From positions 79,605 to 143,604 of the forward strand of contig JAGWUB010000002.1 in NCBI GenBank assembly GCA_028868715.1: a stretch of DNA of 64,000 bases. Reading direction: 5' to 3'. Positions 1 through 64,000 of the stretch are shown here, in pieces (within the stretch, counting starts at the first letter, position 1; each line of letters begins with the position of its first letter). The translations under genes were made by a program, and so were the position numbers. The notes below the pieces were generated by a model. That model was not told where the DNA came from. It saw only the letters and a list, made by a program, of their open reading frames with translations, and searched no databases. The DNA is from Patescibacteria group bacterium. GTDB taxonomy: Bacteria > Patescibacteriota > Minisyncoccia > Phycocordibacterales > UBA9973.

Positions 1-290
1 ATATAATCCGGATCGTTAAAAGTTTTAAAAAATTTTTCAAAATCTTTTACTGAGTAATACTTATGAAAAGTCGTTACCATTTTATATTTAGAAAGAATGC
101 GTGCTATTTCAAAAGTACCACAGGTGGCCATGTTTGCAGTCATTATCGGCAGGCCCTTCCATTTTTTGGGAGAATGATAAAAAGTAAAAGACCTCTCTAG
201 TAAGACGTCTTTTCTGGATGTTAGTGTGCTTCTCTTGGGTCTCAAGAGCACATCTCTATAGTCTAATTTCACATCATCCAAGATTCTCAT
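1..290 (-). CDS. guaC: GMP reductase, 3'-truncated by window edge (N-terminus MRILDDVKLDYRDVLLRPKRSTLTSRKDV...)
   Basis: Own translation of the minus strand; the N-terminus closely parallels the GuaC N-terminus as recalled from memory ([37 protein letters not shown]). Not in the ORF track because it runs off the window edge. Confidence 0.75.
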   Translation of the reverse strand, partial: MRILDDVKLDYRDVLLRPKRSTLTSRKDVLLERSFTFYHSPKKWKGLPIMTANMATCGTFEIARILSKYKMVTTFHKYYSVKDFEKFFKTFNDPDY

Positions 291-369
291 ATGCATAAAG
301 TATACACTAATAAAAAAAGCGCGCCTAGTGGAAATAAAATCCACTAGACGCGCAGGTAATAGTCTCTTC

Positions 370-630
370 TTAAAGAACACCGAATAGGGGGCCCTTGGTG
401 GGCGCCATCTTCTTTTCGCCTTCGTAGGCTTTTTGCGCTCGCTTGTAATCTTCGATAAAGGCCTTGGCGGCCTCCTCGAGGTTGAAGCCGCTTCCGGTAA
501 TACTTCTCCCGAAACGACTCAAAAAAAAGGTGAATTTATTTTTTCCCACCCGGAGCGTAGAGCGGTCTAGGCAATCTGCCTCTTCGGGGATGGTACATCC
601 CTCCTCAGCTTCAGCTTCAAAAATACTCAT
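370..630 (-). CDS. hypothetical small protein in a GC-rich gene; weak HicB/UPF0150-like GSG..LEEA motif
   Basis: 86-aa ORF. Local GC is clearly above the surroundings. No confident family assignment. Confidence 0.4.
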   Translation of the reverse strand: MSIFEAEAEEGCTIPEEADCLDRSTLRVGKNKFTFFLSRFGRSITGSGFNLEEAAKAFIEDYKRAQKAYEGEKKMAPTKGPLFGVL

Positions 631-686
631 ATTTATTAATACCTCCTTGCGTACAATATCAATTTTTTAAAAAAAAGCAATAGAAG

Positions 687-992
687 CTACTTATTGTATT
701 GGACTCTTACTCCTTCCTTTACGAGCAAAGCTCTTTTGGCTTTTATGCCACCCTTAGCTGAATATCCACCAAGTGTTCCATCACTACGGACGACTCTATG
801 GCAAGGGATAAATGGAGCCATGGGGTTTTTCCCGACAGCATTAGCGACTGCTCGGATGGCACTTGGTTTACCGATACTTTTTGCTAGCTCTTTATAGGTG
901 ACAGTCTTCCCTTTTGGAATTTTTAAAAGCGCGCCCCATACTGTTTTCTGAAACGGTGTTCCTTGTAGTTTTTTAACGTCAATATTTTTCAT
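687..992 (-). CDS. ogt: methylated-DNA--protein-cysteine methyltransferase, minimal C-terminal domain only
   Basis: PCHRVV active-site motif, HTH-like KELAKSIG segment, 101 aa. Confidence 0.75.
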   Translation of the reverse strand: MKNIDVKKLQGTPFQKTVWGALLKIPKGKTVTYKELAKSIGKPSAIRAVANAVGKNPMAPFIPCHRVVRSDGTLGGYSAKGGIKAKRALLVKEGVRVQYNK

Positions 993-1012
993 CCTATTTG
1001 AAATCCGACAAC

Positions 1013-1327
1013 CTATTTTTGTTTTTTATCAAATCTATCCTTGTCGCGATTTCTTGATTTTTCTATTACCTTATCCATTTCAATGTCTAGATCTATGTTG
1101 TGTTTATTTGCTAGGCAAATCAAAGAGAACATAACGTCCGCTATTTCTTGTCCAAGTTCTTGTTCTGCCTCGCTGACTTTTTTAGGTTTAGAACCGTACA
1201 TATGGTTAAGAAGTCTACCCACCTCTCCTACTTCTTCAACAATCCTGGCAAAGATAGACAACGCAGGCCAATAAGGTTCTTCATAACCCTGAACCCAATC
1301 ATCAATTTCTTGCTGATATTTCTTCAT
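1013..1327 (-). CDS. MazG-like nucleotide pyrophosphohydrolase domain protein
   Basis: EEVGEV...ELGQEIADV motifs typical of the MazG/NTP-PPase all-alpha fold. Confidence 0.6.
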   Translation of the reverse strand: MKKYQQEIDDWVQGYEEPYWPALSIFARIVEEVGEVGRLLNHMYGSKPKKVSEAEQELGQEIADVMFSLICLANKHNIDLDIEMDKVIEKSRNRDKDRFDKKQK

Positions 1328-1346
1328 GAAGCAAGTATAGCAAATT

Positions 1347-2402
1347 TTATTTTAGAACAGAATACACACTCGGTGTCTCTAACCCGAGCACCCAAGCGGA
1401 AAAACCTTGGAGTTTATATTGTCGAATAAGGCTAATTTTTGGAGTTACACTTTTTGCGTTTTCGTACCAGAGAGTAAATTTATTTTTATTATATTTGTAT
1501 TTCAAATAAGAAGTTTTATCAGTTGCACTATATCCGGCTGTGGCGTGCTTATTTTTTATTGTATTAGTCACGCCTACATACCCACCTACACTGATGAGTT
1601 TTCCTGAGGTATCATTCCATAGCCAGTAATACAATGGTATTCCTAAAGATATTTTATTTGGAGGAATATATTTTAAACTATATTTTACAATTTTTACCAA
1701 CCACGGATATGGAGAAATGGCACCTTTAGAGTCTGGGTTATCGTAGGACATTATACTTATAAAATCCGCACTCATACCCAGAGCCCCATAATCATACACA
1801 CCAATTATCCTATTCCATAGGTCTCTCGGATAATCAGCTGGATTTGAGGATATTTGCGCTATCACGGCAACGCTGAGAATTAAATTATGTTGCTTCATTG
1901 CAGTATATGTTCTTGCCACAAAAGCTGAATATTTATCTCGATAAGTAGCATCCATTCCCTCAAAATCAAACTGCCAGCCATAATATTTTTGCTGTTGTGC
2001 TTCAGTAATCAGAGCATTTATCGCCAAGTCTTGCTTCGCCGTATCATCTAAAATAGAATTTGCTGTGCTTTTACTAAAACCTTTGTTGGTGACTAAGGGC
2101 ATAACTTTAATATTGTTTGTTTGCGCAAAGGTTAAGATAGCAGGATCAATAGCTCCCACCAGAAGCCCAGTATTATCAATAGAATAGGTCTGTGGTGCTA
2201 GTATATCTATAGACGTTGGATGAGCAAAGAGTGAAGCTCTAGCGTCTGGATTGTCCTTAAAATAGAAAATTTTTGAAATCGGAATTGGCTTTGCGGGGGT
2301 AGTAGATTTTGCTTTTGTCGCTGCTTCTGCACTCGTACCAGTCATGATAGAAAGCACAATAAAAACGAAAACAAACAATTTTATCCATTTAAAGTTTTTC
2401 AT
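1347..2402 (-). CDS. secreted glycoside hydrolase family 18-like protein
   Basis: Signal peptide. YGWQFDFEG aligns to the GH18 DGxDxDWE motif, and IMSYD aligns to MTYD. Confidence 0.55.
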   Translation of the reverse strand: MKNFKWIKLFVFVFIVLSIMTGTSAEAATKAKSTTPAKPIPISKIFYFKDNPDARASLFAHPTSIDILAPQTYSIDNTGLLVGAIDPAILTFAQTNNIKVMPLVTNKGFSKSTANSILDDTAKQDLAINALITEAQQQKYYGWQFDFEGMDATYRDKYSAFVARTYTAMKQHNLILSVAVIAQISSNPADYPRDLWNRIIGVYDYGALGMSADFISIMSYDNPDSKGAISPYPWLVKIVKYSLKYIPPNKISLGIPLYYWLWNDTSGKLISVGGYVGVTNTIKNKHATAGYSATDKTSYLKYKYNKNKFTLWYENAKSVTPKISLIRQYKLQGFSAWVLGLETPSVYSVLK

Positions 2403-2409
2403 AATTATT

Positions 2410-2754
2410 TTAGAGTCCCCCGAAGTCAGTATTAATACTATTGATTGAGGACTGGATCATACTTTGTGTCCACGTGTAAACTAGCCAGATGGTGACAATA
2501 GTCGAAATTATCAGCAAGGCCCAGGCAATCTGGCCGATACGTTTCGTCTTCGGATCTAGCGATTTGTAGTACTTCATTCCCGGCCATCTCGTCACAAAAA
2601 GAAAGGCTATCATTGGCAGAGCAATACTAAAAGCATATACCCATGCCTGTGTTCTCACACTGGTAGAAAGTGGAGCAGAATTTATTTTAGTACCACAATT
2701 CGGACAAAAATAATATTGTGGCAATATTGGCTGATGACAAACTGAACAGATCAT
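2410..2754 (-). CDS. zinc-ribbon membrane protein
   Basis: N-terminal CxxC...CxxC followed by two hydrophobic helices. Confidence 0.5.
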   Translation of the reverse strand: MICSVCHQPILPQYYFCPNCGTKINSAPLSTSVRTQAWVYAFSIALPMIAFLFVTRWPGMKYYKSLDPKTKRIGQIAWALLIISTIVTIWLVYTWTQSMIQSSINSINTDFGGL

Positions 2755-2783
2755 GAACTATATTTTATCACAACCTGCTAGAA

Positions 2784-3623
2784 TCAGCGAATTACCGAAA
2801 GATAAATTGAGTTACAAAGATTTGAATTATTTTGACACACAGTAATCGTGTCGGATCCAATGGCTAGAGCTGAAATTACCAAAGAAGTATTATTGGCTGT
2901 CTGATTATAACCACCAGCATTGCATGGTTGACCCGTTAAATAACTATACATTGAAGTTCCAGTACATCCTGGAACATATGAATTAGGATAATATGGCAAT
3001 CCGACATTGTAATTATAGTTATAGTTGTTGTTATAATTATAATTCATGGCCCCCACACATGGCTGGCCGGTCAAAAAACTATATAATGAAGTTGCCGTAC
3101 ACCCCGGAGCAAATAAAGAATAAGATACGGATGCCACACTAGGATTGGAATTACTAGATACATACATACCCCCCGAACCAAGGTTGGAAGGCGAAATGGT
3201 TATGGAGTCTCCAGTAGAAAGATTGAGATTAGAAATATTCAAACCCAACATATTTGTCGAATTATTGTATCCATATCCATAGTTGTTGTAGTTGTAGTTG
3301 TTATAGTTATTGTAATAACCAGTTACGGTAATGTATAGAGTATTACAGGAATAATTATTATTTTCGCAAATAGTGGCAGTCGTGCTCCCATTACTGTTTC
3401 CGTAAATTAAAATATTGTTACCGTTGATCGAGACTGTGGCTACGGACGGGTTGTAATTATTTGAAATATAAAGATAGGTCGAAACATTATACGCGTATAC
3501 AGTAGTGGATTGCCCAACAGCCAAAGAAACACTGCTCTGGCTCAAATTTGCCGCATGTGCATTACCACTAAAAGCTATAAAAACAAGACACAATATCACA
3601 ATTAACCCTTTGTATATTTTCAT
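2784..3623 (-). CDS. secreted surface protein with two Big_2-like domains, N/Y-rich low-complexity linkers and a duplicated Cys module
   Basis: Signal peptide. NPSVATVS and NPSVASVS motifs typical of Big_2. NYNNYNYNNYGYGYNN tracts. Duplicated C[TG][AG]TS[LM]YS[FY]LTGQPC module. Confidence 0.55.
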   Translation of the reverse strand: MKIYKGLIVILCLVFIAFSGNAHAANLSQSSVSLAVGQSTTVYAYNVSTYLYISNNYNPSVATVSINGNNILIYGNSNGSTTATICENNNYSCNTLYITVTGYYNNYNNYNYNNYGYGYNNSTNMLGLNISNLNLSTGDSITISPSNLGSGGMYVSSNSNPSVASVSYSLFAPGCTATSLYSFLTGQPCVGAMNYNYNNNYNYNYNVGLPYYPNSYVPGCTGTSMYSYLTGQPCNAGGYNQTANNTSLVISALAIGSDTITVCQNNSNLCNSIYLSVIR

Positions 3624-3790
3624 ATAAATATGATTAATTTAGTCTAATAATACCGACTACTTTACTATAATAATACATGCCATAAAAATGACAAGCAAAA
3701 GAACATTTTTCGACCTACAATTACCTTGACGTTTTAGCCTAAAGTGCATTACATACAAAAAAACATCCCATGATAAAGGTGTTTTTTTGA

Positions 3791-4699
3791 TTATAGATTA
3801 AATGGATGAAGCGGTTTCGTATTTAAAATATTTTCCGCTTCCTGATACCCCTCACTAAAGTCATAATTCCAGCGAGGAGGAAGAGCAAAAACATAAAGAT
3901 TATTACGCGCTAGTTCACTAGCATTAATTGGCGCAGCTCCAGTATAGAAATCTCCAGCAATGTATGAATTCCATTGTTTTATTGTGAAGATCATTATTGG
4001 TATATCTTCATAATGTTTTTCTGCTGTCCAATTTGGATTTCTTATCAAGAGAGTTGCTCCTGTTGCCACCTTGGTATTTGCTTGGGAAGTTCCATCCCAA
4101 GTACTTTTTACTACTGAGTATCCCTTCCAGTCGTCAGGTAAGGAAAAAGTAAACCCATAATCATTGTTTGTGTATGTGACAGATGATTCATCGATAAATT
4201 TAAAAGTAGAAAAAATCTGATCGGCGCTATCACCCCCTGAAGTTATAGACGTATATGTTCTGATGACGTATACCTTGCCAGAGTGCATGAGCCATATTGC
4301 TTCAAATGAGCCACCGTCATTATATTCAAAACCTGTAGCATTGTTAATCTGAACAGGAGTAAGTGAAACGCTTGTAGATAATTTTTCTTTTACGTCATCT
4401 AGTGAAGTAAGGTCACTCCTCAATCCAACACTAAAGTAAGTGGTCTGTACTTTTTTGGATATTGGATTGATCTCAACGGTATCTCCATTATCTTGCACAG
4501 TCCATGAAGGAGGATATTTTACTTCAAATCCCATTTTTGAACTAGTGTACGTTTTTAGAGTTTCTGTATCACCTTGTTCTGAATAATGTTTAGCTCCAAA
4601 GAAATACTGCCAGTTTCTTTCGAAATAATACCCAATATTGGCAAAAATTATTATTAAAACGATAATTGCAATTATAAAAAAAAATTTAAACTTTTTCAT
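3791..4699 (-). CDS. membrane-anchored extracellular hypothetical protein
   Basis: N-terminal TM/signal anchor (FFFIIAIIVLIIIFANIGYYF). No recognisable domain. A terminator-like hairpin follows at about 3745-3775. Confidence 0.5.
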   Translation of the reverse strand: MKKFKFFFIIAIIVLIIIFANIGYYFERNWQYFFGAKHYSEQGDTETLKTYTSSKMGFEVKYPPSWTVQDNGDTVEINPISKKVQTTYFSVGLRSDLTSLDDVKEKLSTSVSLTPVQINNATGFEYNDGGSFEAIWLMHSGKVYVIRTYTSITSGGDSADQIFSTFKFIDESSVTYTNNDYGFTFSLPDDWKGYSVVKSTWDGTSQANTKVATGATLLIRNPNWTAEKHYEDIPIMIFTIKQWNSYIAGDFYTGAAPINASELARNNLYVFALPPRWNYDFSEGYQEAENILNTKPLHPFNL

Positions 4700-4726
4700 T
4701 TGAACTCAGAATAGCTACTGATATTA

Positions 4727-4882
4727 TTTAAATGCAAAAGAAATCAGAACGATAGTCAAAGCATTGAGAATTACTAATACTATTACATTTTGTAATTTCG
4801 TAGAAAGCGGATGTAAAAGAATATATACAGTGTATATTATTGCCACAATTGCTGCACCGAGAAAGTTTCCTTTTATTATCAT
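4727..4882 (-). CDS. possible 51-aa two-helix membrane peptide (MIIKGNFLGAAIVAIIYTVYILLHPLSTKLQNVIVLVILNALTIVLIFFCI)
   Basis: Hand-translated ORF below the track size cutoff, on the locally consistent strand, strongly hydrophobic. The overlapping plus ORF 4764..4967 is judged spurious. Confidence 0.3.
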
Positions 4883-4923
4883 AACTTTATTATACTATAA
4901 TATATGTCAAAAAGTACTAAACC

Positions 4924-4942
4924 TGACGAAGGGCTGGCCGTG
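4924..4942. repeat. left copy of an imperfect direct repeat (tgacgaagggctgg + ccgtg) bracketing the nuclease cassette
   Basis: The 14-mer tgacgaagggctgg is exact at 4924-4937 and 7622-7635. Both copies are followed by ccgtg, but the right copy carries a 10-nt insertion gagactagga. Confidence 0.5.
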
Positions 4943-4979
4943 TGGCGCGAAGTCGGAACTAATTTAACAGCTTAAATTA

Positions 4980-5627
4980 CTAGACCGTAATTCGCTTATG
5001 AATAATTTCTGAGCCCTTTGACTTTCGAGGGAAACTTCCTTTTTCATCCACAAAAGAAAGTTCTTTATCAGGATGGTTGGTCTTTTTAGGGAAAAGTACT
5101 GTAATTTTTTTAATGTCAGTGTATGGTGCTACCTTCAATTTTTCTCCCTCAATCTCCGAAGTAGAACGGCCCGAGCGTACCTGCTTAGTTGGGCTTTCCT
5201 CTATAAGCTTACTCATAGCCTCAGCAGCTATTTGCCAGTAAGTACAGACGGCAATTAAGTGTTCAGCAGGAGTTCCTTCATGGTATTCCTCAAGATGCTC
5301 AAGCAACTCTTCTGTAAACTCCCATAGGGTGTCCCATATTTGCGATCCTTCTGAATAATCTATTTTTGTTGATTCTTGTAGCATTAACATAAATGCTAAA
5401 TTCAATAAAGGAACATTATTTTCAGCATGATGGGCAAATACTTCTAACCAATTACCTTCGAGTTTTCCATACAAGTTAGGATAATCTTTGTATTTCTCTT
5501 TTTTCTTTTCTTCCCATTCGGCATCAAATTTTTCACTAGCAATCTGTTCTTTTTCGTCTTCTTTTTGGCGATAAATTTTCCAAAGATAGTAAGCTATTAT
5601 TCCAAGTATTATATAAAGTAAAGTCAT
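4980..5627 (-). CDS. hypothetical protein with N-terminal TM anchor (third gene of the nuclease cassette)
   Basis: 215 aa, a single N-terminal hydrophobic helix. Only a 15-bp gap to the upstream gene. Confidence 0.55.
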   Translation of the reverse strand: MTLLYIILGIIAYYLWKIYRQKEDEKEQIASEKFDAEWEEKKKEKYKDYPNLYGKLEGNWLEVFAHHAENNVPLLNLAFMLMLQESTKIDYSEGSQIWDTLWEFTEELLEHLEEYHEGTPAEHLIAVCTYWQIAAEAMSKLIEESPTKQVRSGRSTSEIEGEKLKVAPYTDIKKITVLFPKKTNHPDKELSFVDEKGSFPRKSKGSEIIHKRITV

Positions 5628-5641
5628 ATATTTTTATTGTA

Positions 5642-6034
5642 TCATTCCTTATTTAATTCCCAAAGTTTCCAATAAACATCTTGAAAGTTTGGTAGTAGTG
5701 TTGGTATTTTATTTAATTTTTTATAGATATTTTCCTGTATTTCAAAAGCATCATTCCATGCATATTTTTCGTCAAAAATTTTACCATCACGACCTAAATA
5801 CTGAGAAAAGAGATGTGTTTCAATATTAGTTTCTGGGATAATAACTATTACACTATCAACCCAAAAATAGGTTGTATCATCATGTTCACCATTTGTATAG
5901 CTTTCTATTCTTAATGGTTCATCACGAAGTTTAATTTTTACTTTTGCCTTTAAATATTGTAGAAAATAATTAAGTTTATTTTCGTAATTTAAGACTTCTT
6001 CTTTTGCTGGTTTTTCTTTAAAGAATATTTTCAT
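5642..6034 (-). CDS. hypothetical 130-aa protein (second gene of the nuclease cassette)
   Basis: No recognisable motif. 19-bp gap to the nuclease gene and 15-bp gap to the next gene, so cotranscription is likely. Confidence 0.55.
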   Translation of the reverse strand: MKIFFKEKPAKEEVLNYENKLNYFLQYLKAKVKIKLRDEPLRIESYTNGEHDDTTYFWVDSVIVIIPETNIETHLFSQYLGRDGKIFDEKYAWNDAFEIQENIYKKLNKIPTLLPNFQDVYWKLWELNKE

Positions 6035-6052
6035 GATTTTATTTATATTATT

Positions 6053-7243
6053 TTAAACTCGTTCTTTTTCAATTGTTTTCAAAAACTCATCATATCTTGT
6101 TTTTGTATCGTCAATAATATTTGAGTAGTAAAGAACACTAAAACTGCCTGAACGATATCTCAACCTTTGTTTTAAATCAGCACTAACACTTTTACCAACT
6201 AAATATGCACTAAATGTGCTAAATTTAAAATGCTTTTCTGCAATAGCTATATAAGTTTCAAGTTGGTTTAAATCATCGGTCGTTAATTCATGAGATGGTC
6301 TTTTTAATTCAAGTATTACAAGCCTTTCTCCGACAGTTCCACAAACGAAGTCAGGTCTTTTCTTTCCATGTAATTTTTTGTTGTGTTTTTCTAATTGGTC
6401 GCCAATTGTTTTTCTAAGAGTAGCGTTAGAGTGTAATAGCCAATACCGTTCATCAATAAGCCACATAGCCCTTTCAAGAATTCTATGTATTGAGTTATCG
6501 CCTTTTATTTCCAAAGTTCTTGGGTCGTTAATTCTTTCCTCAAAAAGGTTAATAGTTTCTAGCCGAGTTCTAACCTGTTGAGCTACATTTGTAATAACAT
6601 TTAAGTTCCACCCTTTTAATAGTAAATCTAAGTCTTCAAGGGCACGTTGGGGTTGAGAAGGAAGTTTTTTAATCACAGATAAAAATGCCTCTCTAAAGCC
6701 TGCATTTGCATTGGTAACTACATCACTGATTTGTCCTAGAGTTTCTGTAAGACTATCAAAATCTTCAGCTGAAAGTTTTTTGGAATCTATGTGGGTAACT
6801 ATTTCCTTAAGTAATTCTGGATGACTAATAACTAAGTTGTTGATCTCTTTCTTTTTTTCGGCAGAACTAATTCCTTTTTTAGAAATGTTTTTAATAATTT
6901 TTTCAGCAGATTTCCAGCCAAGTATTGGGGTTAGTTTTTCGTCAATTATATTTTTTACAGTTTCCCATTGGCCTGGTTTAGTAATGTGAAAAGTTGCTCT
7001 TCCCCCTGGCCACCATTTTGAAAGGGTAATTCTTTTTTGAACTTCTCCGTATTCAGGATTGGTAGTTGTGATTTGAACACTAGTTTGTCTATTTACAACC
7101 GACTTAGCTAAGACCCAATCGGGCTCAAAACGAGAACTTTTACATTTTTCGCAGTCAGTATTTCTAAGGTTATTTTCCAGTCCACAACGACTGCATATTT
7201 TTACTTTATTTTCCAGTTTAGTTTTTAATGGTTTTTTAGGCAT
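6053..7243 (-). CDS. zinc-ribbon + NucS/RecB-family PD-(D/E)xK nuclease domain protein (Shedu/DUF4263-like candidate)
   Basis: N-terminal CSRCG...CEKCK zinc ribbon. C-terminal core RPDFVCGTVGERLVILELKRPSHELTTDDLNQLETY has D-14-ExK-13-QxxxY spacing, matching the NucS/RecB/Cas4-type catalytic geometry. Confidence 0.6.
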   Translation of the reverse strand: MPKKPLKTKLENKVKICSRCGLENNLRNTDCEKCKSSRFEPDWVLAKSVVNRQTSVQITTTNPEYGEVQKRITLSKWWPGGRATFHITKPGQWETVKNIIDEKLTPILGWKSAEKIIKNISKKGISSAEKKKEINNLVISHPELLKEIVTHIDSKKLSAEDFDSLTETLGQISDVVTNANAGFREAFLSVIKKLPSQPQRALEDLDLLLKGWNLNVITNVAQQVRTRLETINLFEERINDPRTLEIKGDNSIHRILERAMWLIDERYWLLHSNATLRKTIGDQLEKHNKKLHGKKRPDFVCGTVGERLVILELKRPSHELTTDDLNQLETYIAIAEKHFKFSTFSAYLVGKSVSADLKQRLRYRSGSFSVLYYSNIIDDTKTRYDEFLKTIEKERV

Positions 7244-7301
7244 ATTAAACTTTATCGTACAACTTTTACTATAAAAATCAATATTTTACATAAGTTAGGA
7301 A

Positions 7302-7541
7302 TCAATTAAATAGCCTTAATTTTTTCTCTCTTCTCCAACCTTTTATTTCTGCCTCTCTTCTTCTAGCTTCTTTTAATGTTGTAAATTTTTCAGAATATTT
7401 TAAAGTTACCGGTCGACGTATTTTAGTATAGTGTGCGCCGTCTTTATAATTATTGTGCTGCTGCAATCTTCTTTCAAGATTATTGGTGCAACCGACATAT
7501 AAAGACTTATCGACGCATTCTAGGATGTAAGTGAAATACAT
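7302..7541 (-). CDS. GIY-YIG nuclease family protein (UPF0213/YhbQ-like)
   Basis: YILECVDKSLYVGCTNNLERRLQQH GIY-YIG motif. 79 aa. Confidence 0.75.
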   Translation of the reverse strand: MYFTYILECVDKSLYVGCTNNLERRLQQHNNYKDGAHYTKIRRPVTLKYSEKFTTLKEARRREAEIKGWRREKKLRLFN

Positions 7542-7621
7542 ATATAATATCTTCCCTCACATACGTTCGGGACCTTCGTCCCAGATTTATGATCCGCTGT
7601 CGCAGACCCTGAGGAACAAAG

Positions 7622-7650
7622 TGACGAAGGGCTGGGAGACTAGGACCGTG
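7622..7650. repeat. right copy of the cassette-flanking repeat, fused to a 15-nt duplicate of the tRNA-Gln 3' end (gctgggagactagga at 7631-7645)
   Basis: 7631-7645 is identical to 7789-7803, which covers the tRNA-Gln 3' T-stem strand, acceptor strand and discriminator. 7622-7635 is identical to 4924-4937. Confidence 0.55.
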
Positions 7651-7789
7651 AGTACACTTATCGGTCATTACATGACCAGTATACCTTTTCAATCTCGCAT
7701 ACGAGATAATGAAAAGCTTTTCGCTTCCTAGTCACAAGCAAAGCAGTTTGCTCGTTTCTCCCATCAAAAAATCGCTGCACTCTTTTTTG

Positions 7790-7860
7790 CTGGGAGACTA
7801 GGAATCGAACCTAGATTAAAGGCTTCAAAGGCCTCTGTCCTACCGTTAGACGATCTCCCA
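7790..7860 (-). tRNA. tRNA-Gln (anticodon UUG)
   Basis: Hand-folded cloverleaf: acceptor TGGGAGA/TCTCCCA, T-arm CTAGG-TTCGATT-CCTAG, anticodon loop CTTTGAA. CCA is not encoded. Confidence 0.8.
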
Positions 7861-7928
7861 ATAGACTAAAACACTTTAATTTATAACATAAATTGTCCTA
7901 AAAATCTATATTTGTTAGAATAAATACT

Positions 7929-8183
7929 ATGGTTAAAAACAAAATCTCCACTGGTGTGGTGCATAAAATACCATTAGATTTAGAAAAGGCTCTCATCTCT
8001 AACCCAAAGGCGTTGGCATTATGGGAAGATATTACACCGCTGGCTCGCAATGAATGGATCTGTTGGGTTACCTCCGGTAAAAAAGCGGATACGAGAAATA
8101 TTCGTATCGCAAAAACACTTTCAAAACTCAAGGGCGGAATGCGCCGACCTTGTTGTTGGGCTGGGTGCACTCATCGTAGTTAA
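7929..8183 (+). CDS. YdeI/OmdA-family protein (bacteriocin-protection-like domain)
   Basis: ALWEDITPLARNEWICWV...TRNIRIAKTLSKL and C-terminal CCWAGCTH, typical of the YdeI/DUF1801-type C-terminal domain. The minus ORF 7898..8170 is its shadow. Confidence 0.55.
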   Translation: MVKNKISTGVVHKIPLDLEKALISNPKALALWEDITPLARNEWICWVTSGKKADTRNIRIAKTLSKLKGGMRRPCCWAGCTHRS

Positions 8184-9229
8184 ATTTTACTTAAGATTTT
8201 GACCAATGCGAGTTCTAGTGGAAGCTCAGCAATAAACGAGTTGTCTATATTTTGATACTCTTCAAGTAATATTGAAAGTGTCTCCGAGCGAAACATACCA
8301 CTTTTGTCTTCTTTCACGAGGGTTTGGAGAAATTCCATATCAGCTTCACCTAAATCCCCTGCCATATCTTCTTTTAATTTTGGAGCATAACGTAAAATTA
8401 TAGCCACGCGAAACTTGGTGATAATTAATTTAAAGTACAATTTCATATCTAAATTCTCTGCAGTCGCTTTTTGCACCACTGCAATCCCATCGGCTAGCTC
8501 TCCTCTCCCGATAGCTGACAAAAAGTCATTTACTAGAGATGTTTTTGGCGCTCCAGTTATTTTTTCAATATCCTCCCTTTTGATTTTTTTGCTATCAGAA
8601 AAATTCAAAACTTTCTGCAATTCACCTAAGGCATCCCGAAAAGAACCATCTGCCAAAATCGCTAAAAGTTCTGCCGAGCCACTATCGAGCTCAAAACCTT
8701 CCTTCTTGCCGACATCGAGTAACATTTTTCTACATACCGCATCGGTGGCTTTTCGAAAAGTAAAAACTTGGCAACGAGAAATAATTGTTTCTGGCACTTT
8801 GTGAAATTCTGTCGTAGCTAAAATAAAAATTACATGCTTTGGTGGCTCTTCTAATGTTTTCAGTAATGCGCCCCATGCATCCTTAGAGAGCATGTGTACT
8901 TCGTCTATTATGTAAACTTTATATTTTGAATCAAAAGGTAGCACTCTGGTGCCGTCGCGAAGCTCCTTGATGTCTTCTATTCCCCTATTTGAAGCGGCAT
9001 CAATTTCATAAAGATCGTTTGCTGACACACCGATGCTTTTTGCAAAAATTCGGGCGACAGAAGTTTTGCCCGTGCCCCGAGAGCCGACAAACAGGTAGGC
9101 ATGAGAGACTTTATTTGTCTCCACTGAGCTTTCCAAGACCTTGACTATATGATCTTGCCCCAAGACTTCCTTGAAGGTCTTTGGTCGATATTTTCTATAT
9201 AAAGCTAGGCTTGTTTCATTTGCTGGCAT
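8180..9229 (-). CDS. dnaX: DNA polymerase III subunit gamma (short DnaX, no tau extension)
   Basis: YRPKTFKEVLGQ...FVGSRGTGKTS Walker A and DEVHML box. Confidence 0.85.
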   Translation of the reverse strand: MPANETSLALYRKYRPKTFKEVLGQDHIVKVLESSVETNKVSHAYLFVGSRGTGKTSVARIFAKSIGVSANDLYEIDAASNRGIEDIKELRDGTRVLPFDSKYKVYIIDEVHMLSKDAWGALLKTLEEPPKHVIFILATTEFHKVPETIISRCQVFTFRKATDAVCRKMLLDVGKKEGFELDSGSAELLAILADGSFRDALGELQKVLNFSDSKKIKREDIEKITGAPKTSLVNDFLSAIGRGELADGIAVVQKATAENLDMKLYFKLIITKFRVAIILRYAPKLKEDMAGDLGEADMEFLQTLVKEDKSGMFRSETLSILLEEYQNIDNSFIAELPLELALVKILSKI

Positions 9230-9238
9230 AAAAGCATT

Positions 9239-10258
9239 CTACCTTATTTCCTCTAAAAAATCATTAATAATTTTCTCCACTTCAGCGGCTGAATTTGTTT
9301 CCATTAGTTTTATGCGCAGTTCTTTTGCGCCATCAAAACCATTCACGTAAGCCTTGAAATGTTTCTTCATGGTGGCAAAGCTCTTGTGCCGTGGCTTTGA
9401 TAATGTCTTCTCGAAAACATTAGTATGTTCAATTAAAACTTTTAACTTTTCTTCTGTGGTAGGTGGCTCATTTCTCAAAGTCTCACTCTTGCCGACTGTA
9501 GTAAATAGCCATGGATTGCCAAACATTCCCCTCCCTATCATCACTCCATCGCAACCGTATTTTTGGATTTTTTCTTCACCATCTTTTATACTCTCGACAT
9601 CTCCATTGCCGATTAATAAAATATCTTTACCAGTTTTTTCAATAAGTTTTTTTATTTTTTTAATATGTTCCCAGTGCGCAGGAACTGCGGACATTTCTTT
9701 GCTAGTACGCAAATGTATCGTAAGTGCAGAAATATCTTCTTTTAATATTTCAGGAATCCAGTTGTCTATATCTTCTTTATTAAAACCGATTCTGGTTTTT
9801 ACAGATACTGGAATATTGGCGCCAGCCGCTTTGATGCCTTCGTGTGCAGCTTGAATAATTTTTCTTGCTAGTTGTGGATTTTTTATCAGACCTGCTCCAG
9901 CTCCTTGAGCTACTACTGATTTATCTGGACATCCCATATTTATATCTATACCATCAAATCCAAGGCTAGCAACATACTGGCACGCCTTCTTCATATTTTC
10001 TGGATTGGCGCCAAAAACTTGGGCTACTATAGGCCGTTCACTGTTTGAAAAAACTAACATATGGTTTAGTTTCTTCCTTGCAAATTTATTACACAGACCG
10101 TCTGCTGCCACAAATTCTGTCCAAAAGACAACCCTGTCTCTATTCTCTCTATTCTTGCTATATTTCGCCAAAATATGACGAAAAGCGATATCTGTGACAT
10201 CTGACATTGGCGCAAGGCAAAAAAAAGGTTTATGAAGTTTTTCCCAAAAATTTACCAT
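9239..10258 (-). CDS. dus: tRNA-dihydrouridine synthase
   Basis: CLAPMSDVTDIAFR N-terminus, TIM-barrel Dus motifs. Confidence 0.8.
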   Translation of the reverse strand: MVNFWEKLHKPFFCLAPMSDVTDIAFRHILAKYSKNRENRDRVVFWTEFVAADGLCNKFARKKLNHMLVFSNSERPIVAQVFGANPENMKKACQYVASLGFDGIDINMGCPDKSVVAQGAGAGLIKNPQLARKIIQAAHEGIKAAGANIPVSVKTRIGFNKEDIDNWIPEILKEDISALTIHLRTSKEMSAVPAHWEHIKKIKKLIEKTGKDILLIGNGDVESIKDGEEKIQKYGCDGVMIGRGMFGNPWLFTTVGKSETLRNEPPTTEEKLKVLIEHTNVFEKTLSKPRHKSFATMKKHFKAYVNGFDGAKELRIKLMETNSAAEVEKIINDFLEEIR

Positions 10259-11193
10259 TAGTTTTTCTTTGCTGCTTTGGAGGTAGGAGGTGTCGCAGGG
10301 CTATCAGTGGTAAACTTGTAATATACTTTATTATCAAATCGTAAATCAATATACTCTAAAGCAGAATATTGATTCTTAAATTTTGACTGCAGAGGTTCTG
10401 TGCCTAAGGCTGCTCTAAAATTTTCTGCAATTTTTTGAAAATCAGAAGTTTGCTTGAATACTATTTTAGGTGTTGCCGAAGATACTTTTACTTTGGAGAG
10501 AAATACATCTATGTCACCAGTATCCTCAATATATAGCATAGATGGTTTCAAGCTTATGCTTGCAAGTGTGTCTTTAAATGAAATTAATTTATCAAAGTAT
10601 CCCTTGGCCACATAAGATCCAGAAGGGTTGTCTGACGCGATCGGTAAACCATTGGCTTGGTCAGTCTTTCCATAAAACTTAAAATATACTCCGCCTGAAA
10701 AATATGGCGCTTGGTCAAAAATATACCCATCCTTATCTAAGAAATAGCATGTTTCTTTGTCATTGCCTGTGGCAGGAGGAGTAGCGCCACACCAAGTATA
10801 TTCCGGAATTCTTTCTGTGACCGATATCGCCAAAGTTTTATTGTTTTGAGTATCAATCGTTATATTTTGAAATCTTTTAAATTGGTTAGCTAAATCCGAT
10901 TTTATTTTACTCTTTGGATAAAGGAATAAGTTTGTTTTTGGAAAAAGCCAAAAGTAATATCCTGATGTTTCTTTATTTACGGCCGCCATTACCGCTTCGG
11001 TGTCTATAACTTTATTACCCTGTACTTCTACTGCACTGATATTTAATCTTTTAATCCGAGAAACATAAGATAAAATTCCGATAATTATCAATAGTAAAAT
11101 TCCAAAAATTACAACTTTTCTTACAAAAATTTTTTGTTTTTTCTTTTTTAATTCAGACAGACGTGGAGAGTTTAAAACATTTCGTTTCTGCAT
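10258..11193 (-). CDS. ftsQ: FtsQ/DivIB-like cell division protein (TM anchor + POTRA)
   Basis: N-terminal TM. LNISAVEVQGNKVIDTEAV POTRA-like start. Confidence 0.5.
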   Translation of the reverse strand: MQKRNVLNSPRLSELKKKKQKIFVRKVVIFGILLLIIIGILSYVSRIKRLNISAVEVQGNKVIDTEAVMAAVNKETSGYYFWLFPKTNLFLYPKSKIKSDLANQFKRFQNITIDTQNNKTLAISVTERIPEYTWCGATPPATGNDKETCYFLDKDGYIFDQAPYFSGGVYFKFYGKTDQANGLPIASDNPSGSYVAKGYFDKLISFKDTLASISLKPSMLYIEDTGDIDVFLSKVKVSSATPKIVFKQTSDFQKIAENFRAALGTEPLQSKFKNQYSALEYIDLRFDNKVYYKFTTDSPATPPTSKAAKKN

Positions 11194-11207
11194 TTAAATT
11201 AATTTGA

Positions 11208-12473
11208 TTACTTTATAAACTCTTTTCCACCCATGTATTTTCTTAAAACTTCTGGAATGATGACCGTTCCGTCGGCTTGCTGGAAGTTTTCTATCATTGA
11301 CACTAAAATTCTAGGAGTGGCGATAGCCGTAGAGTTTAGAGAATGGGCATAATGCATTTTACCATTTTCATCCTTATAACGAATACCTAGGCGTCTGGTT
11401 TGAAAATCATGAAAATATGAAGCTGAGGAAATTTCACGATATTTATTTTCTTTTGGTACCCAAAGCTCAATGTCATATTTTTTAACCTGACCAAGGCCAA
11501 GGTCTCCTCCACAGTTTATAACTGTATGGTAAGGAATTTCCAAAGACTCTATAAACTCTTCCGTGTTTTTATTTAACTCTTCGTGGAATTTTACAGAAGT
11601 TTCGTGATTGGCCTCACAAAGAATAAGTTGTTCAAGTTTATAAAATTCATGCACTCGAATGAGTCCTTTCACATCTTTGCCATGACTTCCAGCTTCACGC
11701 CTAAAACAAGGAGAAAAGCCCAAATACTTTAATGGTAGTATATCTTTTTCAAGAACTTCTCCCGCGTGCATGCCCATCAAAGGTACTTCAGCTGTGCCAG
11801 CCAAAAAATCTCCATCTTGAGTTTTATATAAATCCTCTTCGCCTTGTGGTAAAAATCCAGTGCCCAGAAATGAATCTTTACGATCAAGGACTGGTGGAAT
11901 GATCGGAGAGAAGCCACGAGTAGAGAAAAAATCCATTGCATAATTCCAAATTGCAAACGACAGGCGGGCGCCATCATTAGTCAAGTAGTATCCTCTAAAT
12001 CCATGAACCTTCGTTCCCCTTTCAAAATCTACCATCTTCAAGGTGTTCATTATTTCAATATGATCTTTTGGTTCAAAATTAAATGTTGGTTTGTCTCCCC
12101 AAACTTTTATCTCTTGATTTTCAGCATCAGTATTTCCATCAGGCACGGACATGTCGGGTACGTTTGGAACTTGGAGCATTAGTAATTGCCACTCCTCCAT
12201 TATTTGCCTTAATTTCTCTTCTTTAGTTTTAATATCATCTTTAACCGCGCGCATTTCTTCGATGAGTTGGGCCTTGAGCTTGGGATCCTGGTGGCGAGCA
12301 ATATCGTTGGAAACTTTATTGACTTCAGCTCGCAGATCTTCTATTTCTTTGAGTTCTTTGAGGCGAGCATCATCAAGTTCTATAAGTTTACCGATATCAA
12401 CATCGAGGCACTTTTTCACAGCGCCAGCCTGTACCACATCTTTATTTTCACGTATAAATTTGATGTCTAACAT
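11208..12473 (-). CDS. serS: seryl-tRNA synthetase
   Basis: N-terminal coiled-coil arm plus class II core motifs. Confidence 0.9.
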   Translation of the reverse strand: MLDIKFIRENKDVVQAGAVKKCLDVDIGKLIELDDARLKELKEIEDLRAEVNKVSNDIARHQDPKLKAQLIEEMRAVKDDIKTKEEKLRQIMEEWQLLMLQVPNVPDMSVPDGNTDAENQEIKVWGDKPTFNFEPKDHIEIMNTLKMVDFERGTKVHGFRGYYLTNDGARLSFAIWNYAMDFFSTRGFSPIIPPVLDRKDSFLGTGFLPQGEEDLYKTQDGDFLAGTAEVPLMGMHAGEVLEKDILPLKYLGFSPCFRREAGSHGKDVKGLIRVHEFYKLEQLILCEANHETSVKFHEELNKNTEEFIESLEIPYHTVINCGGDLGLGQVKKYDIELWVPKENKYREISSASYFHDFQTRRLGIRYKDENGKMHYAHSLNSTAIATPRILVSMIENFQQADGTVIIPEVLRKYMGGKEFIK

Positions 12474-12511
12474 TCTTTTATTCTACACTAAAATTGGTAT
12501 AATTTCAAAAT

Positions 12512-13375
12512 ATGGCATTTAATTTAAAAATTCTTGAAGGGTCAGCCATTCCAGCAGATCTTTTACAGATTCCCCAACCACCTAAAAAGCTTTACTTGGC
12601 GGGCAGATTGCCACCGGAAGGCACTATATGCTTGGCAGTTGTTGGCTCCAGAAAAGCAACGACTTATGGCAAGGATATTGTAAAAAAACTTATTTCTGGA
12701 TTAAAGGGCTACCCTATTGCCATCGTTTCGGGATTGGCTGTCGGTATCGATTCCTTATCTCACGAGGCTGCATTACAAGCTGGTTTGATAGCAGTCGCTT
12801 TTCCAGGCTCAGGAATTTCAGCAGAAGCTTTCTTTCCACCCTCTAGCCTAAAACTCGCAGAAAAGATAATCGATGCAGGTGGATGTATTATCTCGGAGTA
12901 TGAGCCAAATATGAAAGCTCAATTTTATTTCTTTCCTGCAAGAAATAGATTAGTAGCTGGTCTCTCTAAAGCAGCACTAATTATAGAAGCACAAGATAAA
13001 TCTGGGACATTGATTACCGCTCGCATGGCTCTAGACTATAATAAAGAAGTGCTAGCGGTGCCGGGGCCTATTAATTCTGATTTTTCAAAGGGTACCAATA
13101 GATTAATCAGGCAGGGAGCTACTCCTATCACTTGCAGTGAAGATATATTAGAAGCTTTAGGTTTTAAAATTGATAAAGAAAGTAAACAGCAAAATCTTTT
13201 TGAAGACGCTAGACCAGAAGAAAAAGCAGTTTTGAAATTATTGACTGAGCCCTTAGAAAGAGATGAGCTCATTCGCCGTATGAAAATGCCCACCGCCGAA
13301 GCCAATGCTCTACTCTCGGTGATGGAAATAAAAGAATTAATAAAAGAAGAGCTCGGGGAAATTAGGTTGGCATAA
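12512..13375 (+). CDS. dprA: DNA processing protein DprA/Smf
   Basis: LAVVGSRKATTYG...VSGLAVGIDS Rossmann-like DprA motifs. Confidence 0.85.
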   Translation: MAFNLKILEGSAIPADLLQIPQPPKKLYLAGRLPPEGTICLAVVGSRKATTYGKDIVKKLISGLKGYPIAIVSGLAVGIDSLSHEAALQAGLIAVAFPGSGISAEAFFPPSSLKLAEKIIDAGGCIISEYEPNMKAQFYFFPARNRLVAGLSKAALIIEAQDKSGTLITARMALDYNKEVLAVPGPINSDFSKGTNRLIRQGATPITCSEDILEALGFKIDKESKQQNLFEDARPEEKAVLKLLTEPLERDELIRRMKMPTAEANALLSVMEIKELIKEELGEIRLA

Positions 13376-13380
13376 AATAG

Positions 13381-13420
13381 AAAAAGCCACAGAAACAGCA
13401 TATGACTCTTTCTATGGCTT
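13381..13420. terminator. putative bidirectional terminator between convergent dprA and 13430..13777
   Basis: Imperfect approximately 10-bp stem gccacagaaa / tttctatggc flanked by an A run and a T run. Confidence 0.35.
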
Positions 13421-13429
13421 AAAATACCA

Positions 13430-13777
13430 TTAACCTAAAAATAGGTGCATTTCTGCGTCGGAAAGCTGGATGTCCCTCACAAGCATGGTTATGAGAGGAA
13501 TTTCTGAAAGAAAGATCGTGAAGACCTTGCTACGCTCATCTCTCTCGTCGAAATATCCATCTCTGTTATAGTTTCCACGCTTGACACTGAAACTATATTT
13601 GCTCCCCGTGGCAGATAACAGCTGATTTACAATAACTGACACTAGAGCCAGATCCTTTTCTGTATATTCCATCGTAGCCATGGGGCGCAAGGTTACACAA
13701 ACCTGCTTCGTTAACCTTTCGGAATTTCTTATTAGAAATAGGAAAGGTTGTAGTTGTGAAGTAAATTTATTATACAT
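13430..13777 (-). CDS. hypothetical protein
   Basis: 115-aa ORF with no recognisable motif. Confidence 0.35.
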   Translation of the reverse strand: MYNKFTSQLQPFLFLIRNSERLTKQVCVTLRPMATMEYTEKDLALVSVIVNQLLSATGSKYSFSVKRGNYNRDGYFDERDERSKVFTIFLSEIPLITMLVRDIQLSDAEMHLFLG

Positions 13778-13920
13778 TCCAATCTCCTTTTCAATTTACT
13801 GAAACGATGCTTTTGGGCAACTAGAGTCCAAAATATAACATCATTTTTATCTTTCAATATCTAACCACAGAAATATAAAATTTGCAAAATAAATATCTTT
13901 CATGTAATACTGTTTGAGCA

Positions 13921-16134
13921 ATGAAACTTTTAATTGTTGAATCACCATCCAAAGCAAAGACCATCGAGAAATATCTCGAGGGGGCTTTTACTGTACGCGC
14001 ATCTGTCGGGCATATTCGTGATTTGCCAAAATCAAACAAGATTGCCATAGACATAGATGCAGGCTTTGTTCCGCATTATGAAATATCTAAAGGCAAAGAA
14101 AAGATCGTACACGAGCTACAAAGCTTAGCATCCAAAGCAAAAGAAATACTTTTAGCGACAGACCCTGACCGTGAAGGAGAAGCTATTGCTTGGCATATAG
14201 AAACACTTCTCAAGCAGGATAAAAAAGTAAAGGCGCCTATAGAGAGAGTTGCCTTTTATGAAATTACGAAAGAAGCGGTATCTGAAGCCCTAAAACATCC
14301 ACGAAAAATAGATACTAATTTACGAAAAGCCCAAGAAGCTCGTCGGGTACTAGATCGTCTTGTTGGTTACGATTTATCTGGCCTTATCTGGAAAAAGGTA
14401 CGCTACGGTCTTTCAGCTGGACGGGTTCAATCACCTGCTCTGCGCATAATCATGGAGCGTGAAAGAGAAATTCGTGTCTTCGTTCCAGAAAAATTTTGGA
14501 AGATCAAAGGACTTTTTGAAACCTTAAAAGAGGATAAGGTTATTTTGGAATGCTCTGAAGAACCAAGGGATGAAAAACTCGTAGAAAAAATAATGGAAGT
14601 AGGTAAAGATGGAACTTGGATCGTAAGTGTAGTTAAGGAATCAGAACAAAAACGCTCTCCCAGAGCACCATTTACAACTTCCACTCTTCAACAAACTGCT
14701 AGCTCAAGGCTAGGATACTCGCCTTCGCGTACGATGCAGATAGCCCAGAAGCTCTATGAAGCTGGCCATATCACCTATATGCGAACAGATAGTACAAACT
14801 TGTCCACCGCAGCTCAAGCTCAGATAGTTTCTTTTGTAAAAAAAGAATATGGGCCGGAGTATGCTGAAGCAAGAATATACAAAACAAAATCAAAAAATGC
14901 TCAAGAAGCTCATGAAGCTATTCGCCCGACTCATATTGATAATATGATTGCCGGCAGTGAAGAACAAGGCAGACTTTATAGATTGATCTGGGAACGCGCA
15001 GTCTCTTCACAAATGACGGATGCAAAATTATTGAAAACAAAAATTACTGCCAAGGTTGAGGGGCATGCAGATATACCAGAATTTGGCGCTAATGGATCCA
15101 GACTTTTATTCCCAGGATGGTTAAAGGTAGACAGCGCTGCTCGTGGAGATGATGTTGAGCTACCATTATGTAAGGTCGGAGAAAAATTAAAGCTCTTGAA
15201 CCTAATCAATGAAGAAAAATTTACTGAACCGCCAGGACGCTATAGTGAAGCAGGATTAATCAAAGAGCTGGAAAGTCGTGGCATCGGCAGACCCTCTACT
15301 TATGCTTCAATTATGCGAACTATTGAAGATAGAGGTTATGTAAAGAAAGAAGGTAAAACCTTGTTCCCCACTGATGTCGGCGAAGTGGTTTCTGATTTTT
15401 TAGAAAAACATTTTGCGAATTATATCTCGGACACATTTACCGCTGAAATGGAAGATGAATTAGATGAAATCTCTAGAGGCGAAAGAGAATATGAAAAAAC
15501 TCTAAAAGATTTCTATGGCCCATTTCTGAAAGACGTCAAATCAAAAGATAAATTAGAAAAAGCAACCAATTTAGGTGAAGCTCCGGAGAATATAAAATGT
15601 CCAAAATGTGGTAGCTCAATGATTATCAAGCTCTCAAGAGCTGGTAAGTTTTATTCCTGTTCAAAATACCCAGACTGCGACGGCGCCCTGATGCTAGACG
15701 GTACTGAGCTCCAAGGGCCAAAAGAAACTGGAGAAATGTGTCCAGAATGTGGCGATAAGAAGGGAAAGTCTGGTGGAGGTAAATTAATTGTACGTGAACG
15801 CAGAGACGGAAGCGGAACTTTTATATCCTGTTCTCGTTATCCAAAATGTAAATTTGTAAAAAGTGATGAAGCAGATGAAGCCAAAAAACGAACTGGAGTA
15901 ATCTGCCCTCTTTGTAAAAAGGGCGACATTACTGAACGTCGTGGAAAATTTGGGATTTTCTATTCTTGTTCAAATTATCCAAAATGTAAATTTGCGATCA
16001 AGGCCAAACCTACCGGCAAGATTTGTAAGGAGTGTGGAAGTCTGATGATGGAAGGTACGAAAACTATTCCAGAAAGATGTTCAAACAAAGCTTGTCCAAA
16101 TCACAACCCTCATAAGTTAAATAAAATTAAATAA
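13921..16134 (+). CDS. topA: DNA topoisomerase I with C-terminal zinc-ribbon repeats
   Basis: TOPRIM MKLLIVESPSKAKTIEKYLG, Tyr-domain motifs, four Cys4 ribbons. Confidence 0.9.
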   Translation: MKLLIVESPSKAKTIEKYLEGAFTVRASVGHIRDLPKSNKIAIDIDAGFVPHYEISKGKEKIVHELQSLASKAKEILLATDPDREGEAIAWHIETLLKQDKKVKAPIERVAFYEITKEAVSEALKHPRKIDTNLRKAQEARRVLDRLVGYDLSGLIWKKVRYGLSAGRVQSPALRIIMEREREIRVFVPEKFWKIKGLFETLKEDKVILECSEEPRDEKLVEKIMEVGKDGTWIVSVVKESEQKRSPRAPFTTSTLQQTASSRLGYSPSRTMQIAQKLYEAGHITYMRTDSTNLSTAAQAQIVSFVKKEYGPEYAEARIYKTKSKNAQEAHEAIRPTHIDNMIAGSEEQGRLYRLIWERAVSSQMTDAKLLKTKITAKVEGHADIPEFGANGSRLLFPGWLKVDSAARGDDVELPLCKVGEKLKLLNLINEEKFTEPPGRYSEAGLIKELESRGIGRPSTYASIMRTIEDRGYVKKEGKTLFPTDVGEVVSDFLEKHFANYISDTFTAEMEDELDEISRGEREYEKTLKDFYGPFLKDVKSKDKLEKATNLGEAPENIKCPKCGSSMIIKLSRAGKFYSCSKYPDCDGALMLDGTELQGPKETGEMCPECGDKKGKSGGGKLIVRERRDGSGTFISCSRYPKCKFVKSDEADEAKKRTGVICPLCKKGDITERRGKFGIFYSCSNYPKCKFAIKAKPTGKICKECGSLMMEGTKTIPERCSNKACPNHNPHKLNKIK

Positions 16135-16159
16135 AAAAGCGGATCTCAGGACAAAATTT

Positions 16160-17644
16160 TTGTGTTATAATAGTCTTATGAACGTTAAGGAAATATTAGA
16201 TTTAATACCCGGCGGAGTAGATAAAAAAGATGAGGAACTTATTACCAAGGCTTATAAGTTGGCAGAATCTGCTCACGATGGTCAAAAGAGATTTAGTGGT
16301 GAACCTTACTTTATTCACGTTTTTGAAACTGCTAAAACCCTAGCCAAGCTCGGCATGGATGCCCAAACTATTGCTTCTGGTCTTTTGCATGATATTTTAG
16401 AGGACACAGATATATCTGAGGAACAAATAGCACATGATTTTAATAAAGATATTTTATTTTTAATAAAGGGCGTAACTAAACTTGGAACATTAAAATATAG
16501 CGGATACGAAAGACACGTAGAATCGTTAAGAAAATTTTTTATGGCAATGGCAAACGATTTGCGAGTGGTCATAATAAAATTAGCTGATAGACTTCACAAT
16601 TTACAGACGTTGGAACATGTCCGAGAAGAAAAAGCCAAACGAATAGCACTCGAATCAATCAGTGTTTATGCCCCACTGGCAAACCGACTCGGTATGGGAA
16701 AACTAAAGGGTGACATTGAAGATGCCGCCTTTCCTTATGCTTACCCAAAAGAGTATAAAGAGATGGAAGAATTATTAAAAGAAAAACAAGAACTATACCA
16801 AAAATATCTGACAGAGGTTAATGAAAAATTAAAAAAGGAATTAGACAAAAATAAAATTAAATATATTGGAATCGATTATCGGGTCAAGCATAAATATAGT
16901 CTTTATAAAAAACTTTTGAAATACAACATGGACATAGAAAAGATTTACGACATAGTCGCACTTCGAGTCGTAGTTCCAAATATTGAAGAATGTTATCGGG
17001 TGCTCGGACTCATTCACTCAGTGTGGACTCCCCTACCTGGAAGAATAAAAGATTATATTGCGATACCTAAGCCAAATGGATACAGATCAATTCATACGAC
17101 TATCTTTACTGGTTCTGGTGGAGTGGCAGAAATTCAAATTAGAACGAAAGAAATGCACAATGAAGCCGCCTATGGTATCGCTGCCCACTTTGCCTACAAA
17201 GAGCCAGGAAAAAAGAAAGGTCACAATGGCGAACTGAAGTTTAAGTGGGTGGAAGATTTAAAAAATCTAAACTATTCACCAAATGAGCCGAAAAAATTTC
17301 TTGAGCATTTAAAAACAGATTTTTTCAATGATCGAATTTTCGTTTTTACTCCAAAGGGTGATGTAGTAGATCTTCCGGAAGATTCTAGTGTCATAGACTT
17401 TGCTTACTCAATTCATTCAGACATTGGAGATCATCTTTCTGGGGTCACGATTAATGATAAAATGTCCCAGATTTTTACCAAACTTAAAAACGGAGACGTA
17501 GTAAAAATAATTATTAACAAAAAATCAAATCCTTCTACTAAATGGTTAGGCTATGTCAAAACAGCTTTAGCTAAAAAGCATATCAAATCTTACTTAGAAA
17601 AACACAGCTTGCTCAATAAGCTCAAGTCCTTCGGCCGTAGCTAA
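16160..17644 (+). CDS. rel: (p)ppGpp synthetase/hydrolase Rel with HD, synthetase and TGS domains only
   Basis: HDILEDT HD motif, RelA/SpoT synthetase motifs, TGS segment RIFVFTPKGDVVDLPE. It ends about 250 aa short of full-length Rel. Confidence 0.8.
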   Translation: MCYNSLMNVKEILDLIPGGVDKKDEELITKAYKLAESAHDGQKRFSGEPYFIHVFETAKTLAKLGMDAQTIASGLLHDILEDTDISEEQIAHDFNKDILFLIKGVTKLGTLKYSGYERHVESLRKFFMAMANDLRVVIIKLADRLHNLQTLEHVREEKAKRIALESISVYAPLANRLGMGKLKGDIEDAAFPYAYPKEYKEMEELLKEKQELYQKYLTEVNEKLKKELDKNKIKYIGIDYRVKHKYSLYKKLLKYNMDIEKIYDIVALRVVVPNIEECYRVLGLIHSVWTPLPGRIKDYIAIPKPNGYRSIHTTIFTGSGGVAEIQIRTKEMHNEAAYGIAAHFAYKEPGKKKGHNGELKFKWVEDLKNLNYSPNEPKKFLEHLKTDFFNDRIFVFTPKGDVVDLPEDSSVIDFAYSIHSDIGDHLSGVTINDKMSQIFTKLKNGDVVKIIINKKSNPSTKWLGYVKTALAKKHIKSYLEKHSLLNKLKSFGRS

Positions 17645-17650
17645 ATAATA

Positions 17651-18649
17651 TTAAACGTTAAATTTGGAGATGTTGTATAAGTCAGCATCATCTTTCTCTA
17701 TCTCATCCTTACTTCTATCGTCTATCGGAGCGTCAAGTGGAGTTAACTCTTCGAGGGGTTCTAAGTGTTCTACTGCGCCACTCGCAATATGCTTTTCAAG
17801 CATTTGTTCTGGTTGTTTTTCTATATTAGATTTATGTATTAGATTCAATATCTCACGCAGATCTTCATTTGAGAAAAAATCAATTTTAATCTGGCCGCCC
17901 AATTCACGCCTATCTATATGTACACGAGTTCCAAGCTTTTCTTGAAATTCCTCTTCTAGCTCAGTAATCTCTGGATCAGGCATAAACTCTTTCTTGCGGA
18001 TGCGATCATAAGCAATTTTTCTAGCCAATTTTTCTGCCTCACGTACTGTAATTTTTTTATAAATAATTTCTTTAAATAGCACTAACTGTTCTTCTGGGTG
18101 GTCAACCAGCATTAGTAGCGGTCGCGTATGGCCATCAGTAAGCTTACCTTCGGATAATCCCGTTAGAATTTCTTCTGGTAAGTTTAAAATTCGGAGTGAG
18201 TTGGAAACGTATTCCCTACTCTTTCCCATTTTTTTAGCAATTTCTCCATGGGTAAATTTAAATTCATTTGCCAATCTGAAAAATGCTCTGGCTCGATCAA
18301 CTGCATTCAAATCTTCACGTTGCAGATTCTCAATAATCGCCAACTCCAACTTCATCATAGAAGTATCGCCCGTGCGTATGATTACTGGCACCTGTGATAC
18401 ATTGGCGAGCATCGCTGCGCGTAGTCTGCGCTCACCGGCGATGAGCTCGTATTCTGTTAAGAGTCCTCCTCCATCTTTTTCCACTTCCACACGAGAAACA
18501 GTCAATGGTTGCAACACTCCGTATTGTTTTATTGAATCAGCCAAATCCTGTAAACGGGCAGAGTCAAAGTCTCTCCTTGGCTGAAAGGGATTTGGTTTTA
18601 TTTTATCAGTGTCAATCCAGAAAATTGAATTGGAATATATGGTGGACAT
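17651..18649 (-). CDS. parB: ParB/Spo0J-like partition protein (no parA adjacent)
   Basis: GERRLRAA ParB box and HTH segment. Confidence 0.8.
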   Translation of the reverse strand: MSTIYSNSIFWIDTDKIKPNPFQPRRDFDSARLQDLADSIKQYGVLQPLTVSRVEVEKDGGGLLTEYELIAGERRLRAAMLANVSQVPVIIRTGDTSMMKLELAIIENLQREDLNAVDRARAFFRLANEFKFTHGEIAKKMGKSREYVSNSLRILNLPEEILTGLSEGKLTDGHTRPLLMLVDHPEEQLVLFKEIIYKKITVREAEKLARKIAYDRIRKKEFMPDPEITELEEEFQEKLGTRVHIDRRELGGQIKIDFFSNEDLREILNLIHKSNIEKQPEQMLEKHIASGAVEHLEPLEELTPLDAPIDDRSKDEIEKDDADLYNISKFNV

Positions 18650-18733
18650 AAAATTAGTTTAACATATTAATTTTATTTTTAATAATTGATTTTAAAGCAC
18701 TTTTTGTGTAAAATATGTGGATTGTGACGAGAT

Positions 18734-18817
18734 GCCCAGGTGGCGGAATTGGTAGACGCGATAGACTCAAAATCTATTGATAGCAATATCATGAGAGTTC
18801 GATTCTCTCCCTGGGCA
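18734..18817 (+). tRNA. tRNA-Leu (anticodon CAA), class II long variable arm
   Basis: Acceptor GCCCAGG/CCTGGGC, anticodon stem ATAGA/TCTAT with loop CTCAAAA, T-arm GAGAG-TTCGATT-CTCTC. Confidence 0.8.
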
Positions 18818-18824
18818 CATAAAT

Positions 18825-20168
18825 ATGATAAAAAAAAAGAAAGAAGAAAAAATACCACTAGGTAAGTCAATTGACTTTAGGGTAAATGGCGGAAAAAAGC
18901 TAAGTGGCAGTATCAAAACGAACTTTTCCAAAAATGGTTCGGTGGGTCTTTTGTGCGCCTCTTTGTTAAATAGTGGCACTACTACCTTGCACGGTATTGC
19001 TCGTATCGAAGAAGTTTATAGAGTAATTGAAATCCTAGAGAGTATTGGCGTTAAGGTAAAATGGTCAGACAAAAATTCTATAATCATCAAGCCTCCTAGA
19101 ACATTCAACTTAAAAAATATTAATGTTGCCTCGGCTATTAAAACACGTTCCATAGTTATGCTTATTGGGCCAATCATCCACAAAATGAAGTCATTTTCAA
19201 TTCCACACGCGCAAGGATGTAATTTGGGTAAGCGAACCATCGCCGCCCACATATATGCCCTAGAAAAATTGGGCGTAAAAATAAAAACTACTGCCAAGAG
19301 TTATGAAATTTCAGCAAAAAAATTAAAACCTTCTGAAATAGTAATGTATGAGTCAGGAGATACTGCGTGCGAAAATGTTTTGACTGCAGCCGCGCTAATC
19401 AAAGGTTCGACGGCAATAAGTTTTGCCAGCGCAAACTATATGGTACAAGAGGTATGTTTTTTTCTTGAAGCTCTGGGGGTAAATATAGACGGTATCGGAA
19501 CTTCAACTCTCATGGTGCACGGGGTAAGTGAAATAAATAAAAATATTGAATATTGGAATAGTGAAGACCCAATTGAATCAATGATGTTTATCTCAGCTGG
19601 AATCATTACTGATTCACATATCAAGATAACACGGGCACCGATGGATTTTCTAGCTCTAGAGCTTGAAAAATTAAAAAGAATGCACCTAAAGTATAAAGTT
19701 TCAAAAGTTTACTATTCATATAATGGGCGCACAAAGCTTGCAGATATTGAGATATTTCCAAGTAAATTAGTAGCCTTAAATGACAAGCTTCATTCAAACC
19801 CATATCCAGGGATAAACATAGACAATCTCCCATTTTTTGTACCGATTGCCATTCGTGCCAAAGGTCAAAGCATGATCCACGATTGGGTTTATGAAAACCG
19901 TGCCATTTACTTAACAGAGTTAAATCGTCTAGGGGCGAACATAACTCTGGCTGATCCACATAGGCTCTATATTATCGGCGGGACACCTCTCAAGGCCGCC
20001 CAAGTGGTTTGCCCACCAGCCTTGCGTCCATCTATGGTTATTCTTATCTCGATGCTAGCAGCACCGGGTACTTCAATCCTACGAAATGTATACATGATAA
20101 ACAGGGGCTATGAAGACATAGCTCGTCGTTTGAATTCTATTGGTGCAGATATAAAAATTTTGAAGTAA
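18825..20168 (+). CDS. murA: UDP-N-acetylglucosamine 1-carboxyvinyltransferase
   Basis: MurA N-terminus FRVNGG..LSG and EPSP-synthase-like fold motifs. There is a short N-terminal extension, so the true start may be internal. Confidence 0.85.
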   Translation: MIKKKKEEKIPLGKSIDFRVNGGKKLSGSIKTNFSKNGSVGLLCASLLNSGTTTLHGIARIEEVYRVIEILESIGVKVKWSDKNSIIIKPPRTFNLKNINVASAIKTRSIVMLIGPIIHKMKSFSIPHAQGCNLGKRTIAAHIYALEKLGVKIKTTAKSYEISAKKLKPSEIVMYESGDTACENVLTAAALIKGSTAISFASANYMVQEVCFFLEALGVNIDGIGTSTLMVHGVSEINKNIEYWNSEDPIESMMFISAGIITDSHIKITRAPMDFLALELEKLKRMHLKYKVSKVYYSYNGRTKLADIEIFPSKLVALNDKLHSNPYPGINIDNLPFFVPIAIRAKGQSMIHDWVYENRAIYLTELNRLGANITLADPHRLYIIGGTPLKAAQVVCPPALRPSMVILISMLAAPGTSILRNVYMINRGYEDIARRLNSIGADIKILK

Positions 20169-20171
20169 ATA

Positions 20172-21038
20172 ATGAAAAAAGAAAAAGCTTTAGTGATATT
20201 AGGACAAACTGCTACAGGCAAGAGTGCCTTGGCTGTCAATTTAGCTCGCAAGTTTAATGGCGAGGTCATTTCTGCTGATTCACGCCAGGTATATAAAGGA
20301 CTGGATATTGGTACTGGTAAAATAACTAAAAAGGAGATGAAGGGTGTGCAGCATTATTTACTAGATGTGGCGAATCCAAAGAAAAAGTTTACAGTTGCCG
20401 AATATCAAAAAAAAGCAATCTACGCCATGGCTGAGATTGTAAAAAAGGGCAAAGTGCCTATCGTTTGTGGCGGTACAGGATTTTATATTGATGCAATTAC
20501 AAAAGGTATCGTTTTCCCAGACGTTCCACCTAATATTAAATTAAGAAAACTTTTGGATAAAAAATCTCTACCAGAGCTTTTTAAATTGTTAAAGAAACTG
20601 GATACTGTGAGAGCAAAAAATATTGATGTAAAAAATAAAGTCAGGCTAATCAGAGCAATTGAGATAACCACAGCTCTAGGTAAAGTTCCTAAAACTAAAG
20701 AGGTGCTACCTCCATATGAGTTTATAAAAATTGGCCTACACTTGCCTGCAGATCAATTAAATAAGAAAGTAGAGCAGAGGGTGAAAAAAATGTTTCAACA
20801 AGGTTTACTAAATGAAATAAAGAAATTAAAAAAACAAAAAATATCTGACAAAAGGTTGAGGGAGCTTGGTTTTGAATATTACAAACCTACGCTAGAGAAA
20901 GTAATCAGCGAAACCATCAAATATTCAAAACGTCAGATGACGTGGTTCAAGCGCGACAAAAAAATCAAATGGTTCTCCCCTTCCGAATCCAAAAAAATTG
21001 AGATGTATATTAAAAAATCTCTTAAAAAATCTCTATGA
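20172..21038 (+). CDS. miaA: tRNA dimethylallyltransferase
   Basis: GQTATGKSALAV P-loop and SADSRQVYKGLDIGTGK motif. The stop codon is TGA. Confidence 0.85.
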   Translation: MKKEKALVILGQTATGKSALAVNLARKFNGEVISADSRQVYKGLDIGTGKITKKEMKGVQHYLLDVANPKKKFTVAEYQKKAIYAMAEIVKKGKVPIVCGGTGFYIDAITKGIVFPDVPPNIKLRKLLDKKSLPELFKLLKKLDTVRAKNIDVKNKVRLIRAIEITTALGKVPKTKEVLPPYEFIKIGLHLPADQLNKKVEQRVKKMFQQGLLNEIKKLKKQKISDKRLRELGFEYYKPTLEKVISETIKYSKRQMTWFKRDKKIKWFSPSESKKIEMYIKKSLKKSL

Positions 21039-21623
21039 TTTTTTTCTTTTTGCTAAATGAAAAACACCCGGTAGGAGTGAAACTAAGACTATGAGTATTA
21101 CTACGTACAAAAGATATTCTTGTAGCTGAGGAAAAGATTGCCCGAGAAAATATCCACCCAAAACAAATACTGCTGACCAAACAAACGATCCCAGTAAATT
21201 ATATTTTATAAAATGAGAATATTTCATTTTAACCATCCCAGCTACTATTGGTAAAAATGTTCTAACCACAGGAACAAAACGAGAAAGTAGTAAGGCAGAT
21301 AATCCGTGCTTTTCTAAAAATGCGTGTGCTTCAGCTGTGTACTTTTTCTTTAAAATTTTTCTAAAGAATGAGTAATTATATAAAAAGTCCAACTTTGTAC
21401 CTATAAAATATCCAGCCACTCCTCCTAAAAATGCCGCCACAAATACCAATAAGGTCAAAAACACAATATTGTACCCCAGCCTAGTTGCCAATAATCCCGC
21501 AGTAAAAATAAGGCTGTCTCCAGGTAGAGGAAAGAATATCCCTGATTCCAGAAATACAATTATAAATATCCCCAGATAGCCATAATGGGTTACTAAATAT
21601 ATAATATCAAAAATATGAGTCAC
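21033..21623 (-). CDS. DedA/SNARE-associated family membrane protein
   Basis: Multi-TM protein with the DedA-type G..LG..G pattern. Confidence 0.65.
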   Translation of the reverse strand: MTHIFDIIYLVTHYGYLGIFIIVFLESGIFFPLPGDSLIFTAGLLATRLGYNIVFLTLLVFVAAFLGGVAGYFIGTKLDFLYNYSFFRKILKKKYTAEAHAFLEKHGLSALLLSRFVPVVRTFLPIVAGMVKMKYSHFIKYNLLGSFVWSAVFVLGGYFLGQSFPQLQEYLLYVVILIVLVSLLPGVFHLAKRKKS

Positions 21624-21696
21624 TTAAACAGCTTAACATACTTTTCAGATAAAATAGTGTTATAATACATTTATTACAATTAATATAATAAAATAT

Positions 21697-21927
21697 ATGA
21701 TGGAAAACTATAATTTAGAAAATAATTCAAAGCCTGATTTATCTCTCGGAAACTTACATTTTACTGACAAGGAAAAAGCAGACAAGGTAAAGAAACTTAT
21801 GACAGAGCAAGGGATGTCAGAGGAATTAGCAACTAACAGAGTTAATGACTTAGAAAAAATGGCTCAAAATCAACGAGCCGAAGCCATTCTAAAAAAAGAA
21901 ATGGGTGGAGGAACAACTAACCATTAA
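21697..21927 (+). CDS. hypothetical small protein
   Basis: 76-aa ORF with no motif. Confidence 0.3.
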   Translation: MMENYNLENNSKPDLSLGNLHFTDKEKADKVKKLMTEQGMSEELATNRVNDLEKMAQNQRAEAILKKEMGGGTTNH

Positions 21928-21957
21928 TCTATATTTTCTACACTTTTTACTTCTCTA

Positions 21958-22031
21958 TGGCGGGCGATGAGAGAATCGAACTCCCGACATCGGTTTTGGA
22001 GACCGAAGTTATACCACTTAACTAATCGCCC
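21958..22031 (-). tRNA. tRNA-Trp (anticodon CCA), CCA encoded
   Basis: GGGCGAT acceptor, anticodon stem TCGGT/ACCGA with loop CTCCAAA, T-arm GGGAG-TTCGATT-CTCTC. Confidence 0.8.
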
Positions 22032-22042
22032 AAATATGTTTT

Positions 22043-22070
22043 AAACAACAAAAAACGACCATAAGGTCGT
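22043..22070 (-). terminator. rho-independent terminator (ACGACC-ataa-GGTCGT + T run on minus strand) after rpmG/ddl
   Basis: Perfect 6-bp stem followed by TTTTTGTTGTTT on the minus strand. Confidence 0.5.
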
Positions 22071-22099
22071 ATTTAGTATAGCAGAAATGCGCAGAAAAT

Positions 22100-22258
22100 C
22101 TATTTTTTGACTTCCTTGTGCTTGGTCTGCTTCTTGCACCATTTGCAGTACTTTTTAAGCTCGATCTTCTTAGTGACGAGTTTCTTATTTTTACTAGACC
22201 AGTAATTTATGCGTTTGCAGGTCTGGCAGGCAAGTTTTATAAGTCTATCTTGTGACAT
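22100..22258 (-). CDS. rpmG: 50S ribosomal protein L33
   Basis: Hand-translated: MSQDRLIKLACQTCKRINYWSSKNKKLVTKKIELKKYCKWCKKQTKHKEVKK. Two CxxC pairs and the KNK...ELKKYC...HKE pattern of L33. Below the ORF-track size cutoff. Confidence 0.75.
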   Translation of the reverse strand: MSQDRLIKLACQTCKRINYWSSKNKKLVTKKIELKKYCKWCKKQTKHKEVKK

Positions 22259-22298
22259 GGGTATATATTAATATAAAATCAGGAAAATTGCAATTGAA

Positions 22299-23267
22299 TT
22301 ATTTGAGTGTGGTTTTTAATTTTTTCTCGTTGCCAAAACGCTCTATCGCCAGAGTAATCAGCCTATCTAAAAGTTTTGTTTGTGGAATACCACTTGCTTC
22401 CCAGAGCTTTGGGTACATACTGATATTAGTAAATCCTGGAATGGTATTTATCTCGTTCACAAGAACGGTACCATTTTTCTTTAAGAAAAAATCAACTCGA
22501 GCCAAGCCTTCACAATTTAGAGCCTGAAATGTTTTTATGGATAATTGTTGAATTTTTGTGGCAGTATTTTTGTGAATCTTTGCTGGAATCTCTGGAACTG
22601 CCCCCTCATCAATGTATTTAGCGTCATAAGAATAAAACTCTTGATTAGCAATAATTTCGCCAGGAATTGAGGCCATGGGATGATCGTTGCCTAAAACCGC
22701 ACACTCAATTTCCCTACCATTGATAAATTCTTCAACAATAATTTTATTGTCGTATTTAAAAGCTTCATTGACCGATTTTTTGAATTCTATTTCGTTTTTA
22801 GCCTTACTTACTCCTACAGATGAACCCATGTTTGCTGGTTTAATGAAAAGTGGTAGACCCAACTCCTTTTTAATTTTATTGAAATTTAATTTCTCACCAT
22901 TTTTTACAGTAATAAATTTCCCAATAGGCAGACCAGCATACCGCAAGAGCCTTTTCATAACATCCTTGTCCATACCAAGAGCGGATCCAAGAACTCCGGC
23001 ACCAACAAATGGCACCCCAGCGAGCTTTAAAAGTCCTTGCATGCTACCATCTTCACCAAACGGGCCATGCAACACAGGAAAGATTACATCAACTTTATTT
23101 AAGAGTGAAAAACTAAATTTTCCATTTTTGGGAATTTTAATTGGAACTATTTGGTATTTTGTCTTATCTAGTGCAGCTATTACATTTTTTGCAGAAGCCA
23201 ACGACACCTCATGTTCAGCTGATTTCCCCCCAAAAAGCACCCCGATCTTTAATTTCTTATTTGCCAT
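22299..23267 (-). CDS. ddl: D-alanine--D-alanine ligase
   Basis: ATP-grasp motifs with a Ddl N-domain. Confidence 0.85.
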   Translation of the reverse strand: MANKKLKIGVLFGGKSAEHEVSLASAKNVIAALDKTKYQIVPIKIPKNGKFSFSLLNKVDVIFPVLHGPFGEDGSMQGLLKLAGVPFVGAGVLGSALGMDKDVMKRLLRYAGLPIGKFITVKNGEKLNFNKIKKELGLPLFIKPANMGSSVGVSKAKNEIEFKKSVNEAFKYDNKIIVEEFINGREIECAVLGNDHPMASIPGEIIANQEFYSYDAKYIDEGAVPEIPAKIHKNTATKIQQLSIKTFQALNCEGLARVDFFLKKNGTVLVNEINTIPGFTNISMYPKLWEASGIPQTKLLDRLITLAIERFGNEKKLKTTLK

Positions 23268-23284
23268 GACGCTATTATACCTTA

Positions 23285-24019
23285 CTATTTCAAAATCGCA
23301 CTTTTTAGGTCGCTGGGTATATTTGTGAGTAGTCTATAACCCTTTTGGGTGATCAGAATCATATCTTCTATGCGTACCCCACCAAAACCTTTTAAATAAA
23401 TTCCTGGCTCCACAGTCATCACGCATCCTGTCGGAATAATATCTGTACTCTTGGGTTTAAAGTTCGGCCATTCATGGATGACGGTCCCTACTCCATGACC
23501 TAAGCCATGTTTAAAATTATTTTTATATTTTTTAGCTAAAAAACTGCGAGCTGATTTGTCTATCATCCATGCCTTCCTTTCACCATTTTTTATTTTATTC
23601 ATCGCTAACGTTTGCGCCTTTAATACATCCAAGTAAACTTTTTTTTGCTTCGCATTAGGTTTGCCCCAGAAATAAGTTCTGGTCATGTCGGAGCAGTAAT
23701 GGTTTACCGTCGTACCGATGTCAAACATCACTATGTCTCCTTTTTTTAATTTTGTCTTATTTGACTCATGGTGAATGTTGGCTGTATTTTTACCAAAAGC
23801 CACGATGGGTGGGAAAGATAAAATAGGTGCGCCGTGCTTGATAAATGACTTCTTGATAAAAGATTCCACTTGAAGCTCGGTAACACCGTCCTTCAAAAAA
23901 CTCACAGCATCCAGCAAAACTTTTTCACTAATTCTCTGCGCCTTGATAAGACTTGCAAGTTCTTTTTTATTTTTCACCGCCCGCACTTCATGCAGTAATT
24001 TTATTTTATTTATGTTCAT
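23285..24019 (-). CDS. M24 family metallopeptidase (Xaa-Pro/methionine aminopeptidase-like catalytic domain only)
   Basis: Pita-bread fold motifs DIGTTVNHYCSDMTRT, HGLGHGVG, GIRIED-like GVRIEDM. Confidence 0.7.
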   Translation of the reverse strand: MNINKIKLLHEVRAVKNKKELASLIKAQRISEKVLLDAVSFLKDGVTELQVESFIKKSFIKHGAPILSFPPIVAFGKNTANIHHESNKTKLKKGDIVMFDIGTTVNHYCSDMTRTYFWGKPNAKQKKVYLDVLKAQTLAMNKIKNGERKAWMIDKSARSFLAKKYKNNFKHGLGHGVGTVIHEWPNFKPKSTDIIPTGCVMTVEPGIYLKGFGGVRIEDMILITQKGYRLLTNIPSDLKSAILK

Positions 24020-24056
24020 TACAAATTCTTATATCAGCCATGGCTGATATAGTGTT

Positions 24057-25151
24057 TTAGAATAATTTGACTACGTCGTGATAGGTAACAATTAGCATCA
24101 TTAATATCAGCAGACCAAAACCAATCATGTTGGCAGTATTGGCAACTTTTGGGTTTATGGCTGAACCTTTAATCTTTTCAATAAGCAAAAAGAAAAGTCG
24201 GCCACCATCGAGTGCTGGAAACGGAATAATATTTATTATTGCCAAATTTATCGAGATAAGTGCAGCAAAAGACAAAAGGTAGGCAAAGCCAAATTGATAG
24301 GCGTCCCCTACTATACCAACCAAACCGACAGGCCCAGTGACAGATGCCAGGCTACCATGCCCCCTAACAGCATCTCTAATGAGCCCATAAAGCCCTATTA
24401 CCGTGCCTTTGGTTACAGATATGGTAAGTTTCATACCCTCAGAAAAAGCCTTTAAAATAGGCAGTTTTGCGGTCCCTATCTCATCCATCGATATGCCAAT
24501 GGTTGGTTGACCAGCGGTATTTGCTGGGGTCATTTTAGCTATATTAACCTCGGGGTTTCTGCCACGAGTGTAACCAATGTCTATTTCTTTAGATCCATGA
24601 GAAACTACAAAAGATTTTAAAGTGGTAGGATTTATTTCTCCAATTGAGTCTGTACTCGTGTTAACTGAAATTATTTTATCACCAGATTTGAGCCCAGCCT
24701 TAAATGCTGGAGATTGCGCCTCCACTGAGACAACCACCAAGCTTACATTTTCGAGTGGATATCCCTTTACTTGACTATCAATTGAAGTTGGAAGTCCGGA
24801 CATAAATCCAAAAGAAAACAACACCCAAGCTAATAAAAAGTTAGCAAATATTCCGGCAAACAACACAATAGCTTGCTGATACTTTGGTTTATTAATAAAA
24901 CTCCTACCAGCATCTGGGCCGTTCATATTTTCTTCATCTGGAGTTTCACCAAAGATTTTCACAAAACCGCCTATCGGCAACAAATTGAAAGAATAAAGAG
25001 TTTCCCCTTTTTTAAAACTAAATACTTTTGGAGGAAAACCAAAACCAAATTCATCTACTCGAATTCCAAATCTCTTCGCAGTGAAAAAATGCCCAAATTC
25101 ATGAGCTAGAACTAAAACTAATAAAATTACTATAAATATAATTATGCTCAT
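24057..25151 (-). CDS. rseP: RIP zinc metalloprotease RseP (site-2 protease) with PDZ
   Basis: HEFGHFF HExxH within a TM segment, PDZ segment, C-terminal LDG motif. Confidence 0.85.
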   Translation of the reverse strand: MSIIIFIVILLVLVLAHEFGHFFTAKRFGIRVDEFGFGFPPKVFSFKKGETLYSFNLLPIGGFVKIFGETPDEENMNGPDAGRSFINKPKYQQAIVLFAGIFANFLLAWVLFSFGFMSGLPTSIDSQVKGYPLENVSLVVVSVEAQSPAFKAGLKSGDKIISVNTSTDSIGEINPTTLKSFVVSHGSKEIDIGYTRGRNPEVNIAKMTPANTAGQPTIGISMDEIGTAKLPILKAFSEGMKLTISVTKGTVIGLYGLIRDAVRGHGSLASVTGPVGLVGIVGDAYQFGFAYLLSFAALISINLAIINIIPFPALDGGRLFFLLIEKIKGSAINPKVANTANMIGFGLLILMMLIVTYHDVVKLF

Positions 25152-25158
25152 AAAAAAT

Positions 25159-25710
25159 TTACCCCATTATTTCCTTTTGTTTCTTTTCAAAAGTTGCTTC
25201 TAAATTTCCATTAACTTCATCAATAATCTTTTGGAGCTCATCCTTCGCGCGGAATTTTTCATCTTCAGTCATTTCACTCTTTTCTTCTTTGCTTTCTACG
25301 TCTTTCCAAACACTTTCTCGTTCTCGACGAACGGTAATTCTGCTTTCTTCCAATTTTTCTTTTAATACTTTTACTAAAGTTTGTCGGGATTCTGTAGTTA
25401 ATTGTGGAAAAATTACTCTCATACCTAGATCATCCACCACTACTGACAAGCCCAAATTTGACCCAGCAATAGCTTTTTCAATACCTTTTATCTGGGTTTT
25501 ATCCCAAGGTGCGATACGTAGGGTTTTTGGATCTTCAATTGACACCGAGGCCACATTTTTTAGTGGCACAAAAGAACCATAAGATTCTACCACTACACTA
25601 TCTAGCACCATAGGTGAAGCACGGCCAATATTGAGCTCTCGGTATTCTTTTCCTAAAAATTCCTCTACTTTTTTAAGTTCTGTTTTAAAGTTCGAAAAGT
25701 TGTATTGCAT
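25159..25710 (-). CDS. frr: ribosome recycling factor
   Basis: Typical 183-aa RRF sequence. Confidence 0.9.
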   Translation of the reverse strand: MQYNFSNFKTELKKVEEFLGKEYRELNIGRASPMVLDSVVVESYGSFVPLKNVASVSIEDPKTLRIAPWDKTQIKGIEKAIAGSNLGLSVVVDDLGMRVIFPQLTTESRQTLVKVLKEKLEESRITVRRERESVWKDVESKEEKSEMTEDEKFRAKDELQKIIDEVNGNLEATFEKKQKEIMG

Positions 25711-25733
25711 AGTTATATTGTAACATTTTAAAA

Positions 25734-26456
25734 TTAATTTGAGAAATTTGGTGTAATTAATGCCACGGATTCCATTAGAGTTTTGGGAGAACTTCCTGGC
25801 ATACGCAGAAATTCACGAACTTTAAAAAAGTGTTCAAAAACTCTTGTGTCAAAGACTCCTTTTGAGATTTTTTTATGCAAACTAGCCTCAAGTGCATTTA
25901 AAAATTTTAAAGCTTTGGCGCGAGGAGAATCCACTGATAAAATTTCATTTTCGTCTTCATCTTCCGGCTCTTCTTCCGTTAATAATTCTTTAATGAAATC
26001 AATTCTATCTTTGGGCGACATTTTTATAAATTTTTCAGCTTCTTTGACTTCTTCTGTTAGATTCGATTTGGTAGATATAAAATACAATCTAGAAAAAAGT
26101 GTTTTCAAAAGAACACTCGCATCCGGGGTAATAATAAAGAAATGTGTGTTTTCAATTGGCTCTTCAAAAATTTTTAATAGACTGTTTTGTGCTTCAAGTA
26201 GAAAATTATTAGCAGAAATTATAAATATTTTCTTGCCCGCAGAAAGACCTTTTTCTGATACGTATGATTTTAAATTACGGGCATCGTCAATCTTAAAAGA
26301 ATCTGTGCTTATTTGAATAAGGTCTGGATTAGCAACAGTACTTACCCCGATGCTTTTTAAAAACTTTAATATTTCTGGCACTATGTCGGCTTGCGCACCT
26401 TCTATTAGATATGCATGGTGTAGATTATTTTTATCAAAATATTCCTTTATGCTCAT
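25734..26456 (-). CDS. holB: DNA polymerase III delta' subunit-like (short)
   Basis: HAYLIEG and LLKIFEEP clamp-loader motifs. Confidence 0.6.
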   Translation of the reverse strand: MSIKEYFDKNNLHHAYLIEGAQADIVPEILKFLKSIGVSTVANPDLIQISTDSFKIDDARNLKSYVSEKGLSAGKKIFIISANNFLLEAQNSLLKIFEEPIENTHFFIITPDASVLLKTLFSRLYFISTKSNLTEEVKEAEKFIKMSPKDRIDFIKELLTEEEPEDEDENEILSVDSPRAKALKFLNALEASLHKKISKGVFDTRVFEHFFKVREFLRMPGSSPKTLMESVALITPNFSN

Positions 26457-27479
26457 TTATTTCTTACTTAAAACTGTTTTTTTATATACATCTAAATGTT
26501 CGAGTGCTATGCCAGTACCTTTTGCTACGCAAAAAAGAGGATCTTCGGCCAAGCTTGCTTTTACTCCAGTTTTTAGATAAATCAAATCAGTAAAATTTCG
26601 TAGAAGTGAAGAGCCGCCCGTCATAATAATACCGTGGTCAATAATATCAGAAGCAAGCTCCGGTGGAGTTTCTTGCAAGACGTTTTTTATGGCTTTGACT
26701 ATTTGTTTTAATTCTCCATCTATGGCACGCACGATTTCGTTAGTTGATACTTGAGCACTTCGTGGCAAACCTTGGATAAAATCTCTACCTTTGATAGTTA
26801 CTTGTAGTTCTTCTTCTAAGGGTACGGCGGCACCAATTTTTATTTTTACTTCTTCAGCAGTTTTATCACCGATGGCTAGGTTGAAGGTTTTTTTAATATA
26901 ATCAGCAATAGCAGCATCTATTTTGTTTCCAGCACATTTCACTGAAGTAGAGGCAACAATTCCACCAAGGGAAATAACTGCCACGTCGGTAGTGCCTCCG
27001 CCAATATCTACTACCATGTATCCCCTTGATTCATAAATAGGAATACCTGCGCCGATAGCTGCTAGGATGGGCTCTTTGACCACGTAAGCATTTTTGGCAC
27101 CAGCTCGTATAGCAGCTTCCACTACAGCTCTCCTTTCGGTGGATGTGACACCTGCTGGTACTGATACCATAACGTCTGGTTTAAAAAAACTAAAACGCCC
27201 CATAGCTTTATTTATAAAGTAATGAAGCATAGCCTCGGTTACTCGATAGTCTGCAATAACTCCGTCTTTCATCGGACGATAGGTAATGATAGATTCAGGA
27301 GTTTTTCCAATCATGTCTTTAGCTTCAAAGCCAATGGCTAAAATTTTATTATCTTGTTCTGAAACTGCAACCACAGAAGGTTCATTTAAAACTATCCCCT
27401 TGCCAGGTAAAAATACTAGGGTATTTGCCGTTCCTAAGTCTATACCCAATTTTCTTGAGAAAATATCCATAAAAGCCAT
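26457..27479 (-). CDS. mreB: rod shape-determining protein MreB
   Basis: GIDLGTANTLVF actin-fold phosphate-1 motif. Confidence 0.9.
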   Translation of the reverse strand: MAFMDIFSRKLGIDLGTANTLVFLPGKGIVLNEPSVVAVSEQDNKILAIGFEAKDMIGKTPESIITYRPMKDGVIADYRVTEAMLHYFINKAMGRFSFFKPDVMVSVPAGVTSTERRAVVEAAIRAGAKNAYVVKEPILAAIGAGIPIYESRGYMVVDIGGGTTDVAVISLGGIVASTSVKCAGNKIDAAIADYIKKTFNLAIGDKTAEEVKIKIGAAVPLEEELQVTIKGRDFIQGLPRSAQVSTNEIVRAIDGELKQIVKAIKNVLQETPPELASDIIDHGIIMTGGSSLLRNFTDLIYLKTGVKASLAEDPLFCVAKGTGIALEHLDVYKKTVLSKK

Positions 27480-27515
27480 AAAAGCAATATAGCATAAATA
27501 TGCTAGAATTAAAAT

Positions 27516-29456
27516 ATGAAAATCGTTAACATAATTCCGCTGAAAAAGGGGCTCTTGCAGAACGACCTGACTTATTTCACCACCAAGGAGATTGAAAGTG
27601 GTAGTATTGTTGCTATCATGCTTCGCAATAAAAAAGTTTTAGGTTTGGTCATCTCATGCTTGAATGTATCGGATACCAGAATGAACATAAAGGGTATGGA
27701 CTTTAATCTAAAGAAGATTGTTGAAGTCAAAGAAAAATCAATTTTCTTAAAAGAATACATAGAATCCGTGCTCCTGGTCAGTGAATATTTTGCTTGTAGT
27801 AAAAATAATGCTATCACATCTCTAATACCAGCTATTTTTAGAGAAGAATACGATAAAATTACTTCCACAAAAGCCAGACCTATTGCTAATAGAAAAAAAG
27901 AAAAAAGTATTAAAGCTGAAAAGCTACTCTTGCAAGAGCCATTTGAAAATCGTATTTCAATATATAAAACATTAATTCGTGAAAATTTTGCCAGGAAAAA
28001 ATCAGTTTTTATTGTATTGCCGACTGAAAATGACATTAAGATTTTCGAAGAACAACTTTCTAAGGGAATAGAATCTTTTACCTATGCTTTCCATGGGGGA
28101 CTTAGCCAAAAGAAGATTATTGAAAAATTTAAGGAATTAGTAAATGACGAGCACCCAGTATTGCTTTTGGGTACTGCGCCATTTTTATCTATACCTAGGG
28201 CTGATATGGGAGCCATAGTGTTAGAACATGAGAGCTCTAATAGCTATAAAATGATAGCCAGACCTCATATTGATCTACGAATTTTTGTGGAACTTTTTGC
28301 TTCAAAAATCAATGCGAAGTTTATATTAAGCGATACTCTTTTGCGTTTTGAAACCATAGCCAGGCGCGAATTAGATAGATTAATACCAATGCACCCTTTG
28401 TCTTTTAGGATTAACTTTGATGGAGAGATTAAAATTGAAAATCCCAGACCCAGGTCAGAGACTTCGAGTTCTAAATTTAAAATATTTTCTGAAAATAGCA
28501 TAGAAGAGATAAAAAATTCAATTCTAAAAAAGAAGAATGTATTTATCTTTACCCTGCGAAAGGGCCTAGCTACACAAACTTTATGTAGAGACTGTGGTGA
28601 AATAGTAAGTTGTGATAAATGTTTAGCCCCACTGGTGCTTTATAATTCTACCACTGACAAAGGACGATTTTTTGTTTGTAATCGTTGTGGTGAAGAAAAG
28701 AATACAGAAACAGTCTGTAGTCACTGCCATAGTTGGAATTTAGTTCCATTGGGCATTGGTACAGATACTGTATCGGAAGAATTAAATAAAATTTTTCCAA
28801 AAGTTAAAATTTTAAAACTAGACAAGGAAGCTGTGAAAACTAAAAAGGAGGCTGATAAAATTATAAAAGAATTTGAAGAAAACCCTGGCACTATACTTGT
28901 CGGCACCGAAATGGCAACCTATTATCTAAAAAATAAAGTTGACCTATCTATTGTCGCAGCATTTGATTCATTTTGGAGCATACCAAATTTTAAAATGAGT
29001 GAGAAAATAATTCAGCTAATAATTTCCATTATTTCCAATACGCAGGGTAAATTTATTATCCAAACTAAAAACGATCAAGATCCTGCCATTTTAGCAATTC
29101 AATCTAGAAATTTATTGTCTTTTGTACGCACCGAGCTGGAGGATAGAAAAAATCTTTCTTATCCACCCTTTAAACGTTTTATTAAAATTAAACATATTGG
29201 AAATAAGGTAGATACTTTAAAGGCAAAAGAATTACTGGAAAAAACCTTGGTGGATTACAGGCCTATGATTTTTAGCGGATTTATGGCTCAAATAAAAAGT
29301 AGGTACATTACCAATGCCTTGATAAAACTAGAAAATAACTACTGGTCATTACCCGAACTATCATCTGACTCTGGCTTGGACAAAAATCTATTAGCGAAAC
29401 TTTTAACACTTCCGCTTTCTTTTGAAGTATTTGTAGATCCAGAAGATTTGTTATAG
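27516..29456 (+). CDS. priA: PriA-like primosomal protein N' with intact Cys-rich region but degenerate Walker A/B
   Basis: The sequence aligns along PriA, and the CxxC x4 block is present. The Walker A position reads QEPFENRI instead of GxGKT. The DEEH box reads LEHE. Confidence 0.65.
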   Translation: MKIVNIIPLKKGLLQNDLTYFTTKEIESGSIVAIMLRNKKVLGLVISCLNVSDTRMNIKGMDFNLKKIVEVKEKSIFLKEYIESVLLVSEYFACSKNNAITSLIPAIFREEYDKITSTKARPIANRKKEKSIKAEKLLLQEPFENRISIYKTLIRENFARKKSVFIVLPTENDIKIFEEQLSKGIESFTYAFHGGLSQKKIIEKFKELVNDEHPVLLLGTAPFLSIPRADMGAIVLEHESSNSYKMIARPHIDLRIFVELFASKINAKFILSDTLLRFETIARRELDRLIPMHPLSFRINFDGEIKIENPRPRSETSSSKFKIFSENSIEEIKNSILKKKNVFIFTLRKGLATQTLCRDCGEIVSCDKCLAPLVLYNSTTDKGRFFVCNRCGEEKNTETVCSHCHSWNLVPLGIGTDTVSEELNKIFPKVKILKLDKEAVKTKKEADKIIKEFEENPGTILVGTEMATYYLKNKVDLSIVAAFDSFWSIPNFKMSEKIIQLIISIISNTQGKFIIQTKNDQDPAILAIQSRNLLSFVRTELEDRKNLSYPPFKRFIKIKHIGNKVDTLKAKELLEKTLVDYRPMIFSGFMAQIKSRYITNALIKLENNYWSLPELSSDSGLDKNLLAKLLTLPLSFEVFVDPEDLL

Positions 29457-29462
29457 AAAAAA

Positions 29463-29825
29463 TTAGGGTAGATTTTCTACATCTATTACCTCCTCTTTCT
29501 TTAAAAATTTATTGATTTTTTTACTCATGGTAATTGTTCTCGTAGAACCAATTACAATTATTAAAATTCCGATTACAATCAATATAATAGCTATATTCTG
29601 GAATGATATATTTCCAGGAGTTAATTTAAATAGAGTTACTCCAATAACTATTACGGTCAAACTAGTACGAATATAAGCTAGGTAAGTAGCCTCATTTGTA
29701 AGTATAGTTCGCTCTATCGCCAAGTAATCACGTAAGATAAGTTCTTTGGCTAAAAATTCTTGGTAAACTCGTGGGTCTATATCTTTATTATTTTTAAAAA
29801 TACCTTTGTAAAAATGAATATTCAT
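29463..29825 (-). CDS. DUF202/YidH-family membrane protein
   Basis: RDYLAIERTILTNEATYLAYIRTSL motif followed by TM helices. Confidence 0.6.
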   Translation of the reverse strand: MNIHFYKGIFKNNKDIDPRVYQEFLAKELILRDYLAIERTILTNEATYLAYIRTSLTVIVIGVTLFKLTPGNISFQNIAIILIVIGILIIVIGSTRTITMSKKINKFLKKEEVIDVENLP

Positions 29826-29845
29826 AACTTTACTATAGCATAATT

Positions 29846-30544
29846 TTAATAATTTAATGGGGTAACCAATATTGTAAATTCACCCTTTTGTTTTATCGGA
29901 TTTTTGTTCAAATATTCCAACAACTCAGCTGGTGTGCCTGTCTTAAATTCTTCGTAAATTTTTGTCAGTTCTCGGGCAATGCAAACTTTTCTAGTTGGAC
30001 AAAATTTGATAAGTGATTCTAGGGTTTTTAAAATTCTATGTGGAGATTCGTAAAAAATATATGTACGCTTAGCTTCTGCAATCTCTTTAAATAAAGTCTC
30101 TCTACCCTTTTTGTGTGGCAAAAAACCAAGAAAAGTAAACTCATGAGTCGGCAATCCAGAGGCTGAAAGAGCTGTTATGATAGCAGTAGACCCAGGAATA
30201 GGAATCACCTCCACTTCACTATTTACGCCATGGCTGAAATAAGATTTAATCTTTGAAACAAGCATTGCTCCAGGGTCAGAAATACCGGGAGTGCCAGCAT
30301 CTGAGACTAATGCTAAATCTTTCCCCTCTTCTAAAAGTCCAAGGATTTTATCTACTTTTGCGAGCTTACTTTGCGCATGATAGCTCATTGTAGGTTTTTT
30401 TATTTCGTATTTATCTAAAAGTTTTTTAGTAACCCGTGTATCTTCACACAGTATGAGATCAACATTTTTCAATGTTTCAATGGCTCGAAACGTTATGTCT
30501 CCCATGTTTCCTATTGGCGTAGCTACAACGTAAAATTTTGACAT
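29846..30544 (-). CDS. rsmI: 16S rRNA (cytidine1402-2'-O)-methyltransferase
   Basis: Tetrapyrrole-methylase fold, VATPIGNMGDIT...LCEDTR motifs. Confidence 0.8.
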   Translation of the reverse strand: MSKFYVVATPIGNMGDITFRAIETLKNVDLILCEDTRVTKKLLDKYEIKKPTMSYHAQSKLAKVDKILGLLEEGKDLALVSDAGTPGISDPGAMLVSKIKSYFSHGVNSEVEVIPIPGSTAIITALSASGLPTHEFTFLGFLPHKKGRETLFKEIAEAKRTYIFYESPHRILKTLESLIKFCPTRKVCIARELTKIYEEFKTGTPAELLEYLNKNPIKQKGEFTILVTPLNY

Positions 30545-30551
30545 TGGTTTT

Positions 30552-30998
30552 TTATTTCCTATACTTTTTTGTACGCCACTTATCGGCGATTTTCACTCGA
30601 GTGAGTGAACGTTCTAGTTCGGCCTCAAAATGTTCGAAGTCTACATGCTCCTTATTTTCCATAGCTTTTCGCATTTCTTCAGCTTTGTTTTTTGCTTGTG
30701 CTATTTTTTCATCAGAAATTTCTGAAAGATGTTCAGCGAAATCGGCAAGTATAGCCACTTCGGTAATACCAGTATCACCTTTTTTCACTTCAATAAAACC
30801 ACCGACTACTGCCATAGGCACATACTCACCACCGGTGACAGCCACTACATCTCCAGATGCTAGTCCAGAAATCAAGGGAATATGGTCAGGCAGAATTGTG
30901 ATTTCCCCTTCAGTCGTAGGTAGAGATACTTGGTCTACCATCTCCTCTAATATCAATTTCTCTGGAGTTATTATTTTTAATTTAAGTTGTTTAGTCAT
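30552..30998 (-). CDS. atpC: ATP synthase epsilon subunit
   Basis: Position in the operon and sequence. Confidence 0.8.
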   Translation of the reverse strand: MTKQLKLKIITPEKLILEEMVDQVSLPTTEGEITILPDHIPLISGLASGDVVAVTGGEYVPMAVVGGFIEVKKGDTGITEVAILADFAEHLSEISDEKIAQAKNKAEEMRKAMENKEHVDFEHFEAELERSLTRVKIADKWRTKKYRK

Positions 30999-31001
30999 AT
31001 T

Positions 31002-32387
<1,386 letters not shown>

Positions 32388-32408
32388 TTAATAATGATTA
32401 ATAATTTT

Positions 32409-33299
32409 CTATTGAACTGAAGCCATGCCGGCACTAATTTCTGAAATTTCTCTGGTAATATTTGCTTGACGAGCTTTATTGAACACCAACGTCAGGTCGT
32501 CTATCATTTCACCCGAGGCGTCAGAAGCATTTTTCATGGCAAGCATTCTACTGGATTGTTCGGATGCATTTGACTCTAGAAACATTTGATAAAGTTGCAT
32601 TCGAGTGATTTTACTAGCGAGCATATCAAGTAAGGTTTCAAAATCTCCTTCAAATAAATAATTTACAGGAGAGTTAACTGATTTTTCTGGTAAAGTCTCG
32701 ATCATTTCGGTGACCTCTTCTTTTGATATTGGCAAAATTTGTTTTATGGTCGGGTTTTGAGCTAGAGCTGAAGAGAAGTATGTATAAATTACGTATACTT
32801 TCTTATAAACCTGACTTTTATATCCATCTGTAATTATTTTTGAAAGTGGAAAGATGTCAGAGATTGAGACATTTACATCTGGCATATCTGTAAAAACTTC
32901 AGTGATGTTTTGATTAATTCTCCTCATAGCTACATCACCTTTTTTACCTACGGTGACAATGTCTACGTCTTTACCTTCTTCTAATTCTTTGAGTTTTAAA
33001 ATAGCTTTTTTGATAACTTGGGAATTGTATCCTCCGCAAAGTCCACGATTGGAAGTGATCAAGACTACCAATGTCTTTCCATTCTCTTGTTTATTGAAAA
33101 ATGGGTTTGCGGAGTCCTTGATATTTGAAGCGACAGACTCGAGAATTTCTGCAGAATATTCTGCGTAAAGACGAGATGCCATAGTGGCTCCTACCGCGCG
33201 CTTCATCTTTGAAGCCGCTACTAGCTCCATGGCCTTGGTGATCTTTTTGGTATTCTTTACACTGATTATTCTTCTTTTAATTTCTTTTGTCCCTGCCAT
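32409..33299 (-). CDS. atpG: ATP synthase gamma subunit
   Basis: Sequence and operon position. Confidence 0.85.
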   Translation of the reverse strand: MAGTKEIKRRIISVKNTKKITKAMELVAASKMKRAVGATMASRLYAEYSAEILESVASNIKDSANPFFNKQENGKTLVVLITSNRGLCGGYNSQVIKKAILKLKELEEGKDVDIVTVGKKGDVAMRRINQNITEVFTDMPDVNVSISDIFPLSKIITDGYKSQVYKKVYVIYTYFSSALAQNPTIKQILPISKEEVTEMIETLPEKSVNSPVNYLFEGDFETLLDMLASKITRMQLYQMFLESNASEQSSRMLAMKNASDASGEMIDDLTLVFNKARQANITREISEISAGMASVQ

Positions 33300-33308
33300 A
33301 AATTTTAT

Positions 33309-34808
33309 TTATTGTGTAAACCCTGATTTAAAATCTTCAATCGCTTTTTTAAGTTCAGCTTCGCCTTTATCTGTCCACATTTTTGAAGTTTGTACTTCTT
33401 TGTAAAATGTTTTAGCATTGCGTACACTGTATTCAATCAATCCATTCTCAAATGCCTTTATTTTTTCAATAGCGACATTGTCCATGTATCCTTTTGTTAG
33501 GGCGTACATGATCACGACTTGGTTTTCTACTTTTATTGGGGAGTATTGTGCTTGTTTCAAGACTTCTATTGCTCTCTTTCCACGCTCGAGTTGGTTTTGA
33601 GTAGCTTCATCAAGGTCAGAGCCGAATTGCGCAAAAGCTTCAAGCTCTCGGAATTGAGCAAGGTCGAGCTTTAAAGTTCCAGCCACTTTTTTCATAGCTT
33701 TGATTTGTGCAGATGATCCCACGCGAGATACCGAAAAGCCCACGTTTACCGCAGGGCGAATTCCTTTGTAGAAAAGATCTGTTTCTAAGAAGATTTGTCC
33801 ATCAGTTATCGAAATAACGTTTGTCGGAATGTAAGCAGAAATATCTCCAGCTTGAGTTTCGATTATTGGAAGCGCAGTAATACTGCCACCACCGTACTTC
33901 TCATTTCTGCGACAAGCACGTTCAAGTAAACGAGAGTGTAAGTAGAAAACATCTCCTGGGTATGCTTCACGGCCTGGTGGTCGGCGAAGAAGCAAAGAAA
34001 TTTCTCGATAAGCTACAGCGTGCTTGGAAAGATCGTCGTAAATTATCAATACATCTTTGCCTTGATCCATGAAATATTCAGCTATAGAAACACCAGTATA
34101 AGGTGCAATGTATGACATAGGTGCCGGTTCTGAAGCTCCAGCTGATACAATGACAGTATATGCCATAGCACCACCTTCTTCGAGCCTGGCCTCAATCTTG
34201 CGAAGTTTGGAATCCTTTTGTCCGATGGACACATAAACACAAATCATGTTTTGCCCTTTTTGATTTAAAATAGCATCGATAGCAATAGCTGTCTTTCCAG
34301 TCTGTCGGTCACCAATGATGAGCTCACGCTGACCACGACCAATAGGGATAATTGCATCGATTACTTTTATTCCAGTAGACACTGGCTGATCCACACCCTG
34401 GCGAGTAATAACTCCAGAAGCTACACGTTCGACAGGATAAGTCTTTTCACTCTTGAATACACCTTTGCCATCAATCGACTCACCCAAAGCACTCACTACT
34501 CGGCCTAAAATACTATCACTTACTGGAATTTCCAAGATTCTGCCCGTAGCCTTGACCTCGTCCCCTTCCTTTATTTTTGAAAATTCTCCTAAAATGATGA
34601 CACCCACTGTGTCTTCTTCGAGGTTTAATGCCACACCCGTAACACCATTTGGAAAAGTGACCATTTCAGATGATTTAATATCAGACAAGCCAGAAACTTT
34701 AGCGATACCATCAAAAACTTCTATGACGTGGCCGACTTTTTCTGTCTGCGTGGCGACTTTGAAGGATTCTATTTCTTTTCTTAAATTTTCTACAATATTG
34801 TTTGACAT
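33309..34808 (-). CDS. atpA: ATP synthase alpha subunit
   Basis: GDRQTGKT P-loop. Confidence 0.95.
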
Positions 34809-34817
34809 ATCCTTTGT

Positions 34818-35228
34818 TTAATTATTGCGTATTAAAAAATTTTCTAATTTACTGAGCTTGTTTTTATATGTACTATCTGTAACTTCATCGCCCACTTCGA
34901 TCCTAATGCCTCCGAGTAATTCACTTTTTTCAAAAAAAACACTCTCAACTCTCTCTGCTTTGTATTTTTCTTTGATTTGATGTTCCAGATTTTTCCGTTG
35001 TTCGTTGGTCAGTGGTTTTGCTGAAGTAATATTTGCTCGGATTGTATTATTTTTTTTATCAATGATATCTTGGAGAGCTTTTAGTATGTTTTCTGAGTGT
35101 CCGATCATTCTCTTGTTTGAAATCATCTTAGCTCCATTTTTGAGGATGATCGAAAGGTCATTTCCATGTTTACCCTCTGACGCGATGTATATGGCTTCAG
35201 CTATGTTTTTTGCAGAAATTTTTGCCAT
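34818..35228 (-). CDS. atpH: ATP synthase delta subunit
   Basis: Operon position and OSCP-like sequence. Confidence 0.7.
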   Translation of the reverse strand: MAKISAKNIAEAIYIASEGKHGNDLSIILKNGAKMISNKRMIGHSENILKALQDIIDKKNNTIRANITSAKPLTNEQRKNLEHQIKEKYKAERVESVFFEKSELLGGIRIEVGDEVTDSTYKNKLSKLENFLIRNN

Positions 35229-35229
35229 A

Positions 35230-35676
35230 TTACTTTTTTTCTTCGATTATCTTTTGTGCTGCTAATATAGCCAAACTTGCGAGCTCCCGCTTGGCATCAT
35301 TTACCATCTTTGCTTTTTCTGCTTCAAGGACAATCTTCCCATTTTCTATCATCGTGGAGACTTCAGCCCTAGCGTCATTTAACATAGTTTCTTTTTTGAC
35401 CAGGGCTTCTTTTTTGCCTTCCTCGAAAACTTTTTGCGCCTCTATGCGAGCTTTGCTCAAAGCATCTGCATATTCTCTTTTAGTTTGCTCAAGTAAAATA
35501 GCATTTGTTTTTGCATCGTTTAGACCTGTCTCTATCTCAGCTGTTCTGTCTTTGATAAGATTGCGGAGTGGTTTTGCTGCTAGAAAATACAGCGCCACAA
35601 AAACCAGCCCGAAATTTATCATTTGAGCAATCATCAACCTCCAGTCTATGTGAAATGTATTGATGAAATCTTGCAT
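35230..35676 (-). CDS. atpF: ATP synthase subunit b
   Basis: TM helix plus long charged helix. Confidence 0.75.
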   Translation of the reverse strand: MQDFINTFHIDWRLMIAQMINFGLVFVALYFLAAKPLRNLIKDRTAEIETGLNDAKTNAILLEQTKREYADALSKARIEAQKVFEEGKKEALVKKETMLNDARAEVSTMIENGKIVLEAEKAKMVNDAKRELASLAILAAQKIIEEKK

Positions 35677-35686
35677 TATTTTTAAA

Positions 35687-35944
<258 letters not shown>

Positions 35945-35983
35945 CTAATAATTAATTTTAATAACTTCGACTACTTTATAATT

Positions 35984-36859
35984 TTAAACGCTGGCCAATT
36001 GTTTCTCGCTGTGCTCCTCTTCATGCTCTGAATGATCTTGTGCCGCTATCGTAAAGTAAACGCTAGCAAGTAAAGAAAATATCAAAGCTTGAATTAGCCC
36101 CACAAAGACTTCGAGGAATAAAAACGGCCCCGGCAAAACATACAAGAATATTGCCCCCATTGAAGCGAGCAACACTTCTCCCGCGAACACGTTTCCAAAA
36201 AGTCGGAATGACAGTGATGCAACTTTTGCAAACTCTCCTAAAAGCTCGAGTACTCCTACGAAAAAAGATATAGGCGATACGATTACTATCGACTTGTCAT
36301 GCTTTACTTTGGTGAAAATATCCCCAAGTGCCTTAAGATTAACATATTTGTTAAAAATTTTCCATACTCCAATTGTGAGAATTCCAAAGATATTTGAGGC
36401 AATGACTATCATAATACTGAGGGCTAGAGTCATATTTATGTCTGCTGTGCCAGAACGGAAAAGTGGGACAAATACTGTGTGGCCTTCTTCTAAAACATTG
36501 AATCCGACAGATCCGACGAAGGGCAAAAGTCCAAGCCAGTTGTTTACTAAAATAAACATAAATAATGAAAATACTATTGGGAAAATTTTATCGGTAATTT
36601 TTCTGTCATTTGTTACTTGATCTACTAGACCCATAGCACCCTCTAAGACTAATTCAAATATATTCTGTAATTTGTTTGGGATTTTTTGTATTTTTAAACG
36701 GATAGCTAAAGATATAGCAACGATAACTAAAAGTGCGAGCCATGAAGTGAGAAGTGAGTTTGTGATCTGCAATCCTCCGACATTGAAAATCGGTTCAGCA
36801 AAAATTGTGACTTCATGTGTGGGTTGCTGTATATTTAATTGTGTACTATTATTCTCCAT
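35984..36859 (-). CDS. atpB: ATP synthase subunit a
   Basis: Multi-TM protein with a conserved R-containing helix. Confidence 0.85.
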   Translation of the reverse strand: MENNSTQLNIQQPTHEVTIFAEPIFNVGGLQITNSLLTSWLALLVIVAISLAIRLKIQKIPNKLQNIFELVLEGAMGLVDQVTNDRKITDKIFPIVFSLFMFILVNNWLGLLPFVGSVGFNVLEEGHTVFVPLFRSGTADINMTLALSIMIVIASNIFGILTIGVWKIFNKYVNLKALGDIFTKVKHDKSIVIVSPISFFVGVLELLGEFAKVASLSFRLFGNVFAGEVLLASMGAIFLYVLPGPFLFLEVFVGLIQALIFSLLASVYFTIAAQDHSEHEEEHSEKQLASV

Positions 36860-36860
36860 T

Positions 36861-37082
36861 TTATTCTTGCCCGTCCTTTGGCGTGGTTAAAGTTTTTCTG
36901 TAATCCTTTACTTCTTTGTAAATTCCAAAACATGTGATCCCAAAACTAACTAAAATCAATCCTGAAAATAAAGAAGGAAATACATATTTACCTAAAACTA
37001 AGGCTAAAACCAGTGGCCCTAAAATCCATGAAGTGGTTTTTGCGTAAAATATATAAACGTATTTAAACTCATTATTTTTCAT
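36861..37082 (-). CDS. AtpI/AtpZ-like small membrane protein (start trimmed to avoid tRNA-Ile)
   Basis: Two TM helices immediately upstream of atpB. The track ORF start at 37109 overlaps the tRNA, so the internal Met (MKNNEF...) is taken as the start. Confidence 0.4.
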   Translation of the reverse strand: MKNNEFKYVYIFYAKTTSWILGPLVLALVLGKYVFPSLFSGLILVSFGITCFGIYKEVKDYRKTLTTPKDGQE

Positions 37083-37083
37083 A

Positions 37084-37157
37084 GGTGAGCGTGGATGGAA
37101 TCGGACCATCGACCTCTGTCTTATCAGGACAGCGTTCTACCACTGAACTACACGCTC
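37084..37157 (-). tRNA. tRNA-Ile (anticodon GAU)
   Basis: Acceptor GAGCGTG/CACGCTC, anticodon stem CTGTC/GACAG with loop CTGATAA, T-arm GATGG-TCCGATT-CCATC. Confidence 0.8.
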
Positions 37158-37218
37158 AAACAAAACAAACGCCCTTTAATACAAGGGTCATATAGAATAT
37201 ATCAAAAATAACACCTAT

Positions 37219-37249
37219 AAGCAAACAAAAAATCGCCCTTTCGAGCGAT
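37219..37249 (-). terminator. rho-independent terminator after the RRM gene (ATCGC-8nt-GCGAT + T run)
   Basis: Hairpin followed by TTTTTGTTTGC on the minus strand. A second weaker hairpin lies at 37171-37190. Confidence 0.45.
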
Positions 37250-37276
37250 CATTTGTTTTTGAGAAATTAATTTTGA

Positions 37277-37591
37277 TTAGTATTCTCGGCGTCCGCCTCC
37301 ATTGCCATATCCGCCATTACCACCTGTGCGTGGTGGACGAGCTTCCATTGGGCGTGCTTCGTTGACAGTAAGTTTGCGTCCTTCGAAATCTTGATCGTTG
37401 AACATTGAAATAGCTTTTGTAGCTTCTTCCTGTGTTGACATTTCTACGAATCCAAAACCTTTTGAACGACCAGACATCTTGTCCATGATAATCACAGCGG
37501 AAACAACGTTTCCAGCCTGTGCGAAAAGCTCTTTGAGAGCGTTTTCTTGTGTACTGTAAGGGAGTCCCCCTACATATAGCTTTGTAGCCAT
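37277..37591 (-). CDS. RNA-binding protein with RRM domain and Gly-rich tail
   Basis: RNP2-like LYVGGL and RNP1-like KGFGFVEM. C-terminal GGNGGYGNGGGRR. Confidence 0.8.
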   Translation of the reverse strand: MATKLYVGGLPYSTQENALKELFAQAGNVVSAVIIMDKMSGRSKGFGFVEMSTQEEATKAISMFNDQDFEGRKLTVNEARPMEARPPRTGGNGGYGNGGGRREY

Positions 37592-37733
37592 ATATTATTT
37601 CTTCTCCGGTTTTTTAAAAAGTCCGGCAAAAACTATTTATAATGTCTGCCTGCGAGGCCAGACGTAGAAATTCTTGTCGCTAAACGAGAAACTACTACCC
37701 AATAAGTCTAGCATATGGCTAAATAAAAGCAAT

Positions 37734-38699
37734 TTACTCTTCCTCGTCGCCTGTTTCTCCTGAATCAATAGCATCTATTATGTCGCCGATATCCCCTTCC
37801 ATTATTTTTGGCAAATTGTGCCAAGATTTTTTAATGCGGTGGTCAGTCACTCGGTCTTGGGCATAGTTGTAAGTTCTAATTTTTTCACTTCGATCACCGG
37901 TACCTATCTGACTTTTGCGCTCACCAGCATATTTTTTCGCCTCCTTTTCTTCTTCGAGTTGTTGAAGTTTGGCAGTCAAAATCATCATAGCTTTTTCACG
38001 ATTGGCTAGCTGACTCCTTTCATTCGTAGAGCGAACATCTAGTCCGGTAGGTTTATGAATAATACGTACCGCTGTCTCAACTTTGTTCACATTTTGCCCA
38101 CCTTTACCGCCTGAGCGAGAATATTCCATATCAAACTCCGCGGGATTTATCACAAATGAAATTTTCTTCTTTATTGGAAGCACAGCTACTGATGCCGTAG
38201 AAGTATGCACTCGGCCATTTTTTTCTGTCGCTGGAACTCGCTGCACTCTGTGCACTCCCGTTTCATAACGGAGTTTTTTATAGACATCGCGACCCTTGAT
38301 TTCAAAACTAGCTTCTTTGTAACCATTTAGGTCACTCTTTGATTCATAATTCACATACCATTGCCAACCTTGAGTAAAAGCATACCTTTCGTACATGTGA
38401 GCAAGTTCCCACGCAAAAAGACTGGCTTCGTCTCCACCAGCTCCGGCTCGTACTTCTAAAACAATCTCATTTGGGAATTCTTCCGCATCGCGCTCTTTGT
38501 CTAAAATATCTTGAAGCTGTTTTTCAATTCTTTCTTTTTCTTCTTGAATTGTTTTGAGTTCTTTGCCCGCTAGTTCGTGCAAGCTTTCATCGCTATCTAG
38601 CATTTCACGTACTTGCGCCTCTTCACGCAAAAGTTTCTCCAAGCTTGTGGCTAGGTAGTTTGTATTATGGTTTTTTTTAAGTTCTTCTAGGTCTAACAT
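37734..38699 (-). CDS. prfA: peptide chain release factor 1
   Basis: GGQ motif plus RVQRVPATE (the PxT tripeptide typical of RF1). Confidence 0.8.
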   Translation of the reverse strand: MLDLEELKKNHNTNYLATSLEKLLREEAQVREMLDSDESLHELAGKELKTIQEEKERIEKQLQDILDKERDAEEFPNEIVLEVRAGAGGDEASLFAWELAHMYERYAFTQGWQWYVNYESKSDLNGYKEASFEIKGRDVYKKLRYETGVHRVQRVPATEKNGRVHTSTASVAVLPIKKKISFVINPAEFDMEYSRSGGKGGQNVNKVETAVRIIHKPTGLDVRSTNERSQLANREKAMMILTAKLQQLEEEKEAKKYAGERKSQIGTGDRSEKIRTYNYAQDRVTDHRIKKSWHNLPKIMEGDIGDIIDAIDSGETGDEEE

Positions 38700-38921
38700 T
38701 TACTTCTTCTTAGCTTTTGAAGAAAGTGCGGCTCGTTTTTTGAAACGTTCTACGCGTCCAGCGGTGTCCATTATCTTTTCATTACCAGTATAAAAAGGAT
38801 GGCACTGACTACAGATTTCAACTTTTATTTCAGGAATAGTAGAACCAACCATAAAAACCGCACCGCAGGCGCAGGTAGCTTTGGTTGTTAAATTATATTT
38901 AGGATGTATATCTTTTTTCAT
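38700..38921 (-). CDS. rpmE: 50S ribosomal protein L31
   Basis: MKKDIHPKY...CxC...[10 protein letters not shown]. Confidence 0.9.
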
Positions 38922-38950
38922 TGCAACTTGATATTATCACAAATTTAAGT

Positions 38951-40315
38951 CTAAAGCAAGTTTATGTTGGCTTGAATATTGGCTTTTAGTTTCATAACAC
39001 TTCGACTATAAGAACATGAGGATCCACCAGAACCATAATACTTACAGGCGGCTGCACTTTGAGCGCTAGTGCTAGTACCAATGGCGCCAAGATCAGTAAG
39101 GTACAATCCGGAAGCCATAAAAGCATCTTCTGGGGCCCAAGGATTAGCATAATGCCCCAAGGCAGCCTGTAGACGATCAGCAAATAGCTTCCAAGTGGAA
39201 GGAATAAATTGAGCTGGCCCCATAGCACCACCGTAGCCAGCGACACCAGCAATCGGACAAGAAACAGGAGTACGAGAAGGATCCATGCCGAGAGTATTTG
39301 TGATATCAAGAAAAGGCGGCACATCACGTGATGGTTTCATGACATTTGGAAATAGTGTCCCTGTATTTTTACCTATCCCAGCTCCGGTGGTTTGATCAGT
39401 CAAATAACATTGACCAACGTTGGCGCCGAGGTTTGATTCCTGGGTAAGAATTGCCAATAAGAATGCTGGATCTATGCCTGTCTTCCCAGCCACTTCATTG
39501 GCGTAATTGAGAGCTGTGCCAAAAGGAATACCTTGGGATATTCCAGCTAGTGGAAATAGAGCTGCCCGAATTCTATCAGCTCTAGCCTTTTTCTGAGCGG
39601 CGAGTTGTTGGTAAGCTGCTTCTTTATCTTTGGATATTGCCAAGAGCTGTTTTTTGTCAGCTTCAGACTTGGCAACAGTTGCTTGCGCACTTTGCAATTC
39701 TGCTCTTGCATCAGTTTCGGCATTTTGTTTTACTTCCAGATCCGCTTTAGCAACTTCAGTTTGTTTTTTTACGGCTCGCACGATACCAAGAGAATCTTCA
39801 ATACCTTGCTTCATTGAGGCGTATGATTCTAGGTCACTGTAAAAATCAGAGACAGTTTGATCGGAAAGAACTAGGTGCATAATGTTTCTATCGTCAAATT
39901 CATTTGTGTTTCGTAAAAGTTTGGCCAGAGATCCATGCTCTCGATCTATTTTATTTGAAAGTGTATCAATCGTCTTTACTTTTTCAGTTATATTTACTTT
40001 AAGCTGAGCAATAGCCAATGATCTTGCTTTTATTTTAGCTTGTAGGGCATTAATCTGGCTATTTAAATAATCGACATCACCCTTCAATGTGCCTGTTTGT
40101 TTCTGTTGGTCTTTTTGCTTCTGTAATAAATCTGCCAATTGGGCTTCTATTTGAACTAATTCATTTTTACAATAATCCTTGTCAGATTGACTAGAAGACG
40201 TGGTCAATTGTAAACAATCAAATACAGCATTTGCTCTAGGCGCAGTAAGCCCGAAAAATGCAAATGTTGCGAAAAAAGACGTAAACAAAAAAGTTATGAC
40301 TATTTTTTTTGTCAT
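38951..40315 (-). CDS. secreted coiled-coil protein with C-terminal lytic transglycosylase (SLT)-like domain
   Basis: Signal peptide. About 230 aa of Q/K/A-rich heptad-like sequence. ILTQESNLG and GAMGPAQFIPSTW resemble the SLT E-S and GLMQ motifs. Confidence 0.5.
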   Translation of the reverse strand: MTKKIVITFLFTSFFATFAFFGLTAPRANAVFDCLQLTTSSSQSDKDYCKNELVQIEAQLADLLQKQKDQQKQTGTLKGDVDYLNSQINALQAKIKARSLAIAQLKVNITEKVKTIDTLSNKIDREHGSLAKLLRNTNEFDDRNIMHLVLSDQTVSDFYSDLESYASMKQGIEDSLGIVRAVKKQTEVAKADLEVKQNAETDARAELQSAQATVAKSEADKKQLLAISKDKEAAYQQLAAQKKARADRIRAALFPLAGISQGIPFGTALNYANEVAGKTGIDPAFLLAILTQESNLGANVGQCYLTDQTTGAGIGKNTGTLFPNVMKPSRDVPPFLDITNTLGMDPSRTPVSCPIAGVAGYGGAMGPAQFIPSTWKLFADRLQAALGHYANPWAPEDAFMASGLYLTDLGAIGTSTSAQSAAACKYYGSGGSSCSYSRSVMKLKANIQANINLL

Positions 40316-40378
40316 AACTTATATTGTATCATATTTTAGCTTGCTAGCATTATTTACTGAGTAATGCTGTAAAAATTA

Positions 40379-41029
40379 TTACGCTGGAGTACTTTCCTCT
40401 GCGGTCGTTGCATCTTCTTCCTTCTTACCTTTCTTTTCAACTTCAATTGCAGATAGGTCAACTGGTGCAGCTTCTTCTTTTTCTTCTACCTGGAGAACAA
40501 TAGATGCTACCACTTCTTCGGCAGGGGTTATTAGCGCAACTCCCGTAGGTAATTTAATATCAGAAACAAGAATTTGATCCTCGACAGTAGCTAGTTTAGA
40601 TAAATCAACAACAAGATTATGAGGTAATTCAGACGGCAAAGCTTCAACTTCAATTTCATGTAATACCTTTACGAGGTTACCCAAACCACTCTTGACCGCT
40701 CCTGAAATGCCTTCGAACTCAAGTGGTATATTGACCTGTATTTTCTTCTTCATGTCGATTACTAGAAAATCTACGTGAATTGGTTCATCGGTGATAGGAT
40801 CAACTTGCACTTCATGAATCAGCGCATCAATTTCTCCAGATGGAGAAGATATTTTTATAGGTGAAGATTCTCCAGCTTCTCGCCAAACTTTCTTGAATTC
40901 AACAGTAGAAACAGATACAGCTGTAGTTTCTTTTTTCATGCCATAAAAAACAGCTGGGATTTCCCCACCTTTTCTCAATGTATCTAGTTTTGTGCCCGCA
41001 TCCCTCTTTTTGGCTTTAATAATAAACAT
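40379..41029 (-). CDS. rplY: 50S ribosomal protein L25/general stress protein Ctc
   Basis: N-terminal L25 fold motifs followed by an acidic tail. Confidence 0.8.
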   Translation of the reverse strand: MFIIKAKKRDAGTKLDTLRKGGEIPAVFYGMKKETTAVSVSTVEFKKVWREAGESSPIKISSPSGEIDALIHEVQVDPITDEPIHVDFLVIDMKKKIQVNIPLEFEGISGAVKSGLGNLVKVLHEIEVEALPSELPHNLVVDLSKLATVEDQILVSDIKLPTGVALITPAEEVVASIVLQVEEKEEAAPVDLSAIEVEKKGKKEEDATTAEESTPA

Positions 41030-41065
41030 AGAGCTAGTATATAGAAAAATAACAAAAAAGCAAAT

Positions 41066-42766
41066 TTAAACTTTATGATTTGCTACATGCTCTATGGCTA
41101 TATGTGAAGCTATGTATTCTTTGGAGCCACCGTCTTTTGGTGTGGCCACTTTTTTCCCAGGGTTCAAAATGTTTTTAGGGTCAAATATTTGCTTGATTTC
41201 TGCAAAAATCCTAAGTATTTTTTCTCCATACATTTTGTCTAAATAGGGCGTACGTATTAGTCCGTCATTGTGTTCAGCGGTTATAGAACCTTTATATCTG
41301 GCCACTAGATCAAAAACCTTATCGGAAAGCTCCAAAATGATCTTGGCTGCGTCAGTGCGGGTAAAGTCCATAAGCGGAATAACATGAAAGTTTCCATCCC
41401 CAGCATGCCCAGCTATGGTGTAGGTCAATTTGTATTTACCGAGAATATTATTTAGTTCAGGAATAAATTTAGGTAGAAATTCTGGACGCACGATAATATC
41501 ATCAATAAATGGAGCTGTACGCAAACCTTTTATATGTTTTCGCAGTAAAGCAAAACTTTCTCGGCGAATGTCCCAATATTTATTTGATTCAGTTTCGTTT
41601 TTCGTAATATGAACTTTCAATTTAAAGTTTTTGATTTTGTCTTCTAGATTCAAACATTGCTGGTGCACAACTTTTTCATTTTCTCCTGCAAATTCAACCA
41701 ATAAAATTAGTTTCGGAAAACCACCACTAACCATCATGAAAAATTCAGGTAAAAAGCTCCACATAAATTTTATCATCCCGACAAAACCTTTATTTTTTAA
41801 AAAGTCTGGGAAAAATTTAACTGCGAGCTTCATGGTCTTGTCGTCATAGGCCTCTACTGTCTCTGGATTGAGCGCAAGTATTTCATCCACGAGGCGACCA
41901 AGTGGGGTCAGGTCATTCATAAAAATGGCTACAAGTTTTGAATATTTTGGGTTCGGAAGAAGCTTTATAGTCATTTCAGTGACAATTCCCAGCGTCCCTT
42001 GCGAGCCGACTAGAAGTTTATTCAAGTCGAAGTAGTTCGAATCTGAACTCTGTTTTAGGACGTTCCAGATATAATATCCAGCGGCGTTTTTATGCACGTT
42101 TGGCTTGGCATGCTTGATGTCGTCCTCATTGTCAATGATTAGTTTATTAATCCTTCTGTAGATCTCACCTTCCGTCCCGCCCTGACCCATCTTTTTATTT
42201 AATTCACTTTCGGAAAGTGATTTGATGGTGTACTCATTGCCATCAGAAAAAATAACCTTGGCAGACATTATATATTCTTCCATTTTTCCATATTTCAAAG
42301 TCCTCTCTCCAGCAGAATTATTTCCATACATTCCACCCATTGCGTTTAAACTTTTGGAAGCTGTAAAACAAGGTAGAATTAATCCCTTTTTTAGTGTTAT
42401 TTTTTCAAAATCTCGGTAAAACATTCCGGGTTGGATGGTTATCTCCCATTCATCTTTAGTCTTCATAGGGAGAGGCCCACCAATCAATTTATTCATATGC
42501 CGAGTGAAATCCATAATAATCGATGCACCTATAGCCGCCCCAGACATATCTGTGCCTGCACACCTAGCAGTGATTGAAAGCTCGGGATACTTTTGTTTAT
42601 TTTCACCTACCCATTTCACTAAACTTTTTACATCTTCGGAGTCGAGTGGATAAACCACCAAAGCGGGCCGTACTTCGAGCAAACTCGCATCGTGCGAATA
42701 CTTCACAAGCGTCTCCTCGCTATCATCTACCTCCCCCTTAAAAAATTTTTGTATTTCTGATTTCAT
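41066..42766 (-). CDS. FAD-linked oxidase (PCMH-type FAD-binding + FAD-oxidase C-terminal domain; D-lactate/glycolate dehydrogenase-like)
   Basis: FAD_binding_4-like N-domain and a C-terminal HNDG region. Confidence 0.6.
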   Translation of the reverse strand: MKSEIQKFFKGEVDDSEETLVKYSHDASLLEVRPALVVYPLDSEDVKSLVKWVGENKQKYPELSITARCAGTDMSGAAIGASIIMDFTRHMNKLIGGPLPMKTKDEWEITIQPGMFYRDFEKITLKKGLILPCFTASKSLNAMGGMYGNNSAGERTLKYGKMEEYIMSAKVIFSDGNEYTIKSLSESELNKKMGQGGTEGEIYRRINKLIIDNEDDIKHAKPNVHKNAAGYYIWNVLKQSSDSNYFDLNKLLVGSQGTLGIVTEMTIKLLPNPKYSKLVAIFMNDLTPLGRLVDEILALNPETVEAYDDKTMKLAVKFFPDFLKNKGFVGMIKFMWSFLPEFFMMVSGGFPKLILLVEFAGENEKVVHQQCLNLEDKIKNFKLKVHITKNETESNKYWDIRRESFALLRKHIKGLRTAPFIDDIIVRPEFLPKFIPELNNILGKYKLTYTIAGHAGDGNFHVIPLMDFTRTDAAKIILELSDKVFDLVARYKGSITAEHNDGLIRTPYLDKMYGEKILRIFAEIKQIFDPKNILNPGKKVATPKDGGSKEYIASHIAIEHVANHKV

Positions 42767-42786
42767 TTAAAATTTTTTAAAGGTAT

Positions 42787-43641
42787 TTAATTTAAATTAT
42801 TAAATAGTTTTAATCTGGCTTCCACAATTTTTTCTATAGCATCTACGGCTGGCTGGAGAATCTTGGCTGGGACTATTTCATTTTCGTTGGCTTCAATAAA
42901 TTTCTCTACGGCTTCTTTATACGCCAGCCTGATTTCTGAATTTATATGCACGATAGAAATTCCGGCTTTAATGGCATTTGTAAAGTCTTCGTCTCGGAGT
43001 CCTGAACCACCATGGAGTACAAGTGGTATGCCTACAGCTTTTTTTATTTCAGCCACACGTACAGCATCAATATGTGGCTTACCAGTTTTAATAAGTCCAT
43101 GAATACTGCCCACAGATGGAGCAAACATATCTATGCCCGTCATATCTATAAATTTTTTCGCGTCTTCTACTTTAGTTAAAACCCCAGCACCTTCAGGTAT
43201 TGCATCTTTTATGTCTGACCCTGAACCGATGTATCCGAGCTCCGCTTCCACGAGCACATCCCGGCCAGTACTGCGCGCATAGTCTACGCATTGTTTGGTA
43301 ATTTTTACATTTTCTTCAAAGCTCAATTTTGCACCATCTATGATCACTGAATCAAAGCCCATATCTATACACTTTTTTACAGAATCAAATGAAGAGTGGT
43401 GGTCGGCATTTAGAAAAATCGGGTAATCTTCCTTTTCTTTGATTGCATGTATGAGCGCATAAGCTTCCGCAATGCCCATAAACTTTTCTTCGCCTTCAGA
43501 GAGTCCGATAATTACAGGAACATTTAGTTTTTTTGCCGCATTAAAAATTGCATGAAGCGCCTCCAAATTTGAAATATTAAAGTGTCCGATCGCGACACCT
43601 TTTTCCTCTGCCTCTTTTACATATTCGCGCAGTGTTTTCAT
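42787..43641 (-). CDS. fba: class II fructose-bisphosphate aldolase
   Basis: HFNISNLE...HGGSG TIM-barrel class II aldolase motifs. Confidence 0.8.
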   Translation of the reverse strand: MKTLREYVKEAEEKGVAIGHFNISNLEALHAIFNAAKKLNVPVIIGLSEGEEKFMGIAEAYALIHAIKEKEDYPIFLNADHHSSFDSVKKCIDMGFDSVIIDGAKLSFEENVKITKQCVDYARSTGRDVLVEAELGYIGSGSDIKDAIPEGAGVLTKVEDAKKFIDMTGIDMFAPSVGSIHGLIKTGKPHIDAVRVAEIKKAVGIPLVLHGGSGLRDEDFTNAIKAGISIVHINSEIRLAYKEAVEKFIEANENEIVPAKILQPAVDAIEKIVEARLKLFNNLN

Positions 43642-43645
43642 TATT

Positions 43646-45085
43646 TTATTTTAACATTTCTTTCAGTAATTTAATAACTATTTGCGGATTTGCAGAGCCT
43701 TTAGATTCTTTAATGACTTTACCTACGAGTGACATAATGGCATTTTCCTTTCCACTCTTGTAAGAGGCGACAACTTCAGGGTTTTCGTTTATGATTTTCT
43801 GCACTATTTCTTTGAGTGTCCCCTCGTCGTGAGTTTGTAGTAAATTATTTTCCGTAGCAATTTTGAGCGGAGACTCATCTCCAAGCACAATCTTTGCCAA
43901 TATGTCTTTAGCCGTGCGAGATGAAATTTTATTTTCTGAAACAAGGTTTATCAACTCAGCGAAATTCTCTGTGCTTGGTAATTTAACCTCTGGATTAGAT
44001 TTTTTAAGACCCAGATAATCAGACGTTACATAATTTGATGCAAGTTTTATTTTTTCCTTGTCACCAAGAATTTGTGCAATATTTTCAAACCAAACACCTA
44101 AAGTAAAATCATTGATATAGCTTTCAATATCTTCATCTTTAATTCCAAAATCGTTTTTATATCGAGCGCGTTTTTGGGCAGGTAATTCTGGTAATTCAGC
44201 TTTCATTTTCTCTAGATTAAAAGCTTCATGTAACTTTAATTTTGGCAAATCTGGATCTGGAAAATATCTGTAATCTTCGGCATTTTCTTTTGAACGCTGG
44301 GAAAAGGTCTTTTGTTTACTTTCATCAAATCCCCTAGTCTCCTTTATGATTTCATTTTCCTTGCCTTCTTCCCAGAGAGCAGTCATGCGAGCCACTTCGT
44401 ACTTGATAGCTTTCTCAACACTTCTAAATGAATTTAAATTTTTAACTTCCACATACTCCGTCCATTTTTTATCTTTGTCAGGAGAAACAGAAACATTTGC
44501 CTCCACGCGCATCTCGCCTTTTTCCATGTTTGCTTCCGAGGCACCGAGGTACGACAAAATAAGCTGATATTCTTTGGCAAAATTACTTGCTGTCTTTGCG
44601 GCGAGGTCTACATCTTCAAATGTATGCGCCTCAGTCACTAGCTCCATCAAGGGTACTCCGGCTCTATTGAAATCTATCAAGGATGAATCACCTATGTGTT
44701 TATTGTTTGCTGTATCCTCTTCGAGGTGAATGCGGGTAAGCTCCATACCAGCCAAGCTTCCACCTGAGACTATGGGGTATTTATATTGTGAGATCTGATA
44801 TCCTTTAGGAATGTCTGGGTAAAAATAATTTTTACGATCAAACTCTGTGAAGTCCGCTATTTTTGAGCCTAAAGCTAGTCCAACTTTGATAACTTGCTCG
44901 ACGGCTTTTTTATTGATGACGGGCAGAGCTCCCGGGTGCGCCATGCAGACTGGGCAGATGTTTACATTTGGCTTGGTTTCATTGGGATCGTTCGAACAGC
45001 TACAAAACATCTTTGTCTGTGTCTTTAGCTCCGCATGTATTTCAAGACCAATAGTTACGTAATACTTTCCTGATTCTCTTTGCAT
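43646..45085 (-). CDS. gatB: Asp-tRNA(Asn)/Glu-tRNA(Gln) amidotransferase subunit B
   Basis: IGLEIHAEL...MFCSCSN N-terminus and YqeY-like tail. Confidence 0.9.
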   Translation of the reverse strand: MQRESGKYYVTIGLEIHAELKTQTKMFCSCSNDPNETKPNVNICPVCMAHPGALPVINKKAVEQVIKVGLALGSKIADFTEFDRKNYFYPDIPKGYQISQYKYPIVSGGSLAGMELTRIHLEEDTANNKHIGDSSLIDFNRAGVPLMELVTEAHTFEDVDLAAKTASNFAKEYQLILSYLGASEANMEKGEMRVEANVSVSPDKDKKWTEYVEVKNLNSFRSVEKAIKYEVARMTALWEEGKENEIIKETRGFDESKQKTFSQRSKENAEDYRYFPDPDLPKLKLHEAFNLEKMKAELPELPAQKRARYKNDFGIKDEDIESYINDFTLGVWFENIAQILGDKEKIKLASNYVTSDYLGLKKSNPEVKLPSTENFAELINLVSENKISSRTAKDILAKIVLGDESPLKIATENNLLQTHDEGTLKEIVQKIINENPEVVASYKSGKENAIMSLVGKVIKESKGSANPQIVIKLLKEMLK

Positions 45086-45115
45086 ATCAATATGATATCA
45101 TATTTAATAGATTTT

Positions 45116-46132
45116 TTAAGCTTTTTTCAAAATCTTAATCAATTCGTCACTGAAATTCTTTACCATTTTATCATCAAAAAGAGATAGAACGAAGACCTTC
45201 TTTCCGCTGTCTAATTTTTTGAATTCGGCTAATTTTTTGGCAATAATTTTAGGATCAGAAATTACATCACTCTTAGTAAGAATTATAATTTCTTCTTTCT
45301 CTGACAGACCATCCTCACCCAATCCTAAATCTTTATCATATTTTTTTAATTCTTTACGAATTTCTTTATATACCTTCATCATGCCGGTTGTACCTTTGGA
45401 TAAATTTTCAAAAGAAACCAGGTGTGCCAGCATTTTAGTGCGTTTGATGTGTCGTAAAAATTTTACTCCAAGCCCTTTACCTTCTGAAGCACCTTCAATG
45501 ATCCCAGGAATGTCCGCAATAATGTATTTATAAAAATCTCCTAGATTTGGATCAAGTGTAGTAAATTCGTAGTCGCCTACTCGTGCCTGCGCATTGGTCA
45601 AGGCATTCAAAAGCGAGGATTTACCGGCATTCGGAAGTCCAATAAGTCCAATATCTGCAAAAAGTTCCAACTCAATTTTAAAATTTCCTTTTTCTCCTTC
45701 TTCTCCGGGACGCCATTCTTTGGGAGTGGTATTAGTAGAACTTTTAAAATGCTCATTACCAAAACCGCCATAGCCACCCTTTAATATTTTTATTTTCTCT
45801 CCTTCTTTGGTAAGTTGCCATTTCTCATCAGTATCTAGATTGGTAATAATAGAGCCGAGTGGTAATTCTAAAAAGAAGTCCTCACCGTTGGCACCATGCA
45901 AGCTTTTATTTCCTCCATCCCCACCACGCCCAGCGACAAAGCTTTTCTTGGCTTTGTACTTTGAAAGAATATGAACATCTCGTACTCCTTGTACATAAAA
46001 GTCTCCACCACGCCCAGCATCACCGCCAGCAGGCCCGCCTTTAGGTATAAATTTCTCCTGACGCCAACGTACCACGCCGTCGCCACCGCGCCCAGCCTCC
46101 GCATATATAGTTATTTCATCAATGAATGCCAT
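45116..46132 (-). CDS. obg: GTPase Obg
   Basis: Gly-rich Obg fold followed by G1-G4 GTPase motifs. Confidence 0.9.
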   Translation of the reverse strand: MAFIDEITIYAEAGRGGDGVVRWRQEKFIPKGGPAGGDAGRGGDFYVQGVRDVHILSKYKAKKSFVAGRGGDGGNKSLHGANGEDFFLELPLGSIITNLDTDEKWQLTKEGEKIKILKGGYGGFGNEHFKSSTNTTPKEWRPGEEGEKGNFKIELELFADIGLIGLPNAGKSSLLNALTNAQARVGDYEFTTLDPNLGDFYKYIIADIPGIIEGASEGKGLGVKFLRHIKRTKMLAHLVSFENLSKGTTGMMKVYKEIRKELKKYDKDLGLGEDGLSEKEEIIILTKSDVISDPKIIAKKLAEFKKLDSGKKVFVLSLFDDKMVKNFSDELIKILKKA

Positions 46133-46134
46133 AT

Positions 46135-47070
46135 TTAAGACTCTACAGCAATTTGCGCTAATTTGATAGCTCCCTCCTTAGATTTGGCTACAACTAGAAA
46201 TAATGCTCGATGGCAAAACACAGCGTCGGGCACTCCAGTAATTTTCTGTAATTCTTCATCTCTTTGTCCCGCCCAAGAGGCAGGAAAGTTTTTTCGATTT
46301 TCAAAACTTTTTGGATTTTTTCGAACTGCCCTTATTCCCCAAGTCGTATCTGGTCTAGGATAAATGATAAAAATGGGTTCAGCTAGTTTATATAAAATAC
46401 TATCAAATGGATAATGAGTATCTAAGGTAAGAATTCTTTTATCTTCAGTATTGTTGTAAATAGCAGTGACTTTCTCTTCTGCCTCAAACAGATCTTTCGC
46501 CAAAATTACTTCTCTTTTTAAAATATTTTTGGCAATCTCTACTCCTTCTAAAAAAACTTTATCTATTTCTAGATTTTCTTCGTTCCACGTTGGTTGCATA
46601 GAAGAAAAATAGTCTTGGATTGTATATGGTGATATATTTTCAAATTTATTAGTAAAAATATCAATCCCGTTGTCGGGGCCATCTATCGGCGCAACTAATC
46701 TTTTTCTTATATTATCTGCAACCTTTTGACTACCACAAATTTCTGCACCAAATTTTTTCCAAACCAATCCAAAAGAAGAGTACTCAATTCCACTCTCGTC
46801 TGCTCCAGCGCCACCAATTTGATGATGGTCAAACCTATTTTTAGCCTCGTCATATATTCCTCCAACGTCATAGACATAATCTCCATTTTCTATAATTTCT
46901 GGATCTCGAGTGCGGATAACCTCAAATTTTTGATTTTGTTTTTCCAAGACAAAAGACAACACAGCGGTGGCAAAGATGTCATCCGAGTGAAAGCCTCCGT
47001 TGTGGGTTATTAATTTTTTGATTGATTCTTTGTTTTCTTGCATAAATTTAAGTGTTTTCAAATACATCAT
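46135..47070 (-). CDS. MYG1/UPF0160 family metal-dependent hydrolase
   Basis: HNGGFHSDDIFA N-terminal motif. Confidence 0.7.
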   Translation of the reverse strand: MMYLKTLKFMQENKESIKKLITHNGGFHSDDIFATAVLSFVLEKQNQKFEVIRTRDPEIIENGDYVYDVGGIYDEAKNRFDHHQIGGAGADESGIEYSSFGLVWKKFGAEICGSQKVADNIRKRLVAPIDGPDNGIDIFTNKFENISPYTIQDYFSSMQPTWNEENLEIDKVFLEGVEIAKNILKREVILAKDLFEAEEKVTAIYNNTEDKRILTLDTHYPFDSILYKLAEPIFIIYPRPDTTWGIRAVRKNPKSFENRKNFPASWAGQRDEELQKITGVPDAVFCHRALFLVVAKSKEGAIKLAQIAVES

Positions 47071-47638
47071 ACAGCAAAGAGATAAGTTTATCTAATAGGA
47101 AGAATAGTATTATAAAAATAATTATCACCAGAGAAAATTCACTAATCCTCCTACTTACATGAAGTGCGGCATAGCTAAAAAAGTAACCCAAGGAAAGCAT
47201 AAATGGCACCCAAAGAACAGTAGACAACAATTCAGCCCTGAGATAAGTTTTGAAATTTATTTTTTGATAACCGGAGAAGACAATTACCAGATGGTTTAAT
47301 CCAATTATGAATTTTGAAATAAAGATAGACCAAAATGGTTTTTGGTTAAAGCGAGGCATTATTGAAAAAACCTTTTTTTCAATATATTGGAAAAATTTAC
47401 TATTTTCAAACTTATTTCTTAAAAATCCACCCAAGGAATACCCGAGAAAAGTTTTAGTCATACCACCAAAAAAGATAAGTAGGAAACAAATCCAAAAATT
47501 AAGCGCTCCAAGTAGAATCAGGATACCAGCGGAAATGGCAATGATCTCTCCCTCAATTATGGTGACTAAGAAAATTACTAAATAAGCTAATTCTTTATTG
47601 TGTTCTATGAGACGACTAAGGGCGTGTACTGTATACAT
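47048..47638 (-). CDS. DedA family membrane protein (second paralog)
   Basis: Multi-TM protein with a DedA-like pattern. Confidence 0.55.
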   Translation of the reverse strand: MYTVHALSRLIEHNKELAYLVIFLVTIIEGEIIAISAGILILLGALNFWICFLLIFFGGMTKTFLGYSLGGFLRNKFENSKFFQYIEKKVFSIMPRFNQKPFWSIFISKFIIGLNHLVIVFSGYQKINFKTYLRAELLSTVLWVPFMLSLGYFFSYAALHVSRRISEFSLVIIIFIILFFLLDKLISLLYDVFENT

Positions 47639-47643
47639 AAGTT

Positions 47644-48093
47644 TTAAAGGAGCGAATCGACTACTTCTTTCACCAAAGCTCCGTCTGCCTTCCCTTTTAG
47701 ATCCTTCATGACTGCCGACATTAACATCCCCTTTTTGGCTGCATCAGTAATATTGAGTTCTGCTTTTTTAGCTTCGGCAATTTTTAAGATTTCATCCTTC
47801 CCCATCAATTTCGGCAAAAAAGTTTCTAAGACATTAAGCTGATCTTGTTCCTCTTTTACTAGATCGGATCTGCCACCCTTGGTGTATTGTTCTATAGAGT
47901 CCTTTCTCTGCTTTCCGAGACGAGCAATGACACCAATTGCCTCATCATCTGTTAATAATTCATTTGGCTTTTTGCCTTTAGCTACCAGTTCATTCGTAAA
48001 AGCAGCTGACATTGCCCTATATGTCTCTAACTTTATGGTATCCTTTGCCATCATAGCTTCTTTTATTCCGTTTTTTATTTGTTCATGAAGCAT
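47644..48093 (-). CDS. GatB/YqeY domain protein
   Basis: Full-length similarity to the YqeY family. Confidence 0.75.
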   Translation of the reverse strand: MLHEQIKNGIKEAMMAKDTIKLETYRAMSAAFTNELVAKGKKPNELLTDDEAIGVIARLGKQRKDSIEQYTKGGRSDLVKEEQDQLNVLETFLPKLMGKDEILKIAEAKKAELNITDAAKKGMLMSAVMKDLKGKADGALVKEVVDSLL

Positions 48094-48152
48094 TTAAGTA
48101 AATCAGCATTGCTGACTTACTCATATTACCAAATATATGGTAAAATAGCACT

Positions 48153-48878
48153 ATGAATAAAATTATCTTCTTCGATACCGAGACCACTGGCAACACCGAA
48201 AAGGACTTTTTGGTTCAGTTGGCGTATAAATATGACGATCATAAATTTACTGCTCTATATAAACCACCAATAAAAATTCCACCTGAAGCTTCAGCTATAC
48301 ACCACATAACCAACAAAATGGTAGTGGACAAACCCACCTTCAAAGAAAGCACCGATCAACCTAAAATTAAAGAACTTTTTGAAGATGAAAATTCTGTCGT
48401 GGTAGCCCACAATGCACCCTTTGACTTGGCGGTAATGAAAAAAGAGGGTATTGAGCCTAAAAATTTTATTTGCACACTCCGACTTATCAGACATCTAGAC
48501 AAAGACGAAAAAATTGATAAGTATAATTTGCAATATTTACGATACCTACTCGACCTCGACGTAGAGGCTGTAGCCCATGACGCCATGGGAGATGTGCTCG
48601 TGCTCGAAAAATTTTTTGAGAGACTAAAAAATATGATGCAAAAAGAATTAGGAGGAGAAAATTTGAGCGAAGATGAGATAATAAATAAAATGGTAGAAAT
48701 TTCATCACATCCTTCCTTGTTGCATACTTTTAAATTTGGAAAATATAATGGCAAGAGATTAGAGGAAGTGATAAAAATTGACCGAGGATACTTACAGTGG
48801 CTCTTGGATCAAAAATTAAATGGCGATGGTATTGATGAAGATTGGATTTATACGTTAAAACATTATTTAGAAAAATAA
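48153..48878 (+). CDS. DEDDh 3'-5' exonuclease (DnaQ/ExoX-like) with ExoX-type C-terminal domain
   Basis: FFDTETTG Exo I motif and a downstream H-x4-D motif. Confidence 0.75.
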   Translation: MNKIIFFDTETTGNTEKDFLVQLAYKYDDHKFTALYKPPIKIPPEASAIHHITNKMVVDKPTFKESTDQPKIKELFEDENSVVVAHNAPFDLAVMKKEGIEPKNFICTLRLIRHLDKDEKIDKYNLQYLRYLLDLDVEAVAHDAMGDVLVLEKFFERLKNMMQKELGGENLSEDEIINKMVEISSHPSLLHTFKFGKYNGKRLEEVIKIDRGYLQWLLDQKLNGDGIDEDWIYTLKHYLEK

Positions 48879-49937
48879 ATGGATAATATTTTTTTTATTA
48901 TAATAGCAGTCTTGGTTGGTGGAATTATTGCCTATTTTATTTTTGGACGTAAAAAGGAAGCTGGCACCGGAGACACTGGACTAAATCTTATTCTGACCCA
49001 AATTAACGAGCTCTCACGAACCGTGGATAGCAAAATCGGCGAATCACATAAACAAGTCAATGAAAGTCTAAAATTCCACTCTAGCGAATCAAATAAGATA
49101 ATTCGGGATGTCACCGAGCGCTTGACCCGCTTGGATGAGACAAATAAACAAGTCATCTCTTTTGCTGACCAACTGCAAAGCTTGGAGAATATACTAAAAA
49201 ATCCAAAACAGCGTGGAATCCTTGGTGAATATTACTTAGAAACAGTTTTGAAAAATGTCTTACCGCCGGGGAGCTACCAAATGCAATATCCTTTTCCAGA
49301 TGGCACCATTGTAGACGCAGTGGTATTTGTGAAAGACAAAATAATCCCAATTGATTCAAAGTTTTCTCTGGAAAATTATAATAAGATGGTAGAGGAAATA
49401 AATCCAGCCGATAAAAAACGCCTAGAGACAATTTTTGTAAATGATTTAAAAAATAGAATCACTGAAACTGCAAAGTACATCCAACCAGCTAAAGGCACGA
49501 CTGATTTTGCTTTTATGTTTATCCCACACGAGGCCATATATTATGATCTGCTGACAAATAAAGTCGGCGCAACAAATATAAACGATAGTGAGAATGAAAA
49601 TCTAATCCAGCGCGCTGCTGGAAAATATAAAGTTATAATAACCTCACCCACTTCATTTTTAGCATACCTGCAAACAGTCTTACAAGGATTAAAGGCCTTA
49701 AAAATAGAGGAGTCTGCAAAAGAAATAATTAAAAAGGTAGAAGACCTGGGCAAGCATTTAAAATCTTATGATGAATATCACAACAAACTCGGCAATGCCT
49801 TGGGTACGGTGGTAAACCATTATAATGCTTCAAATAAAGAATTGAAAAAAATAGACAAAGACGTACTCCGTATAGCTGGCTCTTCACCAGAGCTTTCACT
49901 CCTTGAAGTTGAAAAGCCTAAAATTCTTGAAGAATAA
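48879..49937 (+). CDS. rmuC: DNA recombination protein RmuC
   Basis: N-terminal TM, coiled coil, RmuC core FAFMFIPHEAIY. Confidence 0.8.
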   Translation: MDNIFFIIIAVLVGGIIAYFIFGRKKEAGTGDTGLNLILTQINELSRTVDSKIGESHKQVNESLKFHSSESNKIIRDVTERLTRLDETNKQVISFADQLQSLENILKNPKQRGILGEYYLETVLKNVLPPGSYQMQYPFPDGTIVDAVVFVKDKIIPIDSKFSLENYNKMVEEINPADKKRLETIFVNDLKNRITETAKYIQPAKGTTDFAFMFIPHEAIYYDLLTNKVGATNINDSENENLIQRAAGKYKVIITSPTSFLAYLQTVLQGLKALKIEESAKEIIKKVEDLGKHLKSYDEYHNKLGNALGTVVNHYNASNKELKKIDKDVLRIAGSSPELSLLEVEKPKILEE

Positions 49938-49945
49938 TATTAACT

Positions 49946-49984
49946 AAAAAAGGCCGTTGCTTTACTGCAACGACCTTTCTCTCG
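49946..49984. terminator. bidirectional hairpin terminator (ggcCGTTGC-tttact-GCAACGacc); stronger T run on minus strand
   Basis: 9-bp stem with one mismatch. A run upstream and T-rich sequence downstream. A second GC hairpin CTCTCGG-atccg-CCGAGAG lies at 49979-49997. Confidence 0.5.
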
Positions 49985-50000
49985 GATCCGCCGAGAGCGG

Positions 50001-50192
50001 TTAATATGACCCAGGTCCATGGAAGATACACGATGATGACACCAGGGATGTTTCCACTTTCCGTTGCTTTTCCTCTGCCAACTTTCTTTGCTCGTCTTGA
50101 AACTTCCGTATCCAAAAATAAATTCCATTTGGATAAAATTCATCTGGGCCAGAAGGTTTTTCATGGGCAAGAGCAGGAATTGAATTTTCCAT
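50001..50192 (-). CDS. hypothetical 63-aa protein with strong Shine-Dalgarno (AAGGAG-7nt-ATG) in a GC-rich islet
   Basis: Track ORF. The RBS is seen directly. No family recognised. Confidence 0.35.
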   Translation of the reverse strand: MENSIPALAHEKPSGPDEFYPNGIYFWIRKFQDEQRKLAEEKQRKVETSLVSSSCIFHGPGSY

Positions 50193-50270
50193 CTTAAGTC
50201 TCCTTATTAAAATAACTAGTTTCTGAATTCTATATTGAAGATGTCATATTATCACTCGTCTGTCAATTAT

Positions 50271-50308
50271 AAACGAAAAATGGCCGGAAGCTTTGTTGCT
50301 TACCGGCC
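50271..50308 (-). terminator. rho-independent terminator after 50319..50804 (GGCCGG-15nt-CCGGCC + TTTTTCGTTT)
   Basis: Seen directly. Confidence 0.45.
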
Positions 50309-50318
50309 AAATCAATAA

Positions 50319-50804
50319 TTAATGAACACTGAAGATGTCGTGATCCTGATGATCGCTACGACCACCTGGGAAATTTACAACAGCCTCTTTTTTGTGTTCG
50401 GCGATTTTTTTCCGCCGTCCTTCTCGTCTGTGCTCACCGTACTTTGTGAACAAAAACAAAGAAGCAAAGATCAATGCACCCGAAATGATGAATGTAAGTG
50501 CAAGTTGGTACGGATTTTCGTACCATGCTTCTTTTACCTGCGCCTCGGCCTTACCCACACCAAGAACTGCTGTAGGTGTCGGTGTCGTCGCCGGTGCCGA
50601 CGTTTTTGGAATCTTGGTAGTCACCGTAAACGGTGCGACCTCGTCATACCGAATTCCAGCCGCGGGAGGCTCTGGAATCAGGTTATCCTTATGTTTTTTC
50701 GCCGTTTTTCCGTCGAACGGCTTCATTTGGTTATGTTTTGTTTCTGCTATTCCTAACGTCGCCGCTAGTAGCATAAACGCGAAAATAAAAAGAGTTTTTT
50801 TCAT
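50319..50804 (-). CDS. secreted/membrane protein: signal peptide, Pro/Thr-rich linker, C-terminal TM + basic tail; GC-rich gene
   Basis: MKKTLFIFAFMLLAATLGIA signal, PATTPTPTA tract, LALTFIISGALIFASLFLF TM. Composition is well above the window background. Confidence 0.5.
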   Translation of the reverse strand: MKKTLFIFAFMLLAATLGIAETKHNQMKPFDGKTAKKHKDNLIPEPPAAGIRYDEVAPFTVTTKIPKTSAPATTPTPTAVLGVGKAEAQVKEAWYENPYQLALTFIISGALIFASLFLFTKYGEHRREGRRKKIAEHKKEAVVNFPGGRSDHQDHDIFSVH

Positions 50805-50933
50805 TTCTATCTATCTCCTTGGTTATTTTTTTGTTATGCCACGCTAAAACAGCTTGGCGACAATGCTTCTGGGTAAAATATAGCATATTATACCCTATTT
50901 GTCAAGCTAAATAAGCCTTATTTTATATGGTTA

Positions 50934-52112
50934 TTATGCAGTTTTGGTATTCCAAGGCTTAAGAAAGACAAAAAACACCATTGCGGTAAAAGCGACAATA
51001 GTAGCAAAGATAAAAGCATATGATGGGCTAAAGACCCAAAGAATACCTGCAATCATTGAAGCTGGAAGATAAATCAACCCAGTGACAAAATTGTACATGC
51101 CGATAGCTGTGGCTCGCCTATCCTTCTCTAGATCAGTGATGAATGCCTTGCTTTGAGCTTCATCAATACTGTAAAAGATGCCGAACATTAAAAATAAAAT
51201 AATTACTTCCCATTTTGATTTTGCAAAAATAAAACCCAGAGACATCATAATGTAAACTAAGTATCCTAAGATGATAATGTATTTTCGCCCGATGATATCC
51301 CCTAGCTTGCCGACGGGCATGGATATTATGACAAATGAAATATTAAAAAGTGCATAGAGCAACACCACATCTTTTATAGAAAAACCAATAGCGTAGGCTT
51401 TGAGTAAAAGGAAACCAAAACTAAAATATGCCAAAGAAAAAATTCCTGCAGGAATTAAATATAATTTAAAATTTGAACTCAAAGTACCCCAAGCTTTAAA
51501 TATATTTTCCCTGTCGTGTGGAATTCCGGGACGATCTTTCATTAAAGCCAAAACTACTACAGAGAGCACAGCGGTGATAATTGCGATAATAAAAATTACG
51601 TGAAAAGTGCTACGCCCTTGCCCTAGGTAAAGAAGTAAGAGGTACGCAACTATTGGCCCAAGGACGGCTCCAGCCTTATCCATCGCTTTATGTACCCCAA
51701 AGGAATACCCCATGTCAGATTCCTGTGCTACGGATGCAAGCCATGCATCTCTCGGTGGGCCACGAAAACTTTTACCCAAACGTTCGATAATTCTAAATGA
51801 AGCAAGGATGGACACAGAGCTTCCAACTACAAGCATAATTTTTGCTAAAGTTGAAAAGCCGTAACCAACTAATGTCAGCGGTTTTCTTTTTCCGATTCTG
51901 TCTGACAACCAACCAGCAAAATAATCCAAAGAAGATCCAGAGAAATCCGATATTCCTTCGATCAATCCTAGTAGTGAGGCCGAAGCTCCCACAACCACAG
52001 TAAAAAATATTGAGAATACAGAAAAAATAGCCTCAGAGCTGATGTCAGTTAAAAAGCTCACTAGGCCTAAGCGCAAAACATCAGGATGTATTTTAAAGAA
52101 TTTATTTTTCAT
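50934..52112 (-). CDS. MFS transporter
   Basis: 12-TM pattern with the MFS G-x3-D-R/K-x-G-R motif (DRIGKRK). Confidence 0.8.
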   Translation of the reverse strand: MKNKFFKIHPDVLRLGLVSFLTDISSEAIFSVFSIFFTVVVGASASLLGLIEGISDFSGSSLDYFAGWLSDRIGKRKPLTLVGYGFSTLAKIMLVVGSSVSILASFRIIERLGKSFRGPPRDAWLASVAQESDMGYSFGVHKAMDKAGAVLGPIVAYLLLLYLGQGRSTFHVIFIIAIITAVLSVVVLALMKDRPGIPHDRENIFKAWGTLSSNFKLYLIPAGIFSLAYFSFGFLLLKAYAIGFSIKDVVLLYALFNISFVIISMPVGKLGDIIGRKYIIILGYLVYIMMSLGFIFAKSKWEVIILFLMFGIFYSIDEAQSKAFITDLEKDRRATAIGMYNFVTGLIYLPASMIAGILWVFSPSYAFIFATIVAFTAMVFFVFLKPWNTKTA

Positions 52113-52116
52113 GCTG

Positions 52117-52188
52117 TGACCCTACAGAGAATCGAACTCTGATTTGATCCTTGAGAAGGATCCGTCCTAGCCGTTAGACGATAGGGCC
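52117..52188 (-). tRNA. tRNA-Glu (anticodon CUC)
   Basis: Acceptor GGCCCTA/TAGGGTC, anticodon stem GATCC/GGATC with loop TTCTCAA, T-arm CAGAG-TTCGATT-CTCTG. Confidence 0.75.
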
Positions 52189-52213
52189 ATGGTTTTTAAC
52201 AATATAGCACACT

Positions 52214-53524
52214 TTATTTCTTTTTCTTCCATTCGTCGTCTTGGCGGACGAGAAGTTTATTTTTATTTTCTTGATCTAAAAGTATGGCTTCGGTCACTCG
52301 CTCCATCCGTATCCCCTGCGAACCTTTTACAAGTACCGTATCACCCTTCATAACAAAAGTTTTTATAAACATTGCTGCTTCATTTGAGTTTAAAAATTCA
52401 AAAATATTTTGGTCATTCATCCCAGCCTCTATGGCTCCTTCTTTTATACCTCTCGCCCTAGGGCCGACCACTATTAGCACATCCATACTACCGCTCAAAT
52501 TTTCTCTGGCAATCTTTCCAATGTTTTTATGAGCCTCTAGGGTGTGCCGACCGAGCTCCAGCATATCACCCAAGACCGCAATTTTTCTACCTTCCAATTT
52601 TACTTCTCCCAAAGTTTTGAGAGCAGATTCGGAAGCTAAAGGAGAAGAGTTGTAAGTATCATCAATGATCAAGCAGTCGTTGATACCTTTTAACAACCGC
52701 ATACGTCCTGGTGGAATATCGTAACTCTTTAAAGCATTTACTGCCTCCAGCATGTTAAATTTTAGACCAGAGGCAAGCGCCAAAGCACATAAGGAAGCAT
52801 AAACATGATTTCTCCCAAATACTCCCTCGATCACGACTGGAAAGCTTTTACCCTCTTCGTCTACCCTGAAAATAATACCTTCGGGCACTCCTTTGTCATC
52901 ATACAAAATACTGTCACCGGAGCCAGTGATATCTGCTCCAGATTTAAACCCATAGGTTGTGACTCGTTGCTTGGTTTTAGTCTTCATCTCCAGCACGTCT
53001 GCATCGTCGGCATTCAAAATTAGAACACCATTTGGCTTTAGAGTTCTAATGAGCTGACTTTTTTCCTCTATTAAGTGTTTGCGCGAATTAAAAAATTCAA
53101 TGTGTGAAGGAGTCTCGCCGATAGCCGTGACCGCGACTGCATCAGTCTTCAACCAAGAAGCAGTCCGTCGCATGTCGCCAGTCTTGCCCACACCTACCTC
53201 TAGCACCAACCAGCTCGGATATTTGTGTGGCCAGATAATTAACCACAAACCTTTGAAAATGTTTTCAAGCCACGCTGTGGGGCTACTCCATCCATTGGGG
53301 CATCCCAAAATAGTGAGTGGCAATCCAATCTCACTATTAAAACTTTTTTCACTTTTACGAACGTAGGAAAATTTGGAGATAACAGCATATACTGCATCTT
53401 TGGTAGAAGTCTTGCCGACTGAGCCAGTAATGGCAATAACCTTTGGTTTGTATTTAAGAAGTACAAATCGTGATTCAATTTGTAAAATATAAATTATTAC
53501 TTTTTTAAAAATATTTTTCATCAA
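52214..53524 (-). CDS. murF: UDP-N-acetylmuramoyl-tripeptide--D-alanyl-D-alanine ligase
   Basis: IAITGSVGKTSTK P-loop, Mur ligase domains. Confidence 0.85.
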   Translation of the reverse strand: MMKNIFKKVIIYILQIESRFVLLKYKPKVIAITGSVGKTSTKDAVYAVISKFSYVRKSEKSFNSEIGLPLTILGCPNGWSSPTAWLENIFKGLWLIIWPHKYPSWLVLEVGVGKTGDMRRTASWLKTDAVAVTAIGETPSHIEFFNSRKHLIEEKSQLIRTLKPNGVLILNADDADVLEMKTKTKQRVTTYGFKSGADITGSGDSILYDDKGVPEGIIFRVDEEGKSFPVVIEGVFGRNHVYASLCALALASGLKFNMLEAVNALKSYDIPPGRMRLLKGINDCLIIDDTYNSSPLASESALKTLGEVKLEGRKIAVLGDMLELGRHTLEAHKNIGKIARENLSGSMDVLIVVGPRARGIKEGAIEAGMNDQNIFEFLNSNEAAMFIKTFVMKGDTVLVKGSQGIRMERVTEAILLDQENKNKLLVRQDDEWKKKK

Positions 53525-53530
53525 TTATTC

Positions 53531-54595
53531 TTATCTGCTGATTATAACCAAAATAATGCCAACGATCGCGGACACAACTGACAAAACCCAAAAACGCATA
53601 GTAACTTTATAGGACGGCCAGCCAAGTGCCTCAAAGTGATGATGAATAGGTGCGAGTTTAAATAATTTTTTACCATTTCTAAAGCGCTTGGATGCCATCT
53701 GTAAAATCACCGAACCAGAACTTATGACTAATGGTAGGGCAATGATTGGAAGAATTAAGACTGTATTGGTTAAAAATGCAATTGTGGCTATAGTAATAGT
53801 CAGCCCCATAATCCCTGTCTCTCCCATGTAGAATCTTGCTGGTGGAATATTAAACCAGAGGAAAGCCAAAGTACATCCAGTGACAACTCCACAAAAAGCA
53901 GCAATATCAATTTGATTGTTAGCATAAGCTATCACGGAATATGAAGCAAAAATGGAAGCTAAAACTCCACCAGAGAGACCATCGAGCCCATCAATCACTC
54001 CACCAGAAAAAGTTGCCAGAGCGACAATTATAAAGAACGGTATAATCAGGATCCCTATATATAACTCTCCCATAAATGGAATGTGGATACTATTCATTCC
54101 CAATTTATAAAAAAACCAAAGACCTATAAGTAGAGACATCGTAGCGATAAGTAAAGCCTTCCACTTACGCCAAGATGCATCATCGTGAGCAAATTTACTA
54201 TGACCGTATATTTGGATTAGGTCGTCCCAAAGTCCGATAAATGATCCAAAAAGAAGCGTGAAGAAAGGAATAAAAGTTTGATTTCTACTTAAAAAACTAA
54301 TTTTCTCAATACTTTCAGAGTCAATTAAAATTGACAGTATATAAAAAATCATAGTAGTCAAGAAAATTGAAAACCAAACAATGATTCCACCCACCCGCGG
54401 TGTATTGAGTTCCCCTTTTCCATTTTGAATTTTTGAAAAATCTGGATTATCAAAAGAAGCATCTCGAGAATATTTTTTCCACATCTTATATTTAAAGAAA
54501 AAGTGCGTGGCTACAGGGGTAAGAAAAAGCCCCAAAAAAAAGGCTACAGTCGTCGGTATAAAAATTTTAACTAAGTCTATATACATACAAATCAA
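53531..54595 (-). CDS. mraY: phospho-N-acetylmuramoyl-pentapeptide transferase
   Basis: GT4 polyprenyl-phosphate transferase motifs, 10 TM helices. Confidence 0.85.
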   Translation of the reverse strand: MICMYIDLVKIFIPTTVAFFLGLFLTPVATHFFFKYKMWKKYSRDASFDNPDFSKIQNGKGELNTPRVGGIIVWFSIFLTTMIFYILSILIDSESIEKISFLSRNQTFIPFFTLLFGSFIGLWDDLIQIYGHSKFAHDDASWRKWKALLIATMSLLIGLWFFYKLGMNSIHIPFMGELYIGILIIPFFIIVALATFSGGVIDGLDGLSGGVLASIFASYSVIAYANNQIDIAAFCGVVTGCTLAFLWFNIPPARFYMGETGIMGLTITIATIAFLTNTVLILPIIALPLVISSGSVILQMASKRFRNGKKLFKLAPIHHHFEALGWPSYKVTMRFWVLSVVSAIVGIILVIISR

Positions 54596-54610
54596 AGTAT
54601 AACAGAAATT

Positions 54611-55999
54611 TTAAGAAATTTCTCTAATAGTCTGCCCATTTTCCTCATTGAAAGAAATTTTTTTACCTTCTAAAATAGCATTAAAATAATCCGCATCCAT
54701 CCAAAATTTACCATTTTCATCCTTTGACCATCTTGGCCAGTAGCAAATACCAGGAAACCCAGCGTCCAAGTAATCCTGCTCTGTCAGTGGAGTACCAAAA
54801 ATAAATTGTTTTTGAATTAAGGTTTCTTTTTCTTTTATATAATTTTTTATATATTCTAGATAATCTTTATTTTTAGATTTTTCAGAAAGAAGCTTAGCTT
54901 TTTCCAGCTTCTCTTTTAATTCTTCCCTTTCTTTTATATATGGTTTATCTAATCTACAACCAGACATAAATTCGATTTTTCGTTTTAAAATAGGGTCGTT
55001 TACTGCTCTCTTTAAACTATTTTTTAATAGTGTTGGTGAAATTAGCGATTCACTCACTGTAGCCTTGTCCTCTGATATGCCACCATAACATCCATAAGCA
55101 TCAGCATACCCCGGGATTTCTCCAGCAGCTTTAAAATTATTTTTTATTGCTTCGTCTCCAGAAGAATATACATAAGGTTTTGCTCCTTCATTTAACCTAG
55201 ACCAGCCTTCAAGGTCGTCGAGTTCATTTTTAAAATTATCATCCAAGGCATGAGTTAGTTCATGGGTAACATCTCCACGGTTATCAAATAGAGAATCAAA
55301 CTTCCCAGACATTTCAGCACCATTTACTTGAGCTTCGACACCTTCTTCTAATTCCGTTAAATTTAATTTTTTCCAACCTGATCTCTTAATGGAAAAGTTA
55401 GGGAACATTTTAAGTCCTCTGTAAAATGAATTGAGATTGGTTAGGAAAAAATTTTCACTTTTGTCGGTAATAGTAATGTCATATTCATCTACTATTTTTC
55501 TTGCCATCTTCACATTTTGCAAAAATTGAAGAGTGGTAAAAAATATATTTCCACCGATTTTATATTCAGGCATAGAAAAGTTCATTGCCTCAGCTGCTTT
55601 TTCTTTTCTCCATTTTACAAATTCTTCAACGAACCCTCTATATAATTGTGAATCTTGTGCTTCGTTATAAAGTTTTTCTATCCTATCATAATATTCTTCT
55701 AATTTTTTTGTTTGGTCTTTGTCTAGTCTATCTTGCTCAGCATCCATGGCATTTCTCACTTCTTTTAATAACAATGCATTCCAATATTCAAAGTTTTTTT
55801 TAGTTTCCTCAAGTTCCGCTTCGGTGGGTTTTAAAATTTCTGGGCTTTCTACTTTACCATGTAAACCCAAGACCAAGCCCAATCCGACTCCAGCCTTCAT
55901 TGCACCTTTTATAAAATCCCTACGGCCAACTTTGTCACCAGCTTCAGGTTTATTATGCTCCACATTTTCTTTAATTTTTGGTATTCCTTCTGTTGCCAT
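54611..55999 (-). CDS. hypothetical exported protein with twin-arginine-like signal (GRRDFIKGAMKAGVGLG) and HExxH (HELTH) motif
   Basis: Motifs seen directly. No family assignment. Confidence 0.5.
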   Translation of the reverse strand: MATEGIPKIKENVEHNKPEAGDKVGRRDFIKGAMKAGVGLGLVLGLHGKVESPEILKPTEAELEETKKNFEYWNALLLKEVRNAMDAEQDRLDKDQTKKLEEYYDRIEKLYNEAQDSQLYRGFVEEFVKWRKEKAAEAMNFSMPEYKIGGNIFFTTLQFLQNVKMARKIVDEYDITITDKSENFFLTNLNSFYRGLKMFPNFSIKRSGWKKLNLTELEEGVEAQVNGAEMSGKFDSLFDNRGDVTHELTHALDDNFKNELDDLEGWSRLNEGAKPYVYSSGDEAIKNNFKAAGEIPGYADAYGCYGGISEDKATVSESLISPTLLKNSLKRAVNDPILKRKIEFMSGCRLDKPYIKEREELKEKLEKAKLLSEKSKNKDYLEYIKNYIKEKETLIQKQFIFGTPLTEQDYLDAGFPGICYWPRWSKDENGKFWMDADYFNAILEGKKISFNEENGQTIREIS

Positions 56000-56036
56000 A
56001 TTTATTATTTACGCCATGGCTGAAATAAGAAAATTA

Positions 56037-56594
56037 CTAAACTTCTTTTTTCTGAGATTCTTCTTCTAGGGTCTTAACAGCTGCATTCATCGAGTTAGCA
56101 ACTTCTGTAAAATCAGGTAATTCTTCGATGGATTTTACACCCATAAAAGATAATAATTCAAAGCTCGGCTTGTAAATATAGCGCCGATTGTCTTTTGTAT
56201 CTACGCTTTTTTCCACTAGCCCACGCACCGAAAGCGCCCGCAAGGTAAAGCTGGAATTTACTCCACGAATATAATCAATCTCCGCGCGACTGACGCCATT
56301 TTTATAAAGTACGATGGATAGTGTCTCTAGGCTAGCTTTGGAAAGTTCTTTATTTAATTCTTCTTTCTGTAAATCTTCAAATAGTTTTGAGAGCTCCGGC
56401 ATTGTTCCAAGCGTAATTTCTGATCCCAGCTCCTGTAAGATTATACCTCTCTCGGCTAAATTTCCTTTCAATTTTTCTATGCCTTCGTTTATTTCGTCTG
56501 GCGAGGTTTTTAAAATGTCTGCAAGCTTTTTGCGTGACATTGGCTCACCCTTCCAAAATAATACAGCTTCAATTTTATTTTCTAAATTAATCAT
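56037..56594 (-). CDS. scpB: segregation and condensation protein B
   Basis: Tandem winged-helix ScpB pattern. Confidence 0.8.
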   Translation of the reverse strand: MINLENKIEAVLFWKGEPMSRKKLADILKTSPDEINEGIEKLKGNLAERGIILQELGSEITLGTMPELSKLFEDLQKEELNKELSKASLETLSIVLYKNGVSRAEIDYIRGVNSSFTLRALSVRGLVEKSVDTKDNRRYIYKPSFELLSFMGVKSIEELPDFTEVANSMNAAVKTLEEESQKKEV

Positions 56595-56596
56595 AA

Positions 56597-57325
56597 TTAC
56601 ATCTTTTCAATCATAATATCTTTGGAATGATCGCTTTGCACCGCATCTAGTATCCCATTTCGGACAAGTTCCAACATGGCTAAAAAACTCACTATAACAT
56701 AAACTTTTTCTTCTCGTGTCTGAGACTTGCCAGCAAATTCCGAAAAGTTCATCTTCATCGCATTTTGGATTCTTTCCGTTAAATTATTGATCACTTCTTC
56801 TATGCTAATAACTTTGCGCACCTCCACTTCTGGCATAAATACTTTCTTTGGTATAGACCCTAGGACGTTCTGCGCAAAACTCATCATGGATTCCTTGGTA
56901 ATTTGCTCATCTGGTAAAAAAACTAAAACATTATTTTTTCGCTCCAATGGCGCAAAAATTATTTTCTTTCCAAAATTACTTTTTATGTTTCCTCCGAGCT
57001 TGATAAAAAGCTTATAGAGTCGCAATCTTTCTTCTAGGCTCTTTATGTCACCTTCCTCCTCGTCTGTCAGATTTAAGTTTGGTAAGAGAGATTTTGATTT
57101 AATTAAAATGAGCGTAGAAGCCACCAAAACAAAGCTAGTAACCTCCCTAGGATTAGAACTGCCCAATTTATTCATATAACTCAAAAAGTCCTCAGTCACA
57201 CTGGCCAAGGATACGTCGTTGATAAAGAGCTTTCGTTTTTCAACTAAATCTAAAAGAAGCCCAAAAGGCCCTTCAAAGGAGCCTGTTTTTATCCTATAAG
57301 TATTTTCGGAACTTTCTGTTTCCAC
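56597..57325 (-). CDS. scpA: segregation and condensation protein A
   Basis: ScpA/kleisin N-terminal motif GPFGLLLDLV. Confidence 0.8.
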   Translation of the reverse strand: METESSENTYRIKTGSFEGPFGLLLDLVEKRKLFINDVSLASVTEDFLSYMNKLGSSNPREVTSFVLVASTLILIKSKSLLPNLNLTDEEEGDIKSLEERLRLYKLFIKLGGNIKSNFGKKIIFAPLERKNNVLVFLPDEQITKESMMSFAQNVLGSIPKKVFMPEVEVRKVISIEEVINNLTERIQNAMKMNFSEFAGKSQTREEKVYVIVSFLAMLELVRNGILDAVQSDHSKDIMIEKM

Positions 57326-57347
57326 CGTTATATGATAACATTTCTTT

Positions 57348-59861
57348 ATGCAAAATAAAAATACTCAGAAAAATATACGCCTTTCTAAAAATATAGTCCC
57401 AATTGAGTACAAAATACGCCTCAAACCTGACTTGGAGAACTTTACTTTTGATGGAATTGAAACGATTACCCTGTCTATTTTAGAAAAAACAAAAACCCTC
57501 ACCCTGCACTCCAAGGAAATTGACATTGAGACAGCTGATGTGTTGCTTGGTAAAAACCCTCATACTGGCGAAATAGAAAAATTATTCGCTAAAATTTCTT
57601 ATGATACCGAACGAGAAACGGCTACTTTTTCATTTCAAAAATTTATTCCAAGGGGGAAAATCAAATTGATTCTAGTCTTTCGTGGAATTCTCAATGATAA
57701 AATGCGTGGATTTTATCGCAGTAAGTATTTACACGGTGGCAAGGAGCACCACATGGCCACAACCCAATTCGAAGCCACCGATGCTCGGCGTGCATTTCCG
57801 TGCTTTGACGAACCGGCAAAAAAAGCTGTCTTTCATATATCACTCGTAGTACCAAGAGGTAAAACTGCAATTTCAAATACTCTGCCAGTCTCAGTGGTCA
57901 AACATGAAGCGGGGTATAATATTATGGATTTTTCTCCAACCCCAAAGATGTCTACTTACCTTTTGGCGTTTATTATTGGAGATTTTGAGTTTATTGAAAG
58001 AAAAACGAAACGCAACGTCCGTGTGCGTATATACACGACTCCTGGTAAAAAACATCAAGCAAAATTTGCCCTCGACTGTGCCGTAAAAACTCTAGAGTTT
58101 TATGAAAAATATTTTGACATAAAGTATCCTTTGCCTGTTTTAGATATGATCGCTATTCCTGATTTTGCTTCAGGGGCAATGGAAAACTGGGGCGCTATTA
58201 CCTATCGCGAGAGTGCCCTTTTAGTAGATGAAAATCACTCCTCGGCTTCAAACAAGCAGTGGGTGGCACTCGTGGTAGCCCACGAGCTAGCGCACCAATG
58301 GTTTGGTAATTTGGTAACCATGGAGTGGTGGACACATCTGTGGCTCAATGAAGGTTTTGCTTCATACATAGAATACTTGGCTGTAGATAAACTTTTTCCC
58401 AAATGGGATATCTGGACACAGTTCTCTACAAATGATTTAGGTGTTGCTTTGAGGCTCGATGCCCTTTTGCATACACATCCGATAGAAGTGGAAGTTCACA
58501 ACCCAAGTGAGATCGGGGAAATATTTGATGAAGTATCCTATTCAAAGGGAGCGTCGGTGATAAGGATGTTGGCAAATTATCTAGGTGAAAAAGATTTTCG
58601 CGATGGCCTACGCTACTATTTAAAAAAGCACAGTTATAAAAATACAGAGACATTGCATTTATGGAAGGCTTTTGAAAAAGTTTCTCGAAAACCAGTTACA
58701 AAAATAATGCACAATTGGACAAGCAAACCTGGTTACCCAGTCGTGAAAGCAGATATGGTAAAAGGTAAGGTTAATTTCTCTCAAAGTAGATTCTTTGCGA
58801 GCCCAGTGTCGGCCAAAAAATCCAAGGATAGAACAAAATGGGAAATTCCAATTATTTATAAAAAAAACAAAGTAAACTTTGGTGAGACTGGTTTTTATAG
58901 GACAGCTTATTCAAAAGAGCTCTTGCAAAAACTTTATGAGCCAATACAGGATAAGAAATTAAGTGCTCGAGATAGACTTGGGGTAATTCGAGATCTCTTT
59001 GCCCTATCCGAAGCGGGAGTAATACCGACGACAGATGCGCTAGAATTTCTTTCTGCATATAAAAATGAGGACAATTATACTGTGTGGCTAGAACTTGCTA
59101 TGGGCTTTGCTCGCCTAGAGCAACTTTTGGCTAATAATAAGCTAGCGCTAGAAGGATTAGACAGACTTGTAATTGATTTATTCTCCCCCACCTTGGAGCG
59201 ACTCGGCTGGGATAAAAAAGATAAAGAGTCTCACGCAGACACATTACTCCGCTCGCTTGCAATCTCACGTCTCGGTCGAGCTGGAAACAAAAAAGTAGTA
59301 GCTACTGCGCGGAATAAATTTAAAAGTGGTCGCATCAATCCAGACCTTCGGGGAGCTATTTATGGTGTTGTCGCTTCTAGTGGTGGAGTTAAAGAATTTA
59401 ATGAATTTATAAAAAAATATAAAAAGGAAAGTTTACATGAAGAAAAAAATCGCATAGGTAGCGCGCTTGGAGATTTTAATAATGAAAAAATCCTTAGATT
59501 GGCTTGTGAGTTTGCAATGTCAAAGTATGTCCGTACTCAAGACACTGTCGGCATCCTTTCTTCTGTGGGAGCAAACCCTCTTGGTCGCGATGTGTGGTGG
59601 AATTATATTCAAAAGAATTGGAAAACACTCGTATCGCGCTACGGTGAAGGTGGGCTCACTCTTGGCCGAGCGGTGAAAGCCATCGGGGGTAGCGCCGAAG
59701 AGCGTCACTTAAAATCATTCAAAAAGTTTTTTGAAACGGCTGATGCCCCTGGCGCCAAGCGCTCCATAGACCAAGTCATCGAGCGACTCGAAGGTAACGT
59801 CGCTTGGCTGAAGCGAGATGAAAAGAAAATTAATGAATTTCTAAATAAACTTGACCGATAG
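57348..59861 (+). CDS. pepN: aminopeptidase N (M1 family)
   Basis: GAMEN exopeptidase motif, HELAHQWFGN...E zincin motif. Confidence 0.9.
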   Translation: MQNKNTQKNIRLSKNIVPIEYKIRLKPDLENFTFDGIETITLSILEKTKTLTLHSKEIDIETADVLLGKNPHTGEIEKLFAKISYDTERETATFSFQKFIPRGKIKLILVFRGILNDKMRGFYRSKYLHGGKEHHMATTQFEATDARRAFPCFDEPAKKAVFHISLVVPRGKTAISNTLPVSVVKHEAGYNIMDFSPTPKMSTYLLAFIIGDFEFIERKTKRNVRVRIYTTPGKKHQAKFALDCAVKTLEFYEKYFDIKYPLPVLDMIAIPDFASGAMENWGAITYRESALLVDENHSSASNKQWVALVVAHELAHQWFGNLVTMEWWTHLWLNEGFASYIEYLAVDKLFPKWDIWTQFSTNDLGVALRLDALLHTHPIEVEVHNPSEIGEIFDEVSYSKGASVIRMLANYLGEKDFRDGLRYYLKKHSYKNTETLHLWKAFEKVSRKPVTKIMHNWTSKPGYPVVKADMVKGKVNFSQSRFFASPVSAKKSKDRTKWEIPIIYKKNKVNFGETGFYRTAYSKELLQKLYEPIQDKKLSARDRLGVIRDLFALSEAGVIPTTDALEFLSAYKNEDNYTVWLELAMGFARLEQLLANNKLALEGLDRLVIDLFSPTLERLGWDKKDKESHADTLLRSLAISRLGRAGNKKVVATARNKFKSGRINPDLRGAIYGVVASSGGVKEFNEFIKKYKKESLHEEKNRIGSALGDFNNEKILRLACEFAMSKYVRTQDTVGILSSVGANPLGRDVWWNYIQKNWKTLVSRYGEGGLTLGRAVKAIGGSAEERHLKSFKKFFETADAPGAKRSIDQVIERLEGNVAWLKRDEKKINEFLNKLDR

Positions 59862-60460
59862 TGTATACTTGGAACATGGTCAAGGAAGTAAATGGACGAA
59901 CAACTGAATATCCAATAAACGATATATTTTTAAAGCGGTATTCGCCACGGGCTTTTTCGGGTGAGGCTATCAGTAAGGAAGAGCTAATGACCCTATTTGA
60001 GGCGGCTCGCTTCGCACCATCGGGCTCAAATGTCCAACCCTGGCGCTTTATCTATGCCATGCGTGAATCCCCAGAATTCCATGACTTTTTAATGTTCCTT
60101 ACAGAGAGTAATAGAGAATGGTGTGCTAAGGCTGGAGCCCTAGTCGTCACTATTTCTAAAACCACGAGAGATAATGGTGTACTATCAAAGACCAATAGCT
60201 TTGACGCGGGACTTACAGTTGAAAATCTACTTTTGCAGGCCACAGAGCTAGGCCTATACGCGCACCCTATGGCCGGTATAGTGCCTGAGGTTATAAAAGA
60301 AAAATTAAATATTCCTGATGAATATAAAATCGAGATGATGATAGCTATAGGCAAACCCGGCAAAGTATCCGAGCTCTCAGAACGCAATCGCATACGCGAA
60401 AAACCTAGCGACCGCAAACCATTAAGCGAAATAGTTTTTGAGGGAAAATTTTCCGTTTAA
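59861..60460 (+). CDS. nitroreductase family protein
   Basis: RYSPRAF...SGSNVQPWRF nitroreductase motifs. Confidence 0.8.
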   Translation: MYTWNMVKEVNGRTTEYPINDIFLKRYSPRAFSGEAISKEELMTLFEAARFAPSGSNVQPWRFIYAMRESPEFHDFLMFLTESNREWCAKAGALVVTISKTTRDNGVLSKTNSFDAGLTVENLLLQATELGLYAHPMAGIVPEVIKEKLNIPDEYKIEMMIAIGKPGKVSELSERNRIREKPSDRKPLSEIVFEGKFSV

Positions 60461-60795
60461 CTCATCGCATCCACTTTCGCGGCGACGATGAAATCATTTT
60501 CAGAGAGACCATCAATTGTGTGGGTCCAAAGTTCTAGAAGGACTTTGTTGTAATGAATGTGAATATCAGGATGGTGCCCTTCTTCTTCAGCTACGTCAGC
60601 TACCCTCTCCACAAAATTTATCGCTCCGATAAAGTCTTGAAATTTATATTCTTTGGAAATTTTTTTAGCATCCGCAGATAATGTCCAGCCATGTGATTCA
60701 TCTATATAATCTTGCGCATCAGCTCGGCTCATAGGCTTGAGGTTCTTGTCTTCACACGGAATACATTTTTTCTTTAATAGTTCTTTTTGGTTCAT
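60457..60795 (-). CDS. pterin-4a-carbinolamine dehydratase (DCoH/PCD)
   Basis: EEGHHPDI and WTH motifs. Confidence 0.8.
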   Translation of the reverse strand: MNQKELLKKKCIPCEDKNLKPMSRADAQDYIDESHGWTLSADAKKISKEYKFQDFIGAINFVERVADVAEEEGHHPDIHIHYNKVLLELWTHTIDGLSENDFIVAAKVDAMS

Positions 60796-61709
60796 TAATT
60801 TTGTTCTCTTAGCTTTGCAATCTGGTAAATACTAAATACGAGAACGAGTGCTGCTGCCCATTGTGACGCAGAAAGCATAGTATGGTTTACAACCATATCT
60901 AAAATAATAGCGATAAATGGAAATGTTAATTCCAAAATAGTGGAGATGTGTACTGGGGTTTTAGCAAGACCTTTGTAATAAATAAGAAGTGCCACCATTC
61001 CAGTAGACACAGCAATCAAAGCTAGGAGCTCAAATTGAGTCATGGATGGTATCGCCAGACCAGCACCAGCCGAATGTCCAAACAAAAGCAGAAGCGGTAA
61101 TGCGAAAATCAGAGTAAATAAAAATCTATAAAAAGTACTAACCTTGAAGTCCACTTTTCCGAGAAGCATTTTGGAAAATGTGGTAGATGAACCCCAAGCA
61201 AAAGCAGCGCCGAGAGCATATAGGGCTGCAATGATTGTGCCCTCACCTGTTTGCAAATTAACTACGCCGTTTGGAAAAGTCACAAAGTAAGCAGAAATTA
61301 TGGCGAGGAGTGCCCATTTTATATATCTTCTATCGATTTTTTCTTTCAAGAAGATTCTCGCAGTAGAAATAGCGAAAATTGGCTGGAGTTTTTGCAAAAG
61401 GAATACTACGGATATGGAAATAAAATGAACCTTGCCGAGTGCTGTCGTAAACCAAAGTGTGCCGAAAAGTCCACTCAAGATAGCGATCAAAACTATGAGC
61501 CACCATTCGCGTTTGGTAAGTTTAGTTTCTAAAACATATTTATAAACAAAAGGTGACAAAAGTAATAAACCAATTAAGTGTTCAAAAAATATTATAGTAA
61601 TCGGAGGTAATGTATAAAGGTGCTGACGAATGAGACCGTCAAAGGCCCAAAGAGTCGCGGCAATTAAAATAAATATTGGACCAGTGTATGATGTAGATGT
61701 ATTTTCCAT
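60795..61709 (-). CDS. DMT/EamA family transporter
   Basis: 10-TM protein with duplicated EamA pattern. Confidence 0.7.
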   Translation of the reverse strand: MENTSTSYTGPIFILIAATLWAFDGLIRQHLYTLPPITIIFFEHLIGLLLLSPFVYKYVLETKLTKREWWLIVLIAILSGLFGTLWFTTALGKVHFISISVVFLLQKLQPIFAISTARIFLKEKIDRRYIKWALLAIISAYFVTFPNGVVNLQTGEGTIIAALYALGAAFAWGSSTTFSKMLLGKVDFKVSTFYRFLFTLIFALPLLLLFGHSAGAGLAIPSMTQFELLALIAVSTGMVALLIYYKGLAKTPVHISTILELTFPFIAIILDMVVNHTMLSASQWAAALVLVFSIYQIAKLREQN

Positions 61710-61720
61710 AGGGTTTTAGT

Positions 61721-62047
61721 TTAACATTTTTTTAAATCTTTCTCTATCTGCGAGATCAATTCTGATTCCGTTGCAAACTTTTCAAACTTTCGGATGAATT
61801 TTTTTATCCGTAAGGTCGCAACTTTACCATAGGCATCCTCCCTATATCCAAATAAATGCGCCTCAGCGCGACCGGCTTCATTTATCACAATCGCCGCTCG
61901 GTAAACCTTATTCTTTATAATAGCTTTTCCCGCATATATTCCAGGAGATGGCTCTTTAGCTTTCACATCTAAATTTATAGTCGGAAAACCAAGCTTCCTG
62001 CCATACTTATCACCGGGAATTACTTTTCCTGAAATTACGTATTGCAT
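61721..62047 (-). CDS. riboflavin kinase (monofunctional RibF C-terminal domain-like)
   Basis: GRKLGFPTINL flavokinase motif. Confidence 0.7.
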   Translation of the reverse strand: MQYVISGKVIPGDKYGRKLGFPTINLDVKAKEPSPGIYAGKAIIKNKVYRAAIVINEAGRAEAHLFGYREDAYGKVATLRIKKFIRKFEKFATESELISQIEKDLKKC

Positions 62048-62054
62048 TTAAATT

Positions 62055-63413
62055 TTATTGAGAGAGTCTCTCGTCTATACGCTCCATGTCTCTAGGAAAC
62101 ATTGAAGCTTCGCGTACATTTTTAAGACCCAAAATTTGCATCGTAATTCTTTCAGCGCCGAGAGCAAAACCACCTTCAGGTGGAACGCCATATTTAAATG
62201 CTTCCAAAAACATTTTTATTTTATTTGGATCCATTTCCCAAAGTTTTACATGCTCCAATAACTGATTATAATCATTTATTCTGCGTCCACCAGAGAGCCA
62301 TTCCAAGCCACGGCAAAGTAAATCTATGCCCTCGTTTACTTCTGGATTCTCGGGATTAGGATAAACATAGAAAGGTTTTTTGCGCGTTGGGTAGCCATAA
62401 ACGAATACGAAATCAGAGCCAGTTTCTTTTTTTATAATCTCACACAGTTCCCTTTCATCTTGAGCATTTAGGTCTTTTTCATGTCGCACGTCACGTTTAA
62501 AATTATCAAATATTTTTTGCTGAGCTTCCTTGAGCGAAATAGTCGGAGTTTTTTCAATCATTGTTGGTAGTTCGGCTTTTAGTAGTTTTAATTCTTCAGC
62601 ATTTTTTTCTTTTATACTTTTTAATATAAATCGGACAGTTTCCTCGGCCATGTCTCGAATATCTTCCCAACCATCTATAAATGCCATTTCAGCATCTAGT
62701 GAGACGACTTCGGTCAAATGCCTAGTAGTTGCGCTTGGTTCAGCCCGAAAAATTTTATTAACTGAAAAAACTCGCTCAAAAGCAGTCATAACTATTTGCT
62801 TATAGAGCTGAGGTGATTGAGTCAAAAATGCTTTTTTGTCAAAATAATCAATTTGAAAAACTTCACTGCCACCTTCGGCGACTGCTGGCGTAATACTTGG
62901 AGCCTGGAATTCAAAAAACATATTCTTCTTCATAAATTCTCTAAAGGAATCTATGACAGTCTCTTCCACTTTAAAGACAGCTTGAATTTTGGGATGACGT
63001 AAAACGAGTGCACGATTATCGAGCTCGGTTACTAATTCTAAATTATATCCGTCGAGTGACATATCAAATGGCAATTCTTTGGCGGCACTCAGTATTTCAA
63101 TGTTTGTAACCTCGAGCTCTACTTCGCCATTTAACACACTAGCTTTGATGTTTTTTTCTGGGCGTTTATTTACCAACCCCGTAATTTTCAGAACCCACTC
63201 AGATCTTATGTGCTTAGCTTGTTCAATAGCTTCCGTGTGAACGGGTAACGTCACACACTGCACCTTGCCAGTCATGTCTCGCATATCAAAAAATACCATC
63301 TTACCTTGATCACGCCTGACATCTACCCAGCCGGCGATAATGACTTCTTTGCCCACGTGGTCCTTTAAATCTTTGATAAAAATACGATTTTTCATGTAAA
63401 AACATTTTATCAT
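62055..63413 (-). CDS. aspS: class IIb aspartyl-tRNA synthetase (archaeal/non-discriminating type; AsnRS not excluded); start possibly at second Met (63395)
   Basis: N-terminal OB anticodon-binding fold, class II motifs including FRAE and GGGxGxER-like GFALGAERI. Confidence 0.75.
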   Translation of the reverse strand: MIKCFYMKNRIFIKDLKDHVGKEVIIAGWVDVRRDQGKMVFFDMRDMTGKVQCVTLPVHTEAIEQAKHIRSEWVLKITGLVNKRPEKNIKASVLNGEVELEVTNIEILSAAKELPFDMSLDGYNLELVTELDNRALVLRHPKIQAVFKVEETVIDSFREFMKKNMFFEFQAPSITPAVAEGGSEVFQIDYFDKKAFLTQSPQLYKQIVMTAFERVFSVNKIFRAEPSATTRHLTEVVSLDAEMAFIDGWEDIRDMAEETVRFILKSIKEKNAEELKLLKAELPTMIEKTPTISLKEAQQKIFDNFKRDVRHEKDLNAQDERELCEIIKKETGSDFVFVYGYPTRKKPFYVYPNPENPEVNEGIDLLCRGLEWLSGGRRINDYNQLLEHVKLWEMDPNKIKMFLEAFKYGVPPEGGFALGAERITMQILGLKNVREASMFPRDMERIDERLSQ

Positions 63414-63454
63414 AGAAAAAAAATATTGGCGAACGTCCTTTTGAGAGCATTCGC
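63410..63454 (-). terminator. putative terminator upstream of aspS (GGCGAA-16nt-TTCGCC + T run on minus)
   Basis: Seen directly. The loop is long, so this is a weak call. Confidence 0.3.
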
Positions 63455-63575
63455 CAATTATTTGTTACTAGGCACGGTTTATGCCGAACACACGAAAGTG
63501 GGCCAAATCCTTCAATTCGTAGCCCTAAAACCAGTCTTCGTCTATGTTCCAAGCCATGGACATATGTTTACCTCC

Positions 63576-63830
63576 TTATAAAAAATTTGGAACTTTTTCA
63601 ATACACCCAGACGCTATAAGTTTTTCGAATTTTTTGATAGTGGTTGTTATTTTATATCCACTGGAAAATTCGAAATCAATACTTATTGACGTTGGCCGGA
63701 AAACAACTAGAGTGGTGTCTTTGGGGATCAAAGTAGTCACCTCTTGGATTTTACTGGTTGAACCAGAACCCACAAACTGTTTTACGGTAAAACTAATTTC
63801 CCGTAAAAGAACAAATCGAGACTTTTCCAT
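63576..63830 (-). CDS. hypothetical protein (strand uncertain; overlapping + ORF 63544..63852)
   Basis: ORF only. The minus strand is preferred for consistency with its neighbours. Confidence 0.25.
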   Translation of the reverse strand: MEKSRFVLLREISFTVKQFVGSGSTSKIQEVTTLIPKDTTLVVFRPTSISIDFEFSSGYKITTTIKKFEKLIASGCIEKVPNFL

Positions 63831-64000
63831 AGTACTTAATTCCTCCTACTAAAATTTTTATATCAAAGAACAAAAAATGACGCTCTTTTGCGTCACTCAG
63901 TGGATTCCTTGTTTGAAATAGTCTAGAAAGAAATCAACAGACAGGCGCAAAAGCAAAGTGCTTTGCGTCCCACCAATAACTTACTATTATATTTACTGTT

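Follow-up and report, generated by a model that had tools for sequence, protein, structure and literature searches.

A zinc-ribbon PD-(D/E)xK protein in a tRNA-Gln islet of a Patescibacteria genome: a candidate solitary immune nuclease

Results

Three tightly packed minus-strand open reading frames of 396, 130 and 215 aa, given the working names A, B and C, lie beside a tRNA-Gln gene in the window, the 64,000-nucleotide stretch of Patescibacteria DNA analysed here (Table 1). The ORF list confirmed their positions as given in an earlier note on this DNA, and the close packing described there stands with corrected gap sizes: stop-to-start distances are 18 and 14 nt, the values of 19 and 15 bp having come from simple subtraction of coordinates. 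A stand-alone GIY-YIG gene lies upstream of A, and the gene downstream of the block encodes a 302-aa PsbP_2-like (Pfam) protein. The A-B-C order is kept on same-organism contigs from other samples. A sigma70-like promoter had been placed in the 58-bp gap upstream of the block; the scan gave no site there, and promoter-like sites are not enriched in the region (12 found, 13.3 expected from shuffles). The G+C content is 0.32 over 5-7 kb vs about 0.36-0.40 in most of the window, and values as low as this also occur in other parts of it.

Table 1. Coordinates of the islet features and of the domains of protein A in the window.
Feature	Position	Strand	Description
Gene A	6053..7243	-	396 aa; zinc ribbon, beta domain, helical linker, PD-(D/E)xK nuclease
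A residues 14-38	7130..7204	-	C4 zinc ribbon, L40e/RanBP2-like; C17, C20, C31, C34 invariant
A residues 40-110	6914..7126	-	small, highly conserved beta-rich domain with KWWPGG loop
A residues 111-245	6509..6913	-	long helical linker (~130 residues), from model and profile alignment
A residues 246-396	6056..6508	-	PD-(D/E)xK nuclease domain
Gene B	5642..6034	-	130 aa; rare stand-alone small protein
Gene C	4980..5627	-	215 aa; N-terminal hydrophobic segment, putative TM helix read from sequence
GIY-YIG gene	7302..7541	-	79-aa stand-alone domain protein; Pfam PF01541 E 3.5e-18
tRNA-Gln, anticodon UUG	7789..7860	-	ARAGORN; Rfam tRNA 64.8 bits
15-nt exact repeat GCTGGGAGACTAGGA	7631-7645 and 7789-7803		second copy is the tRNA-Gln 3' end
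14-nt exact repeat TGACGAAGGGCTGG	4924-4937 and 7622-7635		direct repeat
Composite 24-nt repeat	7622..7645		ends with the 15-nt copy of the tRNA-Gln 3' end and begins with the 14-nt repeat found again at 4924-4937

The block is bracketed by exact direct repeats, as had been noticed, and they exceed chance: whole-window shuffles gave 0.00 matches for the 15-nt repeat, which copies the tRNA-Gln 3' end, and 0.02 for the 14-nt repeat. The two overlap by 5 nt (7631-7635) in the composite repeat, which to judge from its sequence is an att-like junction and the upstream edge of the islet. The distal copy of the 14-nt repeat sits 43 nt past the C stop codon and is the apparent downstream edge of a 2.7-kb islet. 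A repeat that duplicates a tRNA 3' end and brackets cargo is the mark of a tRNA-targeted islet, and the earlier note was right to place the block beside a tRNA gene and between direct repeats; housekeeping genes lie on both sides. Its gene content is limited to the GIY-YIG gene, A, B and C, with no integrase or recombinase, which weakens the case for recent acquisition. No DNA methyltransferase was found among the flanking genes tested, which encode MGMT, MazG, GH18, PsbP-like, GIY-YIG, OmdA, DnaX, Dus, FtsQ and DprA proteins.

Gene A is the conserved element of the locus. Within the beta domain of its product, R71, T73, L74, K76, W77, W78, G80 and G81 are invariant, and residues 40-110 had no family match in Pfam, NCBIfam or PADLOC. 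This domain is presumed to bind DNA or to act as a sensor, the sensor role being conjectural because the domain has no recognised relative. The C-terminal domain carries E257/E265, D298, E312-x-K314 and Q327-x3-Y331 (pattern E...D...ExK...QxxxY), of which D298, E312, K314, Q327 and Y331 are invariant among 50 A homologues, at least 90% of which keep E257. Since E257/E265, D298, E312, K314 and Q327 also fall on the expected helix and strand elements of the predicted model, alignment and predicted structure together bear out the proposal of a PD-(D/E)xK nuclease fold with a complete motif set. Only the catalytic core of the model superposes on NucS/EndoMS; Shedu is structurally no closer than NucS, FokI or BspD6I, and AspBHI and MspJI are no more like the core than other enzymes are.

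No significant Pfam or PADLOC match was obtained for A, and none of the families to which it had been likened (Shedu, NucS, Cas4) holds at the sequence level. For Shedu, there was no DUF4263/SduA_C (PF14082) match at E <= 1 and no PADLOC SduA match, and hhalign against a PF14082-positive Shedu (E 9e-26) gave 1.8% probability. For NucS/EndoMS, there was no Pfam NucS match at E <= 1, the NCBIfam NucS match (E 0.035) reached 13.2 bits against a cutoff of 216, and the NucS N-terminal domain is missing. For Cas4, the PADLOC match was sub-threshold and the NCBIfam score far under its cutoff (E 0.033-0.13; 12 bits against 65), A lacks the Cas4 iron-sulfur cysteines, and the window's ORF list holds no CRISPR-associated neighbours.

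Profile comparisons show instead that the linker and nuclease of A, from about residue 117 to 396, are homologous to the C-terminal half of the BbrUII/HgiDII restriction endonucleases (NF050001; phrog_6203). A matched NF050001 with E 4e-8 and 32.3 bits (cutoff 550) over profile region 460-647 of 659 only, residues 117-392 aligned to the C-terminal half of phrog_6203 (roughly 644-aa proteins) with E 1e-27, and hhalign with the BbrUII-like protein of Yersinia phage P37 gave 96.7% probability (E 4e-10), although that protein has other residues (EFM, R) where the ExK lysine and the motif IV glutamine align. A tblastn search with A reached 'ATP-binding protein' genes on plasmids. BbrUII/HgiDII enzymes differ from A in their length (about 590-670 aa), their N-terminal GHKL/MutL-like ATPase and their adjacent cognate m5C methyltransferase; true members of that family give MutL/HSP90-type matches and lie beside a Dcm methyltransferase. 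By alignment, the zinc-ribbon/beta module of A stands where these enzymes have the GHKL ATPase. Full membership of NF050001 was rejected for A, which scores under the curated cutoff and has neither the ATPase nor an adjacent methyltransferase.

More than 366 A homologues at 55-77% identity were found in many bacterial phyla and an archaeal MAG, a cross-phylum spread that points to horizontal transfer. Hosts include Patescibacteria, Planctomycetota, Acidobacteriota, Dadabacteria and Peregrinibacteria, proteobacterial MAGs labelled Thiodiazotropha and Deltaproteobacteria, and the archaeal MAG labelled Ranarchaeia. The homologues carry no informative names; those with an annotation are called 'hypothetical protein' or, wrongly, 'ribosomal protein L40E'. 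In the collections searched, all members came from metagenome assemblies and from MAGs of uncultivated lineages, which may be why the family went unnoticed. No member of the family proper turned up in 50,697 phage or 72,556 plasmid records, and just 2 of 2.9 million viral contigs carry one.

A census of 88 A-homologue loci, incomplete because about half are short contigs, revealed varied neighbours and no obligate partner. Neighbour classes comprise Type IIG RM, Hma, CBASS, Gabija, Kiwa, recombinases and plasmid genes; relatives of A lie in defence islands and mobile elements. In five loci a Type IIG RM or PglX-like methyltransferase gene (Eco57I/MmeI-like) lies directly upstream of the A homologue and is translationally coupled to it (gaps -7 to 65 nt), and in three to four (L002, L040, L042, L083) A is embedded in an Hma/DUF499-DUF1156 operon. 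CBASS, Gabija, KwaB and HEPN genes recur as neighbours, as do Schlafen genes and Replic_Relax with a HerA-like ATPase. Serine recombinases adjoin A homologues in five loci, and one homologue (L001) has a Rep3/DnaG-like plasmid context. A divergent clade (34-41% identity) occurs in a plasmid/ICE-like operon of the order HerA-like ATPase - Replic_Relax - A (7 loci).

The predicted structure of B is confident and matches no solved fold. B had been taken for a conserved member of the module, but a profile search found no B-like gene in 86 of the 88 A-homologue loci, and B adjoins A in only one other independent locus. In three of six independent contexts B directly follows a PD-(D/E)xK nuclease of ~400 aa: A in the window (18-nt gap), an A homologue in L008/L017, where the B-like gene (29% identity, E 1e-13) starts at the base after the stop codon, and a bona fide SduA_C Shedu in L011-13/L109, where B (65% identity) overlaps it by 4 nt. 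The tRNA-Gln(UUG) position is occupied by A or Shedu ahead of B in two genomes, that of the window and that of another Patescibacterium. Elsewhere B occurs without a nuclease, beside membrane proteins or a Trypsin_2 protease, and all B loci with enough flanking sequence are tRNA-proximal. Divergence of A and B is mismatched, in that a 75%-identity A homologue has a 29% B and the 65% B accompanies Shedu. From these data we infer that B is an optional small accessory, possibly of Shedu-type nucleases, or another occupant of islets close to tRNA genes.

C is a member of a large Patescibacteria family of its own (at least 313 homologues at 60-76% identity) found in unrelated contexts, such as UvrA-UvrC-Ddl-C in two genomes and HTH-182aa-C-272aa in another. 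A conserved A+B+C module had been proposed, but C adjoins A at 0 of 88 homologue loci, and its profile matched nothing in those loci or in other B loci. On the best reading C is a bystander membrane protein outside any A/B system.

Discussion

We infer a defence function for A from genomic context (guilt by association), and hold with moderate confidence that A is a solitary immune nuclease brought in on a tRNA islet, with B a possible accessory and C a bystander. A is one of a horizontally mobile family of solitary DNA nucleases that is still uncharacterised, and it would act alone in innate immunity, in the manner of Shedu or of type IV restriction. Some feature of the incoming DNA would be bound or sensed by its N-terminal module, oligomers would form through the linker, which would also hold the enzyme in check, and the nuclease domain would cut the DNA; A may also serve as an auxiliary effector beside RM or BREX-like systems. 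It would have arrived, together with the GIY-YIG gene, B and C, on the 2.7-kb islet at the tRNA-Gln 3' end. The absence of the family proper from phage and plasmid records, and its near-absence from viral contigs, runs against this explanation. A bolder form, which we consider unlikely, makes the family a new, broad single-gene class of immune nucleases with a zinc-ribbon/KWWPGG sensor, and B a portable subunit for A or Shedu at tRNA-Gln islets; if B were so portable, two sequence-unrelated nuclease families would be functionally interchangeable.

The original proposal, in which A, B and C make up one defence or abortive-infection system and the membrane protein serves as its sensor or effector, draws on the short gaps, common strand and single repeat-bracketed islet of A, B and C and on the order kept in other samples of the same organism. 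The comparative data argue strongly against it: neither the A loci nor the other B loci hold a match to C, the many homologues of C sit in unrelated Patescibacteria contexts, and PADLOC gave no significant match for any of the three proteins. We regard the proposal as very improbable. A pair of A and B remains a doubtful but more credible arrangement, Shedu-like, in which B would be a regulatory, adaptor or DNA-binding subunit by analogy with KELA/KELB, a two-gene Shedu with a 12.6-kDa partner that has been shown experimentally (10.1101/2025.09.13.674623). The three B contexts behind a nuclease and the shared tRNA-Gln(UUG) position speak for such a pair; against it, the 86 loci without a B-like gene indicate that A can do without B, B is found with no nuclease too and does not co-evolve with A, and the linkage could reflect shared residence in integration hot spots, since every well-flanked B locus is tRNA-proximal.

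That A is strictly a restriction endonuclease, either a type IV reader of modified DNA or the nuclease subunit for neighbouring methyltransferases, appears rather unlikely. Its sole sequence relatives outside the family are type II BbrUII/HgiDII enzymes, it is coupled to methyltransferases or enclosed in DUF1156 operons in the few loci described above, and its highly conserved N-terminal domain would fit a fixed ligand such as a modified base. Most A loci, the window included, nevertheless have no nearby methyltransferase; identity of 55-77% across phyla, the putative recognition module included, is not what sequence-specific type II enzymes show, and the one observation against a modified-base reader is that searches of Pfam, NCBIfam and PADLOC detected no similarity of the N-terminal domain to known ones such as SRA, EVE, YTH or ASCH. 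A role in the service of its mobile element (plasmid/ICE maintenance, competitor exclusion or homing-like spread) rather than host immunity is improbable, although the serine recombinases, the Rep3/DnaG-like context and the two viral-contig matches would accord with it, and the Replic_Relax/HerA-like ATPase operons of the divergent clade could have this meaning. For many homologues the setting is a chromosomal defence island in which no mobility genes are visible, and the two readings overlap in that defence genes routinely ride mobile elements. A housekeeping repair nuclease of the NucS/EndoMS kind is scarcely credible given the sporadic, cross-phylum, high-identity distribution in islet and defence-island contexts, the missing NucS N-terminal domain and the NCBIfam score far below cutoff.

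Shedu is characterised by anti-phage activity and by an autoinhibited tetramer that is activated by DNA ends or other signals. Like Shedu (SduA), A consists of an N-terminal domain, a helical linker and a C-terminal PD-(D/E)xK domain with motifs I-IV, its homologues are solitary in defence islands, RM/BREX-like loci and mobile elements, and either nuclease can be followed by the small protein B. Unlike Shedu, it shows no sequence relationship detectable by Pfam, PADLOC or hhalign, and motifs III and IV are separated by 13 residues in A vs 29 in B. cereus Shedu (10.1101/2023.08.10.552793). Residence within RM systems is known for Shedu (602 of 5,499 genes; 10.1101/2023.08.10.552793). A shares the D...ExK...QxxxY motifs and core fold with NucS/EndoMS and RecB/Cas4-type nucleases.

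The embedding of stand-alone PD-(D/E)xK nucleases within BREX and DUF499 (Hma) loci has been described (PMC12839542), and A homologues inside DUF1156/DUF499 operons, or after PglX/Type IIG-like methyltransferases, resemble the auxiliary or backup REase effectors reported there. The likeness is one of genomic habit, not of protein family: most A homologues lie outside such loci, and neither 'zinc ribbon' nor 'Zn-ribbon' occurs in the main text of that paper. In KELShedu, the 12.6-kDa KELA is operonic with KELB, a DUF4263 nuclease (10.1101/2025.09.13.674623); B is likewise small and operonic with a roughly 40-kDa PD-(D/E)xK nuclease, a comparison by description and not by KELA sequence. There the small gene is upstream, whereas B is downstream, and KELB is a DUF4263 protein, which A is not.

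Should A prove to protect against phages, it would be a further compact nuclease system made of a single gene; solitary PD-(D/E)xK nucleases in defence islands are already familiar, and current ideas are not overturned. The exchange of A and Shedu ahead of B at the tRNA-Gln site suggests that the two nucleases are functionally equivalent, and is a natural experiment that offers a handle on B as a possible accessory subunit. The C-terminal domain of HgiDII was left unassigned in a 2008 classification of type II enzymes (PMC2441816); the canonical motifs of A, taken with its profile homology to R.HgiDII-type enzymes, support the assignment of this domain as a probable PD-(D/E)xK nuclease.

Organisation of the locus

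The three minus-strand ORFs that the earlier note described beside tRNA-Gln are present (Table). They are called here A (zinc ribbon, beta domain, helical linker and nuclease), B (a small protein) and C (a protein with an N-terminal hydrophobic segment), and are separated, stop to start, by 18 nt (A/B) and 14 nt (B/C). C is followed downstream by a 52-aa ORF and the gene of a PsbP_2-like protein. The wider flanks are housekeeping (MGMT, MazG, GH18, DnaX, Dus, FtsQ-like, DprA) and include no DNA methyltransferase gene.

Table. Features of the window, C-family loci and the six independent contexts recovered for B (L numbers denote collected homologue loci; positions for B contexts are tRNA-to-B spans)
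Feature	Position	Strand	Description
A	6053-7243	minus	396 aa
B	5642-6034	minus	130 aa
C	4980-5627	minus	215 aa
Stand-alone GIY-YIG protein	7302-7541		79 aa; upstream of A, inside the islet; Pfam E 3.5e-18
tRNA-Gln(UUG)	7789-7860		upstream of A
C-family loci	L097:3821-5651; L098:3192-5660; L099:607-2872
B context, window	5642-7860		A - B - C
B context, L008/L017			A homologue (75% identity) - B-like (29%) - 125-aa zinc-ribbon protein
B context, L011-13/L109	L011:4596-6399		true Shedu (SduA_C, E 9e-26) and B (65%) with a 4-nt overlap; serine recombinase follows
B context, L009/L010	L009:5386-6417		membrane protein - B - membrane protein
B context, L014-16	L014:5841-6399		B - 138-aa membrane protein
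B context, L108	L108:38-1555		membrane-anchored Trypsin_2 protease - B; DUF3800 on opposite strand

Protein A

Alignment of 50 homologues (A1) revealed invariant zinc-ribbon cysteines (C17, C20, C31, C34), beta-domain residues (R71, T73, L74, K76, W77, W78, G80, G81) and nuclease residues (D298, E312, K314, Q327, Y331); E265 is also invariant and E257 is kept in at least 90% of the sequences. The AF2 model (pLDDT 81.7) has a zinc ribbon and three-stranded sheet at residues 14-76, a long helical region at 90-240 and an alpha/beta nuclease core at 250-396. The invariant canonical motifs and the modelled core bear out the nuclease assignment, and A is a genuine and probably active PD-(D/E)xK enzyme.

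Searches with A gave only sub-threshold Pfam matches (HSDR_N, E 6e-5, and zinc ribbons), no significant PADLOC match and, by PDB sequence search, an L40e-like zinc ribbon only. A matches the C-terminal third of the NCBIfam BbrUII/HgiDII restriction-enzyme model (E 4e-8), and its residues 117-392 match phrog_6203 (E 1e-27). More than 366 homologues were collected at 55-77% identity, all of about 330-440 aa; where a name is attached, it is 'hypothetical protein' or the erroneous 'ribosomal protein L40E'. Their sources are Patescibacteria, Peregrinibacteria, Planctomycetota, Pyrinomonadaceae and Dadabacteria, proteobacterial MAGs with the labels Thiodiazotropha and Deltaproteobacteria, and one archaeal MAG with the label Ranarchaeia. 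The distribution from the genome-contig scan is a lower bound because the scan, run with the single A protein, used query-specific peptides and returned five loci only.

The earlier note proposed a Shedu-like or new multi-gene module, and in design and habits A does resemble Shedu, yet it forms a distinct family. Membership by sequence was excluded: A has no PF14082 match, no PADLOC SduA match and no BLASTP similarity, and hhalign put its relation to a Shedu with a PF14082 match at only 1.8% probability. The same program aligned A residues 206-396 with a 670-aa Yersinia phage P37 protein at 96.7% probability (E 4e-10). This phage protein (L103:2756-4768, MT239398.1) matches NF050001 (E 6e-98) and adjoins a Dcm methyltransferase; its ExK lysine and motif IV glutamine are substituted. 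In BbrUII/HgiDII-type relatives and in the products of plasmid-borne 'ATP-binding protein' genes, the N-terminal part is a MutL/GHKL ATPase, whereas A has the zinc-ribbon/beta module in its place. A is a separate family with HgiDII-type restriction enzymes as its relatives. The HgiDII C-terminal domain was not assigned to any fold in a 2008 classification of type II enzymes (PMC2441816), and the canonical motifs of the A family tie that domain to PD-(D/E)xK.

Genomic context of A homologues

Neighbours were clustered at 88 A-homologue loci and 107 immediate neighbours were scanned; neither revealed an obligate partner. An apparent 'conserved downstream neighbour' of 135-137 aa was an artefact: the ORFs in question lie within the A gene or arise from it by frameshift. 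Eco57I/MmeI-like Type IIG or PglX-like methyltransferases lie directly upstream of A homologues at L019, L052, L053, L058 and L062, the spacing being -7 to 65 nt, and at L002, L040, L042 and L083 the A homologue is inserted in a DUF1156 methyltransferase/DUF499 (HmaC) operon. Other neighbours include KwaB (L004), HEPN (L005), CBASS and Gabija (L006), Schlafen (AlbA_2 in 4 of the 107), SNase and SF1 helicases. Serine recombinases occur near A homologues at five loci, and at L001 the homologue lies in a Rep3/DnaG plasmid context. Such surroundings are the pattern of a gene that stands alone in defence islands or mobile elements. There is no general link to tRNA genes, which were found in the flanks of only 4 of 41 A-family loci.

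A divergent clade (34-41% identity) forms a conserved HerA-like ATPase - Replic_Relax - A operon at seven loci, which suggests a plasmid or actinomycete-ICE-like element. In this clade (L073, L077, L079, L087, L090, L091, L095) the HerA/DUF87-like ATPase has 750-950 aa and Replic_Relax about 290 aa. Neither the phage nor the plasmid collection searched contains the A family proper, and just 2 of 2.9 million viral contigs carry it.

Published Shedu genes have the same habit as A homologues, with 602 of 5,499 lying within RM systems and 87 in BREX (10.1101/2023.08.10.552793), and stand-alone PD-(D/E)xK nucleases have been described in BREX and DUF499 systems, in the role of auxiliary effectors (PMC12839542). 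From these contexts we infer a defence role, A behaving as a solitary immune nuclease would. It is a good and cheap candidate for experimental testing; it brings no conceptual surprise, and B is an intriguing side question.

The gene at L058:1641-5852, directly upstream of an A homologue, encodes a 1,403-aa methyltransferase of the Eco57I/MmeI-like type that ends in a Schlafen AlbA_2 domain. L006:1-11264 is a dense defence island holding a Peptidase_M78/HTH pair, CBASS (SAVED-HNH effector and SMODS cyclase), the A homologue, DUF2130 and a Gabija-like OLD-TOPRIM with UvrD helicase.

Proteins B and C

The sequence observation of the earlier note is confirmed and its interpretation supported in part; the proposed A-B-C system is not a conserved unit. 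The C profile matched none of the 88 A loci, and the B profile matched only L008 and L017, which are the same sequence from two datasets. A is independent of B because 86 of the 88 loci lack it.

C belongs to a large family (313 or more homologues at 60-76% identity); C itself gave no match in Pfam, PADLOC, NCBIfam or PHROG searches. The family follows UvrA-UvrC-Ddl in two Patescibacteria genomes and elsewhere occurs in an HTH-182aa-C-272aa arrangement; at the homologue loci examined in other Patescibacteria it was never found with A or B. Here C is a bystander, though it lies inside the repeat-bracketed block. One family member has 216 aa and an N-terminal hydrophobic segment that, read from sequence, resembles a transmembrane helix.

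A profile search of 1.84 billion representatives returned only 72 clusters for B. With the exception of two short fragments and a single 675-aa outlier, these are stand-alone proteins of about 110-180 aa; B has thus not been split off from a larger protein as one of its domains. All B loci with enough flank start with a tRNA gene of the same orientation, about 0.1-1.8 kb upstream of B: Gln-UUG (window, L011), Gln-CUG (L014) and Ser (L009 and L108; Ser-GGA, Ser-GCU). The gene between tRNA and B is A, Shedu, a Trypsin_2 protease or a membrane protein, or there is none; the tRNA-Gln(UUG) site, shared by the window and L011, therefore hosts different nucleases (A or Shedu) before the same small protein B in two Patescibacteria. 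B may serve Shedu-type nucleases as a portable accessory, a reading for which two-gene Shedu provides experimental precedent (10.1101/2025.09.13.674623), or it may be a mere resident of tRNA-proximal integration hot spots; no att-like repeats were found in the recovered sequence of the other B loci.

The tRNA-Gln islet

The direct repeats said to bracket the block are real. The last 15 nt of tRNA-Gln (GCTGGGAGACTAGGA, 7789-7803) recur exactly at 7631-7645, and this copy shares 5 nt with a 14-nt repeat (TGACGAAGGGCTGG, 7622-7635) whose second, identical copy lies at 4924-4937, 43 nt beyond the C stop codon; whole-window shuffles give expectations of 0.00 and 0.02 for the 15-nt and 14-nt matches, respectively. 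Because exact repeats, including a copy of the tRNA-Gln 3' end, bracket it, the 2.7-kb block (GIY-YIG, A, B, C) bears the marks of an islet targeted to a tRNA gene. No integrase lies inside it.

The G+C content of the islet is 0.32 vs about 0.36-0.40 for most of the window, though a few other windows are equally low. The 1-kb stretches at 29001-30000 (0.304) and 54001-55000 (0.317) are at or below the islet level and may be further accessory segments. The promoter that had seemed plausible upstream of A is indistinguishable from chance, as the scan yielded neither promoters nor terminators in the region above shuffles. The islet's GIY-YIG protein has weak PADLOC matches to the candidate PDC-S14 (E 0.004-0.005) and a T5orf172 match (E 5.5e-4), and a T5orf172-FtsK fusion adjoins the A homologue in L007. 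The tRNA was the sole Rfam match. A 143-bp non-coding stretch (7646-7788), with no RNA family match, separates the tRNA-Gln 3' end from its 15-nt partial copy and could be a scar left behind when an earlier or nested element integrated.

What the first reader, a model, noticed from the sequence alone, without database searches (positions are those of the whole stretch)
27516..29456. PriA homolog with intact zinc-binding CRD but Walker A and DEEH motifs lost (predicted ATPase-dead primosome protein)
- The protein aligns with PriA through the 3' DNA-binding N-terminus, both RecA-like lobes and the CxxC-x4 cysteine-rich region (CRDCGEIVSCDKC...CNRCGEEKNTETVCSHCHSW).
- At the Walker A position it reads LLLQEPFENRISIYKTL, where PriA has LLxGVTGSGKTEVY.
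- At the Walker B/DEEH position it reads IVLEHESSNSYK, where PriA has IVIDEEHDSSYK.
- The flanking segments align well (VFIVLPTE... / LVMVPEI..., ...HGGLSQKK / HSGLNDSE). This is therefore motif erosion rather than misalignment.
- The implication is a PriA retained for DNA and protein binding or replication-restart scaffolding, but without helicase activity.
Basis: partly seen in the sequence, partly recalled or inferred. Interest (0 to 1): 0.6.

Follow-up and report, generated by a model that had tools for sequence, protein, structure and literature searches.

The report
ATPase-dead PriA in Parcubacteria
This gene encodes a well-conserved version of the replication-restart protein PriA that keeps its DNA-fork-binding and zinc-finger parts but has lost every ATP-using motif, a state proven so far only in Deinococcus and found here in hundreds of ultra-small Parcubacteria (CPR) species.

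Summary
ORF 27516-29456 (+, 646 aa) is a full-length PriA homologue: hhalign probability 100% and E 6e-42 against E. coli PriA. The AlphaFold model has pLDDT 93.8 and its best PDB match is PriA (8FAK_H, TM 0.81).

- **Kept:** the 3' DNA-binding domain, both RecA-like lobes, all four CxxC pairs and the C-terminal domain.
- **Lost motifs:** Walker A GVTGSGKT reads QEPFENRI, and DEEH reads EHES.
motif III SAT reads SDT, the motif VI GRAGR arginine finger is deleted, and the winged-helix domain with the pre-motif-I segment is absent.

This is fixed replacement, not ongoing erosion:
- All 149 distant cluster representatives (33-72% identity) and 80 of 80 species genomes carry the same replaced motifs in intact ORFs.
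- dN/dS is 0.05-0.13.
- The Arg at the old Walker lysine position is invariant.

The organism is a Patescibacteria (Nomurabacteria/Paceibacteria) MAG, and at least 548 species genomes encode a relative.

Best reading: an obligate PriA pseudohelicase acting as an ATP-independent fork-recognition and DnaB-recruitment scaffold. The precedents are Deinococcus-Thermus PriA (Lopper 2015) and E. coli priA300 (K230R). It is a new member of a known kind, of moderate interest.

I could not test whether a canonical PriA also exists in these genomes.

The parts
27516..29456 (+). priA-like gene (646 aa plus TAG stop): PriA pseudohelicase
   Evidence: ORF. hhalign probability 100% to E. coli PriA. AF2 pLDDT 93.8, and the top PDB hit is PriA 8FAK_H at TM 0.81. 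Identical to the NCBI MAG protein KGL67_02360, 'Patescibacteria group bacterium'.
27516..27866 (+). 3' DNA-binding domain (aa 1-117)
   Evidence: PF17764 at 27.8 bits, residues 14-105. hhalign aligns it to E. coli residues 16-110. Pocket residues: E. coli Y18 = Y20 (99% conserved), K61 = K66 (K/R 100%), D17 -> T/S19, G37 -> R37.
27867..27917 (+). Short 17-aa linker where canonical PriA has the winged-helix domain and the pre-motif-I segment
   Evidence: Gap of about 80-100 E. coli residues in hhalign and MAFFT. It is the least conserved and lowest-pLDDT stretch. The second-best PDB hit is the E. coli PriA winged-helix deletion protein 6DCR.
27918..28385 (+). RecA-like lobe 1 (aa 135-290), ATP-binding motifs replaced
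   Evidence: AF2 secondary structure; alignments.
27921..27971 (+). Former motif I / Walker A: KLLLQEPFENRISIYKT in place of WLLAGVTGSGKTEVYLS. No P-loop glycines; Lys -> invariant Arg146.
   Evidence: R146 is 100%, Q140 92% and Y150 99% conserved in 126 sequences.
28215..28250 (+). Former motif II / Walker B: IVLEHESSNSYK in place of VIVIDEEHDSSYK. The catalytic Glu is replaced by a basic residue and His by Ser/Asn; acidic residues remain at positions 1 and 3.
   Evidence: [ED]237 is 100% and E239 99% conserved; position 238 is R/H/K.
28251..28289 (+). Loop at the position of the PriA aromatic-rich loop (motif IIa): same length, different residues (P250, D253 and R255 conserved)
   Evidence: Role of the E. 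coli loop: PMC5175346 and PMC10175261.
28323..28337 (+). Former motif III: ILSDT in place of ILGSAT (Ala -> conserved Asp273)
28491..29105 (+). RecA-like lobe 2 (aa 326-530) with the CRR inserted. Motif IV (R348, G350) and part of motif V (G463-T464-E465) are kept.
28581..28736 (+). Cysteine-rich region: four CxxC pairs (two predicted Zn sites) and near-invariant W407
   Evidence: All eight Cys are 98-100% conserved. W407 (97%) sits at the position of E. coli T482 in the PriB-docking surface.
28995..29069 (+). Former motif VI: the GRAGRAGK arginine-finger segment is deleted (IISNT-----QG); the flanking Q516-T517 is kept
29157..29453 (+). C-terminal domain (aa 548-646)
   Evidence: hhalign aligns it to E. 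coli residues about 632-729. AF2 predicts a beta-rich fold with high pLDDT.
27501..27509 (+). Extended -10 promoter-like box TGCTAGAAT, 6 nt upstream of the ATG (probably a leaderless mRNA)
   Evidence: TGnTAnAAT ends 6-7 nt before the ATG in 56 of 79 related loci.
27486..27494 (-). Mirror extended -10-like box TGCTATATT facing the divergent mreB. Together with the box above it forms the palindrome TAGCATAAATATGCTA (27490-27505).

Best explanation
The gene encodes the PriA orthologue of a Parcubacteria/Paceibacteria (Patescibacteria) bacterium. It has become an obligate pseudohelicase.

**Shown computationally**
- The protein keeps the PriA fold minus the winged-helix domain.
- Both Zn-binding CxxC clusters are intact.
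- The gene is under strong purifying selection in a fixed housekeeping locus.
- Every nucleotide-handling element of the SF2 core is replaced or deleted:
  - P-loop glycines and lysine
  - catalytic Glu and His of DExH
  - motif III
  - the motif VI arginine finger
  - the segment before motif I

**Inferred**
- It cannot bind or hydrolyse ATP, so it cannot translocate or unwind.
- It still recognises abandoned forks and D-loops. The likely contacts are the 3'-end pocket of the 3'BD, the wedge loop after former motif II, the retained DNA-contact motifs IV and V, and the CRR/lobe 2/CTD surface that threads lagging-strand ssDNA in E. coli.
- It then serves as a passive platform that recruits the replicative helicase DnaB. 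Recruitment could be direct, as shown for D. radiodurans PriA, or go through a lineage-specific partner docking on the CRR, where W407 is near-invariant.
- If the lagging-strand arm must be cleared, other helicases would do it. RecG and UvrD/PcrA are annotated in a cultured relative.
For: **Identity and fold**
- sequence and profile matches to PriA.
- AF2 pLDDT 93.8 and pTM 0.92. PriA chains fill ranks 1-9, with TM 0.81 to the fork-bound 8FAK_H and 0.69 to the winged-helix deletion protein 6DCR.

**Motif loss**
- motif replacements in the window protein.
- no hidden motif in any reading frame.

**Lineage-wide and fixed**
- 120 close homologues (59-74% identity) all share the replaced motifs.
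- 149 representatives of 50%-identity clusters (33-72% identity) all lack GxGK[ST] at the motif I position, DExH and GRxGR.
- invariant R146 and eight conserved Cys.
- at least 548 GTDB species genomes encode a relative.
- the best 80 loci are intact ORFs with none of the canonical motifs.

**Selection and locus**
- dN/dS 0.05-0.13 (0.077 at dS 0.61).
- the former motif regions are as conserved as, or more conserved than, the protein average.
- stable housekeeping synteny (mreB adjacent in 78 of 80, holB in 76 of 80).

**Precedent from papers**
- PMC4504706: D. radiodurans PriA has K->R in Walker A and no ATPase or helicase activity. It binds ssDNA and forks and interacts with DnaB.
- PMC5778457: E. 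coli K230R abolishes ATPase and helicase activity, yet priA300 cells are near wild type.
- PMC10175261: fork recognition in E. coli rests on contacts made by the 3'BD, HD1 loop, CRR and CTD.
Against: - No biochemistry exists for this family. ATP binding by an unconventional site cannot be excluded by sequence alone. Acidic residues persist at two Walker B positions, and an Arg sits at the Lys position.
- I could not search whole Paceibacteria genomes, so a second, canonical PriA elsewhere is not excluded. None lies in the 64-kb window or within +-10 kb of the gene in 80 loci.
- Two of the four E. coli 3'-end pocket residues differ (D17 -> T/S, G37 -> R). The aromatic residues of the wedge loop are replaced as well, so fork specificity may differ.
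- The partner proteins are unknown. DnaB, SSB and DciA are not in the window.
Confidence: 0.7

Rival explanations
1. It is a neofunctionalised PriA paralogue. A canonical PriA elsewhere in the genome would do replication restart, and this protein would use the PriA DNA-binding scaffold for another job, for example chromosome or cell-cycle coupling given the conserved divergent arrangement with mreB.
For: - mreB is adjacent and divergent in 78 of 80 loci, with a shared palindromic promoter region.
- The TIGR00595 score falls below the equivalog cutoff.
- Whole genomes could not be searched.
Against: - The whole block (rseP-frr-holB-mreB | priA | rsmI-atp) is syntenic, so adjacency alone says little.
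- The full PriA domain set apart from the winged helix is retained, including the 3'-end pocket Tyr and Lys and the CRR.
- These are reduced genomes, where paralogue retention is unlikely (general knowledge).
- No second PriA hit was found in about 1.5 Mb of lineage DNA held here.
- JGI assigns these proteins 'primosomal protein N''.
Confidence: 0.12
2. It is still an active NTPase or helicase that uses a non-canonical catalytic site.
For: - The former site is highly conserved and charged: R146, E/D145, E/D237, E239 and D273.
- The review notes proposals of a second, weaker nucleotide site in E. coli PriA.
Against: - All P-loop glycines are gone.
- K->R alone kills the E. coli enzyme.
- The catalytic Glu is replaced by a basic residue.
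- The motif VI arginine finger is physically deleted.
- D. radiodurans PriA, which has milder changes, has no measurable ATPase.
Confidence: 0.05
3. It is a decaying pseudogene or an annotation or alignment artefact.
For: NCBI annotates several members as 'hypothetical protein'.
Against: - 80 of 80 ORFs are intact across species.
- dN/dS is 0.05-0.13.
- Identity across the lineage is 59-74%.
- The AF2 model has pLDDT 93.8.
- A promoter-like box is conserved upstream.
- Three aligners agree on the motif positions.
Confidence: 0.01

Closest known systems
Deinococcus-Thermus PriA pseudohelicase (D. radiodurans PriA; Lopper, Boone & Morrow 2015, PMC4504706)
   Same: [quoted passage not shown]
- The Walker lysine is replaced by arginine, as with the invariant R146 here.
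- The rest of the PriA architecture, including the CRR, is retained.
- PriB and DnaT are reported absent from D. radiodurans and were not seen here, though I searched only the 64-kb window.
   Different: - The phylum is different (Patescibacteria/Parcubacteria). I could not test whether the two losses are independent, because I had no Deinococcus sequence in hand.
- The loss here is more radical: no P-loop glycines at all, motif III altered, the motif VI arginine finger deleted, and the winged-helix domain and pre-motif-I segment absent.
- No biochemistry exists for this family. D. radiodurans PriA was shown to lack ATPase and helicase activity and to bind forks and DnaB.
E. coli PriA K230R (priA300) and K230A/D engineered ATPase-dead variants
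   Same: - Arg at the Walker lysine position.
- ATPase, helicase and translocase activities are abolished, yet primosome assembly and near-normal growth remain (PMC5778457).
- This shows that a helicase-dead PriA can perform restart.
   Different: - Those are single-residue laboratory mutants in an otherwise canonical protein.
- In E. coli they depend on the PriB pathway. PriB is not expected in this lineage (not searched genome-wide).
Canonical PriA replication-restart helicase (E. coli / K. pneumoniae; PDB 4NL4, 6DGD, 8FAK; TIGR00595)
   Same: - Same domains: 3'BD, two RecA-like lobes, a CRR with four CxxC inserted in lobe 2, and a CTD.
- hhalign probability 100% and TM up to 0.81.
- Motif IV and part of motif V are retained.
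   Different: - No winged-helix domain.
- Motifs I, II, III and VI are replaced or deleted.
- About 21% sequence identity.
- Scores below the TIGR00595 equivalog cutoff (201.9 against 230.35).
E. coli PriA winged-helix deletion protein (PDB 6DCR)
   Same: A PriA without the WH domain. It is the second-best structural match. This shows the remaining domains fold and assemble without WH.
   Different: It is an engineered construct with intact ATPase motifs.

Membership tests
PriA (primosomal protein N' / replication restart protein) | N-terminal 3' DNA-binding domain (PF17764) | tested here: met
   27.8 bits against the 22.7 cutoff, residues 14-105. hhalign aligns it from E. coli residue 16.
PriA (primosomal protein N' / replication restart protein) | SF2 core of two RecA-like lobes, homologous along the whole length | tested here: met
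   hhalign probability 100%, E 5.7e-42, 590 columns. Foldseek ranks 1-9 are all PriA chains, with TM up to 0.81.
PriA (primosomal protein N' / replication restart protein) | Cysteine-rich region CxxC-Xn-CxxC-Xn-CxxC-Xn-CxxC (two Zn) inserted in lobe 2 | tested here: met
   C357/360, C366/369, C388/391 and C401/404, each 98-100% conserved. Zn binding itself was not tested.
PriA (primosomal protein N' / replication restart protein) | C-terminal domain following lobe 2 | tested here: met
   Aligned through E. coli residue 729. Confident AF2 fold.
PriA (primosomal protein N' / replication restart protein) | Winged-helix domain between the 3'BD and lobe 1 | tested here: not met
   About 80-100 residues are missing and only a 17-aa linker remains. 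Whether canonical PriAs of other phyla also lack the WH domain I know only from memory, not from a test here.
PriA (primosomal protein N' / replication restart protein) | Helicase/ATPase motifs I (GxGKT), II (DExH), III (SAT) and VI (QxxGRxGR) | tested here: not met
   They read QEPFENRI, EHES and SDT, and motif VI is a 5-aa deletion. No motif in any frame.
PriA (primosomal protein N' / replication restart protein) | Score above the curated equivalog cutoff (TIGR00595, 'replication restart helicase PriA') | tested here: not met
   201.9 bits against 230.35. All other NCBIfam PriA equivalogs are far below their cutoffs.
PriA (primosomal protein N' / replication restart protein) | Functions in origin-independent DnaB reloading at abandoned forks | not testable with these tools
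   Needs genetics or biochemistry.
PriA pseudohelicase (Deinococcus-Thermus type, PMC4504706) | PriA architecture with non-consensus Walker A and B boxes conserved across a lineage | tested here: met
PriA pseudohelicase (Deinococcus-Thermus type, PMC4504706) | Arg in place of the Walker A lysine | tested here: met
   R146 aligns with E. coli K230 and is 100% conserved in 126 sequences.
PriA pseudohelicase (Deinococcus-Thermus type, PMC4504706) | No ATPase or helicase activity, with retained ssDNA, fork and DnaB binding | not testable with these tools
   Biochemical property, predicted only.
PriA pseudohelicase (Deinococcus-Thermus type, PMC4504706) | Common descent with the Deinococcus-Thermus PriA clade | not tested
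The host organisms belong to Patescibacteria.

The most novel reading that the evidence does not exclude
The former ATP cleft has not merely been lost but re-used. The invariant Arg146, together with the conserved acidic residues E/D145, E/D237, E239 and D273, would form an internal charge network that stands in for the nucleotide.

This network would hold the two lobes and the CRR permanently in a fork-bound-like, pore-open state. In support, the AF2 model matches fork-bound 8FAK (TM 0.81) better than apo or ADP-bound PriA (about 0.69).

The protein would then be a constitutively 'on', ATP-independent, single-protein DnaB recruiter, without PriB, DnaT or DnaC. It might be the main DnaB-loading factor of these minimal cells, docking partners through the near-invariant W407 surface of the CRR.
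Probability: 0.15. Interest if true: 0.65.

Novelty: new member of a known kind. Interest (0 to 1): 0.4.

Why it matters

This finding adds a second, very large lineage, Parcubacteria/Paceibacteria of the Candidate Phyla Radiation. At least 548 species genomes encode a relative. All 149 sampled representatives of 50%-identity clusters carry the ATPase-dead form, and up to 1,945 such clusters score closer than canonical PriA. The ATPase-dead state there is ancient, fixed and strongly selected.

Why that is useful:
- It is natural evidence that the essential, conserved job of PriA is fork recognition and primosome nucleation, not unwinding.
- It offers a minimal PriA (no winged helix, no ATPase) for structural and mechanistic work on how DnaB is recruited without PriB, DnaT or DnaC.
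- Annotation pipelines name these proteins inconsistently: 'hypothetical protein', 'PriA 3primeBD protein' or 'primosomal protein N''. CPR gene inventories may therefore miscount PriA.

Tried and rejected
- **Alternative gene model or hidden motifs.** A six-frame scan of 27300-29600 found no Walker A or DExH, and stops lie immediately upstream of the ATG. Rejected.
- **Pseudogene.** Rejected by intact ORFs in 80 of 80 species and dN/dS of 0.05-0.13.
- **Second PriA.**
  - tblastn with E. coli PriA against the window plus 80 loci (about 1.5 Mb) found only the one gene per locus.
  - The annotation table of the cultured relative Minisyncoccus archaeiphilus (PMC12281837 supplement) is truncated in the library. 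It shows DnaB, RecG, UvrD/PcrA and SSB but no PriA term in the stored part. Inconclusive.
- **The search for related loci with the 126-sequence alignment A1.** Failed because no stretch was conserved enough. It was repeated with the 26-sequence A2.
- **Foldseek against AFDB50**, to obtain the taxonomic spread. The library was not available.
- **Literature searches** for PriA with CPR, Parcubacteria or Patescibacteria, and for other degenerate-motif PriAs. Nothing describes this family; only the Deinococcus precedent turned up.
- **Model coordinates are not exposed**, so I could not test whether R146 makes salt bridges with E239 or D273, or measure the CRR rotation directly.
- **Compensating loader or helicase in the window.** Pfam annotation of about 60 ORFs found topA, dnaX, holB, dprA, an ExoX-like exonuclease, rmuC and scpA/B. 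It found no DnaB, SSB, DciA, DnaC/I, RecG or UvrD.
- **One Walker-A regex hit.** 'GEFARGKS' in P0183 lies in the helix after the former P-loop, not at the motif I position. It is a chance match.
Full report
**1. The observation**

The ORF lies exactly where reported: 27516..29456 on the + strand, 646 aa, ATG start. In-frame stop codons sit directly upstream, and the divergently transcribed mreB begins 36 bp away, so the gene model cannot be extended. Neither a Walker A (G..GK[ST]) nor a DExH/D string occurs in any of the six frames of 27300-29600.

The protein is identical to a deposited MAG protein. That record is 'hypothetical protein KGL67_02360', Patescibacteria group bacterium, on a contig of 287,952 bp.

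**2. It is a PriA homologue**

| Test | Result |
|---|---|
| Pfam PriA_3primeBD | 27.8 bits, above the 22.7 cutoff |
| NCBIfam PriA equivalogs | the top 14 of 15 hits; best TIGR00595 at 201.9 bits, all below the curated cutoffs (230.35 for TIGR00595) |
| phmmer against PDB | only E. coli and K. pneumoniae PriA significant, E 3.5e-26 |
| Family profile (126 sequences) vs E. coli PriA | hhalign probability 100%, E 5.7e-42, 590 columns, E. coli residues 16-729 |
| AlphaFold2 model from that alignment | mean pLDDT 93.8, pTM 0.92 |
| Foldseek against PDB | PriA chains at ranks 1-9 |

The best structural matches are 8FAK_H (the fork/PriB-bound state, TM 0.81) and then 6DCR (the E. coli PriA winged-helix deletion protein, TM 0.69). 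Other SF2 helicases such as Mfd and DEAD-box proteins follow only at E around 1e-9.

**3. Motif states**

Three aligners agree (HMMER, MAFFT, hhalign).

| Element | E. coli PriA | This protein |
|---|---|---|
| Motif I | WLLAGVTGSGKTEVY | KLLLQEPFENRISIY |
| Motif II | VIVIDEEHDSSYK | AIVLEHESSNSYK |
| Motif III | ILGSATPA | ILSDTLLR |
| Motif VI | QVAGRAGRAGKQGEVVLQT | SIISNT-----QGKFIIQT |

- The model places a beta-strand at 136-140 and a helix from 143. This is the strand-loop-helix geometry of a P-loop, which supports the motif I register.
- The GRxGR arginine finger of motif VI is physically deleted.
- About 80-100 residues of E. coli PriA have no counterpart. They cover the winged-helix domain and the segment preceding motif I. 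Only a poorly conserved 17-residue linker remains.
- Several elements are retained:
  - motif IV (FxxRKGxA; R348 and G350)
  - the GTE part of motif V
  - all eight CRR cysteines
  - the C-terminal domain

**4. Fixed replacement, not decay**

*Close homologues.* The 120 closest homologues (59-74% identity, all about 640-700 aa) share the replaced motifs. Their consensus reads LLFQAPLEDRISFYKT, IILEHESSNAYKM and FILSDTLLRFET. The former motif regions have a mean top-residue frequency of 0.77-0.87, against 0.73 for the whole protein.

*Distant homologues.* An exhaustive phmmer search of 1.84 billion cluster representatives found 1,945 with E <= 1e-30. By my rescaling of the PDB E-value, canonical E. 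coli PriA would score about 1e-22 there. All 149 listed representatives other than the query's own cluster (33-60% identity) show the same pattern:
- [DEN]R[ILFM][SAG]xY at motif I
- E[HKRN]E[SN]S..Y[KR] at motif II
- [GAS]D[TS] at motif III
- the motif VI deletion

*Conserved positions.* In the 126-sequence alignment, the Arg at the old Walker lysine position (R146) is invariant. Q140, Y150, E239 and D273 are at least 92% conserved. Position 237 is always Glu or Asp. Position 238, the former catalytic Glu, is Arg, His or Lys.

*Species genomes.* A scan of GTDB species-representative genomes found at least 548 genomes with a relative.
- The best 80 are labelled Nomurabacteria, Paceibacterota, Minisyncoccia or Patescibacteria.
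- In all 80 the gene is one uninterrupted ORF (641-732 codons stop-to-stop) with no GxGK[ST] or DExH.

*Selection.* Nei-Gojobori dN/dS for the ten closest pairs is 0.05-0.13. It is 0.077 for the least saturated pair, at dS 0.61.

*Synteny.* The locus is syntenic. mreB is divergent and adjacent in 78 of 80 loci. holB is present in 76, frr in 72, rseP in 70 and rsmI in 66.

**5. Context in the window**

The 64 kb is ordinary housekeeping DNA of a small genome:
- topA, relA/spoT, parB, murA, miaA, ddl, map, rseP, frr, holB, mreB
- the priA-like gene itself
- a DUF202 protein, rsmI and the atp operon
- prfA-like RF, L25, gatB, obg, dnaX, dprA, an ExoX-like exonuclease, rmuC, scpA/B and tRNA synthetases

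There is no DnaB, SSB, DciA, DnaC/I, RecG or UvrD in the window. No second PriA hit occurs there or within +-10 kb of the gene in the 80 loci.

**6. What is known**

- Lopper et al. (PMC4504706) showed that PriA helicase motifs I and II are not conserved in the Deinococcus-Thermus phylum, with Lys->Arg in Walker A.
  - D. radiodurans PriA has no measurable ATPase or helicase activity.
  - It binds ssDNA (Kd about 215 nM) and forks (about 109 nM), and it forms a complex with its DnaB.
  - E. coli K230R (priA300) abolishes ATPase, helicase and translocase activity, yet the cells behave almost like wild type.
  - Helicase activity is required only in the PriA-PriC pathway and a few special situations.
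- The cryo-EM structure 8FAK (PMC10175261) shows that fork recognition rests on contacts from the 3'BD, an HD1 loop wedged at the junction, the WH domain, and a pore formed by CRR, HD2 and CTD around lagging-strand ssDNA.
- Full-text searches combining PriA or 'primosomal' with Candidate Phyla Radiation, Parcubacteria or Patescibacteria returned nothing describing this family. Searches for other degenerate-motif PriAs also found nothing.

**7. How it most likely works**

*Shown.* This is a folded PriA lacking the winged-helix domain, with two intact Zn clusters, under strong purifying selection. Every nucleotide-handling element is lost.

*Inferred.*
- The protein neither binds nor hydrolyses ATP, so it does not translocate.
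- It still recognises abandoned forks. Of the four E. coli 3'-end pocket residues, Y18 and K61 are kept (Y20 at 99%; K66 as K/R). D17 becomes Thr/Ser and G37 becomes Arg.
- The loop after former motif II keeps its length. It has its own conserved residues (P250, D253, R255) in place of W333 and Y335, the residues that couple DNA binding to ATPase in E. coli. This fits a wedge that no longer needs to signal to an ATP site.
- On the CRR, E. coli D438 and S481 of the PriB-docking surface are conserved (D359, S406). T482 is replaced by a near-invariant Trp (W407, 97%), which suggests a lineage-specific partner surface.
- By analogy with D. radiodurans, that partner is most simply DnaB itself.
- Where a nascent lagging strand must be removed, another helicase would have to do it. 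The annotation table of the cultured relative Minisyncoccus archaeiphilus lists RecG, UvrD/PcrA, DnaB and SSB.

*A weak hint.* The predicted ground state matches the fork-bound conformation (8FAK, TM 0.81) better than the apo or ADP-bound crystal forms, even the winged-helix-deleted one (about 0.69). I could not inspect the coordinates, so this stays a hint.

**8. Rivals**

| Rival | Status | My probability |
|---|---|---|
| Neofunctionalised paralogue with a canonical PriA elsewhere | Not excluded, because I could not search whole genomes. Unlikely given the retained PriA-specific domains, the reduced genomes and the absence of any second hit in about 1.5 Mb of lineage DNA. | about 0.12 |
| Cryptic ATPase | Very unlikely given the deleted arginine finger and absent P-loop | about 0.05 |
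| Pseudogene or artefact | Refuted | about 0.01 |

**9. Verdict**

The kind, a PriA pseudohelicase, is already known from Deinococcus-Thermus. This is a new and much larger lineage with a more radical version: no P-loop glycines, no arginine finger and no winged helix. I rate it a new member of a known kind, with interest about 0.4.

It would matter as natural evidence that fork recognition and scaffolding, not unwinding, is the indispensable PriA function. It would also serve as a minimal model for PriB/DnaT/DnaC-independent DnaB recruitment in CPR bacteria.

Noticed in passing
window 27480-27515 (palindrome 27490-27505); related loci L002-L081 upstream of the priA-like ATG: The 36-bp mreB/priA divergent intergenic region holds a palindrome, TAGCAT-AAAT-ATGCTA. 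It reads as two back-to-back extended -10 boxes: TGCTAGAAT towards priA and TGCTATATT towards mreB. In 56 of 79 related loci TGnTAnAAT ends 6-7 nt before the ATG and there is no Shine-Dalgarno sequence, which suggests a leaderless priA-like mRNA.
   Followed up: partly
window 8180-9229 (-) and 25734-26456 (-): The clamp-loader genes are short. dnaX is only 349 aa (AAA+ and delta2 domains only), so it probably lacks the tau C-terminal domains that bind DnaB and Pol III alpha in E. coli. holB is 240 aa and matches only the C-terminal part of the delta2 profile. This bears on how DnaB is coupled to the replisome in this lineage.
   Followed up: no
proteins P0001, P0005, P0061, P0130, P0142, P0237, P0295, P0320: Public annotation of this family is inconsistent. 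The names used are 'hypothetical protein', 'PriA 3primeBD protein', 'primosomal protein', 'primosomal protein N'' and 'Primosome assembly protein PriA'. The cause is that the proteins score below all NCBIfam PriA equivalog cutoffs.
   Followed up: partly
loci L002-L081 versus window 22299-32378: The gene order is strongly conserved around the gene across 80 species: ddl/map - rseP - frr - holB - mreB | priA-like | (DUF202) - rsmI - atpC - atpD. The small DUF202 membrane protein (29463-29825) is present in only 7 of 80 loci.
   Followed up: partly
window 54611-55999 (-), 4980-5627 (-), 5642-6034 (-), 13430-13777 (-), 50319-50804 (-), 7898-8170 (-), 63544-63852 (+): Several ORFs have no Pfam match, including one of 462 aa lying between a glycosyltransferase-4 (MraY-like) gene and scpB. 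For 50319-50804 there are overlapping ORFs on the opposite strand, so the gene call is uncertain.
   Followed up: no
window 48153-49937 (+) and 12512-16134 (+): DNA-metabolism genes are clustered elsewhere in the window. An ExoX-like DEDD exonuclease is immediately followed by rmuC, and dprA lies upstream of topA.
   Followed up: no
window 37277-37591 (-) and 46135-47070 (-): There is a 104-aa RRM_1 (RNA recognition motif) protein and a MYG1/UPF0160-family exonuclease homologue. From memory, both families are better known from eukaryotes.
   Followed up: no
PMC12281837 supplementary file 2 (Minisyncoccus archaeiphilus annotation): In the stored (truncated) part of the gene table of this cultured Minisyncoccia species there is no entry matching primosomal, priA, K04066, COG1198 or PF17764, and no DUF721/DciA. 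DnaB, RecG, UvrD/PcrA and SSB are listed. It is unclear whether that species lacks the gene or whether the table is simply cut off.
   Followed up: partly
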